Source: Ferruginibacter sp. (GTDB lineage Bacteria > Bacteroidota > Bacteroidia > Chitinophagales > Chitinophagaceae). Taken from it: DNA of 64,000 bases. Below, piece by piece: positions 1-64,000 of this stretch (positions are counted from its first letter, which is position 1; each line of letters begins with the position of its first letter). A model generated the notes under the pieces. The model was given only the letters and a program-made list of their open reading frames with translations. It did no database searches and was not told the DNA's origin. A program made the translations under genes and the position numbers. The stretch spans positions 2,087-66,086 of the forward strand of contig JBDSLD010000418.1 in NCBI GenBank assembly GCA_039916545.1, written 5' to 3'.

Positions 1-71
1 GCGATGAATTTATGCGCATCGTTCACAACGAGATAGGGCATTACCGGTAGATAGCCTTCAGGAATTTTCAT
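1..71 (-). CDS. VOC/glyoxalase-family protein, N-terminal fragment (gene runs off the left edge)
   Basis: The reverse complement of 1-71 starts at ATG (69-71) and reads MKIPEGYLPVMPYLVVNDAHKFI. This N-terminus is typical of PhnB/YjdN-like VOC proteins. Only 23 codons are visible. Confidence 0.35.
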   Translation of the reverse strand, partial: MKIPEGYLPVMPYLVVNDAHKFI

Positions 72-183
72 GGTCTGTTTAATTTTTAATAATTTAATGC
101 TGTAAAATTAAGCGGTGTATAAATCATGAAATTGGAAAAACGCGACATATTTACTTCTGTCATTTATTTAAGTTGCTATCGTA

Positions 184-987
184 TTATATGTTATCGTCTT
201 TCCATGAAGTGCCCTCGTTATTGCCGTTGAAATATTGCCTGGGATGATATCCTGAAAATTCTTTGAAGTCGTGGATAAAATGCGACTGATCGTAATAACC
301 ACAATCGTAGGCAATATCGGTAAGGGATAAACGCTTATTTCCATAATGGCTAACAGATGCCTGGAAGCGAATGATCCGCGAAAAGAGTTTGGGACTAAAA
401 CCTGAAAAAGTTTTAAACTTTCTTTCAAACTGCCGGATGGACAAGAAATGATTGCTGGCCAATGTTTCTATTGCAGTCGTTCCTTCTGAATGAATAGTTT
501 TATTTATCACCGTAAGAATACCGTTGTCTTTTTGCTCATGCTTGTGAAGCTGCGCCTGTAAGAATGCGGATATTATTTTCACCCGGTCCATATTATCTTT
601 CGCTACAAGAATCTTCTCAGCAAGTATTTTCCCTTCATTGCCAAGCAAGGTGTAAAAGTCTGGCATTTGGTTAATCACTTCAATAGCAGGAATTCCGAAA
701 AGTTGGGGAACTGCATAAGGATAAAGATATACGCCAAAAATGCCAAAATTTTTATCCGTTACAAACCGCCTGAAAACACGTGATGGGCCGCTAAGTCCGG
801 CATTGAATGAGCTTTCTATTTTATCGCTGGCGCAGATTTCATCAAAAACCGATTTATAATGAAATACCATTTCGGCACATCCGTCTGCCATTGACCGGTG
901 GATATAAGGGCCATCTCCTTCCAATACCCAAAAGCAGCGGATATAATTATTTAATAGCGGGGGTGAGGGAATAGTATAATAGCGCAT
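184..987 (-). CDS. AraC/XylS-family transcriptional regulator
   Basis: The C-terminal double HTH reads ...LSIRQFERKFKTFSGFSPKLFSRIIRFQ... and DIAYDCGYYDQSHFIHDFKEFSGYHPRQYF, the classic AraC signature. The N-terminal domain looks like a ligand-binding or cupin-like domain. Confidence 0.9.
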   Translation of the reverse strand: MRYYTIPSPPLLNNYIRCFWVLEGDGPYIHRSMADGCAEMVFHYKSVFDEICASDKIESSFNAGLSGPSRVFRRFVTDKNFGIFGVYLYPYAVPQLFGIPAIEVINQMPDFYTLLGNEGKILAEKILVAKDNMDRVKIISAFLQAQLHKHEQKDNGILTVINKTIHSEGTTAIETLASNHFLSIRQFERKFKTFSGFSPKLFSRIIRFQASVSHYGNKRLSLTDIAYDCGYYDQSHFIHDFKEFSGYHPRQYFNGNNEGTSWKDDNI

Positions 988-1391
988 TTTTGATGCCGGT
1001 AAATTTCGGGAAGAATAGTTATCTCAACGGGATAAATGTAATAATTTTTTTGGGTGATGTACAATAAATTTGCCCTGATTTAAATTGTTTCCGACGGCCA
1101 GGCACGCTTGTAGATCGAGTTTTAAATAGTGTGGTGCCGGATTTAAAACTTATAAATCTGCTTTATCCGGCGTCCGTTATAATAACAAATGATCAGCTTT
1201 TTCTATTTTTATTATATTTACACGAAACCAATATTTACCCGCAAGGTATATTTTAAGACCCGCAATATTTTAAATTAACGGCCTGGTTCATTTTTTTTCT
1301 GCTGTCATGCGAAACCTGGAAATGAGTGACTGACAATGGGAACTTGTCAATCACTCGTATACACTTTTAACAGTCACCTAAAGTTACCAAC

Positions 1392-2597
1392 ATGAAAAGT
1401 ATCGATAAATCAACCGATTCTGCCTACCTGTTATTAAAAAACGAAATAGAAGAAACGTTTGGAAAAAAAATTAATTCTGCCCGGGACTGCCTGCTTTTGA
1501 GTGAAGAGGTCTTTTCCAAAAATTCTTTTACCGTAAATTCAAATACACTCAGAAGATTTTTCGGATTGGTCAAATCGCCCAATTCTCCTTCTCATACAAC
1601 CGTAGATATTCTCTCTAAATATTGTGGGTTTGCCTCTTTTGATGAATTTAAAAAACTAAAGAATAACTTCAAAAAAAGTACCCAGGATTACTACTCCCAA
1701 AGTATTCTAAATTATCTCGTCTCGTTGTTTAAAGAAACAACTGTTAAAAATTACCGCGATAAAACTTTTGTTGGAGTGACAGAAAATACAATAAATTTTC
1801 TCCAGCGCCACCCGGAATTGATTGATAAGTTTCAAAGAGCGGTTTCTAAAACAAAAAATGGCCAGGATTTTTATTATGAGCAATTTGTTAACGTAGATGG
1901 ATTAAATTCTTATTATGGAAATAGTTTGCGGTATTACCTGGTTGAGAAAAAAAATGCGGAGGCACAGATATTTGGCCACTCGGTTTTATGTTTAAAGGAT
2001 TGGCTCTCGGAAAATACCGTGGGGGTCAAAAAGCATTATGATGAAGTAATTAAATATTCTCTTACAAAGATTAGTCGCCCGGATTTGTACGGCCGGTTTT
2101 TTGCGACCCAGCTTTTCTTCACGGAAATTTTTGGGTTGCCTAAAGAAAAAATACTGACCAGGATCCTGCAATCGCACAATGCTATCCGGCAAAAGAATGA
2201 TGACTTCAGGCTTTTTCCTCACTTTGAATATGTCATTGCACCCGCACTATTATTATCTGGCCACCCCGAAGAAGCATTGTATTATATTGATTATGCATTT
2301 AATAATTACCCGGACAAGGATACCAGGATGGAGCAGGGTTTTTATCAAACGATGTACCTTATCAAGGCTTTGGTATGCTGCATGACAGATAGAAATAAAG
2401 AAGCGGAAAAATTGTACTTACAATTATTTCCTGCGCGATTTTACTTTCTGTCAAAAAAAATAAATACCATCCTTTATATTTTTTTAAGCCAGCACTTGTA
2501 TAAAAAAGACCCGGGCTCCGATCTGCAAATGAATGATTTAATTAAAGAAACAGGCTTTATACGGCTGCACAAAATTCTCAAAATCTACATTTCATAA
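1392..2597 (+). CDS. hypothetical protein (possible HTH-like N-terminus, helical-repeat C-terminus)
   Basis: This is a 401-codon uninterrupted ORF with no catalytic motif I recognise. The N-terminal ~85 aa (...NSARDCLLLSEEVFSKNSFTVNSNTLRRFFGL...VDILSKYCGFASFDEF) look like a DNA-binding helix bundle. The gene stands alone upstream of the EPS locus. Confidence 0.55.
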   Translation: MKSIDKSTDSAYLLLKNEIEETFGKKINSARDCLLLSEEVFSKNSFTVNSNTLRRFFGLVKSPNSPSHTTVDILSKYCGFASFDEFKKLKNNFKKSTQDYYSQSILNYLVSLFKETTVKNYRDKTFVGVTENTINFLQRHPELIDKFQRAVSKTKNGQDFYYEQFVNVDGLNSYYGNSLRYYLVEKKNAEAQIFGHSVLCLKDWLSENTVGVKKHYDEVIKYSLTKISRPDLYGRFFATQLFFTEIFGLPKEKILTRILQSHNAIRQKNDDFRLFPHFEYVIAPALLLSGHPEEALYYIDYAFNNYPDKDTRMEQGFYQTMYLIKALVCCMTDRNKEAEKLYLQLFPARFYFLSKKINTILYIFLSQHLYKKDPGSDLQMNDLIKETGFIRLHKILKIYIS

Positions 2598-3360
2598 CAG
2601 CTACGGTACAGCGCTTGAAAATAATTTGCCTTTCAATAACTGTACAGGAATTATAAAATTTTGCCGCAGTATTATTTTAATTTTTTGTCTGCCGGCCCCG
2701 GTAAACCAGGTTTTGAATGCGCTGAAAATGATTGAATTAGAGCTTTAATTATTTGGGGATATTATTTTTTTTATTGACTTGTGATGAGATGAATAGTAAA
2801 ATGAACAAAAATGAACAAATAAATATAAAATGAAACTTGTACTTTTAATTAACTCTTAAAGAATTTCTGAATACTACTCAAACTAACAAGTAGGAGTAGT
2901 CGATTTTATCCCATACTTATCAAATTCCTGTCCATCTCTTGTTTGCTATATAAATGGCATGACCGCTAAGGTTATTATGTATTTACATTGTATAGCTGAT
3001 CTCTACCAATAAATAGATTTTGCCTTAAATTGTAAAAAGATAAAGTGGTCTAAATGCCCTGAAATCTGATACAGGCGCAGTTCTCACTATGCCTCCCCGT
3101 TCCATTTCAATAATGATTTTAATTGCTAAATGAAAAAAGGATAAACCTTCGACAGGGATATCTTTAAGCATATTATTTTATAATTTACCGGCACTTTAAA
3201 CATGTGACTGAGAGCGGCGAAGCCGTGGAAAATGTAATACCACGTAGTAAAAACACCTCTATAAAATGTAGTAAAATCACATCTGTTTCAGATCATTATT
3301 TCGGAACGCCATGAATTTGATTATAGTCGAATGCACACCTCTAATAAAAATGAACCTCTT

Positions 3361-4161
3361 ATGAAAATTAAAACAAATCTTTTTTTTGTACTGATCAGCA
3401 GTGTTGTTTTTTTGATGTCAACAACTTCATGCGTGAGTACTCAAAAAGTGGTTTATTTTAAAAATTTAAAAGACACCGCTTTTAGAAATTTATCTGATAC
3501 TATCTTCGAATCAGTTATTCAAAACAATGATCTGCTAAGCATCTCCGTTAGTAGCCTCAATCCGGAAGCGACGGTTATTTTTAACACACCGAATGCTCCG
3601 ACTATTACCAGTGCCACAACAATTGGGTCGGGTTCAAGTAACCAAACTACGGGATACCTCGTGAGCAAAACCGGTAATATTCAGTTTCCAATACTGGGTA
3701 ATATTAGAGCAGCAGGATTAACAAAAACACATTTAACGGAGAACATTACCGCATTGCTTTTAAAAAATCAATTGCTTGTCGATCCGATCGTAAACATCAG
3801 GTTTTTAAATTTTAGGGTGACCGTGTTGGGCGAAGTTGCGCGCCCAAATGTACTGACTGTTCCAAGCGAAAAGATATCTATTTTAGAGGCGCTCGGCCTG
3901 GCCGGTGACCTTACTATCTATGCAAGAAGAGAAAGTGTCCTGCTCATAAGAGAGGAAAATGACTTTAAAGTGGTCAGGCATATCAATCTTAATTCTGCGG
4001 AGATATTCTCGTCTCCTTACTATTATCTTAAGTCAAATGATATTGTTTATGCAGAGCCAAATGCTGCCAGGATCTCTGCGGCAAGTAATACCAGGCAACT
4101 ATTGCCGGTTGTATTAAGCGGCCTTTCTTTTATTGCCATAATACTTACAAGGGTTTTATAA
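3361..4161 (+). CDS. wza: polysaccharide export outer-membrane lipoprotein (Wza/Poly_export + SLBB)
   Basis: The track ORF is 3331-4161. The internal ATG at 3361 gives a lipoprotein signal, MKIKTNLFFVLISSVVFLMSTTSC. Wza-type blocks are present: NDLLSISVSSLNPEA, GNIQFPILGNIRAAGLTKTHLTENI, RVTVLGEVARPNV and ISILEALGLAGDL. Confidence 0.85.
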   Translation: MKIKTNLFFVLISSVVFLMSTTSCVSTQKVVYFKNLKDTAFRNLSDTIFESVIQNNDLLSISVSSLNPEATVIFNTPNAPTITSATTIGSGSSNQTTGYLVSKTGNIQFPILGNIRAAGLTKTHLTENITALLLKNQLLVDPIVNIRFLNFRVTVLGEVARPNVLTVPSEKISILEALGLAGDLTIYARRESVLLIREENDFKVVRHINLNSAEIFSSPYYYLKSNDIVYAEPNAARISAASNTRQLLPVVLSGLSFIAIILTRVL

Positions 4162-4191
4162 GCTATTGATCCATCACCCTAAAATTATCAA

Positions 4192-5193
4192 ATGAATAAT
4201 ATGATAAGGAAGTTTGTACCCGGTTCCTTTGTTAAGGTCTATAAACTACAAAGAGCAAAAATAAATGTCATGAAAGATTTCCTTTATGACTATGCCAGGT
4301 TCATGCGGTATTCTTCATCAGTTGGCCTAAACACGAAAGAAACATTGCAGGCTTTTATCGTAAAAGAATATCATGCTGTAGAAAAAGGGATGGCATTAGG
4401 TAACCCACGACCTGGGTTCGGTGAAGTTAGGATCGCGAGTTTATTAAATGCCATTGAAGTCCACGAAAGTAAGTATGGTGGCGACCCTGTGCTTGATATT
4501 GCCTTTGCCGGACTTCAGGAATATTCGGGGTTTAACGAACGCAATAATATAAGCAATGGGGTAACTGAAAGGATAAAAAGCAAGTTACTGCATTACAAAC
4601 AGGAGTCAGTTTCCGTTGGGGGGACCAGGGAAATTTCGAAATCAGAAATTACAGAAGCGCTGGATTTTGATTTTGGAAAATTTATTAAATCACGTTTTAG
4701 CATACGTGATTTTTCGGAGCAACCTGTTAATACGGCTGATTTGTTGGCTGCAATAGACCTGGCGAAATATGCTCCGTCCGCATGTAACAGGCAGGCGTGG
4801 AAAGTGTACCTGATCGAACATTCCAATAAGGAATTTAAATCAAAGATACTTGACATTCAAAACGGAAATAAAGGTTTTAGAGAGCAGATAAGCGCTTTGC
4901 TGGTTATTACCGGAAAATTATCTTCTTTCGGCGATTACGAGAGAAACCAATCGTTTATCGATGGTGGTATGTTTGCCATGTCATTGTTGCTGGCGTTGCA
5001 TTCGAAAGGCTTGGGCACCTGTTGTTTGAACAATAGTTTTACTGCTGCAAAGAACAAATTATTTTGCAATATCATGAACATAAGTGAAGATAATGTTCCT
5101 ATTATGTTCATTGCTGTAGGGCACCTGAAAAATAATTTCAAGGTGGCAATGTCCGCCCGAAAAACACTGGATGAAATTGTTACTATTCGATAA
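4192..5193 (+). CDS. nitroreductase-family protein with ~165-aa N-terminal extension
   Basis: The C-terminal half reads FSIRDFSEQPVNTADLLAAIDLAKYAPSACNRQAWKVYLI...FIDGGMFAMSLLLALHSKGLGTC, a nitroreductase (FMN) fold signature. I could not assign the N-terminal half. Confidence 0.8.
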   Translation: MNNMIRKFVPGSFVKVYKLQRAKINVMKDFLYDYARFMRYSSSVGLNTKETLQAFIVKEYHAVEKGMALGNPRPGFGEVRIASLLNAIEVHESKYGGDPVLDIAFAGLQEYSGFNERNNISNGVTERIKSKLLHYKQESVSVGGTREISKSEITEALDFDFGKFIKSRFSIRDFSEQPVNTADLLAAIDLAKYAPSACNRQAWKVYLIEHSNKEFKSKILDIQNGNKGFREQISALLVITGKLSSFGDYERNQSFIDGGMFAMSLLLALHSKGLGTCCLNNSFTAAKNKLFCNIMNISEDNVPIMFIAVGHLKNNFKVAMSARKTLDEIVTIR

Positions 5194-5314
5194 ATAAAGC
5201 CTGTAAAATTTGTCTTCAATAAACTCCAGAGCGCCAGGGTCACTTATGATTTTGCGGCATATTGTAAGCAATCTCTCCTTTTAAGTCTTTGAATTTTAAA
5301 TCAAATAAAAAATT

Positions 5315-7639
5315 ATGATGGAATATTCAAATAATAATAATAACCATATCAATTATGGCTCTGATAAAAAAGGGAACAACCAGGTAACAGGTGACTTCGA
5401 TTTTACTGATGCACTATATAAATTTCTTCCCTTTTGGCCGGTTATACTTGCCTCATTTGTATTAAGTATGACCGTTGCTTATTGTTACCTGAAATATGCA
5501 ATACCGCTGTACGAGATATCATCGGTGATACTAGTTAAAGATGACAAAAAAGGCACTAATGATGTAAATATTTTGGAGTCTCTTGATATGTTTGGGTCTA
5601 AAAAAAATGTTGAGAATGAGATTGAAATACTTCGTTCGAGAAGTTTATTGGAACAGGTGGTAGATAATCTTCAACTGTATTCCGCCACCTTTTACAAGGG
5701 ACGGATGAGAAATATTTCAGCTTACCAGGCGTCCCCGGTAAAAATTGAAATAAAGCATCCGGAGTATTTAGATGAAACTGCAGAGGTTCCTTTTACGATC
5801 GATAGCACCGGAACGATTAAGTTTTCAACTATTGCTGCGCGTAAAAATGAATGGGTTGTTTTCAACGGGGATACGTTGAGGTTTATTCCTAACCCTGCGT
5901 ATAAAAAACCATTGGAAGAGGCGCCTTTATTTTTTTCTTTAACTAATCCGAAACGCATTGTAGAAGACCTGGCAGGGCGACTTGCAGTAAGTGCCAGCAG
6001 TAAGCAATCCACGGCGATTGACCTAAACTTTAAAGATGCTGTTCCATTAAGGGGCGAAGATATTTTAAATGGGGTGGTGCGCTCGTATATAAAAGCTGGG
6101 GTACAGGACAAGAATAGCTTAGCGGCCAATACATTGACCTTTGTTGAAAAACGACTCAAATATATCGTGCATGAACTGGATAGTGTGGAGAGCGCCGTAC
6201 AAAAATATAAAACGAATAAAGGGATCGTTGATATCAGTGAACAGGGCAGAAATTTCTTACAAAGTGTTGAAAGCAATGATGAAAAAGTTGGCCAGATAAA
6301 TATGCAGCTGGCTATGATGGGGGAAGTTGAAAAATATGTGTCATCCAATGAGAACAATAGCGGTATTGTACCTTCTACCTTAGGAATAAATGATCCGGTA
6401 TTGACCCAATCACTGCAACGGCTACACGATCTTGAGATCGAATACGAACGATTAAAGAAAACTACCGCTTTGCAAAACCCTTTACTTGTTTCAGTACAGG
6501 ATCAAATCAATAAAGTGAAGCCTGGTATTTTTGAGAGTTTGAAGAATCAGCGTAATAACCTCGTCGCCGGCAGGGATAACCTGAGTAAAACAAGTAATAC
6601 TTATTCTGCCGCGTTGAGCAGGATACCTCAAAACGAGCGCGAGCTGCTGGAGATCACCAGGCAGCAGGTCATCAAAAACAATATCTACACATTCCTGCTT
6701 CAAAAAAGAGAAGAGACTGCTTTGTCCTTCGCAAGCGCCGTAGGGGATAGCAGGATAGTAGACGATGCAAAATCTGGTATTGACCCGGTTATTCCAAAAC
6801 CATCAATGATCTATTTAATCGCGGTATTTTTTGGCTTTGGTTTTAGCGTAGCATTTTTATACGTGATAAATATTTTAAACAAAAATATTTTTTCCAAAAA
6901 TGAAATTAAAAAAATAATAGCCTGGCCAATTGTAGGTGAAATCGTGCAGACAGAAAATAAGCAGACAGTTGTTGCTAACAATGGCCATATCGCGGCTGAG
7001 CAATTTCGCCACCTGCGTACTTCGCTCGATTATCTTGGCATCGATAAGACCCATAAAAAACTGCTGATCACTTCATCCATAACAGGGGAAGGAAAAACTT
7101 TTATTGCCGCCAACCTGGCCATCAGTCTTGCTCTTACCAATAAAAAAGTGGTATTGGTGGAACTTGATCTTCGCAGGCCCAAACTCAATGAGGTGTTTAA
7201 AACCCATGAAGATGTTGGAGTCAGCAACTTTTTAACAGAAAAATTCGCGGCAGAGGATATTATTAAATCGACAGCACACAAGAATTTGTTTTTTATTGAT
7301 TGTGGTTTAATGCCAAGCAATCCATCCGAGCTTTTGTTGACTACTAAATTGGGTGAATTGCTGCAATACCTTGAAAAGGAATTCGACTATGTGATAATAA
7401 ACACTGCTCCTGTAATACCTGTGACAGATGCTTACACACTCTCTAAATTTTGCGATGTTACTCTTTTTGTTATTCGTTATAATTACACGCCTAAAAATAT
7501 CTTAAAAAGAATTGAAGAAAGTAATGCGATTATGGGATTGAAAAATGTTGGAATTATTTTTAACGGTTTAAAAAGTAGCAGATTCGATAAACGTAAATAT
7601 GGATATGTATACGAAAAAGGATATGAGAAACAACTATAA
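5315..7639 (+). CDS. wzc: polysaccharide co-polymerase / tyrosine autokinase (Wzc/GumC-type)
   Basis: An N-terminal TM segment is followed by a Wzz-like periplasmic coiled coil and then a second TM segment. The cytoplasmic P-loop reads LLITSSITGEGKTFIAANLAISLA, and a Walker B-like block reads VVLVELDLRRP. The C-terminal tail is Tyr-rich (KRKYGYVYEKGYEKQL). Confidence 0.9.
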   Translation: MMEYSNNNNNHINYGSDKKGNNQVTGDFDFTDALYKFLPFWPVILASFVLSMTVAYCYLKYAIPLYEISSVILVKDDKKGTNDVNILESLDMFGSKKNVENEIEILRSRSLLEQVVDNLQLYSATFYKGRMRNISAYQASPVKIEIKHPEYLDETAEVPFTIDSTGTIKFSTIAARKNEWVVFNGDTLRFIPNPAYKKPLEEAPLFFSLTNPKRIVEDLAGRLAVSASSKQSTAIDLNFKDAVPLRGEDILNGVVRSYIKAGVQDKNSLAANTLTFVEKRLKYIVHELDSVESAVQKYKTNKGIVDISEQGRNFLQSVESNDEKVGQINMQLAMMGEVEKYVSSNENNSGIVPSTLGINDPVLTQSLQRLHDLEIEYERLKKTTALQNPLLVSVQDQINKVKPGIFESLKNQRNNLVAGRDNLSKTSNTYSAALSRIPQNERELLEITRQQVIKNNIYTFLLQKREETALSFASAVGDSRIVDDAKSGIDPVIPKPSMIYLIAVFFGFGFSVAFLYVINILNKNIFSKNEIKKIIAWPIVGEIVQTENKQTVVANNGHIAAEQFRHLRTSLDYLGIDKTHKKLLITSSITGEGKTFIAANLAISLALTNKKVVLVELDLRRPKLNEVFKTHEDVGVSNFLTEKFAAEDIIKSTAHKNLFFIDCGLMPSNPSELLLTTKLGELLQYLEKEFDYVIINTAPVIPVTDAYTLSKFCDVTLFVIRYNYTPKNILKRIEESNAIMGLKNVGIIFNGLKSSRFDKRKYGYVYEKGYEKQL

Positions 7640-7730
7640 TTGCGGTACCCATTCACAAATAATAGTAGCATAATCATGATCCTGGCGATTTTTCATAGTA
7701 AATATTTCAATCGAAACAGATAACAACCGA

Positions 7731-9224
7731 ATGAGTAAAAATTCAAGTTTAACTAAATTAACCAGCTTATACATTTTAGGAAATCTGACTTCTAAAATTG
7801 TAAACTTTGGGTTGTTTTTTTTGTACACTTTTTACCTGAGCATGTCTGATCTTGGTTTTTTTGACCTGATAATCACATCTATTACTTTGATCGCGCCCAT
7901 TGTAAGTTTGCAGGTGTATGATGCCGTTCTAAGGTGGCTCATCAATGAAAAAGAACGAATCAATATTAACCGGGTTGTGAGCAATAGTGTGATCATCATG
8001 TTGATCAGCCTTGCAATTTTTTCTTTCTTTTATTTTATCGTATGGTATTTTGTTGATCTCCGGTATGGCATATTAATTTACGTTTTACTGGTACTACAGC
8101 CATGCTACCTGCTGATTCCCCAGATTGCGCGCGGCATAGGCAAAAGCGCTGTTTACGCATTAAATGGAGTAGTTTATTCTTTTTCCTTTTTAATTACGGC
8201 GTCGTTATTTCTCGGGATTTTAAAATGGAAAATTGAGGGCCTTTTAATAGCAAATATTTTAGCAATTCTTATATCATTAATTTTTATTTTCTACAAAACC
8301 AGTCTTCTTACATATTTTAAGCTAAGTTATTTTGATAAAAGTTTATGCAGGGAGCTGATCAATTATTCCATCCCGCTTATTCCAAATACTTTGAGCTGGT
8401 GGGTAATAGCAGCATCAAACCGTTATTTTATTTTATACTTTTATGGAACTGCGCTTAACGGTTTATTTGCCATTGCTTTAAAATTGCCCACCATTGTCGT
8501 TATGATATCGGGCATATTTACAATGGCATGGATCGAGAAATCAATACAGGTATATAATTCAGACACCCGCGATGAATATTACACTTCTGTATTTGAAAAA
8601 TTCTTTTCCCTTCTTTTTTGCGCCATCATATTTTTGATTTCATCAACAAAGCCATTGCTGAAACTGATCGTTCAATCATCTTATTATGAAGTTTGGAAAC
8701 TCTTGCCATTTCTTTACCTGGCTGTAGGTTTCCAGGCGCTTTCAAGTTTTTACGGCACCGGCTATTTAAATTCAAAAAGAACAAAGGAGGCATTATACAC
8801 AACCATTTACGGGGCTGGCGTTACAGTTATTTCCGGCTTGATGCTGATACCTTTTGCTGGTCTTATAGGAGCGAGCATTTCGATTTTACTTGGCTACCTG
8901 GTCATGTTTGGTGTAAGGGCAGTCAAAACAAGAGAGTATTTCAGGATCAAACTGCCAATCGAAAAGATGATAGCGATCAATATCATTTTGATTATTACTT
9001 CACTCATTACCATTAGCGATAACATCGTAATACTTGCCTGTAATGTCATTTTCTCTTTGCTCACATTTATTTTCTTTAACAAAAAATTCCTGGCTGACTA
9101 CCTGAAAAAGATGCTCGGTAAAAAGGCCAATGCTTTCCTGGAAATATTTTATAGTAAAATGGGCAGCGTTAAATTTCCATTTACCAGTGCTGTCAAGGGA
9201 AGAGGAAAAGTCAATTCCTGGTAG
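7731..9224 (+). CDS. wzx: Wzx-type oligosaccharide flippase (MOP superfamily polysaccharide biosynthesis protein)
   Basis: The ~497-aa protein is almost entirely hydrophobic helices (about 12-14). It sits between wzc and wzy, and its layout is typical of Wzx. Confidence 0.8.
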   Translation: MSKNSSLTKLTSLYILGNLTSKIVNFGLFFLYTFYLSMSDLGFFDLIITSITLIAPIVSLQVYDAVLRWLINEKERININRVVSNSVIIMLISLAIFSFFYFIVWYFVDLRYGILIYVLLVLQPCYLLIPQIARGIGKSAVYALNGVVYSFSFLITASLFLGILKWKIEGLLIANILAILISLIFIFYKTSLLTYFKLSYFDKSLCRELINYSIPLIPNTLSWWVIAASNRYFILYFYGTALNGLFAIALKLPTIVVMISGIFTMAWIEKSIQVYNSDTRDEYYTSVFEKFFSLLFCAIIFLISSTKPLLKLIVQSSYYEVWKLLPFLYLAVGFQALSSFYGTGYLNSKRTKEALYTTIYGAGVTVISGLMLIPFAGLIGASISILLGYLVMFGVRAVKTREYFRIKLPIEKMIAINIILIITSLITISDNIVILACNVIFSLLTFIFFNKKFLADYLKKMLGKKANAFLEIFYSKMGSVKFPFTSAVKGRGKVNSW

Positions 9225-9268
9225 ATCATTTAAAGTTTATATTACAAAAACCGCTCTGGATATAACAT

Positions 9269-10630
9269 ATGAATATAAAGATTATAGTTTTTGGTCTTCT
9301 CGCTACCGTTTATCTTTCGAGGCTGATCTTAGTATTGATGGCTGGTAAAAGTCCGAAGTTCCTGTTAGTGAGTTTTTTTTTAATGTCTATTCCACTTCAT
9401 TATTCGATCCCGGTTTTCACCCCTGTGTTTTCAACGCAGGCGGGCACTTTTGGAACACAAGCCTATATTTATTTGCCGTTAATATTGTTGGTTGTTGCCT
9501 GGCCCTTTTTTACTTTTAATAAAGATCTGTACTATGGTAAAAGTAATTTATGGATGATTTTTGTTATAATATTAATTGCCTTCTCTTTATTTAACCCACT
9601 CACCGTATCTAATTATTTTGTGGGTATATTCTGCATTTTCTTTTTTTCGCATATTCTTTTTTTCAAATTTCTTCTTAAAGGATTTAATAAAGTTGAACTC
9701 ATTAAGGGAATATTTGATGGATTTATGGTATTGTGTGTGTGCCAGTTTTTTTTGGCAATATGCTGGCCGGTTTTGGGAATCACTTCCGTTACAACTATTT
9801 TTCATGTGGTGGGGGAACGCACTGCCACCAGGACCGGCGGTCGTCCCGGCGCTTTAGGCTTCTTTGTGCACCCGGGTAACCTTGCTTTGTTCACAATAAT
9901 TGCCACGGCTTTTTTCCAGGCTTGTTTTTTAAATAATAATAATAAGAGACTTAGTGCCGCGCTGATATTGCTTAATATTTGTACGATCTTTCTTACTTAT
10001 TCCAGGACGTCCTATATTGTTTTTACGCTGGTTCTGTTATTTGTGTATTTTATCAACAAAACTGCAAATAAGCCTCTCTTTACCTTGAAAAATATTTTTA
10101 ATTTTGTTCTTCCTGCCGCGGTTATTTCCGGGTGGATTGTTTTTCTTTCTCCGCTTAGTTCGCTTTTTTTGAAAAATGATTCTGATGTGCAATTAGATAA
10201 TCGCATGATACATTGGAACATGGCGCTCAAAATATTTCCGACATCACCGCTAATGGGTGTTGGCATAAATTCACATCTCGAATATTTTTCAAAGAACTTT
10301 TCTTTATTCAATTCGATGATCATCGATGATGAATTTTTTTGGCAAATGCCTATACACAATGTTCATTTACTGATCCTTGTTGAAACCGGCCTTGCAGGGC
10401 TTTTGTTGTGGTTCATATTTGCTGTTAGCAGCATATCCAGTGCAAAAAAAGATGTCGCTAATAATAGAAATGAGATCCTTTCTTTAACACATATGGGATT
10501 GATTGTAGCATTTTTTCTATATGGGATAACAGGATGGGCACCTTTATCCGACTCTATATTGCCCTACCTGTTATTCTTTTCATTTTTTACAATTAAGTAT
10601 CGAAATTTTAAATTGCCACAGCTTGGGTAA
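9269..10630 (+). CDS. wzy: O-antigen ligase/polymerase family membrane protein (Wzy-like)
   Basis: This is a polytopic membrane protein. It has Wzy_C-like blocks ...FLTYSRTSYIVFTLVLL... and ...MPIHNVHLLILVETGLAGLLLW... Confidence 0.8.
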   Translation: MNIKIIVFGLLATVYLSRLILVLMAGKSPKFLLVSFFLMSIPLHYSIPVFTPVFSTQAGTFGTQAYIYLPLILLVVAWPFFTFNKDLYYGKSNLWMIFVIILIAFSLFNPLTVSNYFVGIFCIFFFSHILFFKFLLKGFNKVELIKGIFDGFMVLCVCQFFLAICWPVLGITSVTTIFHVVGERTATRTGGRPGALGFFVHPGNLALFTIIATAFFQACFLNNNNKRLSAALILLNICTIFLTYSRTSYIVFTLVLLFVYFINKTANKPLFTLKNIFNFVLPAAVISGWIVFLSPLSSLFLKNDSDVQLDNRMIHWNMALKIFPTSPLMGVGINSHLEYFSKNFSLFNSMIIDDEFFWQMPIHNVHLLILVETGLAGLLLWFIFAVSSISSAKKDVANNRNEILSLTHMGLIVAFFLYGITGWAPLSDSILPYLLFFSFFTIKYRNFKLPQLG

Positions 10631-10650
10631 TTGCACCTTTCAGAAATCAC

Positions 10651-11784
10651 ATGCCTGCTCTTTCAGATATCGAAAAATTTAAAGCTTTAAAAATGCCGAA
10701 AATAAATTATATCACTCATGATGCCTGGTGGAATTCCGATTTGCCGCTGCTGCCAAAAATTAATAAATACTTTAGGATCAGGGCCTTTATTTTTTCATCT
10801 GTTTACTATGAAAAGCATTTCAAAGTAAAAGAGTCTCCATACGTGGAAGGTATCTATGAATATGAACGAAAGTATAGGCTAAAGAATTTTTTGAGCGCTT
10901 ACTCTGCTTTTAAGTTCTACAAAGGAGTTAGATCAACGTATGAGAAAGGGGACATTCTGTTTTATGTTTTTGGCGATGATCCGTATTTTAATTTATACTT
11001 TTTGATTTTTGCCATGTCTAAAAAGACGATCATCTCCTTTCATAATTACCGGGCACATTCCGGGACGCCTTTTTTAGAAAGATTTTTTAAGCGTATCTAC
11101 CTGAAATGGTTTAAAGCTTTTCATTTCCAGTCGGAACCACAGTATGAGCAATTTTGTTTAAACCATGGGTCAAAAAATGCGTTTTTTACAGATATGCCTT
11201 CAAAAGATTTTGGAAAGCCTGGTGGAAGAATACAATTAGCGAAAAATAATAAGCGCATCTTTTTATTCTTTGGTTATATCAGGGACTACAAAAGGTTGGA
11301 TCTTTTTATAGAAGCAGCTAACAATTCCATTGATTCCGCGCATTTTGTAATTGCCGGCAATTGCCAGGCATGGTCCCAATACGAAAGCCAAATCATCAAC
11401 AAAAAAAAATTTACCTGCAATATTAATTTTATAGACAACTCAGAGATTGCGGACTATTTTACGCAGGCCCATTTCCTGGTGTTGCCGTATAGCGATACAA
11501 CGCAAAGCGGCCCCTTCCACATCGCTAATTATTATAACCTCCCCATCATTGCAAGCGACGTGCTGGGGTTTAGAGAAATTATAACGGATGGTCGTAATGG
11601 ATTTCTATTCAAACAGGGCGATGCAAAAGACCTGGAAAGATGTATCAATACAGCATGTGTTCTTTCAGATAGAGAATATTCCACGTTAAAAGAAAATCAA
11701 CAGGAAATGGAAAAGCAATACTCTTTAAAAGCAAACGCGATTGGTGAGAAATTTAAAAGTTTTATCGATCAGCACTTAGGCTAA
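10651..11784 (+). CDS. glycosyltransferase (GT-B, GT4-like)
   Basis: The C-terminal Glycos_transf_1 block reads FLVLPYSDTTQSGPFHIANYYNLPIIASDVLGFREIITDGRNGFLFKQGD. The start is uncertain; an alternative ATG at 10693 gives MPKINYI.... Confidence 0.8.
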   Translation: MPALSDIEKFKALKMPKINYITHDAWWNSDLPLLPKINKYFRIRAFIFSSVYYEKHFKVKESPYVEGIYEYERKYRLKNFLSAYSAFKFYKGVRSTYEKGDILFYVFGDDPYFNLYFLIFAMSKKTIISFHNYRAHSGTPFLERFFKRIYLKWFKAFHFQSEPQYEQFCLNHGSKNAFFTDMPSKDFGKPGGRIQLAKNNKRIFLFFGYIRDYKRLDLFIEAANNSIDSAHFVIAGNCQAWSQYESQIINKKKFTCNINFIDNSEIADYFTQAHFLVLPYSDTTQSGPFHIANYYNLPIIASDVLGFREIITDGRNGFLFKQGDAKDLERCINTACVLSDREYSTLKENQQEMEKQYSLKANAIGEKFKSFIDQHLG

Positions 11785-11791
11785 AAATCCA

Positions 11792-12514
11792 ATGAAACGC
11801 ATCCTCCAAAAAATTATACAAAATCGGAACCCTTCCTTTGCATTTGATGAGCACATCAATAGCCGGATTTTAATTTCCCTGGCAATAGATAAGATACTCG
11901 GTTTTACGAGGGGAACGGTTAAATATATTTTACATTTTAAAAAGCCTACGATCTTATTTTTAGGAAGAAGAGTTCGGTTTTTTAACATGGCCAATATTGA
12001 AATAGGTAAGTGGACAAAGATAGATGACGGCGCCTATCTCAGCGGACTGGGCAAGGGAAAGTTGAAGATTGGTAACGGCGTGAGCATTGGCGCCTATAGT
12101 CAAATTATAATTTCTACTTCATTCAATAACCTGGGCAGGTATATTAAAATCGGCAATAACGTCGGCATCGGTCAATTCGCAAGCCTGGGTGGATCCGGTG
12201 GCCTGGAGATAAGTGATAATTGTATAATCGGGCAGTATTTTAGCTGTCACCCGGAGAACCACAATTATAGTGATTTAAATAAATTAATTAAAAGCCAGGG
12301 CACAACCAGGGCGGCAATTAAAGTTGGAGAGAATTGTTGGATCGGTGCCAAAGTTACTATACTGGCAGGTGTCGAAATAGGAGCAAACAGTATCATTGCG
12401 GCCGGAGCAGTTGTAACTAAAAGTATGCCTCCAAATGCGATCATTGCAGGTGTGCCCGCAAAAGTTATAAAATTGCGAACCAGCGCTTTAGAATTAGCAA
12501 ACCATATTAGTTAA
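11792..12514 (+). CDS. hexapeptide-repeat (left-handed beta-helix) O-acetyltransferase
   Basis: It contains tandem hexapeptide repeats: IGNGVSIGAYSQI, IGNNVGIGQFASL and VGENCWIGAKVTILAGVEIGANSIIAAGAVVTKSMPPNAIIAGVPAKV. Confidence 0.85.
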   Translation: MKRILQKIIQNRNPSFAFDEHINSRILISLAIDKILGFTRGTVKYILHFKKPTILFLGRRVRFFNMANIEIGKWTKIDDGAYLSGLGKGKLKIGNGVSIGAYSQIIISTSFNNLGRYIKIGNNVGIGQFASLGGSGGLEISDNCIIGQYFSCHPENHNYSDLNKLIKSQGTTRAAIKVGENCWIGAKVTILAGVEIGANSIIAAGAVVTKSMPPNAIIAGVPAKVIKLRTSALELANHIS

Positions 12515-12532
12515 CACTATTAAATTCTACTT

Positions 12533-13684
12533 ATGAAAATTGGTATAATGACATTTTGGGAGAGCCAGGATAATTATGGACAAATCTTGCAGGCTTTTGC
12601 TTTGAAAAACTATTTAGAGAACAAAGGGCATGATGTATTTATTATAAAATATCACCGCGTAATTCCTGTCAAAACATTTATTGAAAGATTAACTGATTTC
12701 AATTTGAAAGATTTTATCGCCCGAAGAATAACATCAAAAAAGAAGGTGAAAAAATCCGGCATGCCTTCACGTGGATTTGATCAGTTCAAAAAAAAGCACC
12801 TTAATTATAGCAGGCAATCTTATTTTTCTTTAAAAGACCTGGTGCAGGATCCACCTGTGGCTGATGTTTACATCAGTGGTAGCGACCAGGTATGGAACAA
12901 TACTTTTAAAGTTTCGTGTGAAGCATTTCTTTTAGGCTTTGGAGATAATAAAACGATCAGGCTTTCGTACGCCGCAAGTTTCGGTATGAAAAATTTAGAT
13001 AAAAAGACCCGCCTGCTATTTAAAAATAATATAAAGCGCTTTAACGGGATAAGTGTAAGAGAAGAAAGCGGCGTCGATATTTGCAATGAAATGGGCTATA
13101 ACAAGGCCGTATGGGTGCCGGATCCAACACTGTTATTTAATAGATATGATTGGACGAGTTCATTGTCTATTGATGTTAATAGCTCTGCTCAAAATAAAAT
13201 ATTTGTTTATGTAGTGGGTACAGGTTACATAAAAGACAAGCAAAAAATAATTGATTATGCAGGTAGTCTTCCTGGTAAAAATGTAAGTCATGCTACCGCT
13301 AATGGGAGCCAATCAGGTGATAGTTTCCCCAGCATTGAAGAGTGGGTAAAAAGTATTTCGGAAGCCGATTTTGTTATAACTAATTCTTTTCACGGCATGG
13401 TCTTTTGTATCATCTTTCACAAAAAATTTATCGTGCTTCCAAACGGGGGGAAGGCCGCCGACATGAATGAAAGAATTACCAGCTTACTGGAGAAAGTTGG
13501 TTTAAAAGATCATATTATGTATGAGTTTAAAAAGAGCTCAATTGATAGCCTGTTGGCTAAAGAAATCGACTGGCAAAAAATATCAATAATTTTAGAAGAA
13601 TGGAGCAAAGATGCCTCTTTGTTTTTCCGGGAGTTCCTATCCAAAAAAGAATCAGGCGCTATCAGTAATTATAGCCTGCTATAA
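12533..13684 (+). CDS. polysaccharide pyruvyl transferase family protein
   Basis: The N-terminus reads MKIGIMTFWESQDNYGQILQAFAL. Further blocks are ...YISGSDQVWN... and ...ADFVITNSFHGMVFCIIFHKKF..., as in PS_pyruv_trans (CsaB/WcaK-like) enzymes. Confidence 0.8.
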   Translation: MKIGIMTFWESQDNYGQILQAFALKNYLENKGHDVFIIKYHRVIPVKTFIERLTDFNLKDFIARRITSKKKVKKSGMPSRGFDQFKKKHLNYSRQSYFSLKDLVQDPPVADVYISGSDQVWNNTFKVSCEAFLLGFGDNKTIRLSYAASFGMKNLDKKTRLLFKNNIKRFNGISVREESGVDICNEMGYNKAVWVPDPTLLFNRYDWTSSLSIDVNSSAQNKIFVYVVGTGYIKDKQKIIDYAGSLPGKNVSHATANGSQSGDSFPSIEEWVKSISEADFVITNSFHGMVFCIIFHKKFIVLPNGGKAADMNERITSLLEKVGLKDHIMYEFKKSSIDSLLAKEIDWQKISIILEEWSKDASLFFREFLSKKESGAISNYSLL

Positions 13685-13813
13685 TTAACATTGAATAAGA
13701 TCAGTCGCGTTGTTTATGTTTTGATCCGGCCATTTTCTGGCATTGGCTTCAATTTTCTACATCTCTAGTCCGGTGCAAATCCGCCGATTTTATAATCCTT
13801 TAATATCCCCATC

Positions 13814-14917
13814 ATGAAAATAGTTTGTATACACCAGGGTTATGAATTATATGGTTCAGACAGGAGCTTCCTGCAGGTTGTCAAGTATTTAAAGCAATCC
13901 GGGAAATTCAGTAAGATAACCGTGGTCTTGCGTGCACAGGGCGCACTGGTAGCGGAATTAGAAAAACTGGACATCGAAATAGTTTTCGTCAAATTGTCGC
14001 TGATCAACAAAACTTACATCAAGACATTCCGATGGGGAAAGATCATATTTCCATTGTTTTCATTGAGAAAAAAATACAAGTTTTACAATAGTTATGATAT
14101 CATTTATGTAAATACTTCCGTGATCCTGGAAATGTATTTGCTGGCGCCCTTTATTAAAAAGAAAAAGATTTTGCACATCCGGGAAATACCGGCTTTTCCC
14201 CTGAATAAGTTTTTGTCTGTCTTAATTTCCAGGGGAAATTTTAGTGTGATATTCAACTCTGCTTCTACTAAAAAATCATTCAATTCATTTAGGAAAAGTT
14301 ATGTCATCCACAATGCCTTCGAAGGCTTTCTCACGGTTCCTTATATTGAAAAAATATATACGGGCGATGATGAATTGAAGTTGCTGTTGATTGGCAGGAT
14401 CAACAATTGGAAAGGCCAGGATTTTGCAATTGAAGCACTGTCTTACTTAAACCCTGACGAAAAGATAAAATTGAAAATAGTTGGAAGTCCTTTTGAAGGC
14501 AATGAAGTATTACTGGATGAGTTGAAAGAAAAAGCCCGGTCCCTCAATATAATTGACAGGATAGAATTTGTAGATTTTATATCCGATACCCGGCTTGAAT
14601 ATGAACAGGCAGATATAATTATAATCCCATCTGTTAAGCCCGAGCCCTTTGGCCGAACGGCGATCGAGGCGATGAACCTGAAGAAGCCTGTAATAGCGGC
14701 TAATCATGGAGGCCTGCCGGAAATCGTTTCAAACGGATACAGCGGTTATTTATTTACTCCAAACAGTATTCCTGAATTTATTACCAGCATTCGTAAATAT
14801 TACTACAACCGCGATCTGTTGGATAAACACGGCGAAAATTCGTTAAAGATATTCAATGAAAAATTTTCGGTCGACAGGATGTATAGCAATCTTGATAAAG
14901 TATTCCAGGCAACCTGA
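13814..14917 (+). CDS. glycosyltransferase family 4
   Basis: The EX7E region reads PSVKPEPFGRTAIEAMNLKKPVIAANHGGLPEIVSNGYSGYLF. The N-terminal domain is GT-B-like. Confidence 0.85.
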   Translation: MKIVCIHQGYELYGSDRSFLQVVKYLKQSGKFSKITVVLRAQGALVAELEKLDIEIVFVKLSLINKTYIKTFRWGKIIFPLFSLRKKYKFYNSYDIIYVNTSVILEMYLLAPFIKKKKILHIREIPAFPLNKFLSVLISRGNFSVIFNSASTKKSFNSFRKSYVIHNAFEGFLTVPYIEKIYTGDDELKLLLIGRINNWKGQDFAIEALSYLNPDEKIKLKIVGSPFEGNEVLLDELKEKARSLNIIDRIEFVDFISDTRLEYEQADIIIIPSVKPEPFGRTAIEAMNLKKPVIAANHGGLPEIVSNGYSGYLFTPNSIPEFITSIRKYYYNRDLLDKHGENSLKIFNEKFSVDRMYSNLDKVFQAT

Positions 14918-15009
14918 ACTTTATCAACTCGCCGGCTCTTTAAGTTCAACCCATTTTACGCCGTTAAAGACTTTAATCTTTATTTCTGTTTAGTACACTT
15001 CAATTTAAA

Positions 15010-15034
15010 GTCGCTTTGAAACGCGACATTTTTT
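15010..15034 (+). terminator. weak hairpin plus T-tract inside the EPS locus
   Basis: The sequence is GTCGC-tttgaaac-GCGAC followed by ATTTTTT, about 95 nt after the stop of the GT4 gene. The stem is only 5 bp. Confidence 0.3.
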
Positions 15035-15122
15035 CCTTTCAATCCTCGCAATGCCCGGATATCTAAACAGGATATCATAAATCCATCATTATTTATTTTC
15101 TAACCTATTAAACTAACATTCT

Positions 15123-16280
15123 ATGAAAGTAGCTATTCTTGGGACTAGAGGGATCCCAAATTATTATGGAGGGTTCGAGCAGTTTGCGGAATACCTGTCA
15201 TTGGGACTTGTTGAAGCAGGTTTTGATGTGACCGTTTACAATTCGCACACCCATCCGTATCAGCAATCCGAGTGGAACGGAGTTAAGATTGTACATTGTT
15301 ATGATCCCGAAAACAAGCTGGGTACGATCGGGCAGTTTGTGTACGACTTTAACTGTATACTTGACTGCAGGAAAAGAAAATTCGATATTATACTGCAACT
15401 GGGCTATACAAGCAGCTCAGTATGGTATTGGTTATTACCCCGCCGGCATTCGATCATCATTACAAATATGGATGGGATGGAATGGAAAAGAAGCAAGTAT
15501 TCAAACAATGTGAAACAGTTTTTAAAGTATGCGGAAGTTTTGGCGGTGAAGCATAGCCACCATTTGATTTCAGATTCTATAGGTATGCAGGAATATTTAA
15601 AGAACGCCTATGAGGTCAGTTCAACTTACATACCGTATGGGGCGCATGTTTTTAACGATCCGTCACAAGAGGTATTGGAGGAATATAAACTTGCCGCATA
15701 TGATTATAATCTTTTAATCGCAAGACTGGAACCAGAGAACAGCATTGAAGTTATTTTAAATGGCGTTTCTAAATCCACCAACAAAATCCCCTTTTTGGTT
15801 ATAGGAAAAAACGAAACAAAATATGGGGAGTACCTAAAAGAGAAATTTGCATCCTTTGAAAATATCCGGTTCCTGGGAGCCATTTATGATATTAATAAAC
15901 TTAATAACCTGCGTTTTCATTCGAAGATTTATTTTCATGGTCATACGGTGGGCGGTACCAATCCATCGCTACTGGAAGCCATGTCATCGGGCGCTTTGAT
16001 CTGTGCCCACAAAAATATTTTTAATGAAGCGATCTTAGACTCCGATGCGTATTTTTTTACAAATGAGGAAGAGGTCAGAGAGGTTGTTTCAACCGTAGAT
16101 AAAAGTGAGGTTAGCAATGCGAATAAAGTTCGAAGCAATCTCAGTAAAGTAGGCAACAGCTATTTGTGGTCGATCATTATTGATAAATATATTAACCACT
16201 TCAAAATGGTTTGGATGCATCCCAAATTAAATCTTTCTGAAAGTAGTTTAAACCTGGGTAATCAACATTCCGCTCAATAG
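15123..16280 (+). CDS. glycosyltransferase family 1 with DUF1972 N-terminal domain (WchF/RgpA-like)
   Basis: MKVAILGTRGIPNYYGGFEQFAEYLSLGL is the DUF1972 signature. The C-terminal block reads FHGHTVGGTNPSLLEAMSSGALICAH. Confidence 0.8.
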   Translation: MKVAILGTRGIPNYYGGFEQFAEYLSLGLVEAGFDVTVYNSHTHPYQQSEWNGVKIVHCYDPENKLGTIGQFVYDFNCILDCRKRKFDIILQLGYTSSSVWYWLLPRRHSIIITNMDGMEWKRSKYSNNVKQFLKYAEVLAVKHSHHLISDSIGMQEYLKNAYEVSSTYIPYGAHVFNDPSQEVLEEYKLAAYDYNLLIARLEPENSIEVILNGVSKSTNKIPFLVIGKNETKYGEYLKEKFASFENIRFLGAIYDINKLNNLRFHSKIYFHGHTVGGTNPSLLEAMSSGALICAHKNIFNEAILDSDAYFFTNEEEVREVVSTVDKSEVSNANKVRSNLSKVGNSYLWSIIIDKYINHFKMVWMHPKLNLSESSLNLGNQHSAQ

Positions 16281-16674
16281 ACAGGTAAATTCCGTAACCG
16301 GAATAAAATGCTTAGAATAAGTCCGGCACTAATTTATTTGTCCTTTTTCTAACTATTTTTTGGCCTGAAGGCTGACTTGATTTTCTTCTTAACGAAAAAA
16401 AAAATGAAGAGATCAAGCCGATGATAAGAATTAAGGCGCTGTAAAAAAATATTTTTACCCTTGCGAAAATTGAAAATTTTGGGGCAACCATCATTAAGTT
16501 TTTATTTGTATTTAAATTTATTTTAAAGTTTTGTGCGTAAAGAGTCATAAAAAGTGTCAATTGTATTTTAATAAATCTGGTAGTTTTTAAATTTAATTCA
16601 AGCTTTTATTATTGCTGCTGTTATACAATACTGCAATTCGCAGCCCTGTTATTGGCTACTTTTATAGCCAATTT

Positions 16675-18153
16675 TTAATTAATTGTGTTGGTTTGCGTTT
16701 CAATATTATTAAATATTACCGAAGAATCCGATTTAAGCAGGTAAATAACTTTGGAATTTTTCATGATATTTTTTTCGATAAGCAAGCCATCTATGTCAAA
16801 TTTGCAACTTGAATTGTAGAATAACCATCCGTTTGAGCAGGTATTTTGCCTGATTATGGTATTTTTCATATACAACGCATCATCCGCCAAAGATAAATAT
16901 TTCCCAATTAAGTACGAGCCGCTGTCAGAAAGGTTCAAATTATTTTTTTGAATTAATAGAGTTTCCACGGGTCGCTCTTCCACACCTATCAGGCCTACCG
17001 GGTTTCCGTGCTGGTATATTTCATTGCTCAGGATAAAGGCCTTTCCATTTCTAACAAAAAAAGCCCTGCCCTGCGCGTGAATTATGTTTTCAGAGATCAG
17101 GACAACATCGGATACCCCTGCATGGATATCGATCGTGCCGGCATAATCTGTCTGCGCGTTAACAGAACCGAATTTAAAAATCGGCTTTAACGTATCCTCA
17201 GTGAATGTATTTTGTAAAACTTTAATATTCGACACTACAAATTTTCTCGCAGCAGTTGTAAAACCATGTTTACAATTTGAAATAGTATTTTTTGCAATGG
17301 TGATATTATTACAAGCTGCATTTATTCCATACCCCAGCCTGCCTCCTGAATATCCCTGGACATTAAAAAAATCTTTGATGGTGCAATATTTAATCGTTGA
17401 ATTTTCTCCGTCAACCTGTATGGCACAAAATGCATACTCATTACCTTTGAACGAACATTTTTCAACTGTTGAATTTGTACCCCTTATCGCCAGGGCAATA
17501 AATGGATTTTTTGTGTCAGGCTGTTTACTTAGATTAAAAGTGAGGTTGTAAATTCTTGTTGAATCACAGTTTTTAAAGACAGCTACCGTGTTTACATTAA
17601 AACTGTCAAAGAAAGGGGTGGAGATCGTTATATTGTCACCTGCAACATTTTTCACAATAGCATATTGCCCTTTCGAGTAATTGAAAGACGCCAGGTCGGC
17701 CCTGAAAGAATATAACAAATCCGGGCTTAAGAATTGAATCAGGTCGCCGGGTTTTACATTTTTTATAGTTGAAGGCAACGTTATTGTATTGGCGCCTTTA
17801 ACAGCCGTTAACCCTGATACCGCTGTATTTGACAGCCCTTTTCCCACGGATAAAAATATCCCTCCCGCGCGCATGAAACTATCCGTTGGCGTAATCGTGG
17901 CATAGTTCCCTAAAATTGTGCAGCTTACACTTATCACAATTTTTCCTCCGACGAGGTAGTTTTTATTCGCATCAAAAATCAGTGTATCTCCGTCTTTCAG
18001 TATCTGGGTGGCCTTTGTTATCGAAATAATATCATCTGTTAAACCATCTCCTTTAGCGCCAAATGATTTCAATGTTACAACACTGGAATAACAGTTCAAA
18101 CTTATAAACAATAATATAAGTAAACTCTTCAATCTTGTTTTAAAGTTTAGCAT
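16675..18153 (-). CDS. secreted right-handed parallel beta-helix protein (pectate-lyase-3/GH28-like; candidate polysaccharide depolymerase)
   Basis: It has a signal peptide (MLNFKTRLKSLLILLFISLNCYSS). This is followed by LKSFGAKGDGLTDDIISITKA, the N-terminal motif of pectate_lyase_3-type beta-helices. Many N/G/I-rich repeat turns follow (NITIAKNTISNCKHG...). Confidence 0.75.
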   Translation of the reverse strand: MLNFKTRLKSLLILLFISLNCYSSVVTLKSFGAKGDGLTDDIISITKATQILKDGDTLIFDANKNYLVGGKIVISVSCTILGNYATITPTDSFMRAGGIFLSVGKGLSNTAVSGLTAVKGANTITLPSTIKNVKPGDLIQFLSPDLLYSFRADLASFNYSKGQYAIVKNVAGDNITISTPFFDSFNVNTVAVFKNCDSTRIYNLTFNLSKQPDTKNPFIALAIRGTNSTVEKCSFKGNEYAFCAIQVDGENSTIKYCTIKDFFNVQGYSGGRLGYGINAACNNITIAKNTISNCKHGFTTAARKFVVSNIKVLQNTFTEDTLKPIFKFGSVNAQTDYAGTIDIHAGVSDVVLISENIIHAQGRAFFVRNGKAFILSNEIYQHGNPVGLIGVEERPVETLLIQKNNLNLSDSGSYLIGKYLSLADDALYMKNTIIRQNTCSNGWLFYNSSCKFDIDGLLIEKNIMKNSKVIYLLKSDSSVIFNNIETQTNTIN

Positions 18154-18522
18154 AATGATAATAACGACTAAAAAGGCGATTTTATTATAATTTGTCCTAA
18201 GTCCACCTAAGTACTCAATGGCGTTTTACAACAATCATTTTAAAAAAAAATATTAATTTAAAATAATTACCATGTGTTTTTAAAGCCCTTCTAAAGATAA
18301 AAAAATATTAACATTCACCGGGTATGGGTAACAATTGATGATGCCGGGATATATTCGCGGTTGTAAAGGTGTACATCAAAATTGCTTAAAATAATTTGTT
18401 TATTGTAAAATAAGCCGGCTTTTCACGAGCACTTAACAAGGCTGTTGTAAAAGTAAAAGGTAAACGCTCATAACAGGATCAGAATTCGTATTTATGATTT
18501 TCACCCTCTAAACTCTACGAAA

Positions 18523-19908
18523 ATGAATATTTCATACACCAACCTTTTTAGATTTTTCTTTGCATTGGTAGACTTCCTGTCTGTGACAATTATTCACCTG
18601 GCACTGTTGCTGAATTTAAATCGTGTACATGAAAGTAATTCGCGGGAGTACACCTTGCTTTTTCTTGTAAGCAACCTTGCCTGGATGGGCTCTGCTTACT
18701 TCACCGGCCTGTATGTTGATGACCAGGTCAATTTTGACAAGTTTGCCAAACGCACTGCACAGGCGTTTATACTTTTTATAACTTCTTTATTATTGTTTTT
18801 ATTCTTTTCTACTTTTATGTACAGCCGGCTATTTGTGTCCCTTAATATAATTGGGATAGGATTGGCGCTGTTGCTAAGCCGGGTACTCTTTGTGTGGGGC
18901 ATAGCATTTTTTGGAAAGCGGGAGGGATTTAATAAGAAGATCGTGCTATTGGGTTACAACGAATTGTCAAAGCAACTGGTAGATTATTTCTCTAACAACA
19001 ACAAATCTATTTCAGTTGAAGGATATTTTGAAGATTACACCAACATGGATGAATTATCGGTGTTCCCAATATTGGGTAATCGCGATGAATGTGTTTCTTA
19101 CGCGATAAAGCATAAAGTAAAAGAAATATATTCTACCATTTCCCCGGAGAAGCATTCGTACGTGTATGAATTAGCGCAAACGGCAGAAAAGAATATGATA
19201 CGGTTCAAATTTGTACCTGATTTCCGGATGTTTGTCAATCGCAATATCCATGTTGATATTGTAGAAAGTATTCCTATTTTATCCTTTAGATCCGAGCCGC
19301 TTGAGGACATAGTGGCAAGTTCCAAAAAACGTTTATTTGATATTATATTCAGTCTTTTTATAATCATATTTTTATTATCCTGGCTGGTGCCTTTATTGGC
19401 TATACTTGTAAAACTAAATTCAAGAGGGCCAGTATTTTTTGTTCAGTTGAGATCGGGAAAAGATAACCAGGAATTCTGGTGCTTTAAATTCAGGACATTA
19501 AAAGTGAATAAGGATTCTGATCTGAAACAGGTTACTAAAGACGATGACCGCTTTACAAAATTTGGAAAATTTCTCAGAAAGACAAGTCTTGACGAATTAC
19601 CGCAATTTTTTAATGTGCTGTTAGGCAATATGTCAGTGGTAGGGCCGCGACCGCACATGCTAAAACATACGGAGGATTTTTCAAGAATATTTGACGAGTA
19701 TATGATACGGCATTTTGTAAAACCCGGTGTTACAGGATGGGCGCAGGTTAGCGGGTTTCGTGGTGAGATAAAGGAAGAGGAGCAATTGCGCAAAAGGATC
19801 GAGTATGATATCTGGTATCTTGAAAACTGGAGTATATGGTTAGATATCCGCATCATCGTTTTAACCTTCTATGTAAGTTTTTTTAAAGGAGATGAAAATG
19901 CGTACTGA
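18523..19908 (+). CDS. undecaprenyl-phosphate hexose-1-phosphate transferase (WbaP/WcaJ-type initiating enzyme)
   Basis: N-terminal TM helices are followed by KRLFDIIFSLFIIIFLLSWLVPLLAILVKLNSRGPVFFVQLRSGKDNQEFWCFKFRTL. Then come DELPQFFNVLLGNMSVVGPRPH and ...KPGVTGWAQV... . Confidence 0.9.
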   Translation: MNISYTNLFRFFFALVDFLSVTIIHLALLLNLNRVHESNSREYTLLFLVSNLAWMGSAYFTGLYVDDQVNFDKFAKRTAQAFILFITSLLLFLFFSTFMYSRLFVSLNIIGIGLALLLSRVLFVWGIAFFGKREGFNKKIVLLGYNELSKQLVDYFSNNNKSISVEGYFEDYTNMDELSVFPILGNRDECVSYAIKHKVKEIYSTISPEKHSYVYELAQTAEKNMIRFKFVPDFRMFVNRNIHVDIVESIPILSFRSEPLEDIVASSKKRLFDIIFSLFIIIFLLSWLVPLLAILVKLNSRGPVFFVQLRSGKDNQEFWCFKFRTLKVNKDSDLKQVTKDDDRFTKFGKFLRKTSLDELPQFFNVLLGNMSVVGPRPHMLKHTEDFSRIFDEYMIRHFVKPGVTGWAQVSGFRGEIKEEEQLRKRIEYDIWYLENWSIWLDIRIIVLTFYVSFFKGDENAY

Positions 19909-19988
19909 TTTTTTATCACATAGAAATTTAGTACCGATACAATTTAAAAACATGCAGGCTCTGCTACCGCTATCCCACCCCTGAGGTT

Positions 19989-21530
19989 TTACAAAGGAAT
20001 ATTCCCATGCTTTCTTTTTGGTTGTACGGCCACCTTATTTTCAAGCATGGCGAAAGCTTTGATCAATTTTTTTCTTGTCTCTTTCGGCTCAATCACTTCA
20101 TCAATAAAACCTCTCTCTGCAGCCAGGTAGGGAGTAGCAAATTTCTCCGCATATTCCATTTCTTTCTCCGCCAATTTTTTTACCGGGTCAGCAGCTTCCG
20201 AAATTTCTTTTTTGAAAATAATTTCGCTGGCGCCACGTGCACCCATGACGGCAATTTCCGCACTGGGCCAGGCAAAGTTCATATCCGCTCCAATATGTTT
20301 TGAATTCATTACATCATAGGCGCCACCATAGGCTTTTCTTATAATGACTGTTACACGCGGTACAGTGGCTTCGCTCAGGGCATACAGCAGTTTTGCTCCG
20401 TTGGTAATAATGCCGTGCCATTCCTGGTCGGTGCCAGGTAAAAATCCAGGCACGTCTACCAGTACGAGCAAAGGGATATTAAAACAATCGCAAAAACGTG
20501 TAAAGCGTGCGGCCTTTCTCGAACTTTTTATATCCAGCACGCCAGCCAGTCTGATCGGTTGATTGGCGACAATACCAATACTTCTGCCGGCGAGCCTTGC
20601 AAACCCAACAACGATATTTTCCGCATAGTCTTTATGGATCTCGAAGAAACTCGCTTCATCACAAATGCCCGTGATCACCGCCCGCATATCGTAGGGCTGG
20701 TTAGCACTTGCGGGGATAATGTCCTGTAGCTCTTCCCGGGTTTCGTCTCCTAAAGTAAAAGGAAATACCGGGGTAGTATCTTCACAATTTTGGGGCAGGT
20801 AACTTAGTAATTGTTTTACCTGCGCAATGCATTCCACATCGTTAGCGGATGTTAAATGTGTAACACCCGATTTGGTAGAATGGGTTGAGGCGCCTCCTAA
20901 TTCTTCTGAGCTGACTTCTTCATTGGTGACTGTTTTTACAACATTGGGTCCTGTTACAAACATATAACTCGTGTGCTCCACCATCAGTGTAAAATCGGTA
21001 ATGGCGGGCGAGTAAACAGCGCCACCCGCGCATGGCCCCATAATAGCGGATATCTGTGGGATAACCCCGGATGATCGTACGTTCCTGTAAAAAATATCTG
21101 CATAGCCACCAAGCGACCTGACCCCTTCCTGTATCCGCGCACCGCCAGAATCATTCAGCCCGATCATTGGGGCTCCCGTCTTCATGGCGAGGTCCATTAC
21201 CTTACAAATTTTTTCCGCATGTGTTTCTGATAGCGCACCGCCGAAAACTGTAAAATCCTGTGCAAATACATACACCAGCCGACCATTGATCGTGCCATAA
21301 CCGGTAACTACGCCATCTCCATAAAATTGTTGCTCGCCCATTCCAAAATCGATGGTACGGTGTATGACCAATGCGCCTATTTCCTCAAAAGAGCCCGGGT
21401 CCATTAATAAGCTGATACGCTCCCGTGCTGTTAGTTTGCCTTTTTTATGCTGCGTGTCGATCCTGTCCTTCCCACCACCAGATTTCCCTTCCGCTAATTT
21501 TTGATTCAGTAAATCTATTTTTGATTTCAT
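19989..21530 (-). CDS. acyl-CoA carboxylase carboxyltransferase (beta) subunit, propionyl-CoA/methylmalonyl-CoA type
   Basis: Carboxyl_trans blocks are present: [47 protein letters not shown] and [11 protein letters not shown]. Confidence 0.95.
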
Positions 21531-21541
21531 GTTGCTTTTTT

Positions 21542-23014
21542 TTACAACTGTCTTTTTTTCCAGTTGGATGTTACAGGGTTAAGGGCCTTCAATTTCTTTT
21601 GTGCATTCAACCAATATTTCAGGGCGATGATAGCAGCCAGTTCCGCATTGCTTTTTTGTTTACCTGTTAGTTTTGCCGGGGTATAATGGTCTTTCACAAA
21701 ATGGGTATCAAATTTACCGGATAGAAATGCTTCATGTTCAAAAACGAATTTTCCAAATGGCAATGTGGTGGATACACCTTCAATGATATAATCTTTTATA
21801 GCGGTCTTCATTTTTTGTATCGCATCCATCCGGTCTTTCCCATGAGTTACCAATTTGGCGATCATGGGATCATAGTAAATAGGAATGGACATACCCTGTT
21901 CATAACCATCATCTACACGAACACCATCACCACCTGGTTTTGTATAGGTGGTAAGCGTCCCGATAGAAGGTAGAAAGTCATTCAGTGGATCTTCTGCATA
22001 AACCCTGAGCTCAACGGAGTGTCCGTCAATTTGCAGCTCATCCTGCGTAAAACTCAAAACTTCCCCTCTTGCGATCCTGATCTGTTCTTCTACCAGGTCC
22101 TTCCCGGTTATCATTTCAGTAACGGGGTGCTCTACCTGCAACCTGGTATTCATTTCAAGAAAATAGAAATTCAGCTGGTCATCAATTAAAAATTCGACCG
22201 TGCCGGTACTGGTATAATCACAGGATTTTGCTACCATTACCGCAGCTGCACCCATTGTTTTTCGAAGTTCAGGCGTTAGTACTGAGGAGGGAGATTCTTC
22301 CACTACCTTCTGATGCCTGCGCTGGATACTGCATTCCCGTTCGAACAAGTGCACGACGTTTCCGTGCTTATCTGCCAGCACCTGAATTTCGATGTGCCTG
22401 GGGGCGGTCACATATTTTTCGATAAATACAGCGCCGTCGCCAAAAGATGATTTAGCTTCACTGGTGGCTCTTTGCATTTGCTCTTCAAGATCCTCTTCCT
22501 TTTCCACTACACGCATACCTTTTCCACCGCCACCGGCTGAAGCCTTGATCAATATCGGGTAGCCTGTTTTTTTAGCGATCGCCTTGGCCAGGCTGATATC
22601 TTCGATCGCCTGGTCAGTGCCGGGTACCATTGGGATATTGTATTTCTTTACGCACTCTTTGGCCGCCAGCTTGGAGCCCATAATGCGCATGGCTGCGGGC
22701 CCCGGACCAATAAAATTAATGCCTGCTTCTTCCACCAATTGAGCAAAATCGGCATTCTCGCTGAGAAAGCCATAGCCCGGATGAATGCCATCTACACCCA
22801 ATTCTTTTGCGAAGGCAATTATTTTTTCACCATCCAGGTATGATTGGGCTGAAGGGCCGGCACCCAGGCAAACAGCCTCATCCGCAAACAATACATGTGG
22901 TGAATTTCTATCGGGTTCGGAAAAGACTGCCACGGACCTGATCCCCATTTTACGGATCGTGCGCATGATTCTTAAGGCAATCTCACCGCGGTTGGCGACT
23001 AATATTTTTTGCAT
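21542..23014 (-). CDS. accC: biotin carboxylase (ATP-grasp) subunit
   Basis: The N-terminus reads [19 protein letters not shown]. Other blocks are [19 protein letters not shown] and [17 protein letters not shown] ~40-aa C-terminal extension goes beyond canonical AccC. Confidence 0.95.
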
Positions 23015-23122
23015 ATTTGTTGTTAAAAGTTATCTCACTAATTAATACAGGCAGCATGGATTTTTAAGGCAATTAAAGACAAACTAAGCTATCGGACTCA
23101 TGACGATGTGCAGGTGATGAGT

Positions 23123-23623
23123 TTATTCAAGTTCTACCAATACCTGGCCCCTGTCAACGGCCTGTCCTTTTGAAACCAGTATTTTTTTTATTGTTGCGCC
23201 GGTTGGGATCATGATGCTGTTTTCCATTTTCATGGCTTCCAGTATTAGAATTTTATCTCCTGCATTTACCTGCTGGCCTTCTGACACGGCTATTTCCAAT
23301 ACCAATCCGGGCATCGGCGCTTTTATATTAGTGAGCTGTTTATTTACCTTTACACCAAAGCCCATTATCTCAAGCATCTGGTCCAGTTCATCCTTAATTT
23401 CAATGGAAAATGTATCGCCGTCGATCGCGATCTTAAACTTTTTATTGTCCGTATCGGCTTCCACCAGCACCGCATTAACGGAATGGTGTTCTTTTATGCA
23501 ATTGAATTCAGTGTCGGATTTTTGTATGAGGTCGGTATTTTGTAAATCAGTTTTATCAAAATAAAAAACAAAATCATTTGCTTTTATTTTGTAGGCCTTA
23601 TTCATGTCAATCATAAGTAGCAT
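23123..23623 (-). CDS. biotin carboxyl carrier protein (biotin/lipoyl attachment domain)
   Basis: The C-terminal domain reads IKAPMPGLVLEIAVSEGQQVNAGDKILILEAMKMENSI and contains the biotinyl-Lys AMKM motif. The start may be one of the internal Met codons. Confidence 0.9.
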   Translation of the reverse strand: MLLMIDMNKAYKIKANDFVFYFDKTDLQNTDLIQKSDTEFNCIKEHHSVNAVLVEADTDNKKFKIAIDGDTFSIEIKDELDQMLEIMGFGVKVNKQLTNIKAPMPGLVLEIAVSEGQQVNAGDKILILEAMKMENSIMIPTGATIKKILVSKGQAVDRGQVLVELE

Positions 23624-23871
23624 TGTTTATTTACTGCGCAAATCTTTATCTAATATAGGTAAATAGCCCAATATCCGGTCAATGATGATATAAATATTGG
23701 AGTTGGTGATAAAACTTTTAGAAGGAGGTAAAGATAATAGTTGTGGCGTTTGGTGTGGGTTGCTTTAAAAAAATAGCTTATAATAGAGAACAGCAAAATA
23801 ATTAAATAGTTGGCCGATGTACATGCCCGGAAGCTAAAATGCAAATAAAAAATGATCATCTTTTTGCCAGC

Positions 23872-25005
23872 TCAATCAAACCCATTCTTCCATTTTTGTG
23901 CGATTGCGATGGCTGTTTCCAACATGTATGGTTCCCATTTTTCAATTTCCCAATCCGTATTGGATAAGATAGATGTTCGGAGCAATTGTTGCGCGTGCTC
24001 GTAGCCGTTAGCGCTTTCTAAAATATTTGATAAGATTGATTGTTGGGCCTGTAGTAGCCTGTCTGCCATTGGATGGCCTGTTACCGGGTTCGTTGCGGGA
24101 TGAAAGCGATGTTGTGACAGCATGCTTTGCTGGCCGTCGTAATCCTTGACGATCGAACCCATTTTTTTGAAATCCTGTTGAAATAAATTTCTGCTATTGC
24201 TGGTATTAAGTCCATTGCTCAATTGTTCCAGCACTACATATTTTAAGTGTGGGCACATAGGAATGGTTTGCCTCAATAAATGAAACACTTCTTCCGGAAC
24301 AGAATCATCATGCGTATCCCTTCTTATTCTTTTGCCGGGAATAATTTGGGAATCTTCCCAACTACCGCCTGAAACATGAATTTCCCGCACACGGTGGAGC
24401 GGGTAAAGACGGATAAGTTCGTTAAAATCAATGTTGAAATTGTGTACCTGGCAGTATATATTGTGCAGGTCCAGAATGATAAAGCCATTCACCGGCGCTA
24501 CCAGCTGGTCCAAAAATTCACCATGCTTTTTTACTTCGTCCAATGAATAGGAAAATGCAAGATTCTCCAACCCGACAGGGCATTGACAGGCCTGGTAGAT
24601 CCTTTGTAACCTGTCGCGCCCGATTGATAGCGTTGTAAAAGTAAAGGGAATAGGAAGCGGCGCGCCGTAGTGAAAATTTTCACCCGTCATAAATCCGAAA
24701 TGCTCCGAAATTTGGTCAAAGCGAAATTCAGCGGATACTTTTTTAAGATGTCCCAGCCAATCCTGCTGGTCCTTCGACCAGCTTCCTGAAAACAAAGAAA
24801 AATATACACCGTGGCCGATCAACCTGTTTTCATTGCCAAAAGCGGTTAGCAATTCAACGAACCAGCCGGGAATGTTCCTGACTTTGAAAAGGGTGTCGAA
24901 GGACCATTCAATCGCTTCTACTTGCTCGCTTTCAAATAACGGGATGGCGGCCGACAATATATTTTCATCGAGGTTGCAGGATATGGAGGAAAATATTTTT
25001 CCCAT
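23872..25005 (-). CDS. chrH: DUF692/UPF0276 multinuclear non-haem iron oxidase (MNIO; ChrH/MbnB/TglH/BufB family) with ~110-aa C-terminal extension
   Basis: TIM-barrel landmarks of DUF692 appear in order: IEWSFDTLF, HGVYFSLFSG, ISEHFGF, VGLENLAF, IILDLHNIYCQVHNF, VREIHVSGG, RRDTHDDSVPEEVF and YVVLEQL. These end near residue 265 of 377. The symbol is given only in the sense of ChrH-like. Confidence 0.85.
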   Translation of the reverse strand: MGKIFSSISCNLDENILSAAIPLFESEQVEAIEWSFDTLFKVRNIPGWFVELLTAFGNENRLIGHGVYFSLFSGSWSKDQQDWLGHLKKVSAEFRFDQISEHFGFMTGENFHYGAPLPIPFTFTTLSIGRDRLQRIYQACQCPVGLENLAFSYSLDEVKKHGEFLDQLVAPVNGFIILDLHNIYCQVHNFNIDFNELIRLYPLHRVREIHVSGGSWEDSQIIPGKRIRRDTHDDSVPEEVFHLLRQTIPMCPHLKYVVLEQLSNGLNTSNSRNLFQQDFKKMGSIVKDYDGQQSMLSQHRFHPATNPVTGHPMADRLLQAQQSILSNILESANGYEHAQQLLRTSILSNTDWEIEKWEPYMLETAIAIAQKWKNGFD

Positions 25006-25038
25006 GAATAATTATTAAATGATCCGCAAAGGAATGCT

Positions 25039-25203
25039 TTATCCCATTCCGCATGCCGGGCAATTATCCGGGTAGCTGGTTGTTTTGGATTTCTCTGTCG
25101 GTACTTTTTTTCCTGCATCAACGCCCGGTTTTTCACATGAGCTGATCAGTCCTGCAGTAACCGCAACCAACATTGCCTGGATAAGTGTTTTTGAAACTTT
25201 CAT
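25039..25203 (-). CDS. chrA: 54-aa RiPP precursor candidate with lipoprotein-type signal and C-terminal CPACGMG motif (ChrA-like)
   Basis: I translated this by hand from the minus strand. It runs from ATG at 25203 to TAA at 25041-25039 and gives MKVSKTLIQAMLVAVTAGLISSCEKPGVDAGKKVPTEKSKTTSYPDNCPACGMG. The stop lies 33 nt before the DUF692 start codon on the same strand. It is too short (<60 aa) for the supplied ORF track. Confidence 0.7.
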   Translation of the reverse strand: MKVSKTLIQAMLVAVTAGLISSCEKPGVDAGKKVPTEKSKTTSYPDNCPACGMG

Positions 25204-25421
25204 CGTATATATTTATAAGATTATGAAACTGTTTACATCCATGACAAGGATCTTTTTAAAAGGGTTGCAACGCTAAATTAAATAAAAAGGGTATGCTGGT
25301 AGTCTAATTTTTCTTTTCAGCGCAAAGCATTATAGTTAAAGCGTTTTTACGAATATTCAACTGGTGGAATAATTTAAAAAGGCCCATTTCTGTACGGACT
25401 GTTGTAAGTTTGCGTTTTCCG

Positions 25422-26621
25422 ATGCTAAAAAATATATCTGCTTTTATTAAGATCAAACCTGCCCTGGCGGTAAGTTTTTTGTTTTGCACCTCGAGCCTTT
25501 TATTTGGAACCTGGGTTGCCTCCATACCAGGGATCAAGCACCGGCTTGATTTTACAGATGGAAGTCTTGGTTTGTCGTTACTTCTTTCGCCTTTGGGCGC
25601 AATCACCGGCATGCTGCTTTCAACCCGGGTTTTTAGCAAGGTAGCAGTTGGAAAATGGATGGTTTTCGGCTATACCCTTTTGTGCTTTATCATGATGATG
25701 CAGATCAATTCTGTGAACCGGGCCATGTTCTGGATTTGCTTATATTGTTTCGGCGTTATAAGTTTTTTGAATGGGGTATCTTCCAATGCTACGGTCAATT
25801 TATTGGAGAAAAAATACGGACGGCTTTTAATGAGTACCTGCCATGGTATGTATAGCCTGGGTGGTGCGGTAAGTGCGGGCCTGGCAGCGGTGTTGTTTTC
25901 AATTCATGTTCCCTCGGGGTGGCAAATAGTTATAGTCGCTTCAATTATTATCAGCGTCATCACGCTCATCAGGAAATACTTATTGGCTAACCGCGATATT
26001 ATTCATTCGCGTTCAGGCATAAAATTACCATCGGCAACCATCTTGGGGATATCATTTATATGCATGGTTACTTTTATGGCGGAAGGCTGTGTGGCAGACT
26101 GGAGTGCGATCTACCTGAAAGAGATATTACATTCGCCCAAGGAGTTAGTCAGCCTTGGTTATGCAGGTTTTTCCATTGCTATGACTATCGGAAGGCTAAA
26201 TGGCGATAGCCTGATCGCCAGGATCGGGAGTAAGAAAATAGTGATCGCCGGCTCAATATTGGCCGCAACGGGTTTCCTGATCGTAGTGTTTGCGCCGGCG
26301 GTTATGTTTGCTATTGCAGGTTATATTTTAGTTGGATTTGGATGCTCCTGTATAGTGCCGGTCCTTTTTAGTGCTTCAGCCAACATACCAGGTGTAAGCA
26401 CAGTTGAAGGCTTCGCCATGGTTACCACAGGCGGCCTGATCGGTTTTCTAACAGGCCCATCGCTGATCGGGTTTATCTCAGAAAAGGCGAATCTTTCCAA
26501 AGGCTTGTCCCTATTGATCCTATTAGCCCTGGTAGCCGCCGTAGTAGCGTGGAGAAATAAATTTTTAATCAACAGGAAGGCTCCGGTTGAGGAGATGCCT
26601 TTTGATGAGCAGGTTTATTGA
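25422..26621 (+). CDS. MFS transporter
   Basis: The protein has about 12 hydrophobic helices. Its two halves are separated by a short basic loop (...RKYLLANRDIIHSRSG...). The track ORF begins at a TTG (25410); the first ATG is at 25422. Confidence 0.85.
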   Translation: MLKNISAFIKIKPALAVSFLFCTSSLLFGTWVASIPGIKHRLDFTDGSLGLSLLLSPLGAITGMLLSTRVFSKVAVGKWMVFGYTLLCFIMMMQINSVNRAMFWICLYCFGVISFLNGVSSNATVNLLEKKYGRLLMSTCHGMYSLGGAVSAGLAAVLFSIHVPSGWQIVIVASIIISVITLIRKYLLANRDIIHSRSGIKLPSATILGISFICMVTFMAEGCVADWSAIYLKEILHSPKELVSLGYAGFSIAMTIGRLNGDSLIARIGSKKIVIAGSILAATGFLIVVFAPAVMFAIAGYILVGFGCSCIVPVLFSASANIPGVSTVEGFAMVTTGGLIGFLTGPSLIGFISEKANLSKGLSLLILLALVAAVVAWRNKFLINRKAPVEEMPFDEQVY

Positions 26622-26993
26622 TGATCTAAGCAGATGTTTATATTGTAGGCTTTTTCACCTTTTAGCCCTCCACGCTAAAAAAGCACGCTGCTAAACCCTG
26701 CCGCAGTAAAGCGCCGTCAATATTAAATTACAAAGAGTTGTCTTTGGAAAGCAACTGTCAGCGAAAGGTATTTGACCTTGCCTTTCACCCGGAGGCGCAA
26801 AGGGATATTTTGGTAAAACGAGGGGTAAATAATGACCAAGACATCGTAGCAACGCAAGTATTCCTTCGTGTCTTTGCGACTTTGCGTGAATCTTGTGAAG
26901 CGTCTTTGCGTGACTCGAAGGAAGTCGTGAGTTTATTTCAGATATCCATTGAAACACCCACAAACACTTAAAAAAATTATCAATATAAAATCA

Positions 26994-27027
26994 ATAGCCG
27001 GCAACTCCCATAAGAGTTGCCGGCTAT
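26994..27027 (-). terminator. perfect 14-bp hairpin downstream of the DUF2911 gene
   Basis: The sequence is ATAGCCGGCAACTC-ccataa-GAGTTGCCGGCTAT. It is flanked by an A9 run on the plus strand and T-rich sequence on the minus strand. It lies 17 nt beyond the stop at 27044. Confidence 0.6.
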
Positions 27028-27043
27028 CAAAAAAAAATCTATC

Positions 27044-27874
27044 TTATTTTAATGCTTTTATCAGATCCTCATTCAATTTTACATAATCTGAATTTTTGGC
27101 TGCAGTAGCCAGTTCCAGTGATTTTGATGCAGCTGCAATCGCATCCTGCTTCTTACCTAATTTGGCCAGGCAATTCGCTTTTTGATGAAATATCCAGAAT
27201 GCCGTAGGATTTTGATCAGCTGCTTTATTGAACCAGTCCAACGCCTTATTCATGTCTTTGCCATTGTTCATATAATACATAGCGGCTTCATAATAGGGCT
27301 TGTTATCTTTAGTCATTATATTATCGATCTGGCCCATTACTTTACTTTCCACATCTGTTGTAATTGGAAGTGTAATATTGGTATTTTCCCATTGGATGTT
27401 AAGGTCGCAGGTATTGGCTTTTATGTTAGCGAACTGCATGGTAAAAGTCTCAACTTTTTCCTTTAATGCTGTAGGCTTTACACTGATCCGCACCACATCG
27501 CTTTCTTCCTTGTAGGCGGCAGGTGACGTTACATCAAGTTGTTTGGTAATGATCAGCGTCCAGTCATTCTGGCCCGGGATCGACAAAAGACCATATTTTC
27601 CGGCGGGAACTTTTTTATCTCCAATCGTAACATCATCACCGAAGGTGAGCGTAGTGGCCTGGTTAGCACCGGTGCGCCATACTTTACCAAATGGAACCAG
27701 TTCACCTATCACTTTACGTTCCTTTACACTGGGTCTTGAGTAAGACAGTTCAATAGAGGAGAGCCCAAAATTTTGTTTAATGGTTTGAGTAGTGCTCGGC
27801 TGAGGTGTAACAAGCGTTTGAGCAAAGGTCAAATTGCACACAGCGACGGCAATAATTAAAAATATTTTTTTCAT
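27044..27874 (-). CDS. DUF2911 domain protein with C-terminal TPR-like helices
   Basis: It has a signal peptide (MKKIFLIIAVAVCNLTFAQ). The DUF2911 core reads VWRTGANQATTLTFGDDVTIGDKKVPAGKYGLLSIP. The C-terminus (YYEAAMYYMNNGKDMNKALDWFNKA...) is TPR-like. Confidence 0.75.
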   Translation of the reverse strand: MKKIFLIIAVAVCNLTFAQTLVTPQPSTTQTIKQNFGLSSIELSYSRPSVKERKVIGELVPFGKVWRTGANQATTLTFGDDVTIGDKKVPAGKYGLLSIPGQNDWTLIITKQLDVTSPAAYKEESDVVRISVKPTALKEKVETFTMQFANIKANTCDLNIQWENTNITLPITTDVESKVMGQIDNIMTKDNKPYYEAAMYYMNNGKDMNKALDWFNKAADQNPTAFWIFHQKANCLAKLGKKQDAIAAASKSLELATAAKNSDYVKLNEDLIKALK

Positions 27875-28078
27875 AATGTTTTTTTTGAACGGCTAAATTA
27901 ACATCTATTAGCTGGAAATGAAATTAATTATTCAACAATGAAATCACAGCGGTATCATATGTTAAAATACCGGAAAAACAAAATAGAAATATTAAAACAA
28001 AATGTTAAATTTAATTTCTCTCCATTTCCGCGGATACACCCTCATTTTTCTGCTAATCTAAATCTAAAAACAATTATC

Positions 28079-31000
28079 ATGAAAAAACTTCTCCTCTTTT
28101 CCTTATTGATCAACGTTACTTTTTGCACTTACGCCCAGGTTTCCGACAATGCAACCGGCATTGCCAATAAACTTCTTCAAAAAAATATTGCGGCAGCAGG
28201 TTTAAAGCCAGCCGACCTTGGAAATTCAATTGTTACGGGCACTTACCTGGTACCCGGATCAAATATCAGGATGGTGTACCTGCAACAGACCTACCAGGAT
28301 ATTCCTGTATATAACCAGGTGCAGGTATTGGCATTTAACGGTGATAAACTGGTGTCTAATGCAGGTGGCCGGTTACCCGCAGTTGAACAGCTGAATAAAA
28401 ATGCCGCCAGGAGCGCCACTATTAGTTCGGCAAATGCCGTACAGGCATCCCTGGCCTTGTTAAAGATCAAGCCATCACAGGATATTGTAGCATTGAGGTC
28501 GCCCGGTAACGGCAAAAAATTCGAATTTGGCAAACAAAATATTTCCATAGAAAATATAACCGCTGAATTGATATGGTTACCTGTGGATGATGGCAAAGAA
28601 CTGAAGCTGGTTTGGCAGGTATTCGTTGCCCCGCACAACGACCAGGATTATTGGCTCGTAAGGATCGATGCAACCAATAATTCATTTATCAATAAACAAA
28701 GCCTAACTATAAAATGTAACTGGGATACAGAGGATCATTCCGAAAAAGGTCATCTAAATAACAACAACGGTTTAAGTACCGGCCCGGGCAGTAAGCCACT
28801 GGTATCGCCGGGGAATAATAAATCAGGGGCCGGGGCACAAGTGGTAAATACCGCAACATACCGCGTCATTAAATATCCGGCCGAAAGTCCGCAGCACTCG
28901 GGCGGAGCAAGTGTATTGGTTACGGCCCCATGGAACATGTCGCCAGGCAATGCAACCACATTGGGATGGCACAATGACGGTACCACCTCTTACAGCAATA
29001 CGAGAGGTAATAATGTATATGCATATGAAGATAGGAATGCTGATAATCTGACCGGTGTATCCCCGGTTTCTACTACCGCTCAGCCAAGCCTGACTTTCAA
29101 CTTTGTGCCTGATTTTACACTCGCGCCAACCGTTACATCGCCTACGCCCAATCAGCAGTTTAACACGACCAATTTATTTTACTGGAACAACCTGATGCAC
29201 GACCTGTCATATATTTATGGGTTTAATGAAGCGTCCAGGAACTTTCAAAATAATAACCAAAGCAGGGGAGGAGCAGGAGCCGATTATGTGCTGGCAGAAT
29301 CACAGGACGGAAGTGGTACCAATAACGCTAATTTTTCTACCCCTGCAGATGGAGGAAGGGGCAGGATGCAAATGTACCTTTGGACAGCCCCTACGCCAGA
29401 CCGCGATGGAGATGTAGACAACGGCATCATCGCCCATGAGTACACGCATGGAATTAGCAACAGGCTTACCGGGAATGGCAGTACCTGTCTTACAAACGCC
29501 GAGCAAATGGGCGAGGGCTGGAGTGATTTTTTTGGTTTGATGATCACGCAGGACTGGTCGACTACCGCACTAAATGACGGCTTCAGCAAGCCCCGTGGAA
29601 TTGGTACGTATGCATTGAACCAGCCCATAACGGGCTTGGGTATCCGCCAATACAGGTACACAACGGATATGTCCGTCAATCCCCTGACTTATGGGAACCT
29701 TGCTTCTGTCGTGGCGCCGCATGGAGTGGGTACGATCTGGTGTACCGCCTTATGGGATATGACCTGGGAGATCATACAACAAAACGGAACGATCAATCCC
29801 AATATTTTCAATATCGGTGTGGGTGGCGGAAATGCCATTGCCCTGAAACTGGTATTGGAAGGATTACGTTTGCAACCCTGCAGTCCCGGTTTTATTGATG
29901 GACGGAATGCTATCCTGAAAGCAGATACATTGTTTTTTGGCGCTCAATACAGTTGCGCCATAATAAAAGCTTTTGCCAGGAGGGGAATGGGCCTGGGCGC
30001 CTCACAAGGTTCGTCTAATTCCAGAACAGACCAGACACTTAGCTTTGTGGATTGCTCATCAGCCACCTGTAATACACCAACGGGTTTAACTGCAACGAAC
30101 ATCACTACTACCTCCGCAGCCGTTAACTGGTCCGCTGTTTCAGGGGCAACCAACTATACGGTGGAGTATAAATTAAATACTGCTTCTGCCTGGATTACCG
30201 CTGCTGCGGCCACAACTGCCACCACTGCAAGTATTAGTGGTCTCACTGCCGCGTCACTGTATGACTGGCGGGTGCGTACCAACTGTTCTTCGGGTAGCGG
30301 TGCGTTTACGGCAGCCCAGTTTACTACTTCTGCCACAGCTAACTGCTCCGCGCCAACCGGTCTTACAACTTCCGCCATTACTACCAGTAGTGCAACGGTC
30401 AACTGGGCGACTGTACCTGGCGCGCTTAATTATACCGTGGAATATAAATTGAACACTGCCGCTACCTGGACCGTAGCTGCAACAGCAATTACTGCCACTT
30501 CCTTCAATATAACTGGTCTTACTGCAGGCAGCGCCTATAATTGCAGGGTGCTGGCGACCTGCCCGGCCGGTAACAGTGCTTATACGCAGGTGAATTTCAC
30601 GACAACTTCCCTGGGATGCGCCAGTTCATATGATATCAGCTCAAATGGCACAACAGGCGGCGCCGCTCAAATACCACTTAATACCGATGTTACAGGCCTC
30701 ATTAGTCCGACCGGTGATAATGACTATTACAAGTTTGTAATAACTACCAGCGGAACTGCTACTATCACTTTGTCGACTCTGCCTGCAGATTACGATATCC
30801 GGTTGTACAGGAGCAATGGTACGAGCCAGCTGGCTATCTCTCAAAATGGAAATACCACGAGCGAAACGATCAGTGGGAATTTTGGTGCCGGCACTTATTA
30901 TTTGAAGGTATATGGTTATAACGGGGCAAATAACGCGAATACCTGCTATACACTGAAAGTGGCTACCGGTACGGCTTCTTTTGGAGAGGAGTTATTGCCT

Positions 31001-31243
31001 GGTGTTATTACCAGAACACGGGTCTTCCCTAATCCGGCAAACAAATCAGTTACGGTAAGCATGAGCGATTTTAAAAGTACCGCTGATCTTTTATTGTATG
31101 ACATTTATGGAAAACTCTTATTAAAACAAAGAGCCCGCAAGTCTGATACGCAGGTTGATATTTCAAACCTACCTTCCGGTACTTATATAATCAGGGTAAA
31201 GAACAATGGAAAAGAAACCAACCTGAAAATTGTTAAACAGTAG
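28079..31243 (+). CDS. secreted M36 (fungalysin) metalloprotease with 2x FN3, PPC domain and T9SS type-A C-terminal sorting domain
   Basis: The track ORF starts at 27938; the ATG at 28079 gives the signal peptide MKKLLLFSLLINVTFCTYAQ. The zinc site reads IIAHEYTHGISNRLTG...EGWSDFF. Two FN3 repeats follow (...NYTVEYKLNTA...). A PPC-like GDNDYYKF domain is present. The CTD reads VFPNPANKSVTVS...GTYIIRVKNNGKETNLKIVKQ. Confidence 0.9.
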   Translation: MKKLLLFSLLINVTFCTYAQVSDNATGIANKLLQKNIAAAGLKPADLGNSIVTGTYLVPGSNIRMVYLQQTYQDIPVYNQVQVLAFNGDKLVSNAGGRLPAVEQLNKNAARSATISSANAVQASLALLKIKPSQDIVALRSPGNGKKFEFGKQNISIENITAELIWLPVDDGKELKLVWQVFVAPHNDQDYWLVRIDATNNSFINKQSLTIKCNWDTEDHSEKGHLNNNNGLSTGPGSKPLVSPGNNKSGAGAQVVNTATYRVIKYPAESPQHSGGASVLVTAPWNMSPGNATTLGWHNDGTTSYSNTRGNNVYAYEDRNADNLTGVSPVSTTAQPSLTFNFVPDFTLAPTVTSPTPNQQFNTTNLFYWNNLMHDLSYIYGFNEASRNFQNNNQSRGGAGADYVLAESQDGSGTNNANFSTPADGGRGRMQMYLWTAPTPDRDGDVDNGIIAHEYTHGISNRLTGNGSTCLTNAEQMGEGWSDFFGLMITQDWSTTALNDGFSKPRGIGTYALNQPITGLGIRQYRYTTDMSVNPLTYGNLASVVAPHGVGTIWCTALWDMTWEIIQQNGTINPNIFNIGVGGGNAIALKLVLEGLRLQPCSPGFIDGRNAILKADTLFFGAQYSCAIIKAFARRGMGLGASQGSSNSRTDQTLSFVDCSSATCNTPTGLTATNITTTSAAVNWSAVSGATNYTVEYKLNTASAWITAAAATTATTASISGLTAASLYDWRVRTNCSSGSGAFTAAQFTTSATANCSAPTGLTTSAITTSSATVNWATVPGALNYTVEYKLNTAATWTVAATAITATSFNITGLTAGSAYNCRVLATCPAGNSAYTQVNFTTTSLGCASSYDISSNGTTGGAAQIPLNTDVTGLISPTGDNDYYKFVITTSGTATITLSTLPADYDIRLYRSNGTSQLAISQNGNTTSETISGNFGAGTYYLKVYGYNGANNANTCYTLKVATGTASFGEELLPGVITRTRVFPNPANKSVTVSMSDFKSTADLLLYDIYGKLLLKQRARKSDTQVDISNLPSGTYIIRVKNNGKETNLKIVKQ

Positions 31244-31261
31244 TTGGATTATAATTTTACG

Positions 31262-31303
31262 CAAAAAAGCCTTCCTCAACAGGGGGGCTTTTTTCCTGTT
31301 GAG
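31262..31303 (+). terminator. hairpin/T-tract after the M36 protease gene
   Basis: AAAAAAGCC (31263-31271) pairs perfectly with GGCTTTTTT (31286-31294). An alternative stem pairs CTCAACAGG (31275-31283) with CCTGTTGAG (31295-31303). The structure is about 20 nt after the stop codon. Confidence 0.45.
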
Positions 31304-31457
31304 ATATTACCGGCAGACTCATTCGCTTTAAATAGTGAGATCTGTGACGGAAAATTCAAATATGTGTCGCACAATTTGGGCGGTTTATTTTAAGCCGATC
31401 ATTACTGATCCCGTGCATTGGCTTATTTTTGCCAAATTCATAATTAATTATACCTGT

Positions 31458-32255
31458 ATGACATTTACTACTACGAAAAGGATAATACTCATTGCATTAT
31501 TTTTATACCTGCCCTTTGCCACCATCGCCTGGGGTGTGGAAGGACACCGCATAGTCGGGCAAATAGCCGACGGGTACCTGACGAAGAAAGCTAAAAAAGA
31601 AATCGCTAAAATACTGGGAACCGAATCTATCGCCATCACCAGTAACTGGGCGGATTTTATAAAATCGGATACGGCCTATAAATATTTATACAACTGGCAC
31701 TTTGTTAATTTAAAGCCGGGCCAAACGGACAATGAAGTGCAGTCTTACCTGGAGAAAGACACTATCGTTGACGCATATACGAAAATTAATTTCATTATAG
31801 CCGAATTAAAAAAGAAGGAACTTTCGCCTGAAAATAAATTACTGTACCTGCGCATGCTGATTCACCTGGTCGGGGATATTCACCAGCCAATGCATACCGG
31901 GCGCGCGGACGATGAGGGTGGAAATAAAATAAAAGTGATGTGGTTTGGGCAGTCCAAAAATTTACACCAGATGTGGGATGACCAGTTGATCCTTTTCCAG
32001 CAATTGAGCTATACGGAATATTCGGAGTCCATCAACCACCCAACCAATGAGCAAATAAATGAATGGCAGCATGATCCGCTTAGTAAATGGGTGTACCAGT
32101 CGTACCAGTTGGCCGAAAGGATTTATGGTGATATAAAAGAGCCCGATCAAAAGCTGGACTATAAATATAATTTTAATTATGTAAGTATAGTCAATCAACA
32201 ACTGTTAAAAGGAGGTGTAAGGCTGGCTGGTATTTTGAATGAAATATTTGGGTAG
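31458..32255 (+). CDS. S1/P1 family zinc nuclease
   Basis: The ATG at 31458 gives a signal peptide ending ...PFATIAWGVEGHRIVGQIA, so the mature N-terminal Trp is a zinc ligand. Other blocks are NWADFIK, HLVGDIHQPMHTG and GGNKIKV...NLHQMWD. Confidence 0.9.
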   Translation: MTFTTTKRIILIALFLYLPFATIAWGVEGHRIVGQIADGYLTKKAKKEIAKILGTESIAITSNWADFIKSDTAYKYLYNWHFVNLKPGQTDNEVQSYLEKDTIVDAYTKINFIIAELKKKELSPENKLLYLRMLIHLVGDIHQPMHTGRADDEGGNKIKVMWFGQSKNLHQMWDDQLILFQQLSYTEYSESINHPTNEQINEWQHDPLSKWVYQSYQLAERIYGDIKEPDQKLDYKYNFNYVSIVNQQLLKGGVRLAGILNEIFG

Positions 32256-32374
32256 GAAAGGTAGCAGGTAGATGGCCAGGTTGAGGGCTGAAGTAAGTGT
32301 TGGAAGGCTCTTTGGCAATTTGCTGGTAACGACTTTGGCTAGTTACAGTAAGTAAGAATAATATTAACGTCCTG

Positions 32375-33613
32375 ATGAAACAAGATAAAAAATTTAAGCT
32401 CATCCTCGTGTTGGGCATGATCACCGCTATCGGTCCTTTTTCGATTGATATGTACCTGCCTGCATTTACCAATATCGCTGTGGACCTGCACACCACAGTG
32501 GCACATGTTTCATTGTCATTGTCAAGTTTTTTTATCGGGATATCTATCGGCCAGTTTATATACGGGCCATTACTGGATCGTTATGGCCGCAAAAAGCCGC
32601 TTTATGCCGGCCTGGTTCTCTACCTTGTTGCTTCTGCGCTTTGCGCGATGGCAGGCTCCGCAGATAGCCTGATCGCTTTACGTTTTTTGCAGGCATTGGG
32701 CAGTTGTGCGGGTATGGTGGCATCCCGGGCGATGGTAAGGGATCTTTTTGATGTGGCGGATAATGCGAAAGTTTTTTCCATGTTGATGCTGGTGGTAGGG
32801 GTGTCCCCGATCATAGCGCCTACATTAGGAGGTTACATCACATCTTCCCTTGGCTGGCATTATGTATTTGTATTGCTCACCATCATGGCCGTTGTGATAC
32901 TGGCAGCCGTCCATTTTATTTTGCCGGAAAGCCGGGCTCCTGATCCTGATTATTCTTTAAAACCTGCTGCCATTTTTAATAGTTTTCTTGGCGTGTTGAA
33001 AGAACCGCAGTTTTATACGTACGCCTTTACAGGTGCCATCGCCGCGGCCGGTCTGTATGCTTATATTGCTGGTTCTCCTTCGGTTTTTATGGAACTTTAC
33101 AAAGTGTCGGAAAAGCAATATGGATGGATATTTGCCCTGGTTGCCGCGGGCCTTATCATTTCGAGCCAGATCAATAGTTTGCTATTAAGAAAATATAAAA
33201 GCGAACAAATTATCAGGGTCGCTTTATTCTGCCAAAGCATCACCGGCATCACCCTTTTTGTTGGATCCATGTATGGCTGGATCGGGCTTGCGGGAACGAT
33301 CGTGCTCATTTTATTGTTCCTGAGTTGCCAGGGATTTACTTTCCCTAATTCATCTGCGCTTTCAATGGCTCCGTTCAGTAAAAATGCCGGGAGTGCTTCT
33401 GCTTTAATGGGCGCCATCCAAATGGGGATCGGTGCATTTACTTCTGCGTCAGTGAGTTTTTTAAGCAACAATACGGCCCTGCCAATGACGGGTGTAATGG
33501 CCTGCTGTTCGATATCAAGTTTTTGTATTTTAATGATCGGTGGAAAGATCATCCGCTATAAAGCCACGCTCAAAGAAGTAGAGGAGGAAACAGTGATGGG
33601 AGTGGAGTATTGA
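32375..33613 (+). CDS. Bcr/CflA-family MFS drug efflux transporter
   Basis: The sequence TAIGPFSIDMYLPAFTNIA...GPLLDRYGRKKP... is the Bcr/CflA signature. There are 12 TM segments. Confidence 0.9.
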   Translation: MKQDKKFKLILVLGMITAIGPFSIDMYLPAFTNIAVDLHTTVAHVSLSLSSFFIGISIGQFIYGPLLDRYGRKKPLYAGLVLYLVASALCAMAGSADSLIALRFLQALGSCAGMVASRAMVRDLFDVADNAKVFSMLMLVVGVSPIIAPTLGGYITSSLGWHYVFVLLTIMAVVILAAVHFILPESRAPDPDYSLKPAAIFNSFLGVLKEPQFYTYAFTGAIAAAGLYAYIAGSPSVFMELYKVSEKQYGWIFALVAAGLIISSQINSLLLRKYKSEQIIRVALFCQSITGITLFVGSMYGWIGLAGTIVLILLFLSCQGFTFPNSSALSMAPFSKNAGSASALMGAIQMGIGAFTSASVSFLSNNTALPMTGVMACCSISSFCILMIGGKIIRYKATLKEVEEETVMGVEY

Positions 33614-33626
33614 AATACTACTCACT

Positions 33627-34208
33627 TCATAACCTCACTATTTTATTGATTATAATTTTCGTATCAAAGCTTTGATCATGTTTTTGTTGCTCCTGTATTT
33701 TTCTTACAACTGCCATCCCCTTAAAAACCTTTCCAAAGGCTGAAAAACCGAGAGTATCGGTGCCGCCACCATTGCCGAAATCGAACTGGCTTTGATCGCC
33801 GATACAAATAAAAAATTCCGTGCTGGCGGAGCCGGGTGTGGTCCTGGCAAGTGAAATAGTTCCATCTGTATGCGAGAGCCCGGTTTGTTTGGTTGATTCG
33901 TGTTCGATGCCTGGCACATCAGGATGTTGCTTGTCATTGGTTTGATAAATGCCACCCTGTATCAACCCGACATTGTTTGCCGCGCTTAGGCCTTCCAGCA
34001 TTACCACGCGATAAAATGAGCTGTTGTTATAAAAACCGGAATCAATATAAGACAAAAAAGCAGCTACGGTTTTGGGTGCTTTTTCAGGATAAACCTCTAG
34101 CTCAATATCACCAAAAGCAGTGGATATTACCAGGTGGGGGTCTTTGTAAGCCGGTTGGCTGCAACTAAAAATGATGAGTACGATAAAGACGGGGAGGAAC
34201 TTTTTCAT
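33627..34208 (-). CDS. cyclophilin-type peptidyl-prolyl cis-trans isomerase (lipoprotein)
   Basis: It has the lipobox FIVLIIFSCS. Cyclophilin blocks are FYRVV, GTISLARTTPGSASTEFFICIG and FGKVFKGMAVVRKI. Confidence 0.9.
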   Translation of the reverse strand: MKKFLPVFIVLIIFSCSQPAYKDPHLVISTAFGDIELEVYPEKAPKTVAAFLSYIDSGFYNNSSFYRVVMLEGLSAANNVGLIQGGIYQTNDKQHPDVPGIEHESTKQTGLSHTDGTISLARTTPGSASTEFFICIGDQSQFDFGNGGGTDTLGFSAFGKVFKGMAVVRKIQEQQKHDQSFDTKIIINKIVRL

Positions 34209-34401
34209 GCACGGAAATTAATTAATTTTCGTGATTTAATACGCCAGGTAAAATAAGTCCGGCAATTGCCGGGGTTTCACGTTCGCTGCTTTTTACTGGC
34301 CATATAATCCGTGAGAACCCCGTCAGTATGTCGCTTAGGTATAATGGTAAGCAGCAATCGAGTTTGCTGCCAATGAGCGGATCTGTTGTTGGAGGTATGT
34401 T

Positions 34402-34857
34402 CTAACCAGCAAGCCTTACATTTACAGCGCTGGCGCCTTTTGGTCCCATTTCAACCTCAAAGGTAACCTTGCTGCTTTCCTTGATCTTATCCAGGAATGC
34501 ATTCATATGAACAAATACGCTTTCCTGCGACTCCTGGTCCTTTATAAATCCATAGCCTTTTGCTTCATTGAAAAATGTAACCGTTCCTTTCCTTATCAGG
34601 TCTGCAGGGTCGAATGGCTTTTGTTTTGGGACACCAATTTCAATGTCTTCCACATTTATTTTTATTTTTTTCCTCGGATCGGGCGGGGTAGATGACAGGT
34701 TGCCGTTTTCGTCAATGTAGGCTAACATATCATCAAAGCTTTTTCCTTCCTTCGCGTTGTCTTTGCGCTCTTGTTTTTTTTCTTCCTTGTCTTTTTTACT
34801 TTTTTGTTTCTTTTTTTCTCTTTCTTTTTTACTCCATGTTTCCTGTGATTTAGCCAT
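34402..34857 (-). CDS. cold-shock-domain protein with Lys/Glu-rich N-terminal extension
   Basis: The C-terminal CSD reads KGTVTFFNEAKGYGFIKDQESQESVFVHMNA (RNP1/RNP2-like). The N-terminal ~85 aa are KKEREKKKQKSKKDKEEKKQERKD.... Confidence 0.9.
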   Translation of the reverse strand: MAKSQETWSKKEREKKKQKSKKDKEEKKQERKDNAKEGKSFDDMLAYIDENGNLSSTPPDPRKKIKINVEDIEIGVPKQKPFDPADLIRKGTVTFFNEAKGYGFIKDQESQESVFVHMNAFLDKIKESSKVTFEVEMGPKGASAVNVRLAG

Positions 34858-35191
34858 AATTTTTCTTTATTATTTTAGTTTTTTTTATGAATGAACAAAT
34901 ATTGATTGATGTCGTTACCGGTAAAAAACGTAAATATTCAATTGAAGGTACAAAATTCTATCCCTTCCTGCAAACGGATATTTATATTTCTGCTAAAACA
35001 GCCACCAGTGCGGATGGCATCTCGCGAAGCCATCCCGGTTTATAAATGGTTTTAAATAATCGAATGTAAGCAGCGGCAGCTTTACCACAGCTACATTTGA
35101 GGCAATTTTGGATACAGGAATAGAAAATTTTCCAATTTCATAAATGCGTTCCACTGATAATTTACCACCTTCGCCATCTTAAAAATAAACA

Positions 35192-35779
35192 ATGGAATTA
35201 ACGCCTGACTATTTTAACCGGCTGGTAGTGGATCGCCGCTCCGTATTTCCCAAACAGTTTGATACTTCAAAGAAAGTGCCGGATGAGGTAGTACAACAAA
35301 TAATATTAAATGCGACCTGGGCGCCCAATCATGGGCAGGAAGAACCATGGTTCTTTAAAGTTTTTACCCGCAACGGGCTGCAAAAATTTGCAGAACTACA
35401 AAGTAACCTCTACAAAGAAGACGCCGGGGAATCTTTTAAGGAAGATAAATTTATAAAATTACAGCAACAGCCCTTACAAGCATCCCATATCATTTCGATT
35501 GGGATGAAACGGACCACAGGTAAACAAATTCCTGAGATCGAAGACATTGAAGCCGTAGCCTGCGCCGTACAAAATATTTATTTATCCGTAGCTGCCTATG
35601 GCCTGGGCGGTTACTGGACCACGGGAGGAATTACTTACCTCGAAAAAGCGAAGTATCAGTTTGGCCTCGGCGATGCTGATAAATTATTAGGTTTCTTTTA
35701 TATTGCGCATGTAGCGATCCCCTCACCAAAGGGAAAACGCAAACCGATAGAGGAAAAAGTGGCCTGGGTAGTAGATTAG
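35192..35779 (+). CDS. nitroreductase-family oxidoreductase
   Basis: The N-terminal block reads RRSVFPKQF...VPDEVVQQIILNATWAPNHGQEEPWFF. A further block is ...AVQNIYLSVAAYGLGGYWTTG.... Confidence 0.85.
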   Translation: MELTPDYFNRLVVDRRSVFPKQFDTSKKVPDEVVQQIILNATWAPNHGQEEPWFFKVFTRNGLQKFAELQSNLYKEDAGESFKEDKFIKLQQQPLQASHIISIGMKRTTGKQIPEIEDIEAVACAVQNIYLSVAAYGLGGYWTTGGITYLEKAKYQFGLGDADKLLGFFYIAHVAIPSPKGKRKPIEEKVAWVVD

Positions 35780-36117
35780 CCTGCCTTTGAATTTTACTTA
35801 TTTGTTGTCAACTCGTCTATGATGCGCACGTCCAGCACATCTTAGAAGAGTCCTGCTGCCTGAAGTTTTCTATTTTAATGGTAAAGATCACTGGCATGAA
35901 AAATTATAGTATTCCCTGCTTAACCTTAAAAATGTGTATTAATGGCCTTCCAAAGAGAAGTTGATTATTGAAAATTCTATTCAAAACTGTTTAACCTTTC
36001 CCGCTCACGCTGGCAACCCGTCTTGTTATTTTGCCGTTTAAACGATGAAATACAGTAACTTAATACTTTCAATTTACCATCAACATTGCGGGCTTTCTTT
36101 GAGTTAAATTTTCATTG

Positions 36118-38754
36118 ATGAAAAATCTCCTGGTCACACTTTGTTTTATAGGAGCAGGGCTTACCTCTTTTGCAAATCATACCAAAGGGGGATGGATGTA
36201 TTACAGATATGTTGGTCCGGGTACCAGCCCCAATACAGCCTTGTATGTCATTACCCTGAAAATTTATACGGAATGTGTACTAACCGCCAATCAGTGGTGC
36301 CCCGATGTTAACATCGCTATTTATTCGGCGGCTAATAATTCTTTGATCGAGAATGTGGACGTACCCGGCAGCAATGTGATGAATATTCAAAATTGTACCC
36401 GGCAGGTGTGTCATCCATGCATTAACGATATACCGAACATCTGTTACAAGATCGCCACATTTGAATTTTACAGGCAACTGCCGGTTACTTAGACTGGTTA
36501 TATAATTTCTTACCAGCGTTGTTGCCGGGTCGCTAATATCATCAACCTGCAGCCCGGATCCAGTACGATTGGCGATACCTGGGCAGTTAGTATACCCGGG
36601 ACCGGTGGAAATGATTCGCTGGCCCATCAGAATTCAAGTGCCTTGTTTTCCCAGAACGACACGGCCATCATTTGCAAGGGCAACTCTTTTAATTTTGATT
36701 TTAGCGCAAAGGATATCGACGGGGATTCGCTGGCTTACGCTTTTACAGATGCCTGGTATGCATCACGGGGAAACGGCGCGCAATGCAACGGGCAGGCAGA
36801 TGCCCCGCCTTACACCTATGTAAATTATGTCGCGCCTTTTTCAGGCAGCCAGCCTTCGGGAAGCAATGTCACCATTGATCCGGCTACGGGGATCGTGACC
36901 GGCATCGCTCCCGGCTTGGAAGGAACTTATGTTGTTACCTGCACCGTGACTGAATATAAAAGGGGCACGAACATTATAAAATCTTCCGTGCATAAATCGC
37001 TGCATATTTTTGTTGCCGATTGCTCATTGACGCAGGCAATTTTAAAGCCTGTCTATTTTAGCTGCGATAGTTTGACAAGGTCATTCATTAATGAGGCATA
37101 TGGCGGCAATATTAAGACCTACTCCTGGGATTTTGGTGTGGCAGGCACTTCCGATGATACGGCCAATATTGAAAATCCTTCCTTTACCTATCCCGATACA
37201 GGGACCTATGTTTTAAAGTTAGTCGTCAACAAAAATTTGCCCTGTTCCGATTCTGCATTTTCTATAGTAAAGGTATACCCTGTTTTTTCACCCGGTTTTT
37301 CGGCGTTGGGACAATGTAAAAATACCCCGATCCGTTTTTTTGACAACACCACTTCCACCTATGGAAAGGTCGATTCCTGGAGTTGGGATTTTGGAGACGG
37401 CGCTGTAAGCAACGATACATTTACGCTGCAAAATCCCAACCATTATTATGCCATTGAGGCCATCTATACTGTTTCGGTAACGGTGGGTAATAGCATGGGA
37501 TGCAGCGGGGTTGCCGTTAAAGATATTTTGATAACGAATAAGCCGGCGCTCGAACTAACACACGACACCCTGATCTGTAGCATAGATACGTTACAATTAA
37601 GCGCCATAGGCCAGGGAACGGTTTTATGGGGACCGGATTACAACATCAACAATCTCGCTTCTGCTGCTCCATTGGTAAGTCCTGATGTGCCGACCATTTA
37701 CTATGCCAGGCTCACTGATCCCTACGGTTGCTCGGGAACTGATTCTGTTTTCGTAGATGTCAAACAGCTGGTAACACTAAAAACGGGTAATGATACCATC
37801 GTATGCCAGTCGGATCCCATGATCCTGCCGTTATCAGGCGACGCATTACATTATAACTGGACAGAGAGCCCGCCTTCAGGCAGCCTGGATGATCCTTCTC
37901 TAAAAAATCCTGTAGCTACACCAGCCACCAGTACTACTTACCGCGTTACCGGAAACATTGGCAAATGTATAGCCGCCGACAATATTTTTATTAAGGTGGT
38001 ACCTTATCCAAAAGCAAGTGCGGGCACTGATACATCCATTTGCCTGGGAACATCGGTTCAGTTACATGCAACAGGTGGAAGCTATTATTCCTGGAGCCCG
38101 CCGACTTTTTTGAGCAGCCTGCTGGTTCCGGATCCTTTTTCAGTAAAACCGGTCAGTGATATCCGGTATACGGTTACGGTCAGCGATGTGCTGGGTTGCC
38201 CCAAATCTGTCAGCAGCTCCATCCAGGTGACTGTTTTAAGCGTGATAGCCAATGCTGGCCCTTCCGACACGACCGTAGTATTGGAACAACCATTGCAGCT
38301 AACTGCCACCGGCGGAACTACTTACCAGTGGACGCCACCGCAATGGCTCAGCAGTAATACTATTGCGGCCCCTGTTTCCGTACCACAAAACGATATCGGG
38401 TACATCGTGAAAGTGAGCAACAGCACCGGTTGTTTTGATTATGACAGCATTCATGTGAAAGTATATTCGGTAGCGCCGGGCATTTATGTCCCCACCGCCT
38501 TTACGCCAAACGATGACGGCCGGAACGATTTTTTCAGACCGGTAGCGCTGGGTCTAAAAACCATGGATGTATTCAGGATATACAACCGCTGGGGCCAGCT
38601 GTTATTCAGCGACACCAATATTGAATCGGCAGGTTGGGATGGCTCGTACAAAGGCAATAAGCAGGAACCAGCCACGTACGTGTGGTACGCGGAAGGCACC
38701 AACTACAGGAATGAAAAAATAAATAAGAGGGGATACGTGGTGTTGATACGGTAG
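36118..38754 (+). pseudogene. T9SS type-B (gliding-motility-associated C-terminal domain) PKD-repeat adhesin, interrupted by a single in-frame TAG at 36490-36492
   Basis: ORFs 36115-36492 and 36643-38754 share one frame. Read-through gives ...FYRQLPVT*TGYIISYQRCCRVANIINLQPG... with no other stop. It has a signal peptide (MKNLLVTLCFIGAGLTSFA). PKD motifs are present (YSWDFGVAG..., WSWDFGDGA...). The type-B CTD reads VPTAFTPNDDGRNDFFRP...RIYNRWGQLLF...WDGSYKG...PATYVWY. Confidence 0.75.
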
Positions 38755-38765
38755 GGGATTGAGGT

Positions 38766-38850
38766 GATGCTGGATGCTGGATGCGGGATGCGGGATGCTT
38801 GATACTGGATGCTGGATACTGGATACTGGATACTGGATGCTTGATACTGG
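38766..38850. repeat. heptanucleotide tandem array (GATRCKK)x12
   Basis: The array reads gatgctg gatgctg gatgcgg gatgcgg gatgctt gatactg gatgctg gatactg gatactg gatactg gatgctt gatactg. Confidence 0.9.
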
Positions 38851-38870
38851 AACCAATATCTCGCTGATGA

Positions 38871-39240
38871 CATTTCATCACAAGTACGTCCCAGCGGGGT
38901 TTTCACGGCTTACTATTCAAACCGTAAAAGTGCCGGCCGTGAAACCCTGCTGCAGAAAAGAGCTACAATCCGAATACTACAGAAGTCTAAAAATCGATTA
39001 CTTGGTTGCATTTCAGCACAAGTACGTCCCAGCGGGGTTTTCACGGCTTATTATTCAAACCCTAAAAGTGCCTATCGTGAAACCCTGCTGCAGAAAAGAG
39101 CTACAATCCGAATACTACAAGGGTCTAAAAATAGATTACTTGGTTACATTTCATCACAAGTAGGTCCCAGCGGAGTTTTCACGGCTTATTATTCAAACCG
39201 TAAAAGTGCCGGCCGTGAAACCCTGCTGTCGAAAAGAACC
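38871..39240. repeat. 138-bp tandem repeat, ~2.7 copies, each with an internal imperfect hairpin
   Basis: Units start at 38871, 39009 and 39147, a period of exactly 138 nt. They are about 90% identical by eye. The arms CAGCGGGGTTTTCACGGC (38892-38909) and GCCGTGAAACCCTGCTG (38936-38952) are complementary. Confidence 0.85.
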
Positions 39241-39306
39241 GTAACTTTTATACTGCCACGAAGGACGCAATCATTGATAGATCAACGGAATCGAAGTGCT
39301 TTTCTA

Positions 39307-39381
39307 CAGCAGGGTTGCACGCTTGAAGGGTTTATAATTTATAAAGCGAGCTGTGAAACCCCTCTGGGACGTACTTGTGAT
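39307..39381. repeat. inverted, diverged copy of the hairpin core of the 138-bp unit
   Basis: The sequence cagcagggttgcacgc...gctgtgaaacccctctgggacgtacttgtgat is the reverse complement of the atcacaagtacgtcccagcggggttttcac... part of the units. Confidence 0.7.
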
Positions 39382-39447
39382 TGTATGGTTAAACGTATAC
39401 TTTGTGGAGAGCTGTGAATCCTGCTGTAGAAGTACAAGCCGCACGCT

Positions 39448-39540
39448 CCAGCATCCAGTATCCAGTATCCATCATCCAGCACCCAGCATCCAGCACCCAG
39501 CGCCCAGTATCCAGCACCCAGCATCCAGCACCCAACATCA
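39448..39540. repeat. heptanucleotide tandem array (CCAGYAY)x13, reverse complement of the 38766 array
   Basis: The array reads ccagcat ccagtat ccagtat ccatcat ccagcac ccagcat ccagcac ccagcgc ccagtat ccagcac ccagcat ccagcac ccaacat. Confidence 0.9.
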
Positions 39541-39650
39541 TCCCCCGCCTACAAAATACCGCCATTCACCGCTTCCAACCATTACTTTGCCTAAAGATGC
39601 TTTTACTACTTGTAAACACATTATACATTTGGGGTATAAATTTATCAGCC

Positions 39651-40421
39651 ATGGAACCTAATAAACATTTTAAAAATAAAGAAGGCGGCAGGGTGATTGC
39701 CGGTTTAATACTGGTGGGAGTCGGCGCTGCCTTATTGTTACGCAATACTGGATTTGAGATGCCGGGATGGTTGTTTTCCTGGCCGATGATACTGATACTC
39801 GTAGGTATCTACATCGGTGTGAAAAGTAATTTCAGAAATAATGCCTGGTACATACTTATACTGATCGGTAGTTATTTTTTGGTCAGCAGGTTTATTCCGA
39901 GCCTCGGACTCCAACCATTTTTCTGGCCCATTGTGATCATTGCCCTTGGAGTGATTTTTATCTTAAGACCCGGAAAAGGAAAGTGGCCGGAATCTCCCGA
40001 TGATACTGATTACAAAAAGTGGGAAAATTTACCGGGCGCTTCCATGCAATATGGTTCCAGCACCGCATCAGTAGAAAGTGGCGATTTTATCAATGTCCGG
40101 TCTGTTTTTAGTGGGATAAATAAAAATATAGTGTCTAAAAATTTCCAGGGCGGACGTATTTCCTGCGTTTTTGGTGGATCGGAGATCGACCTGACCCAGG
40201 CAGATATAAATGGACGCGTACTGATCAAATTAGACATAGCATTCGGCGGTGCAAAATTGGTCGTACCACCTAACTGGGCCATACAAAATGACACCGATGG
40301 CGCGTTCCACGGCTTTGAAGACAAAAGAAGTTTTAATCCTTCGGCAAACATTAATCCTGATAAGGTGCTTATCCTGAAAGGCTCTGTAGTATTCGGCGGA
40401 GTGGAAATAAAAAGCTATTAA
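39651..40421 (+). CDS. LiaF-like cell-wall-active-antibiotic response protein (LiaI/LiaF TM domain + DUF2154)
   Basis: The track ORF 39402-40421 begins inside the repeats. The ATG at 39651 gives MEPNKHFKNKEGGRVIAGLILVGVGAALLL.... Four TM helices are followed by ISCVFGGSEIDLTQADINGRVLIKLDIAFGGAKLVVPPNWAI...GSVVFGGVEIK. Confidence 0.8.
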   Translation: MEPNKHFKNKEGGRVIAGLILVGVGAALLLRNTGFEMPGWLFSWPMILILVGIYIGVKSNFRNNAWYILILIGSYFLVSRFIPSLGLQPFFWPIVIIALGVIFILRPGKGKWPESPDDTDYKKWENLPGASMQYGSSTASVESGDFINVRSVFSGINKNIVSKNFQGGRISCVFGGSEIDLTQADINGRVLIKLDIAFGGAKLVVPPNWAIQNDTDGAFHGFEDKRSFNPSANINPDKVLILKGSVVFGGVEIKSY

Positions 40422-40514
40422 AAGAGTGATGAGTGGCCCGGATAATTCCCGGCGAAACATCAAAAACTAACCACTCATCATTCATCTCTATCTCTCACAC
40501 CAAAATTAAACGAC

Positions 40515-40892
40515 ATGAATTGGTTTCTTGCAAAGTTGGTATTCCGTGTTTTTTGTGGCACCGGAAATCACATACCACAGTTTGATGAACAACTCAGACT
40601 GATTTATGCGGAAGATGAATTACATGCTTTTCATAAAGCGCGTCTTTTAGGAGAAGGTGACACCAAAAATATTGGCGCTGAAAGCATGCCCGGTGTTCAA
40701 TGGAAATTCATTGATGTCACCGAGTTGCATGCCTTGACACAATTTGTTGACGGCGCTGAAATTTACGCTGTGATCAAAGAAGAGAAGGACGCGGATCTGT
40801 ACATTCGTACCATAAAAAAAACAGCTACTCAGTTATTACAGAATTGCCTGCATCATTTCACCCAAATAAATAATATATTAATTGGCACTTAA
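40515..40892 (+). CDS. DUF4288-like small cytoplasmic protein
   Basis: The sequence MNWFLAKLVFRVFCG...FDEQLRLIYAEDELHAFHKARLLGE matches my memory of DUF4288. The gene overlaps the kinase start by 11 nt, which suggests translational coupling. Confidence 0.55.
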   Translation: MNWFLAKLVFRVFCGTGNHIPQFDEQLRLIYAEDELHAFHKARLLGEGDTKNIGAESMPGVQWKFIDVTELHALTQFVDGAEIYAVIKEEKDADLYIRTIKKTATQLLQNCLHHFTQINNILIGT

Positions 40893-41949
40893 TATTATTC
40901 CCCGACGCAGAATAAAACTCATTTTCTTCACGGCATTTTTTGTTTGGTGGAGTATCTGGGCCCTCCTTCAAATAATGGTGTTGGAGGATTTTGGCGTTAG
41001 TGCTTCCAGGGCTATTGCCGACGGGGTGATCAGCAATATTTTATTAGCCGGCACATGTTTACTCGTCATTAATAATATGCGTTATTATTTACCCAAACAT
41101 GAAAAATACTGGTATGTATTGGTGATCACTTTTGCCCATAGCCTTGTCTGGTTATTGCTTACACGCGTAAGCCTGTGGGCATTGTATAAAAGTGATCCCG
41201 GCTATATGTCCTCCTTGTCCCTAACCTCTTATATCAGGTATGCCATTGCCTTTTTGATGATCGGATGCTGTACTGTATTGAGTTTGCTATGGTATACCCA
41301 ACAGCTCCAGGAAGCCGATAGTCAGCGCAAGATCGATATGGAACGCCTCGCCCGGGAGGCCGAATTAAATAAGCTGCGACAACAATTACAGCCTCATTTT
41401 TTATTTAACAGCCTCAATTCGATCAGCGCGTTAACCGGTACCCAGCCCGAAAAAGCAAGGCACATGATCCAGCAACTATCAGATTTTTTAAGGGGAACCT
41501 TAAAAAAGGAAGAGCAAAAATGGACCACCTTCGAAGAAGAATTGCAATACCTGCAATTGTACCTCGATATTGAAAAAGTTCGTTTTGGTTACCGCTTGCA
41601 AACTAATATTGACTGTGAGGAAGACACGCTGCAAATGAAGTTGCCCTCCATGCTGTTACAACCGTTAGTGGAGAACGCCATCAAATTTGGGCTTTATGAT
41701 ACGATCGGGGAAGTCACTATTTTTATATCTGCAAAAAAAGTAAATGAATACCTGGAAGTAGCCGTGCAGAACCCTTTTGATGAGTCTACGTCTATGCCAC
41801 TTAAGGGTACAGGGTTCGGCCTCTCATCCATAAAAAGGCGGCTGTTTTTATTATTTTCACGGTACGATCTTTTACAGGTTAAAAAGGAAGCGGAACAATT
41901 TATTACAATAATCAGTATACCACCGGAACATGAAAGTAATTATAATTGA
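40882..41949 (+). CDS. LytS/YehU-type sensor histidine kinase
   Basis: The N-terminus has 4-5 TM helices. The His_kinase (PF06580) block reads LRQQLQPHFLFNSLNSISAL. The HATPase_c region reads LLQPLVENAIKFG...GTGFGLSSIKRRL. The track start is a TTG, so the true start is uncertain. Confidence 0.9.
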   Translation: MALNIIPRRRIKLIFFTAFFVWWSIWALLQIMVLEDFGVSASRAIADGVISNILLAGTCLLVINNMRYYLPKHEKYWYVLVITFAHSLVWLLLTRVSLWALYKSDPGYMSSLSLTSYIRYAIAFLMIGCCTVLSLLWYTQQLQEADSQRKIDMERLAREAELNKLRQQLQPHFLFNSLNSISALTGTQPEKARHMIQQLSDFLRGTLKKEEQKWTTFEEELQYLQLYLDIEKVRFGYRLQTNIDCEEDTLQMKLPSMLLQPLVENAIKFGLYDTIGEVTIFISAKKVNEYLEVAVQNPFDESTSMPLKGTGFGLSSIKRRLFLLFSRYDLLQVKKEAEQFITIISIPPEHESNYN

Positions 41950-42655
41950 CGACGAACCATTGGCAAGGATGATGGTAAAAGAATACCTCCAATCCTATCC
42001 GCATATTAGCGTCGTGGAGGAATGCAATGATGGATTTGAAGGGATCAAGGCCATTCAGCAACACCGGCCAGACCTTATTTTTCTTGACATCCAGATGCCA
42101 AAAATAAACGGATTTGAAATGCTGGAACTGGTAGACGATCCGCCGCAGGTGATTTTTACCACCGCTTTTGAAGAGTACGCCATCAGGGCTTTTGACGCGC
42201 ACGCCGCAGATTATTTATTAAAGCCTTTTAGCAAAGAACGCTTCGATAAGGCCATGCAGAAATTGCAACAACAGGCAACAAATACAACCAAAGAAATAGT
42301 AGATACGGCAATGCTGTCGACTGCGCAAAATAACCGTATTGTGGTAAAAGACAATGGAAAAATAAAGATCATACCGGTTGCAAAAGTACAGTACCTCGAA
42401 GCTGCGGATGACTATGTAAAAATTATTACAGCAGAGGGAACCTTTCTAAAAAAGAAGACGATGCAATATTTTGAAGATAGCCTGCCTCCCCAGGAATTCA
42501 TTCGCGTTCACCGCTCGTATATCATCAACGCACAATTGATCACCCGCATCGACCCGCATGAAAAAGACAGTCACCTGGTATTGCTCACCACCGGCGCACG
42601 CTTACCCGTAAGTAAAGCCGGGTATAGTAAATTAAAGGATATATTGGGCATATAA
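41930..42655 (+). CDS. LytR/AlgR-family response regulator (REC + LytTR DNA-binding domain)
   Basis: The REC domain reads MKVIIIDDEPLAR...PDLIFLDIQMPKINGFE...YLLKPF. The LytTR domain reads VQYLEAADDYVKI...FIRVHRSYIIN. It overlaps the kinase by 20 nt. Confidence 0.95.
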   Translation: MKVIIIDDEPLARMMVKEYLQSYPHISVVEECNDGFEGIKAIQQHRPDLIFLDIQMPKINGFEMLELVDDPPQVIFTTAFEEYAIRAFDAHAADYLLKPFSKERFDKAMQKLQQQATNTTKEIVDTAMLSTAQNNRIVVKDNGKIKIIPVAKVQYLEAADDYVKIITAEGTFLKKKTMQYFEDSLPPQEFIRVHRSYIINAQLITRIDPHEKDSHLVLLTTGARLPVSKAGYSKLKDILGI

Positions 42656-42976
42656 AATTTCTGCCGGCAGGCATTCTTTAGTCGTAACAAGTTTGTTTTT
42701 GCCCGGGCCGAAGTAATCCGATGTAGCATTGTTGCGTCGCACTCTTGTACGGCATACCACTATGGTGCTTTTACCAATACGGTGATATACTATTTCCAAT
42801 TGAAATGATGACTGGTCGAAGTCTTGAATACCCTGCGCCTATACAATTTAGCGAAAACCAAGGGTTCGAATTTATGAACTCAAGTAATGCACCTTGAAAA
42901 GCATCAGCTTTTACCTGACTGTAATTTTTTAGTTAATTTGCATCCCGGATAAATATAAATAACAGCAGGTGATTTT

Positions 42977-43471
42977 ATGAGAAAATTCGATAGGGTTTTA
43001 ATGTTGACGCTTCTTAGTATTTCTATGATCTTTAGTACTTTCCTGGTTCATGCACAGGCAAAAAATGCGATCGGGATTGGCCCCGCAATAAACGGATCAA
43101 AAGAAGGGACTGGCATGGGCGCGGTTTTACAGGGAGAAATAAGACTTGCCAAGTCTTTTGCCCTCGTTCCTTCCATTGGAGTTGAAATTCCATATGTTGG
43201 TTATACAGGGTTGTCAGGAAAATATTACCTCCCGAATAAGACGCACGTTTCACTGGGCGGTTTCCTGCATGTTGGAGGCGATGATGCAGGGGATAGCGGC
43301 TTTGGCGGAAGCGCCGGCTTTGGAATAGAACTGCTATCCACTCAAAAACATATTATCGACCTGGATATTCACGGCGATGTATTTCAAATAGATGGCGATC
43401 CGGCTTTCGTTGGTGGTTTAAGACTTACCTATAATTTTTCTTTTTCCAGGCAAAGAATGATGTCTCCATGA
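42977..43471 (+). CDS. hypothetical secreted protein, small beta-barrel-like, Gly-rich
   Basis: It has a signal peptide (...SMIFSTFLVHAQA). The sequence alternates hydrophobic and Gly-rich stretches and ends ...GGLRLTYNFSF.... Confidence 0.55.
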   Translation: MRKFDRVLMLTLLSISMIFSTFLVHAQAKNAIGIGPAINGSKEGTGMGAVLQGEIRLAKSFALVPSIGVEIPYVGYTGLSGKYYLPNKTHVSLGGFLHVGGDDAGDSGFGGSAGFGIELLSTQKHIIDLDIHGDVFQIDGDPAFVGGLRLTYNFSFSRQRMMSP

Positions 43472-43571
43472 CAGCAGGCGACGATCCAATTCACCAGTTC
43501 CGCTTGGCCTGGTTTTTCGTGAACAGTATTTTAAAAAATATCAAATTTAATTAGCAGCAACTCCCAGCAAT

Positions 43572-44303
43572 ATGAAACAACTTCCCCGCATCTTTTTATT
43601 TATATTTTCTTTGTTTTATTTCACCCATGCTTTTGGACAAACTCAAAAACCAAAACTCCAGATTTCTCACCTGGCCGGGAATTTTTATATTTTTACCACC
43701 TATAATCTTTACAAGGGTAATCCGGTTGCTGCCAACGGAATGTATCTTGTTACGGACAGTGGCGCAGTAATGTTTGACTCGCCCTGGGATACAACGCAAT
43801 TTCAACCCCTGCTTGATAGTATAAAAATTAAACACAACAAGGCGGTCATAATTTGTATCGCAACGCATTCGCACAAGGATAAAACTGCAGGACTTGAGTT
43901 TTTAAAAGAGCACGGTGCAAAAACATTTACCACAAAACTAACAGATAAGATATCTAAAAGGAACGGGGAGAAGCGGGCAGAATTTTTAATGGAAAAGGAT
44001 ACTGTTTTTTCAGTCGGACAGTATAAATTTCAAACCTATTATGGCGGGCCGGGACATACGGCTGACAATATTGTGATCTGGTTTGAGAAAGACAGAATTT
44101 TGTATGGTGGTTGTTTGGTAAAAAGCGCGGAGTCAACTGACCTTGGATATCTGGGGGAGGCCAGCATAAAAGAATGGCCCGCTACAATTAAAAAGATACA
44201 GGCAAAATTTAAAAACCCACTATTTATTATACCCGGTCACGAGTCATGGACAAGTAATAAGTCTTTAAATCACACCCTGCAACTTATCAAAGAATACAAA
44301 TAG
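43572..44303 (+). CDS. subclass B1 metallo-beta-lactamase
   Basis: It has a signal peptide. The B1 zinc ligands appear in canonical spacing: ATHSHKD (H116/H118/D120), GPGHTADNIVIW (H196), GGCLVKS (C221) and IPGHESW (H263). Confidence 0.9.
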   Translation: MKQLPRIFLFIFSLFYFTHAFGQTQKPKLQISHLAGNFYIFTTYNLYKGNPVAANGMYLVTDSGAVMFDSPWDTTQFQPLLDSIKIKHNKAVIICIATHSHKDKTAGLEFLKEHGAKTFTTKLTDKISKRNGEKRAEFLMEKDTVFSVGQYKFQTYYGGPGHTADNIVIWFEKDRILYGGCLVKSAESTDLGYLGEASIKEWPATIKKIQAKFKNPLFIIPGHESWTSNKSLNHTLQLIKEYK

Positions 44304-44321
44304 AGAACCTCCTGCAATTGA

Positions 44322-45161
44322 TTAATTTGAATGAAGCGGGGCGCTGCTGCCATTCTTTTTCAATTTGTATTGTGTACCAAACTGCAAACTGAATGCGTAC
44401 GCCTTCGTAATATTGAACTGGCCAAAACCAGTTACCCGGCTGCGGGTGTAATGAAACGCGGGCGAAAAATAAAAGGGTAGGGTCTTGTCGCCCGTATAGC
44501 CATTGCGGTAATTCGGTAGCCCGATCCCGATAGCAAACCGTATTCCAAATGAGTAGTTTTTCTTTTTTCGGAGTATCTCGGTGGTTAAACCGAGATTGGT
44601 GAAAAGGCTTGTCCTGCCAATGACCCGGGCGGCGGTATCGGGCAACTGCTTCCTGAAATCAAGATAATCACCTACTTCTTTTTGGAGCGCTGCTTCTAAT
44701 CCTATTACCCGCCATTCGCTGCCATTGTTGTCAATAGGCACCACGTAATTAATGCCGCCCTGCAAACCGGCGCTGCCAAAAAATTTACTGCCAGCCCGCT
44801 TATTAATGTAACTGGTATCAATAAAATGGTCACTGATGGTATATCGATAATCCTGTACATAGTATCCGCCCGCTGAAATATTTGCTCCATAAAAAGCCTG
44901 GAATTTTTTCCAGTTGTTACTCCTGTGAAAACTTCCTGTGAATGAATATAATCCATCGCGCCAGCCAAAATTAGCCAGGCCCAATCTCAGGTTAGCGCCC
45001 ACATAAGAAGCTCCTTTGACAGAATCGGATTGGAGCGGAATTGTTTTGTAGCCATTGCTGTTGGCATTTAACGGGCTAAAATAATAAGCGCTCCGGTAGC
45101 AGCCGGTCAATAAAAAAATTAAGCAAGTCAGCGTTAGTAAAGGTAAAAAATTTTTACTCAT
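44322..45161 (-). CDS. hypothetical lipoprotein, probable outer-membrane beta-barrel
   Basis: It has the lipobox LIFLLTGCY. The sequence is rich in Gly, Tyr and aromatic beta-strand patterns. I recognise no family. Confidence 0.6.
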   Translation of the reverse strand: MSKNFLPLLTLTCLIFLLTGCYRSAYYFSPLNANSNGYKTIPLQSDSVKGASYVGANLRLGLANFGWRDGLYSFTGSFHRSNNWKKFQAFYGANISAGGYYVQDYRYTISDHFIDTSYINKRAGSKFFGSAGLQGGINYVVPIDNNGSEWRVIGLEAALQKEVGDYLDFRKQLPDTAARVIGRTSLFTNLGLTTEILRKKKNYSFGIRFAIGIGLPNYRNGYTGDKTLPFYFSPAFHYTRSRVTGFGQFNITKAYAFSLQFGTQYKLKKNGSSAPLHSN

Positions 45162-45304
45162 CGGAATTATGACAATCGTTTGACCCGATTTGCTGCAAAG
45201 GTTGCTTTAAATTCACCGGGATATTATAAACGCAATAGATTATTTTTAAGAAATAAAAGAATTTACAGCGCGGCAGGGCATATGCATATAGAACATTTCA
45301 AAAA

Positions 45305-46639
45305 ATGAGCATCAAAAAAAGATACAATTTTCCGCCGGGCTACTCCTTACTTCAAACTACGATAAGATCAAATGAATTTTTAAAGGACCCCATTCAATTT
45401 ATTTCTACCAGCATGGAAAAGTTCTCCGGAACTTACACGGCTTCATTGGGAATAAACAGGAAACTCATACTAACGCAGGACCCGGATTTTATCAGTTATG
45501 TCCTAAAAGATAATCACAGGAACTATCATAAATCAGAACTATCTACCAAAACTGCCGTGCAGTTCTTTGGCAACGGGTTACTTTTTTCAAACGGCGATTA
45601 TTGGTTGAAGCAAAGAAGACTGATCCAGCCTGCTTTTCACAAGGAGAAAATAAAAGGCCTGCAGGAAATTATTACCAGGTCAGTCAACCATTTTTTATCA
45701 GCTTTTCCAACGGGAGATGATATCGATATTTATCCACTGATGAACCGCCTTTCCTTTGATATTTTAATAAAATCATTATTCGATATTGATATCGCTCCTG
45801 AAATAATGGAAGAGCTGAGCCAGCTCTTTAGCGATCTGCAGGATTTTTTGATAAAGGATGTCAATCAGCCCATCAGAAAAATATTTTACCCGGTAACAGG
45901 CGCAAAAAATATAAACCTGGTAAAAGCAAAAAGATTAAAAGAAATATTCAGGCAGATAACCAGGGAACGTAAAAATAGTAATGGAAATTATGCTGATCTG
46001 TTGGATATGCTTTTACACAGCAGGTATGAGGATACAGGCGAGCGCATGTCCGAAGAACAAATTTTAGACGAAGTGCTGATACTCATTTTTGCGGGCCATG
46101 AAACTACCGCAAATACGCTCTCCTGGCTGATCTGCCTGCTTGCTTCACACAGCAATATCCTTCAAAAACTAAAAGCTGTTGTTGAAAATAATTCAATCGG
46201 GGCATGCCTTTCTGATGAGTACTTCAAAGCTATAATTAATGAGACCATGCGTCTTTACCCGGCGGCCTGGATGACGGAACGGGTTGCTGTCACGGATGAT
46301 AAATTTGGTAAATTTTCGTTTCCCGCCGGTACCATTATCATTCCCTTTTTTTTCGGTTTGCACAGAGATGCCAACTCCTGGCCGGATGCATTAAAATTTA
46401 TGCCTGAACGATTTTTAGCAGATCCAAAGATAGCAAAATCGAAAAGTTTTTTTCCATTCGGCGCCGGTCCAAGGATGTGTATCGGGAACAACTTTGCCAT
46501 TATGGAAATGTCCATATTTCTTTGTACTTTTTTGAAGGAATTTACAATCATTCCAACAGCAAAAATTCCAAAAATGAAGGCGTTGATCACGCTTAGGCCC
46601 GATAGGGTTGTCGTAGGTGTACAAAGGATTAACCAGTAA
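45305..46639 (+). CDS. cytochrome P450
   Basis: The heme-thiolate loop reads FPFGAGPRMCIGNNFA. The I-helix reads FAGHETTANT and the ExxR motif reads ETMRL. Confidence 0.9.
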   Translation: MSIKKRYNFPPGYSLLQTTIRSNEFLKDPIQFISTSMEKFSGTYTASLGINRKLILTQDPDFISYVLKDNHRNYHKSELSTKTAVQFFGNGLLFSNGDYWLKQRRLIQPAFHKEKIKGLQEIITRSVNHFLSAFPTGDDIDIYPLMNRLSFDILIKSLFDIDIAPEIMEELSQLFSDLQDFLIKDVNQPIRKIFYPVTGAKNINLVKAKRLKEIFRQITRERKNSNGNYADLLDMLLHSRYEDTGERMSEEQILDEVLILIFAGHETTANTLSWLICLLASHSNILQKLKAVVENNSIGACLSDEYFKAIINETMRLYPAAWMTERVAVTDDKFGKFSFPAGTIIIPFFFGLHRDANSWPDALKFMPERFLADPKIAKSKSFFPFGAGPRMCIGNNFAIMEMSIFLCTFLKEFTIIPTAKIPKMKALITLRPDRVVVGVQRINQ

Positions 46640-46867
46640 TGTGCCGTTCTATGGAAGCAAAGAATAATTAAAATTTAGTATCGCGGCTACACAAAACAGC
46701 TTGGATAATACCGGCTAAATAAAATAATGACAAATATGCCTGTATTCGTTGTGTAAATAATAAATTTAAAAAATGTTACTTTTCCTATTTAAAAGATGAC
46801 ATGCCTGGAATAGCTACCCATCAGTATTTGCCGGCTCATTTAAATCACCCAATTAAAATAAATTACT

Positions 46868-48556
46868 ATGAAAAAGCAATTGCGAAAGTGCGTGCTCGGA
46901 ATGTTATTATCGATTATTGTGATAACTGAATTGCCCGCACAGGCAATCCCTGATTCTATCGCGAAGAAGATTGATAGCCTGTTCGCAAAATGGAACAGCA
47001 CTAATACCCCGGGCTGCACCATTGGTATTGTGCGAAATGATTCGCTGATATATGCCAAAGGATATGGCCTCGCAAATCTTGAATATGGTGTTATCAATAC
47101 ACCCGCCACTATCTTTCACATGGCTTCAGTTTCTAAACAATTTACTGCCATGTCGATTGTGCTACTTGCCAAACAAGGCAAACTTCAGTTGGATGATGAT
47201 ATCCATAAATACCTGCCCTGGTTTCCCGACATGAAAGAAAAGATCACTATTCGTAACCTTTTAAATCATACGAGCGGCATCCGGGACCAATGGCAGTTAC
47301 TGGCGATATCCGGCACCAGGCTGGATGACGTGATCACCCAGGAACATGTTGTAAAAATACTCAGTAAACAACAGGCGCTTAATTTTAAACCGGGAGAAAA
47401 ATATAGTTATTCAAACAGCGGCTTTACCATGCTTGCTGAAATTGTAAAATCCGTTACCGGTCAATCGCTCAGGCAATTTACTGATTCGGCGATCTTTAAA
47501 CCATTGGGTATGACCGCCACTCATTTTCACGATGACTACGAAGAAATCGAAAAAGGACGTTCCTATTCTTACGACCGGAAAGACAGTGCGCATTTTAAAA
47601 ATAGCGTGTTAAGTTATTCCAACGCCGGCGCCACCAGCCTTTTTACAAATGTGACCGACATGAGCAAGTGGGTCATGAATTTTTATAACCACAAAGTCGG
47701 CGGGCAGTCGGAGATCGACCAGCTTACCAGGAAAGGTATATTGAATAGTGGTAAAGAGTCTTCGTATGCCTTGGGTATTTCGGTAGATACTTACAAAGGC
47801 TGGAGACAGTATGCGCACGGTGGCGGAGATGCCGGCTACCGCACTTATTTATCTGTACTGCCTGATCTCAAAATGGGATTTATGGTCTTTAGCAACCTGG
47901 GGGATTTTAACCCGGTAGGAAAGACCTATGCCATTGCTGATCTTCTTGTAAAAGACACGACGCAAAAAACGGAAGACAAAAGCAAAGTACAAAAAGACAG
48001 TTCAGCCGCAGTGTTGAAAGACTCATTGCCGATGAAGAAATTTTTGGGTGATTACATGAGTGATGATGGACTGCCCTTCAGTTTTGACATTAAAGCAGGC
48101 AAATTATATTACCACATTTATGATCAGCATAACTTTTTAATAAAAGGCTCAGCCGACACTTTTGCCATTTTTTCTGACCCTGCTATAAAATTTGTTTTTG
48201 GCATAAGGTCGAAGGATACAATCGTTGATATCATTGGTCCGGACGAGTTTTATCACCTCAAAAAATATATAAAGGATACTTCGCAAAAAGAGGAAGTGCT
48301 TAAAAAATATGTTGGCACTTATTATTGCCCTGAGCTTGATTGCAAGTATGGTATAGTTTTAAAAGATCATAATTTGGTGCTGACCAATGCAAAATATAGT
48401 GATACCAAACTGACCTTGTCAGGCAAGGATCATTTAGTAAATGATTACTGGTGGATAAACCATTTGATGATACGTTGGGATGGTAAAAACCAGGTAGAGG
48501 GGTTCGATGTAAACTCCGGCCGTATTATGAATTTAAGGTTTAATAAGATTGAATGA
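46868..48556 (+). CDS. class-C-beta-lactamase-related serine hydrolase (PBP4*/esterase family) with C-terminal lipocalin-like extension
   Basis: It has a signal peptide. The SxxK motif is at FHMASVSKQF and YxN at YSYSNSGF. An HGG-type box is at AHGGGDAGY. Confidence 0.9.
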   Translation: MKKQLRKCVLGMLLSIIVITELPAQAIPDSIAKKIDSLFAKWNSTNTPGCTIGIVRNDSLIYAKGYGLANLEYGVINTPATIFHMASVSKQFTAMSIVLLAKQGKLQLDDDIHKYLPWFPDMKEKITIRNLLNHTSGIRDQWQLLAISGTRLDDVITQEHVVKILSKQQALNFKPGEKYSYSNSGFTMLAEIVKSVTGQSLRQFTDSAIFKPLGMTATHFHDDYEEIEKGRSYSYDRKDSAHFKNSVLSYSNAGATSLFTNVTDMSKWVMNFYNHKVGGQSEIDQLTRKGILNSGKESSYALGISVDTYKGWRQYAHGGGDAGYRTYLSVLPDLKMGFMVFSNLGDFNPVGKTYAIADLLVKDTTQKTEDKSKVQKDSSAAVLKDSLPMKKFLGDYMSDDGLPFSFDIKAGKLYYHIYDQHNFLIKGSADTFAIFSDPAIKFVFGIRSKDTIVDIIGPDEFYHLKKYIKDTSQKEEVLKKYVGTYYCPELDCKYGIVLKDHNLVLTNAKYSDTKLTLSGKDHLVNDYWWINHLMIRWDGKNQVEGFDVNSGRIMNLRFNKIE

Positions 48557-48973
48557 CAGGTATGCAAAAGCCAGCTGCCATCGGTCAATTCCTGCTTTTT
48601 TCTTTTTATATAAAAGGAAAAATGATCAATTCTGTCTTATTGAATTAAACAACCTGCACTAAATTAAAAAAATAAAACTCCATTCAACTGAAGATAAAAA
48701 CGGGGATAATAATGGCCAACAAAGAACCTTCTGATGTTGAGCCCTGAAAAGGCGAAATATAACAGCACAGGGTGTAGACCTGTGATTGAATACCTAACAA
48801 CATTCAGGCCCTGAAGGGCGTAACAATATGATTGTAGCCCACAGATTGTCATAGAGTCGCGCCCTTTTAGCGCTGTTATTGATAGTTAAAATAAAAATTG
48901 AGCTAATGCAGGGAGTGTCCTAAAGTGCCTTACCAGCACAATCCATTGTTAAATTTTAAGTGACACCAATACT

Positions 48974-51136
48974 TTAATCACCCGGATGATATGATCTTTC
49001 CATTTCTTTCAACACATCTTCTCTATAAAACAACACGTCTTTAAATTTGCCGTCAATATACAATTGCGCCTGGTCGGTAAAATGTTTTGAATCCGGGTCA
49101 AAGGATTGCCCGCCCGGCACAATTGATTTCGCTTTTATTCTTTTACCGAATTCTACCACAGCTACGAAACTGTTGCCTGCTACGCCATATCCTTTTTTAT
49201 TATTGTCCCAGCTTATTTCGTAGGCCGGCAAAGAGCCAAACAATGATGAGGCCGCTCCTACAGGCAGACTTGGTTTATCATCATTAAATTGCGCATATAC
49301 GGAACCGGAAGTTCTTTGAAACCGGTTCATTTCTCCCCAGGGTATTTTCCAGGTGCCATGTAATTGCTGCAGCCCGTTCACAATTTCGCTTAGTATTTCC
49401 AGCCTTTTTGCAGGCGGCGTATTTTTTATCAGGGTTATATAAAGATCATCACTTGATGAACTGGTGTTGTTTGATAAAAGCGTATAGCCCCAAAGGATAG
49501 CAATAGTTGAAGCCACCGAAGATGTAGAGGATATTTTATCCCATGCCTTCAGCAATTCTACCGGTTCTTTCAATTGGGTATATAATTTGCCTGATACCGG
49601 TAGTTGATCAAAGTCATTGAGCAAAGGAGGCAATAAACTATCAAAGGCTGCGAGGTAATGACTGGTGCCCAGCGCAGCCAGGCTATCGATTGTGAAATTA
49701 TTTTTCGAAGTCAGCACGCGGATCGCCTGCAGGGAACGAAAATTTTCACCATCCGGCGCCATGTAGGCAGGATACTTTGAGTTGTTAGCAGAATTAAAAC
49801 CAGCCGCGCTGAATGGGCTTGAATTACAGTTTTGAATAAAGCCGCTGGCGGGATTCAATACATTTACAGTCTCCGTTGTTTCATGAGCACCGAGCCATTC
49901 TGTAGCTGGTATATTTCCCGGAACGGGCTTCGTCCAATCATAATGACTATCGCGTTTCGGAATGAAATTGCCGTGCCAGTAAGCGATATTTCCCTTGTCA
50001 TCGGCAAATACCGTATTGGTAGAATTGTTGGATCTAAGTTGCATTGTTTCATTAAAAGACTTATAATCACTTGCTTTCATTCGCTGCCAGGATTGAATCA
50101 ACCCATTGAGTGTGCGGTTTTGTTCTTTTAAACTCAGCCATTTATTATTCCTGCTCCCCATCACGGGCCCGTGATGAGTGAAGTAGGTTGTAAAATCGAC
50201 ATGGTGCATGCCATCTTTTTTATATTTCAATACCATCCGCCTGCTTGTCATGGCCCTTAACTTTCCATCATATTTATACATGAAGCCGCTATCACTGTTA
50301 ATGATCTCTTCTTCGTAAAGATCCGCGGCATCTGCAAGTGAGGAAGTATGCATCCATCCGCAATGCTCATTGAATCCCTGGAAAACAAAAAATTGCCCCC
50401 AGGTAACGGCGCCGTAAGCATTAAGGCCTTCTTCGCTTACGATATGCGCCTCCATTCGAAAATCAAAGGATACGTGCGGATTAATATACAGCAAAGTGTT
50501 TTTCGAAACAGATTTTGACGGGCCTATCGCAAAACCATTCGAACCCATCATTTCTCCGTTAACCATTTTTTTTCCCGGATGTAAGTTTATTGCCCCAGCT
50601 TTATTCAGGTCGTACAGGTGTTGAATATCGTTCATTTCCAGCCCACCATCGAACGTCGATATGTATGCTCCATCGGTCGCCATCAAAGCATACCAGGGTT
50701 CAAAGTGATTTAATAACAACGCCTTTTTTTCAGGATGTTTATATAGATAATAATTTATTCCGTTGGCGAAAGCGTCTAATAATTTAATGAGCCAGGAAGG
50801 GCTTTTTTTGTAGTCCGCGATGGCCGCCGCAGTATCATAGATCAATTTCATTTTAAGGTCGCTGTACAAATAAGCCGGTCCTTCAATTTCGGCCATCCGC
50901 CCAAATTTTTGAATATAGTTCCGCTCCACTCTTTCAAAACTTTCCTCGCATTGCGCATACATCAATCCAAATACCGCGTCAGCATCTGTCTTGCCATAGA
51001 CATGCGGTATTCCCCATTTATCGCGGACAATAGTCACCTGCGAAGCTTGCTCCTTATATTTTTTTACCTCCGTATCAACAGACGAAACGCGGCACCCCAA
51101 TGCAAAAAAAAATAGTATGGATAAGATTTTTTTCAT
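48974..51136 (-). CDS. S45 penicillin/AHL acylase family Ntn-hydrolase
   Basis: It has a signal or lipobox sequence (FFFALGCR). The N-terminal block is VTIVRDKWGIPHVYG.... The putative autoprocessing site MMGSNGFAIGPSKS would expose a Ser nucleophile. Length is ~720 aa. Confidence 0.85.
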   Translation of the reverse strand: MKKILSILFFFALGCRVSSVDTEVKKYKEQASQVTIVRDKWGIPHVYGKTDADAVFGLMYAQCEESFERVERNYIQKFGRMAEIEGPAYLYSDLKMKLIYDTAAAIADYKKSPSWLIKLLDAFANGINYYLYKHPEKKALLLNHFEPWYALMATDGAYISTFDGGLEMNDIQHLYDLNKAGAINLHPGKKMVNGEMMGSNGFAIGPSKSVSKNTLLYINPHVSFDFRMEAHIVSEEGLNAYGAVTWGQFFVFQGFNEHCGWMHTSSLADAADLYEEEIINSDSGFMYKYDGKLRAMTSRRMVLKYKKDGMHHVDFTTYFTHHGPVMGSRNNKWLSLKEQNRTLNGLIQSWQRMKASDYKSFNETMQLRSNNSTNTVFADDKGNIAYWHGNFIPKRDSHYDWTKPVPGNIPATEWLGAHETTETVNVLNPASGFIQNCNSSPFSAAGFNSANNSKYPAYMAPDGENFRSLQAIRVLTSKNNFTIDSLAALGTSHYLAAFDSLLPPLLNDFDQLPVSGKLYTQLKEPVELLKAWDKISSTSSVASTIAILWGYTLLSNNTSSSSDDLYITLIKNTPPAKRLEILSEIVNGLQQLHGTWKIPWGEMNRFQRTSGSVYAQFNDDKPSLPVGAASSLFGSLPAYEISWDNNKKGYGVAGNSFVAVVEFGKRIKAKSIVPGGQSFDPDSKHFTDQAQLYIDGKFKDVLFYREDVLKEMERSYHPGD

Positions 51137-51402
51137 GTTAATTACGCGTGCAAAGTATAAGAAGCAATTTGGAAAATGAAATTTATTTCAATTTTTAAAA
51201 ATCATACAATTAAAAAAGGCGACAAAATAAGTTGCTTTAATTATCAAATTTTGCGGGTCTTTTTAAAATTTACGCAAGGCAGTATCCCTGGAATAAACGG
51301 TCGTTAAATAATTGAGGTAGTAAAAAATAAATCAGAACAAGTAATAAATTTTTGTATTTTGAAGGAGCATTTATTTTTCTGCACGCTACAATTATTCCAC
51401 AA

Positions 51403-52857
51403 ATGATTACAGAACTTCCAGAAAAAAACATTCCCGGTGATGACTTGAAAGCCGCTGCTGTGCAGCCTTTTAGCAACGGACCAGTTGCCAGGTTACAATC
51501 GCTCGATACGTTGCGGGGCATTGGCCTGCTGGGAGGTTTATTTATCAGCATCTGGATATTTGGCGGCTTTAGTGCTAACCAGCAAAACGGTTTGCTGTTA
51601 CAATCAAAGGGAATTAACTACCGGCTTTGGGGAACAATAGAATTATTTTTCGATGGTAAAATGAGGGCGCTGGTATCGCTGGTATTTGGCGCTGCAATGA
51701 TACTTTCTCTCACAAATAAGCAGTATGCAAATAAAATGCCTGGTAGCGACCGGTTCATAAGACGACAAATGTGGCTGATGGCTTTTGGATTGGTAAACGC
51801 GTGGATATTTCTCTGGCCCGGGGACCTGTTGTTCCACCTCGGTATTATAGGTATTTTTCTTTTCCCATTTGTACGGTTAAAAGCAAGGTCTTTATTAATC
51901 GCTGCCATTGTCACCACTTTAATTTTCAGCGCTAAAAACTACTGGAACTATGCAGATGACCGCAACGCCTATGCGAAGTACATTACAGTTACCGGTGTAG
52001 AAAAAAGAATATCAAAAGACTCTCTTTCGGCTGCAAAAAATGGTATTCCTGCCAGGGACCAAAAAAAGGATTCTCTTTCCAGGCAGCAAAAGGAAGATAA
52101 GTCGGCATGGGAAGGAATCGTATCCGGAAAAAAATATGACCCCAAAAAAAATGACGAAGGATATAAAGATATGAGGAGCGGATCTTTTGGAAAGATCTGG
52201 AATTATTTACTGCCATCTGTGCAGAACAATGAAGCCCAGTGGACATACCAGACAGGGTTGTGGGATCTCTCCGGCATGATCCTGTTAGGCATGGCATTGT
52301 TTAAATTTGGTTTTTTCGATTCGTCGTTCGCGAGCAGAAAATACTTATTGCTTACGCTGGCGGGCTTGGCCGCAGGCTTGCTGTTAGGATGGTTCAGGTT
52401 GCAATATAACCAGTACGCACTGCAGGACTATACGCGTTTTACCTCCCGGCACCGGATACCTTTTGACTTGTTCTTTCCCATAGAAAGGGCCATGCTGGCA
52501 TTGGGGTATGCGGGCCTGGCATTGCTACTGATGCGGGCGGGCATATTGAAATTTTTATGGAAGGTATTTGCGGCGGTCGGCCAGATGGCGCTTAGCAATT
52601 ACCTGTTGCAAAGCGTTCTTTGCAGCATATTTTTTACAGGGTTTGGAATGGGATATTTTGGCAGGTTGCAGCAGTATCAATTATATGCAATAGTTGTAGA
52701 AATGAGCGTCATCCAAATAGTATTCAGCATATTATGGTTAAGATACTATTATTATGGTCCTGCAGAATGGCTGCTGAAATGCCTGGTATTTAAAAAATGG
52801 CTGTCCAATAAAAAGTTCCAAACTGAAGTAGCCACTCCGTCAACCATTCTTTCCTGA
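51403..52857 (+). CDS. DUF418 (YeiB-like) membrane protein, paralog 1
   Basis: The track ORF starts at 51352; the ATG at 51403 is more plausible. The N-terminal block reads RLQSLDTLRGIGLLG. The C-terminal DUF418 block reads GQMALSNYLLQSVLCSIFFTGFGMGYFG...GPAEWLLKCL. Confidence 0.85.
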   Translation: MITELPEKNIPGDDLKAAAVQPFSNGPVARLQSLDTLRGIGLLGGLFISIWIFGGFSANQQNGLLLQSKGINYRLWGTIELFFDGKMRALVSLVFGAAMILSLTNKQYANKMPGSDRFIRRQMWLMAFGLVNAWIFLWPGDLLFHLGIIGIFLFPFVRLKARSLLIAAIVTTLIFSAKNYWNYADDRNAYAKYITVTGVEKRISKDSLSAAKNGIPARDQKKDSLSRQQKEDKSAWEGIVSGKKYDPKKNDEGYKDMRSGSFGKIWNYLLPSVQNNEAQWTYQTGLWDLSGMILLGMALFKFGFFDSSFASRKYLLLTLAGLAAGLLLGWFRLQYNQYALQDYTRFTSRHRIPFDLFFPIERAMLALGYAGLALLLMRAGILKFLWKVFAAVGQMALSNYLLQSVLCSIFFTGFGMGYFGRLQQYQLYAIVVEMSVIQIVFSILWLRYYYYGPAEWLLKCLVFKKWLSNKKFQTEVATPSTILS

Positions 52858-52884
52858 TTTATCATACAATAATTTACCAGAAAT

Positions 52885-54288
52885 ATGGACAGCAATACAG
52901 CTCAATTATCCGAAAATAATCCGCCATTGCCGGCTACAAGCCTGTTCCCGGGAAACGGCCAGGAGCCGGTGTTACCCGAAGAAAATCCACGTCCTGTCGA
53001 TATTGCGGAGCGGATCCAAACGGTGGACCTGATCAGGGGATTCGCTTTACTGGGCATTTTATTGATGAACATTCCAGGCTTTGGAATTGATAACAGTGCA
53101 TTTAATACGGTGCTGAGAGGGCCGCACAATTCTACGGATTTTCGCACCATGGCCGTGATCTTCGCTTTTTTCGATGGCACTATGCGCGGATTATTCTCGA
53201 TGCTTTTTGGAGCAGGTATGATCCTGTTCACCCTTAATAAAAAAGAAAGTCCGGGTAATGTGACAGTTGCTGAATATTATTACCGGCGATTGCTTTGGTT
53301 GGTTCTCTTCGGCTTATTTAATGCTTACATACTTTTATGGGAAGGTGATATTTTATTTTATTACGGCCTCTGCGGAATGTTGCTCTATCCTTTCCGGAAA
53401 TCAAGTCCAAAATGGCTGATACTGATCGGCTTTTTTTGTATCGGGATCGGGATGCTAAAAAATATGCTATGGTACAATGAAACCAGGGCCACCAGGGCAA
53501 CTTACCTCGAAGCTGTTGCTGCGGGAAAAGCCAAAACTAAATTAACTGAAAAACAAGAGCAGGCTAAATCGCGCTGGGAAGAAATTGAAAAGAACCAGCA
53601 GACTGATACCAGCAAGGTAAACAAGCATTTGCAAAAAATGCATGCTGGCTATGGAACCATTTTCAACTATTTTATCCCAAGAAATGCCAGTACTGAAACA
53701 TGGGGCACCTATCATGGAATATGGGATATGCTTTCCATGATGTTTATTGGGATGGGGCTATTTATGGTGGGATTTTTTTCGAACAGGCTTTCCACCGGTA
53801 CTTATGCAATGTGGCTGGTTGCAGGATATGGCCTGGGCATCCCGATCGGCTATATTTATTTTTCCGGTATAATCGGCTCCTTCAATGACCTGGGGACCTA
53901 TGTAGATGCTTACAGCGTTCCGCACTGGGTGCTATACGATTTGCGACGGGTATTGCTTTGTATTGGCCATGCCAGTTTGTTATTGCTTGTATACCGTAGC
54001 AGGCTTGTTCCCTGGCTGATGAAGGCCCTTGCGAATGTAGGTCAGATGGCATTTACCAATTACCTGATGCAAAGCATTATTTGTACGCTGTTCTTTTTTG
54101 GGTATGGCCTGGACCATTATAACAATTTTAAATTTCACCAGTTGTATTATGTAGTTGGCAGCGTTTGGATATTCCAGCTGATATTATCACCCATCTGGTT
54201 AAAATATTTTCGTTTTGGTCCTTTCGAATGGCTTTGGCGATCGCTTACTTATTGGAAAAAACAGCCTATGAAGCGTATTAGAGAATAA
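52885..54288 (+). CDS. DUF418 (YeiB-like) membrane protein, paralog 2
   Basis: Blocks present are RIQTVDLIRGFALLGILLMN, GQMAFTNYLMQSIICTLFFFGYGL and FGPFEWLWRSLTYWK. Confidence 0.85.
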   Translation: MDSNTAQLSENNPPLPATSLFPGNGQEPVLPEENPRPVDIAERIQTVDLIRGFALLGILLMNIPGFGIDNSAFNTVLRGPHNSTDFRTMAVIFAFFDGTMRGLFSMLFGAGMILFTLNKKESPGNVTVAEYYYRRLLWLVLFGLFNAYILLWEGDILFYYGLCGMLLYPFRKSSPKWLILIGFFCIGIGMLKNMLWYNETRATRATYLEAVAAGKAKTKLTEKQEQAKSRWEEIEKNQQTDTSKVNKHLQKMHAGYGTIFNYFIPRNASTETWGTYHGIWDMLSMMFIGMGLFMVGFFSNRLSTGTYAMWLVAGYGLGIPIGYIYFSGIIGSFNDLGTYVDAYSVPHWVLYDLRRVLLCIGHASLLLLVYRSRLVPWLMKALANVGQMAFTNYLMQSIICTLFFFGYGLDHYNNFKFHQLYYVVGSVWIFQLILSPIWLKYFRFGPFEWLWRSLTYWKKQPMKRIRE

Positions 54289-54477
54289 GTAAATTATAGC
54301 GACAATTTTGAAGGGCTAATTTCCTTTTGAAATACTTCAAAATTGGGGCAGTAGTATTTTCCAGGCCCAGGGCGCTGACCCCAAAAGTGTTTGAAACCTG
54401 ACAAGGTAGTACAGTAAGTACTTTTGATTGACACTTGTTACTCCACGTTAAATCATGCTCTTTACCGGGAATATTTT

Positions 54478-55536
54478 TTAATCCCTCGTGTTTGCTGCTA
54501 CCTGGTTTAAGCGTGCAATTTTTAACTGCACCTTTTTTCTGATATCCGCATCTTCAGATTTGGCCAGGCTGGTTAAAATGCCGGAAGCTTCCGATAGCAA
54601 TTCTTTTCTTTGCCTTGAATTAGAAATGATCTGGCCGGCATCTACCCGTGAAAGATTACAATCTACCTGTGCCAGGCGCAATTCCGCATTTAGTTCATCT
54701 ATCTTTTGTTGCAGGCTGGTTGCTTTATTTTTAAATGTTACGTCTGCTGTACCGGATGTTTTGGCGGCGTCATTCTGCTGCTTTATTAATTTATCGTAGT
54801 CCTGCCGAAGGCTGCTGTAAGTGGTAGTTAATGTGGTGATCTTATTTTCCTGTTGAGCGATGTTTTCTTTCAGTGCCACTATATTTTCATCCCGCTTATC
54901 CGGTTGTTGAGTTAAAGAAGGAGCCGTTGCGGCTGGTACCCGACTGGCTGACATTACTTTCAGCGAGCTCTCCAATGATGCTATGCGGTTGTTTTTTTCC
55001 TGCAATTCATTTTGAATTTTTAGCGAGGTCATTTCGTCGGGGTTCAGGCTTTTTTTATCCTGGTTGATCGCATTTCGTAAACTGCTGATCGAAGGACGGT
55101 TCTGCAACATATTTTTGTAGACGGTTACATTATCGATCAATAAATTATTTAATACCGTATCTGTCTGCACGGGTGTATTCAAGAAAATACTGTCGATCGT
55201 TCCACGAAAGATTTCTTCCTGTGCATGGATCAACCGGTTAGCGGAATCAAGCGCTTTTTTATCATTGGTTTTGGTCAAAAGATCCACATATTGCTGATCC
55301 AGCTGCTGGAGCGCGTTTAGCCGGCGGGTGAGTAAGTCGTTATAAGATAGCAATAAATCATAGTAAGAGGCCGATTGCTTTGGGAGCTGCGAACGGTCGT
55401 TCTTTGTAACAACGGTAAATTCTTCTTTCTGTAAAAGAATTGCTACCAGGTAAGATGCGATACCCGCAGTAGTAAGTAATATCAATGAAAACAATATTAT
55501 TTTTTTTGCTTTATTTGGGCGGTTTGCTGGATTCAT
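54478..55536 (-). CDS. hypothetical membrane-anchored coiled-coil protein
   Basis: One N-terminal TM helix (IILFSLILLTTAGIASYLVAILL) is followed by ~300 aa of Q/N/L/K-rich heptad-like sequence. It is the third gene of a tightly packed operon. Confidence 0.6.
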   Translation of the reverse strand: MNPANRPNKAKKIILFSLILLTTAGIASYLVAILLQKEEFTVVTKNDRSQLPKQSASYYDLLLSYNDLLTRRLNALQQLDQQYVDLLTKTNDKKALDSANRLIHAQEEIFRGTIDSIFLNTPVQTDTVLNNLLIDNVTVYKNMLQNRPSISSLRNAINQDKKSLNPDEMTSLKIQNELQEKNNRIASLESSLKVMSASRVPAATAPSLTQQPDKRDENIVALKENIAQQENKITTLTTTYSSLRQDYDKLIKQQNDAAKTSGTADVTFKNKATSLQQKIDELNAELRLAQVDCNLSRVDAGQIISNSRQRKELLSEASGILTSLAKSEDADIRKKVQLKIARLNQVAANTRD

Positions 55537-55548
55537 ATTGAGTAAATT

Positions 55549-56379
55549 TTATTTTAAACCGGCCGGCTCCGTCACGCTGATGCGCTCTGCCAAAACGGTG
55601 TCTTTTTCTTTAATGTTATTTTCAATGACTGTTACTTCCGGATCGATCACCCTTTTACCAAAAGGTTTTTGAAGAAAAAATTTCCACGCAAATGGCTGAT
55701 GCTGCTGATCGGTCAATTCGATTAATACATTTTCCTCTGCCCTGTCCCGTACGAATTGGTGAAATATATGTCCGAGCGGCAAATGGCCGGGAATGGTTAC
55801 CTGGAATGTCGTTTCAGCTATGTCAAAATAATGTTGTTTTACTTTAATTTTTACCTGCAGACTGTTTAGATAAATGGACATTTTCTTCGGCATGGCCGCA
55901 GGAAGGTACCAGGCCAGGTCCGACCGGGGAGCAATTGCATCGAAATGATTCCATGCGTATAAAATGACGGTCGGCAATAAAAAACTACAGGCACCTGCTA
56001 TCGCTAACTGCGGTTTTTCAAAATCCGCAAAACCAAATACCAGGAAAGCTGCCACTCCCGCAAGTATGGCCATCAGCAGTGAAAATTGGAACCTTATTTT
56101 TTTATCCTGTTCATGCACATCGCGCAGCCACTTTGGAAAATAAAAAATATGCCCTATACCAAATATAAAAAGAACACTTACGTACATGGTCTTTTTAGCC
56201 TGGCCGGATATCTCCCAATCTAAATTCATGGTAAAAGTCAAAGCCAACGCAGTTGATACTGCCGTTAAAATCAACAGGTATAAAATAATTCTTTTAACCG
56301 GGTGTATCATCGAAGAGGCAGACCCGTCCATTAATATGTCCTGCTGTTCGTATTCTGCAAACCTGGGTTCCATACTCAT
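55549..56379 (-). CDS. hypothetical polytopic membrane protein with C-terminal soluble domain
   Basis: Four hydrophobic helices span residues ~30-150. A ~110-aa hydrophilic domain follows. Its start abuts the stop of the upstream gene with 0 nt spacing. Confidence 0.6.
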   Translation of the reverse strand: MSMEPRFAEYEQQDILMDGSASSMIHPVKRIILYLLILTAVSTALALTFTMNLDWEISGQAKKTMYVSVLFIFGIGHIFYFPKWLRDVHEQDKKIRFQFSLLMAILAGVAAFLVFGFADFEKPQLAIAGACSFLLPTVILYAWNHFDAIAPRSDLAWYLPAAMPKKMSIYLNSLQVKIKVKQHYFDIAETTFQVTIPGHLPLGHIFHQFVRDRAEENVLIELTDQQHQPFAWKFFLQKPFGKRVIDPEVTVIENNIKEKDTVLAERISVTEPAGLK

Positions 56380-57381
56380 TTATTTAAATTGATACGTCAA
56401 TCCAATCTGTAAACCAACATAGTCGATTGGTATCCGTTGAACAATAGTCTGCGAGGGCTTGTTGGGATCATTGTTAGCAGCATTGCTGGAGAAGGACCGC
56501 ACAAACACCAACTCGCGCGCGCTCACAGGAAAACTGTTTTCAAGGTGTTCCTTATCTACTACATAATCTGTCAGTGTTCTTTTATGAATTACAAATACGG
56601 TATGAGAAAATTGCAATTCTGCAAATGCCCTTATCTTATCGGCTACTTTAAACTGTGCACCGATGGCACCCAAAAAACCGAAGGCGGGGTTATTGATCTG
56701 CCACTCATATTTCTTCATTGTCCTGCTGCTTGAGTCTTTATAAAACCCCTGCCAGCCCATCGATGTCTTCACTTCAGTTACATCCTCCTGGAGGCTATTG
56801 GGCCTGAAAGTAATGATGGCACCCACTTTATTGTACAGGAACCACTTGGGTCGCGATATCGCTTTAAAAGTAATATTGGGCGTAAGGCTCAATAAAGTGG
56901 CATGATAAGAAAGCGTATTTTGTTCAACATAATGGTTTTCATCCGCTGTTGTTGGAGTAATGATCGGGAGGTTAGTCTGGTGGAAACTTGAGTCCCTGGT
57001 CTTTTTAATAGTGCTGCTGAAATAATCAAAATCGAGCCCTACGTTAATAAAGTCATTGATAATATAGGACCCGCCAAAACCAAATTTAAATCCATCGCCC
57101 AATCCTTTTGTTGGGTTCGAATAAGAAACTGTTTTTACAGCAGGATCAGTTCCATTTTGATTGACAGTGATCGCACTGATGTCATCCGGATAAAATTTAA
57201 ATGTAGAGCCCATTCCAAAGGCGTATCCGCTATGTATATTGACCATAAAGCGAGGTTCTTTGGCAATATGGATGGCAGGAGTCAATGTATCTGAATCATC
57301 ATTATTCACCTGCTTTTTTTTCTGGCTAAAACATAACAGCGTTACTGCAATAAACAGCGTAGTAAGTGTGGTTCTTTTCAT
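56380..57381 (-). CDS. hypothetical outer-membrane beta-barrel protein
   Basis: It has a signal peptide (MKRTTLTTLFIAVTLLCFSQ). The sequence alternates aromatic and Gly beta-strand patterns. The C-terminus ends ...VGLQIGLTYQFK, with a terminal aromatic near the end. Confidence 0.6.
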   Translation of the reverse strand: MKRTTLTTLFIAVTLLCFSQKKKQVNNDDSDTLTPAIHIAKEPRFMVNIHSGYAFGMGSTFKFYPDDISAITVNQNGTDPAVKTVSYSNPTKGLGDGFKFGFGGSYIINDFINVGLDFDYFSSTIKKTRDSSFHQTNLPIITPTTADENHYVEQNTLSYHATLLSLTPNITFKAISRPKWFLYNKVGAIITFRPNSLQEDVTEVKTSMGWQGFYKDSSSRTMKKYEWQINNPAFGFLGAIGAQFKVADKIRAFAELQFSHTVFVIHKRTLTDYVVDKEHLENSFPVSARELVFVRSFSSNAANNDPNKPSQTIVQRIPIDYVGLQIGLTYQFK

Positions 57382-58211
57382 AATTACCGGGGTTTATAAA
57401 GATTTAAAAGTTTTGGTTTGTTTGTTTGTTTATGCAGGCAATGGATTTATTCTTGCTGTTCAATATTTTCATAACTGCTACAGTCTTGCATAAAGACGGA
57501 ACATTATTTCAAATAGTGCAAACATCGGTTCCCGGTATGAGCGGGCAAGTAACATACTGACAAAAAAATTGCTAAAATTTGCGGTTGGTGAGGTAAGTAC
57601 CCGGGTGTGATTGGTCGAAAATTCTGAACGATATTGAAACAAGTAATTTCTTTTACGACCCTCATTATTCCCAGTCATAAAAATTATAATTGAAACAACT
57701 GGTTTTATTTATCCGCTATCAAACTGGTAAATAATATTTACGGTAGGTATAGCAATATTGGTCCAACATTTTGTATGGCCGAAAGCATATACCACTGTAA
57801 AGTCTTATGTACTTAACTTAATTGCGTTTTTTAGGGATGGCACATATGGCCATAGGATTTCAAGGATAGTGAATAGATGAATAGTTACGTAATAATTTAA
57901 AATTGGGTTTTAAATTAATTTTTTATTTACCGTATACCTAAATAAATAGCCAAAAGACCAGGTAAATAAACACGCACACTATAATTGTATGAATTGTATT
58001 GGTTGGAGATAGGTATTAAATTATTGAGTTCTTCTTATGACAAATCAAACGCAATGCCAGTTAGCGTAATAAGCCACAGAGCGTCTGGTGTTGTGAACTG
58101 CACTTGGAAAAAATGTGTAGAATATTCCACAAGCCTTTGATAATTGTTGGGAGATGGTAGAACTATTTTATCGCTGTTTCAATATTTGCATCCGTCATTT
58201 GAACGCAAGGT

Positions 58212-59000
58212 TTACAGGTGCCTTAAATAATGATCCGGGTTATCCAGGAATGTTTTTGTTATCCGGTAATGATCGGTCTCTTTGTATCCTACCAGTTTCA
58301 TTTCCGTTTCCTGTATCTCATAAAGACTTGCGCCGGGGATGCCCATTAATATTGGCGAGTGGGTAGCAATGATAAACTGCGCATTTTTTTCCTTCAATAC
58401 TTCCAGGATATACGATATCAACGATAGTTGTTTCAACGGAGAAAGCGCCGCTTCCGGTTCATCCAGCAGGTAGATGCCTTTGTCGCCTATTCTTGTTTGC
58501 AATATTTTAAGGTAAGCTTCCCCATGAGAAAAAGCCTGCATGTCTTCTCCGTAATCTCTGCGCATCAGGTGAAGTGTATAGTTCATGCTTTCACTCATCT
58601 TCGCAATAATGCTGTCATCCACCACCCCCTCCAGGTCACGCAGGTCGCCGGCTATTTTGTTTCTTTCCTTTTCTACAGCATTAATAAAATCGCTGAAGTC
58701 TTCTGCCCTGAAAAAAAAGCCTTTACTTGTTTGCCTTCTCCATGTTATTTTAAGATAAGGCTGTATTAATCGCGCAGCCTCAAAACCCGGATGACTTTTT
58801 ATAAAACCTCCAATCAACGGCAGGTTCAGCTGATAGGCGATACTTTCCAGTAAAGTAGATTTACCGCTTCCGTTATCGCCTACAAAAATGGTTACTTTAT
58901 TATCAAGTACTACGTCCCTGGCATATAATACCGCAGGGATATTGAATGGAAATGGGTGTTGTTTTTCTGTAGCAATGGAGAAAGAATCTATGAATGGCAT
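58212..59000 (-). CDS. stand-alone ABC-type/AAA_21-like ATPase (COG3910-like)
   Basis: Walker A reads FVGDNGSGKSTLLESIA. The signature-like block is FSHGEAYL. Walker B reads IYLLDEPEAALSP and the H-loop IIATHSPIL. There is no TM or nuclease domain. Confidence 0.85.
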   Translation of the reverse strand: MPFIDSFSIATEKQHPFPFNIPAVLYARDVVLDNKVTIFVGDNGSGKSTLLESIAYQLNLPLIGGFIKSHPGFEAARLIQPYLKITWRRQTSKGFFFRAEDFSDFINAVEKERNKIAGDLRDLEGVVDDSIIAKMSESMNYTLHLMRRDYGEDMQAFSHGEAYLKILQTRIGDKGIYLLDEPEAALSPLKQLSLISYILEVLKEKNAQFIIATHSPILMGIPGASLYEIQETEMKLVGYKETDHYRITKTFLDNPDHYLRHL

Positions 59001-59156
59001 AACGTAGTTGCGATTAAATAAATGAAAAGCTGTTTAGGGCAGACCCTCTTTATTTATGTTAATGTAGCAAATATTTTAGTTTAAATGGCAATTGAAGCAC
59101 GGTTTTATACTTTTAAAAATGATTCAGGATAAGGCATGTAGTCACCTGTTGCCTTA

Positions 59157-59843
59157 CTAAAATGCAGCCTTTCTCCCCGCATTTATATAACCGCTTGCAA
59201 TAAAATATTGAGCGGCGCAATAGCTCAGCATGATGAGAACACCGGCAAGCGGCAGGGGTTGATAAAATTTATTAATGGCTAATAATGAATCTGATAAAAC
59301 AAAGAGTGCGGCGCCTGTTACATAAAACCGGTTAGCCGGTTCTTTTACCTTTTGATAAATATGGATGCTGCATAATAACATGCTGCAGATAACCGTCGAA
59401 TAAATAAGAACAGGAATTTTTAATGCACCAAGATGGGGGAAGAGCAGCCATACCAGCGCTGCGCCATAGCCAGCCACGATTAAAATGTAAACCGGCCGTT
59501 TTTTTAACAGCGAGGATGTTCTTTGTTTAACAAAAAGAAAAAAAATAATATAGCAGATATGAGCGATTAAAAAACTTACAAGCCCCGCTATAAAAAAGGT
59601 TGGATTTAAATCTTCAAGCAATAGGAATACATCTCCCAGCCATGAAAAAAATACTGCAGCAATTATTTGGTTTCGGCCAGCTATTTCCACGCCGGAATTA
59701 AACAAATGAAATGCCAGCGCCGGCATCAGTAACGGTTTGGCAATAAAAAGCAACCAGGAAATATTGAACATTACCGCTACCAGGTCAGTTAATACCAGTA
59801 GCCAAAATAAAAGGCCCGATCTGCGAAAAGACATTCTTTTCAT
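59157..59843 (-). CDS. YhhN-family lysoplasmalogenase-like membrane protein
   Basis: It has about 8 TM helices and the two YhhN acidic motifs ...FSWLGDVFLLLED... and ...LFVLSDSLLAINKF.... Confidence 0.75.
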   Translation of the reverse strand: MKRMSFRRSGLLFWLLVLTDLVAVMFNISWLLFIAKPLLMPALAFHLFNSGVEIAGRNQIIAAVFFSWLGDVFLLLEDLNPTFFIAGLVSFLIAHICYIIFFLFVKQRTSSLLKKRPVYILIVAGYGAALVWLLFPHLGALKIPVLIYSTVICSMLLCSIHIYQKVKEPANRFYVTGAALFVLSDSLLAINKFYQPLPLAGVLIMLSYCAAQYFIASGYINAGRKAAF

Positions 59844-59880
59844 AGCTATTCAGCGCCGCCTGGCTTATATATTTATTGTA

Positions 59881-60774
59881 CTAAAACTTTACATAAGGGT
59901 TACCGCCAAAAAATTTCCGCAATGAATCTTTGGCTCTCAAAGTATCTGACAGCGGTGCGTTGAAAGGCATTGCTAATTCGTAACTGGAAGAATCTGTTGT
60001 AAGCAGAACAAGTTTATGGCCGTAAGCGCTCAACTTGTTAAGTGCTTTTTCCGCGGCCGCCTGGGTTGGATAACTTTTTAGCACGATTCTAAAACCACTG
60101 CTTTCTGTCCTTACAATGGGCGGTGCAACAAGTGCCGCCTGAGTATCGATCGCTGGTTTAACAGCGGAATCTTTTTTTGTTGTATCTGCTACTATTTCAG
60201 TCTGCGCCACTGATTCAGGCTCGCTTGTTTTTTTATTCATTAGTACATAATAAATACCCAAACCTATCAATACTATTACCAGCGCGGTCATAAAAATAAT
60301 GAGGTTCCTGCGACTGTTATTTACCCTGCCTTCACTTTCAAAGGATACACTTTCATCCCTTTTTTCTCTTACCTGTTTAGGAATGTCATCAATTTTCGGC
60401 GTAATGAAAATGCCCGGTGTAAACTGGTAATTTCCCTGTTGATTTTTTTGTACGGTGCCAACACCATCGATCACCAGCGGTTTGCCGATGTTAAGGAATT
60501 GCTTTGCCAGCATCGAGTATGATTCAAGATCGGAAGATGCAAGCGGTAATATTTTTCTCGTATGCTGTACAATATATTTAACCAATCCTTCATCTTCCCC
60601 CACCTTTAAATTGTATTCGAACTGAAAGGCGTTTTCCGGCATGATAAAATCCTTGTCTTTCTCATTTCCGGCAGGCAGTATTACGGAGGGATCCAATTTG
60701 AAAATGCCAATTCCCTGCAGTGTAACCTGTTTGTTGAGGTACAAATATTGAACGATCAGTTGTTCTATTTTCAC
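59881..60774 (-). CDS. SPOR-like domain protein with N-terminal HU/CCDC81-like repeats and a central TM helix
   Basis: The N-terminus MKIEQLIVQYLYLNKQVTLQGIGIFKLD is HU-like. The TM helix reads LIIFMTALVIVLIGLGIYYVL. The C-terminus GFRIVLKSYPTQAAAEKALNKLSAYGHKLVLL...ELAMPF resembles SPOR. Confidence 0.6.
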   Translation of the reverse strand: MKIEQLIVQYLYLNKQVTLQGIGIFKLDPSVILPAGNEKDKDFIMPENAFQFEYNLKVGEDEGLVKYIVQHTRKILPLASSDLESYSMLAKQFLNIGKPLVIDGVGTVQKNQQGNYQFTPGIFITPKIDDIPKQVREKRDESVSFESEGRVNNSRRNLIIFMTALVIVLIGLGIYYVLMNKKTSEPESVAQTEIVADTTKKDSAVKPAIDTQAALVAPPIVRTESSGFRIVLKSYPTQAAAEKALNKLSAYGHKLVLLTTDSSSYELAMPFNAPLSDTLRAKDSLRKFFGGNPYVKF

Positions 60775-60856
60775 AAATATTTATTTCGTTGAACCAAACC
60801 TACTTAATATTAATCAATTTGCAAAACTACAATCTATTATTGGTTAACTTTGCAAA

Positions 60857-61201
60857 ATGATCAGTGAAAAGGAAACGGCATTCCTGCGATACTGGGAACG
60901 TAACCGGGATAATGAAAACACTTTTATCAGTAAACTTACGAGAGGATTCCCTATGGCACTGTTATTTGGCCTTCCCATCATTTTATTAATTGTTGTTGTA
61001 AAACTCTTCTTTCCCGATTGGTACATGAAAATATCCGGAACATCGCCGGGCACATTCGTGACTGCTGTCATTGCAATGCTTGGGGTAGTCATGTTCTATG
61101 CTTATTTCAGGATGCAATACAAATGGGAAATGAATGAGCAATTGTATAAAGAATTAAAATCCAAAGAAAATAAATCCGACAATAAAACAAATATTCACTA
61201 A
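60857..61201 (+). CDS. hypothetical two-TM membrane protein
   Basis: It has two clear hydrophobic helices (FPMALLFGLPIILLIVVVKLFF and FVTAVIAMLGVVMFYAYF). I recognise no family. Confidence 0.5.
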   Translation: MISEKETAFLRYWERNRDNENTFISKLTRGFPMALLFGLPIILLIVVVKLFFPDWYMKISGTSPGTFVTAVIAMLGVVMFYAYFRMQYKWEMNEQLYKELKSKENKSDNKTNIH

Positions 61202-61212
61202 TTAAAAAGAAC

Positions 61213-61701
61213 ATGCGAAACAAACTTTTTTTTATGCTGGCCCTGCCTTTGATATTCGCGGCCTGTAAAAAATCAAATGAATGCCCGTACACTATGACAA
61301 CAACGGTTGCACCTGCTGCCGAAGTAGCTAATTTGAAAATGTACCTGGATACAAATGCGCTGCCTTACACCCAGCACCCCAGTGGGATTTTTTACCAGGT
61401 AATCACTCCTGGTTCAGGTGCCGTACCTGGTGTATGCTCCAATCTAACGGTCAAGTATAAGGGCCAGTTAACAAATGGCGCCGGTTTTGACAGCAGCTAC
61501 CAGCGCTTCCCCGATGGTATTGCCTTCACTTTGGGTGAATTGATTCCCGGATGGCAGATCGGCATACCTTTAATTCAGAAGGGGGGTTCTATCATTTTGT
61601 ATATTCCGCCAACACTAGGTTATGGAAGCAGGGGAAACGGTCCGCTGGTTCCGGGTAACTCTAACCTGGTTTTTAAAATAGACCTGTTGAACGTTCAATA
61701 A
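61213..61701 (+). CDS. FKBP-type peptidyl-prolyl isomerase (lipoprotein)
   Basis: It has the lipobox LIFAACKK. The FKBP core reads VTVKYKGQLTNGAGFDSSY...FTLGELIPGWQIGIPLIQKGGSIILYIPPTLGYG...LVFKIDLLNV. Confidence 0.9.
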   Translation: MRNKLFFMLALPLIFAACKKSNECPYTMTTTVAPAAEVANLKMYLDTNALPYTQHPSGIFYQVITPGSGAVPGVCSNLTVKYKGQLTNGAGFDSSYQRFPDGIAFTLGELIPGWQIGIPLIQKGGSIILYIPPTLGYGSRGNGPLVPGNSNLVFKIDLLNVQ

Positions 61702-61713
61702 AAAATAAGCTAA

Positions 61714-63141
61714 TTGAGTCACGAAGCCATTTCCATATTTGACATGTTTAAAATAGGGGTGGGCCCCAGCAGCAGTCATACCCTCGGACCATGGAGAGCG
61801 GCGCTGCGTTTTTTGCGGTCACTGGAAAACCTCGATATTTTGCAGCAGGTGAAAAATATCGAGGTCTTGTTATATGGTTCCCTGGCAAAAACAGGCATCG
61901 GTCATGGTACCGACGTGGCGATTCAATTGGGCTTGAGTGGCGAGGATCCCGTAACCTTTGATGTTGATATGATCTCCGCTAAAATGGACGATATAAAAGC
62001 AATGAAGAAATTATTGCTGAGCGGCAGGCATGAGATCGATTTTGATCCGATGGAAGACATAGAATTTTTATTTGCCGAATCTCTGCCTTTCCATCCCAAT
62101 GCATTGACTTTTTTAGTGACGCTCCATAATGGGGAAACATTCGCGGAAACTTATTATTCCATAGGCGGTGGCTTTGTGTTAAAAGAAGGAGAATCGGTGA
62201 TTGGAAATGACCAGCCGGTATTGCCTTTTCCGGTCAATACCGCCAATGATCTTTTACATTGGTGCATGAAAACCGGTATGGCTATCAGTGAAGTGGTGAT
62301 GGAAAATGAATTGACGTGGCGCACTGAAAAGCAGGTCAGGGAACAGGTACTAAATATTTGGCGGGTGATGAAGGAATGCATCTACAGGGGTTGTCATACA
62401 GAAGGCACTTTACCGGGGGGACTTAATGTAAAACGCCGGGGCTTCAAATTAAATAAGCGGTTGGTCGGCGATCTTTCTTATCATGGATACGAAAACTGGC
62501 TGGCTACGATAAGAAAGGGCGGAAGCGACTTTAAATATATATTGGATTGGGTAAGTTGTTTTGCTTTGGCAGTCAATGAAGAGAACGCTTCTTTCGGAAG
62601 AGTAGTTACAGCGCCTACCAACGGTGCTGCCGGGGTGATACCTGCGGTACTTCAATATTACATTAGTTTTTGTGATGGCGGCCATGATGAAAGCATCACC
62701 CGGTTTTTATTAACTGCGGGGGAAATAGGCAGCATATTTAAAAAAGGTGCCACCATTTCCGCTGCCATGGGCGGTTGCCAGGCAGAGATAGGTGTAAGCA
62801 GTGCAATGGCGGCGGCAGCGCTTACGGAATGTATGGGCGGCACACAGCGCCAGACTTTAATGGCTGCTGAAATAGCGATGGAACATCATCTTGGCCTCAC
62901 CTGTGACCCCATCGGTGGATTAGTACAAATACCTTGTATCGAACGAAATACAATGGGTGCGATAAAAGCCATCACCGCCTGTCAGCTTGCCTTGCAAAGT
63001 TCTCCCGATTTTGCTAAAGTAAGCCTGGATGGAGTGATAAAAACGATGTGGGAAACCGCGCTTGATATGAACAGTAAATACAAAGAAACATCAGATGGTG
63101 GGCTTGCAATAAATATCCCGATCAGTTTAAGTGAATGTTAG
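61714..63141 (+). CDS. sdaA: L-serine ammonia-lyase (iron-sulfur, single-chain alpha+beta form)
   Basis: The N-terminal block reads [21 protein letters not shown]. Further blocks are ...[16 protein letters not shown]... and ...[16 protein letters not shown].... The track start is a TTG at 61714. Confidence 0.95.
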
Positions 63142-63180
63142 TATGGTAAGGGCAATCCCTGCCCAATTCAAACTGACCGT

Positions 63181-64000
63181 TTAATTTATCCAGTTGAATT
63201 TATATTCCAGCGGAGCTTTCTGACTTCTTCCGGCTACTCTGCGGAAACGCTCGGGTAATGCCATCAGGTAATCCCTTGCTTTTTCCGCCTTGCCATTTAA
63301 TTCAGTGATATTACCAATGTTCCATTCTTTAATTAAAGACTCTAAAATATCCGTGTAATCCCAACTGGTGTACACTCCCAGGCGTTGGGCCGCATCGCTG
63401 AAATGATCATAGGCCTGCCCGATCTTTTCACCCGACTGGCGTAAAAAATGTGCCGGCATCACTATCTTCTTGCGCATCATATCTTCAAAAGCGAGCATCA
63501 TTTCACTTGGATCAACTTCAAATATTTTAGTCACAAAACTTTTATACGCTTTTGCATGTCGCGCCTCGTCGGATGCAATTACACCGCAGATCTTGGATAA
63601 CTGCGCGCATCCATTTGTTTTTGCGATCGTTGCGGTTCTACGGTGAGAAATATTGGTAGCCAGTTCCTGGAAAGAGGTATAGACGAAGTTCCTGTAGGGA
63701 TCCCGGCCAGTGCCAATATCAAAGCCGTCGGCGATTAAGTATTGCGTGCTGATCTCCATTTGTTTCATGTTGACCCTGCCCGACAGGTAGATAAATTTAT
63801 TCAGCAGATCACCATGCCTGTTCTCTTCCGCGGTCCACATCCTTACCCATTTGCTCCATCCCTGCGGATCCATTTTATCGATACCCTCTACATCCGTTAG
63901 CCAGCTCTGGTAAGTTGGCAGAGCTTCTTCCGTGATGATATCACCTACCAATACGGCCAGGTAATCATACGGCAATTCCCTGCTTTGTTCCTGCAGTTCC
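63181..64000 (-). CDS. soluble di-iron acyl-ACP desaturase (FA_desaturase_2), N-terminus beyond the window
   Basis: The di-iron motifs are WTAEENRHGDLLNKF and ASDEARHAKAY; another block is ...ITEEALPTYQSWL.... The frame stays open upstream of the TTG at 63975 (ELQEQSRE-) to position 63999, so the gene is truncated by the window edge. Confidence 0.85.
   Translation of the reverse strand, partial: ELQEQSRELPYDYLAVLVGDIITEEALPTYQSWLTDVEGIDKMDPQGWSKWVRMWTAEENRHGDLLNKFIYLSGRVNMKQMEISTQYLIADGFDIGTGRDPYRNFVYTSFQELATNISHRRTATIAKTNGCAQLSKICGVIASDEARHAKAYKSFVTKIFEVDPSEMMLAFEDMMRKKIVMPAHFLRQSGEKIGQAYDHFSDAAQRLGVYTSWDYTDILESLIKEWNIGNITELNGKAEKARDYLMALPERFRRVAGRSQKAPLEYKFNWIN

Follow-up and report, generated by a model that had tools for sequence, protein, structure and literature searches.

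A genome of Ferruginibacter (Chitinophagaceae) very probably carries a free-standing two-gene cassette of the DybA/DybH type, that is, a "DAG-RiPP" cassette in which an MNIO enzyme would oxidise the C-terminus of a short precursor peptide that is then lipidated at Cys23. This assignment is drawn from the match of the precursor to the NCBIfam model NF050125, the placement of Cys23 in a lipobox, the closer relationship of the enzyme to DybH and ChsH, and the absence of chrI, chrE and chrP genes nearby. The locus was noticed in an earlier sequence-only reading of the window (the whole stretch of 64,000 nucleotides analysed here); what that reading observed is confirmed, and what it made of the observation is partly supported. 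The cassette adds an unremarkable new member to a known family, since cassettes of this two-gene type were described in 2025–26, and the family mechanism has been published (bioRxiv, November 2025; PNAS, March 2026; PMC13056109). The word "Ferruginibacter" has 0 occurrences in the supplement text of that study, the Mendeley datasets apart. Curated NCBIfam models already cover the chryseobasin-related family, and as one more example from the Chitinophagaceae the locus adds little to RiPP discovery.

The precursor gene lies on the minus strand at 25039..25203 (54 codons plus TAA), with its ATG at 25203 and its stop codon at 25041-25039, and ends 33 nt before the MNIO gene, exactly as the sequence-only reading had it. 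Its translation, MKVSKTLIQAMLVAVTAGLISSCEKPGVDAGKKVPTEKSKTTSYPDNCPACGMG, ends in ...DNCPACGMG immediately before the TAA, and the core motif CPACGMG (residues 48-54) is encoded at 25042..25062 (minus strand). LysC digestion of the 54-aa peptide is expected to release the fragment TTSYPDNCPACGMG. In a six-frame translation of the 64-kb window, the pattern C-x2-C-G-x-G followed by a stop codon is unique to this ORF. The peptide had been described as hidden from standard gene callers, which is not the case: it already has a GenBank entry, MEO5893986.1 ("hypothetical protein ABIQ31_27255", Ferruginibacter sp. MAG), beside MEO5893985.1 ("DUF692 family multinuclear iron-containing protein"). The GenBank annotation nevertheless lags behind the curated models, since the peptide is still a "hypothetical protein" although NF050125 ("chryseobasin-related MNIO class RiPP peptide") would now name it. 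This model, of 56 positions, matches residues 1-54 of the precursor with 58.6 bits (cutoff 40), and it is also matched by the characterised precursors DybA (61.1 bits) and ChsA (89.7 bits).

Conservation of the short ORF upstream of the enzyme in relatives, which the sequence-only reading named as a point to check, is borne out at 76 of 80 related genomic loci, where a homologous precursor is found just upstream of the MNIO gene on the same strand. The short ORFs at these 76 loci share both the N-terminus, MK[LIV][SP]K..LL, and the C-terminus, and the co-conservation of precursor and enzyme spans many Bacteroidota families with otherwise variable neighbours. Across 87 family precursors, the C-terminal heptapeptide is almost invariant and the linker is divergent; CPACGMG itself ends 62 of them, and the others end in CPxCGxG-like variants. 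The codons of this motif differ mostly synonymously among six close relatives (TGC/TGT, CCG/CCT/CCA, GGA/GGC/GGT), with an Ala/Gly exchange at position 3 as the exception. Thus, given a motif-plus-stop found once in the window, the position of the precursor upstream of the enzyme in relatives and the mostly synonymous codon changes, the pair and its motif are real and beyond chance. The same evidence bears on the proposal that the short ORF encodes just a small lipoprotein with a CxxC tail for metal binding or a disulfide, left unmodified by any enzyme, and that the neighbouring MNIO uses another substrate. CxxC is common as a metal and redox motif, which is reflected in a weak, sub-threshold Pfam match to a rubredoxin-like domain (E 0.039). 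Such a lipoprotein is very unlikely, however, to travel with the enzyme across so many families while other neighbours vary, or to keep its tail almost unchanged while the linker diverges freely, and in homologous pairs the enzyme has been shown to modify the peptide both in E. coli and in vitro (PMC13056109).

The 33-nt spacer between the two genes (25006..25038, minus strand), defined by the ORF coordinates, contains no terminator-like site in a terminator scan, so precursor and MNIO genes presumably form one operon. Around the cassette, the window encodes an MFS transporter, a DUF2911/TPR protein and acyl-CoA carboxylase subunits. A conserved third gene, whether for a partner, transporter, protease or methyltransferase, was ruled out: when the window neighbours were searched by tblastn in the 80 loci, the MFS gene turned up in the nearest relative only, all-against-all clustering of flanking ORFs gave no cluster other than within-genus synteny, and among 127 immediate neighbours scanned with Pfam, every gene family occurred in 8 or fewer. 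The interpretation of the two adjacent genes as a functional unit stands. ChrI is both absent and not needed. What was described as a "minimal format" is the normal format outside Chryseobacterium, and BGCs for DAG-RiPPs usually comprise a precursor and an MNIO gene only (PMC13056109).

At its N-terminus, the precursor carries a predicted lipoprotein (signal-peptidase-II) signal, encoded together with the Cys23 codon at 25135..25203 (minus strand). Residues 1-22 comprise an n-region, MKVSK, with lysines at positions 2 and 5, and an h-region, TLIQAMLVAVTAGLI, and lead into the lipobox L-I-S-S-C, whose cysteine, Cys23 (codon 25137-25135, minus strand), is the predicted site of diacylglyceryl attachment. 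The sequence-only reading had concentrated on Cys48 and Cys51 and overlooked this residue. The call combines a pattern rule with family conservation: a PS00013-style rule is satisfied at Cys23, as it is in DybA (Cys23) and ChsA (Cys24) and not in ChrA, and an early cysteine (position 18-27) is found in 87/87 family precursors. The localisation is less predictable, as the residue at +2 behind the lipobox Cys is Glu and an acidic export stretch is missing. Genes for Lgt, LspA and the N-acyltransferase were not found among the scanned window ORFs of at least 150 aa and are expected elsewhere in the genome.

The MNIO gene occupies 23872..25005 on the minus strand (377 aa plus stop). PF05114 (MbnB_TglH_ChrH), the family suggested by the sequence-only reading, matches residues 51-260 of the product at E 9.5e-33 (114 bits, gathering cutoff 25), and all seven motifs listed by that reading are present (HGVYFSL, ISEHFGF, GLENL, ILDLHNIY, EIHVSGG, RRDTHDD and VVLEQL). 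Full-length identities of ~59% to DybH, ~57% to ChsH and ~42% to ChrH are approximate lower bounds because the reference sequences were read from the supplement by OCR. The best NCBIfam model is MNIO_ChrH (NF050165), which gives 391 bits, below its equivalog cutoff of 600; for the same reason as the identities, the control scores of 348 bits for DybH and 640 bits for ChrH are approximate. Within the MNIO/DUF692 family, the enzyme is assigned by its sequence to the ChrH branch, and identities and model scores place it with the "other Bacteroidota" clade (DybH/ChsH) and not with the Chryseobacterium clade.

An AF2 model of the enzyme (pLDDT 87.5, pTM 0.90) consists of a barrel and a C-terminal helical bundle, and its top Foldseek matches are TglH and MbnB (E 9e-15 to 1e-9). 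The catalytic TIM-barrel domain (residues ~1-265; 24211..25005, minus strand) was delimited from invariant positions, motif alignment and AF2 secondary structure, and the bundle (residues ~316-374; 23884..24060, minus strand), with helices at 316-331, 335-343 and 359-374, is tied to it through a linker of lower confidence. Alignments to DybH, ChsH and ChrH extend to residues 372-376 and so take in the bundle; such a helical domain at the C-terminus characterises the ChrH subfamily, and its necessity was shown with MelHc (PMC13056109). Nine residues (H65, H102, E147, D179, N182, H210, D230, H232 and E260) are invariant in alignments of 11 and 46 sequences and are putative iron ligands, an assignment that leans on the published structures of MbnB and TglH; the ENxA, DLHN, xHxxGG, HD and LE motifs align with those of TglH (8hci).

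The pairing of an MNIO with a precursor that contains cysteines and bears a signal peptide is also what would be expected of a copper-chelating RiPP resembling bufferins or oxazolins, with Cys turned into a thiooxazole or an oxazolone-thioamide, and some bufferins and oxazolins are likewise predicted lipoproteins. This identity is highly improbable here: the enzyme scores only 95 bits against the BufB model (cutoff 310) and 82 bits against the HvfB model (cutoff 360), neither a DUF2063 nor an MbnC-like partner gene occurs near the cassette, and the precursor contains neither an EGKCG nor a DUF2282 signature. Furthermore, no new chromophore is seen by UV-vis in the product DybAH (PMC13056109).

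Closer at hand is the identification made in the sequence-only reading, a chryseobasin-type cassette. In its strict form, this would be a true ChrA/ChrH system with a stripped-down gene cluster, in which a soluble peptide is secreted through signal peptidase I and carries an S-methylated macrocycle and hydantoin (+10 Da). The reading was correct that precursors of the ChrA type end in a conserved CPACGMG (PMC10214503; PMC13056109), and the tail here is identical; its enzyme belongs to the ChrH branch, aligns with ChrH over the full length and has MNIO_ChrH as its best model. ChrI was later found to be dispensable, and ArlAH was partly methylated, as a mixture of products (PMC13056109). A true chryseobasin cassette is nonetheless quite unlikely. 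The precursor matches NF050125 and not the ChrA model NF050124, against which it gives no match at E <= 0.01 (ChrA control, 107.4 bits); it has a lipobox Cys where ChrA has none; the enzyme falls short of the equivalog cutoff that ChrH exceeds and is nearer DybH and ChsH; and no gene for ChrI (DUF1772), ChrE (ribulose-phosphate 3-epimerase) or ChrP (M42 peptidase) was found among ORFs of at least 150 aa within ~10 kb on each side. The members of the clade that were tested, DybAH, ChsAH and HymAH, are moreover unmethylated (PMC13056109).

For the DybA/DybH-type cassette, the following mechanism is proposed. A promoter of the ECF-sigma type, lying 38 nt upstream of the precursor, would probably drive the joint transcription of the two genes. 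In the cytoplasm, the MNIO, a predicted tri-iron TIM barrel whose C-terminal helical bundle would stand in for a separate partner protein, would recognise the C-terminal CPACGMG of the precursor. By analogy with DybAH, ChsAH and HymAH, a four-electron oxidation would join Cys48 and Cys51 in a macrocycle with an imidazolidinedione (hydantoin) and a thiohemiaminal, leaving a product with a net change of -4 Da, one free thiol and most likely no S-methylation. The N-terminal signal would then route the modified peptide into the Sec and lipoprotein pathway, where, following lipo-DybAH, Lgt would attach diacylglycerol to Cys23, signal peptidase II would cleave after Ser22, and the new N-terminus would be acylated. 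The mature form would be a 32-residue lipid-anchored peptide, CEKPGVDAGKKVPTEKSKTTSYPDN-[modified CPACGMG]. The expected product is therefore an unmethylated -4 Da macrocycle and hydantoin with subsequent lipidation at Cys23, a chemistry extrapolated from homologues that are ~57-59% identical. The sequence-only reading had predicted one methylation in addition to the four-electron oxidation, which is unlikely, since all three members characterised from Bacteroidota other than Chryseobacterium (DybAH, ChsAH and HymAH) yielded unmethylated -4 Da products (PMC13056109).

The promoter candidate is found at 25242..25269 on the minus strand. It consists of a -35-like TGCAAC(C) at 25269-25263, a spacer of 17 nt and a -10-like TGTCA at 25246-25242, and its end is 38 nt 5' of the precursor ATG. 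In an alignment of six Chitinophagaceae loci, both boxes are invariant and the spacer is variable. A motif of this kind, with the family form CAAC[C/G]-N15-17-[C/T]GTC, occurs in 37/77 regions upstream of precursors, versus 4/323 control regions, and is seen at loci of Chitinophagaceae, Saprospiraceae, Dyadobacter, Pontibacter and Hymenobacter. From this invariance and enrichment, we infer that TGCAACC-N17-TGTCA may work as a promoter. The canonical Bacteroidota -33/-7 promoter (TTTG...TAnnTTTG) shows no enrichment upstream of precursors (0-3/61 regions), and sigma-70 and terminator scans around the cassette remained at chance level; Rfam families gave no match there at E <= 1, and inverted repeats were unremarkable. 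No ECF sigma gene to pair with the motif was found among the Pfam-scanned window ORFs of at least 150 aa, and neither the papers on ECF21/Dma nor the one on ECF reclassification spells out a motif by which it could be assigned to a known ECF group. It is conceivable, if still tentative, that cassettes for chryseobasin-related lipopeptides are transcribed in general from a conserved ECF-sigma-type promoter instead of the usual housekeeping promoter of Bacteroidota. The words "sigma" and "promoter" are absent from the full text of PMC13056109, and the conserved promoter is possibly a new point on the family. If true, it would place the cassettes in the envelope-stress or lipoprotein regulon of some ECF sigma factor, would be the first experimental handle on their biological function, and would suggest how to look for the signal that induces them and for the sigma factor responsible.

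Among known systems, TglH (8hci/8hi7) and MbnB (7tcr/7fc0) share the TIM-barrel fold with the enzyme (TM-score 0.70-0.80, target-normalised) and its metal-site motifs align with theirs, but their sequence identity to it is only 14-22%, they need the partners TglI and MbnC, they have no C-terminal bundle, and their chemistry is beta-carbon excision or formation of an oxazolone-thioamide. In the MelA1/MelH/MelHc system of a Melainabacteria MAG, an MNIO of the ChrH family also converts CPACGMG to a -4 Da product (PMC13056109). The substrate there, however, is a 34-kDa secreted TPR protein, and MelHc supplies the C-terminal helical domain as a polypeptide of its own; in Ferruginibacter, enzyme and domain form one chain. 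The ChrA/ChrH system of Chryseobacterium (ACS Cent Sci 2023; PMC10214503) has the same substrate motif, an MNIO of the subfamily with a C-terminal extension, and the same core macrocycle and hydantoin chemistry as expected here. ChrA differs in its length (69 aa), its signal for signal peptidase I, the lack of a lipobox Cys and its NCBIfam model, and the chryseobasin product is S-methylated (+10 Da); the chr operon also encodes ChrI (DUF1772), ChrE and ChrP (PMC10214503), none of which is encoded near the cassette studied here.

ChsA/ChsH comes from the same bacterial family (Chitinophaga sancti; PMC13056109) and is built in the same way, its precursor having the lipobox Cys at residue 24 and a CPACGMG tail. 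ChsA is 59 aa long with another linker, and ChsAH is known as a -4 Da, unmethylated product; for ChsA, oxidation alone was shown and not lipidation. The system that gives its name to the type assigned here is DybA/DybH, the DAG-RiPP cassette of Dyadobacter crusticola with the product lipo-DybAH (PNAS 2026; PMC13056109), in which DybH alone is sufficient for the -4 Da unmethylated product and lipo-DybAH was isolated in triacylated form (PMC13056109). The hosts differ, Dyadobacter belonging to the Spirosomataceae, and the linkers are unrelated (CEKPGVDAGKK... here versus CADMDIKPEK... in DybA, with Glu here and Ala in DybA at position +2). Each cassette consists of two genes, the precursor gene immediately preceding that of the enzyme, and neither has a partner protein. 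Like DybA, the Ferruginibacter precursor is a peptide of ~50 aa that starts with MK[IV]SK, has its lipobox Cys at residue 23, ends in CPACGMG and matches NF050125, and like DybH, its enzyme, at ~59% identity and 377 aa, ends in a C-terminal helical bundle.

The cassette consists of two genes on the minus strand of the window. An ORF that runs from an ATG at 25203 to a TAA at 25041–25039 encodes a 54-aa precursor peptide (MKVSKTLIQAMLVAVTAGLISSCEKPGVDAGKKVPTEKSKTTSYPDNCPACGMG), and after a 33-nt gap it is followed by an ORF at 23872–25005 that encodes a 377-aa enzyme of the MNIO (DUF692) family. All of the enzyme motifs listed in the sequence-only reading are present, and its DUF692 assignment is borne out by a match of the 377-aa product to Pfam PF05114 (MbnB_TglH_ChrH) over residues 51–260 (E 9.5e-33, 114 bits; gathering score 25). 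Across six frames of the whole window, the precursor is the sole instance of C-x2-C-G-x-G followed by a stop. Because ORFs, gap, motifs, Pfam match and window-unique tail all check out, the sequence facts are confirmed. The peptide is not hidden from gene callers, as that reading had held: GenBank already contains both proteins, on a 67,803-nt contig of a Ferruginibacter sp. MAG (Chitinophagaceae, phylum Bacteroidota), the peptide as MEO5893986.1 ('hypothetical protein ABIQ31_27255') and the MNIO as MEO5893985.1 ('DUF692 family multinuclear iron-containing protein'). The name of MEO5893986.1 lags, since the peptide now scores above the cutoff of the NCBIfam equivalog NF050125 (release 20, June 2026).

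The fold of the enzyme was modeled with AlphaFold2 from 46 homologues (mean pLDDT 87.5, pTM 0.90). The model contains a TIM barrel to about residue 265, a long helix (269–292), a lower-confidence linker, and three C-terminal helices (316–331, 335–343 and 359–374). Its best PDB matches in Foldseek are TglH (8hci, 8hi7; E 9e-15) and MbnB (7fc0, 7tcr). Nine residues (H65, H102, E147, D179, N182, H210, D230, H232 and E260) are invariant across homologues and sit in motifs that align with TglH; judging from the published MbnB and TglH structures, they are the probable iron ligands.

A protein search with the MNIO returned 2,410 relatives at E ≤ 1e-10, the best 120 of which are 62–100% identical. 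Scanning one genome per species yielded 492 loci, and 80 of them were retrieved. The short ORF proved to be conserved: 76 of the 80 loci carry a complete one on the same strand just upstream of the MNIO, beginning MK[LIV][SP]K..LL and ending CPxCGxG. In the other four, one precursor is cut by a contig end, two loci have no upstream sequence, and one (L013) is the only locus with intact flanks but no adjacent CPxCGxG precursor; there, the gene immediately preceding the MNIO encodes a LytTR-type response regulator instead (2077–4134). The precursors number 87 in total, with CPACGMG at the C-terminus of 62 and CPGCGMG of 10. All 87 have a Cys at position 18–27 after a small residue (77/87 pass a strict lipobox rule), and the linker between lipobox and C-terminal motif varies freely. 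In six close relatives, codon differences within the heptapeptide are synonymous, except for Ala/Gly at position 3.

Beyond the pair, no conservation was seen. Flanking-ORF clustering recovered within-genus synteny only, the MFS gene of the window recurs in the nearest Ferruginibacter relative only, and among 127 immediate neighbours every Pfam family is confined to 8 or fewer. For Bacteroidota outside Chryseobacterium, the BGC has been described as usually a precursor and an MNIO alone, without a partner protein (PMC13056109). The conservation found across the loci independently reproduces that statement of a two-gene functional unit.

Some precursors and loci depart from the arrangement of the cassette. 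An extra linker motif, C-x3-C-x-[ILV]-[DNM]-H, is conserved in 11/87 precursors and absent from the window peptide; it is a possible second site for recognition of a metal or the enzyme. It occurs in L016, L025, L029, L032, L033, L038, L043, L056, L078 (two copies) and L080, titled Saprospiraceae, Lewinellaceae, Flavilitoribacter, Chitinophagales or unclassified Bacteroidota/Bacteroidia. Ten loci have two tandem, divergent precursor genes before a single MNIO (L022, L023, L031, L054, L064, L066, L072, L075, L078 and L079; Fluviicola, Saprospiraceae and unclassified Bacteroidota).

In the window, the cassette is neighboured by a divergent MFS transporter, a DUF2911/TPR protein, a T9SS M36 protease and three acyl-CoA carboxylase subunits. 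The carboxylase genes (19989–23623, minus strand; biotin carboxyl carrier protein, biotin carboxylase and carboxyltransferase) lie directly downstream of the MNIO on the same strand after a 248-nt gap, and this adjacency looks fortuitous because none of the 80 related loci has them. A large exopolysaccharide/capsule cluster at 3331–19908 (Poly_export, a Wzz/GNVR tyrosine-kinase-like protein, flippase, a Wzy_C protein, several glycosyltransferases, and pyruvyl, hexapeptide and sugar transferases) appears unrelated to the cassette. No evidence was found to link the cassette to the secreted M36 fungalysin-type metallopeptidase with fn3 domains and a T9SS sorting tail (27938–31243, plus strand), a PKD/CHU_C T9SS cargo protein (36643–38754, plus strand) or a TssN homologue of the Bacteroidota-type T6SS (55549–56379, minus strand).

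Classical ECF-sigma promoters combine an AAC-containing −35 element, a 16–17 nt spacer and a (C/T)GTC −10 element. An element with this architecture, TGCAACC-N17-TGTCA (25269–25242, minus strand), ends 38 nt before the precursor ATG and is a promoter candidate. In an upstream alignment of six Chitinophagaceae loci, the TGCAAC and TGTCA boxes are invariant and the 17-nt spacer is variable. Individual clades have versions of their own: CCCAACC-N16-CGTCT in Saprospiraceae, GGTTACAACC-N16-C[AG]TC in Dyadobacter, and TGCAACC-N16-GGTCA in Pontibacter and Hymenobacter. An unbiased comparison of every 4-mer pair (spacer 15–19 nt) across 61 dereplicated upstream regions, with dinucleotide shuffles as background, puts (CAAC, GTCA) first (17 regions) and (CAAC, GTCT) second (16), with 0.3–0.5 expected; the top enriched 6-mers are TGCAAC (21 regions versus 2.6 expected) and CCAACC (15 versus 2.5). 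With regular expressions written after the data had been seen, CAAC-N15-19-GTC[AT] was found in 37/77 precursor upstream regions, compared with 4/323 upstream of other genes in the same loci. The motif is missing from some Chitinophaga loci and from Fluviicola. The precursor upstream regions show no enrichment of TAnnTTTG, the −7 box usual in Bacteroidota, and none of the scanned window ORFs (at least 150 aa) was recognised as an ECF sigma gene. Neither 'sigma' nor 'promoter' appears as a word in the 2026 paper (PMC13056109), and this ECF-type promoter candidate is the sole lead beyond the literature.

A second match, GCAACC-N15-GTCA (45181–45205, minus strand), lies 20 nt upstream of ORF 44322–45161 (minus strand), whose 279-aa product carries a lipoprotein signal (MSKNFLPLLTLTCLIFLLTGC...) and matches nothing in Pfam or NCBIfam. 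This match may be coincidence, because motif matches in the window are at chance level (3 found versus 1.65 expected). In a Spirosoma MAG (L019), a canonical CAACCC-N15-CGTCT at about 2950–3076 precedes a small lipoprotein gene (MLESIKQFSGFLIVNILVFSAC...; 3077–3499, plus strand) about 1.3 kb downstream of the MNIO. That two of the few other occurrences precede lipoprotein genes is anecdotal.

Besides ChrA and ChrH (DUF692), the Chryseobacterium chr BGC encodes ChrE, ChrP and the DUF1772 membrane protein ChrI, and ChrA does end in a conserved CPACGMG, as stated in the sequence-only reading (logo of 115 BGCs; PMC10214503). An arrangement like that of the cassette was described in a follow-up from the same laboratory (bioRxiv, November 2025, PMC12636315; PNAS, March 2026, PMC13056109). 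Shorter precursors occur in Bacteroidota besides Chryseobacterium, mostly Dyadobacter, Chitinophaga and Hymenobacter, and their extra invariant Cys is the lipobox of a signal-peptidase-II signal (PMC13056109). All ChrH-family enzymes have a C-terminal helical bundle of ~7.8 kDa, and MelHc is needed where the bundle is a separate protein (PMC13056109). On its own, DybH of Dyadobacter crusticola turns DybA into a −4 Da product that contains a macrocycle, a hydantoin and the free thiol of a thiohemiaminal and has no S-methyl group; ChsAH (Chitinophaga sancti) and HymAH gave the same outcome (PMC13056109). When DybA keeps its native N-terminus, the lipoprotein pathway of E. coli triacylates it and it is found in outer-membrane vesicles; the authors named these products DAG-RiPPs (PMC13056109).

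Gene order, motif, lipobox, enzyme family and fold, and co-conservation are observed for the cassette itself, and the characterised homologues suggest how it would work. The cytosolic MNIO would need neither a leader nor a partner protein to recognise the C-terminal heptapeptide, its own C-terminal bundle probably taking the partner role (compare MelHc). A four-electron oxidation of Cys48-Pro-Ala-Cys51-Gly-Met-Gly would then yield the macrocycle, hydantoin and thiohemiaminal; the methylation predicted earlier is absent from the chemistry expected by homology with DybAH, ChsAH and HymAH. After oxidation, the peptide would be exported, receive diacylglycerol on Cys23, be cleaved after Ser22 and be N-acylated, giving a predicted mature product of 32 residues. 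The window peptide has Glu at +2 after the lipobox Cys (the CEKP start is conserved in its Chitinophagaceae clade) and no acidic stretch.

The sequence-only reading assigned the enzyme subfamily correctly and overlooked the predicted lipid anchor of the peptide. By a PROSITE PS00013-style rule, the peptide has a lipobox (L-I-S-S-C) at Cys23, and its n-region includes Lys2 and Lys5; DybA passes at Cys23 and ChsA at Cys24, whereas ChrA fails. The window peptide matches NF050125 ('chryseobasin-related MNIO class RiPP peptide') over its full length with 58.6 bits (cutoff 40), as do the controls DybA (61.1 bits) and ChsA (89.7 bits); ChrA matches another model, NF050124 ('chryseobasin precursor ChrA'; 107 bits). 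Against NF050165 (MNIO_ChrH; equivalog cutoff 600), the window enzyme scores 391 bits, below the cutoff, DybH 348 and ChrH 640. In nearly end-to-end BLASTP alignments, the enzyme is 59% identical to DybH, 57% to ChsH and 42% to ChrH, values that are lower bounds because the reference sequences come from an OCR copy of the preprint supplement. Among the scanned ORFs of at least 150 aa within ~10 kb of the cassette, no gene for a DUF1772, ribulose-phosphate epimerase or M42 peptidase protein was found. The hidden or minimal chryseobasin cluster first proposed is rejected. The pair is a typical member of the published DybA/DybH lipoprotein-RiPP type, for which curated models exist.
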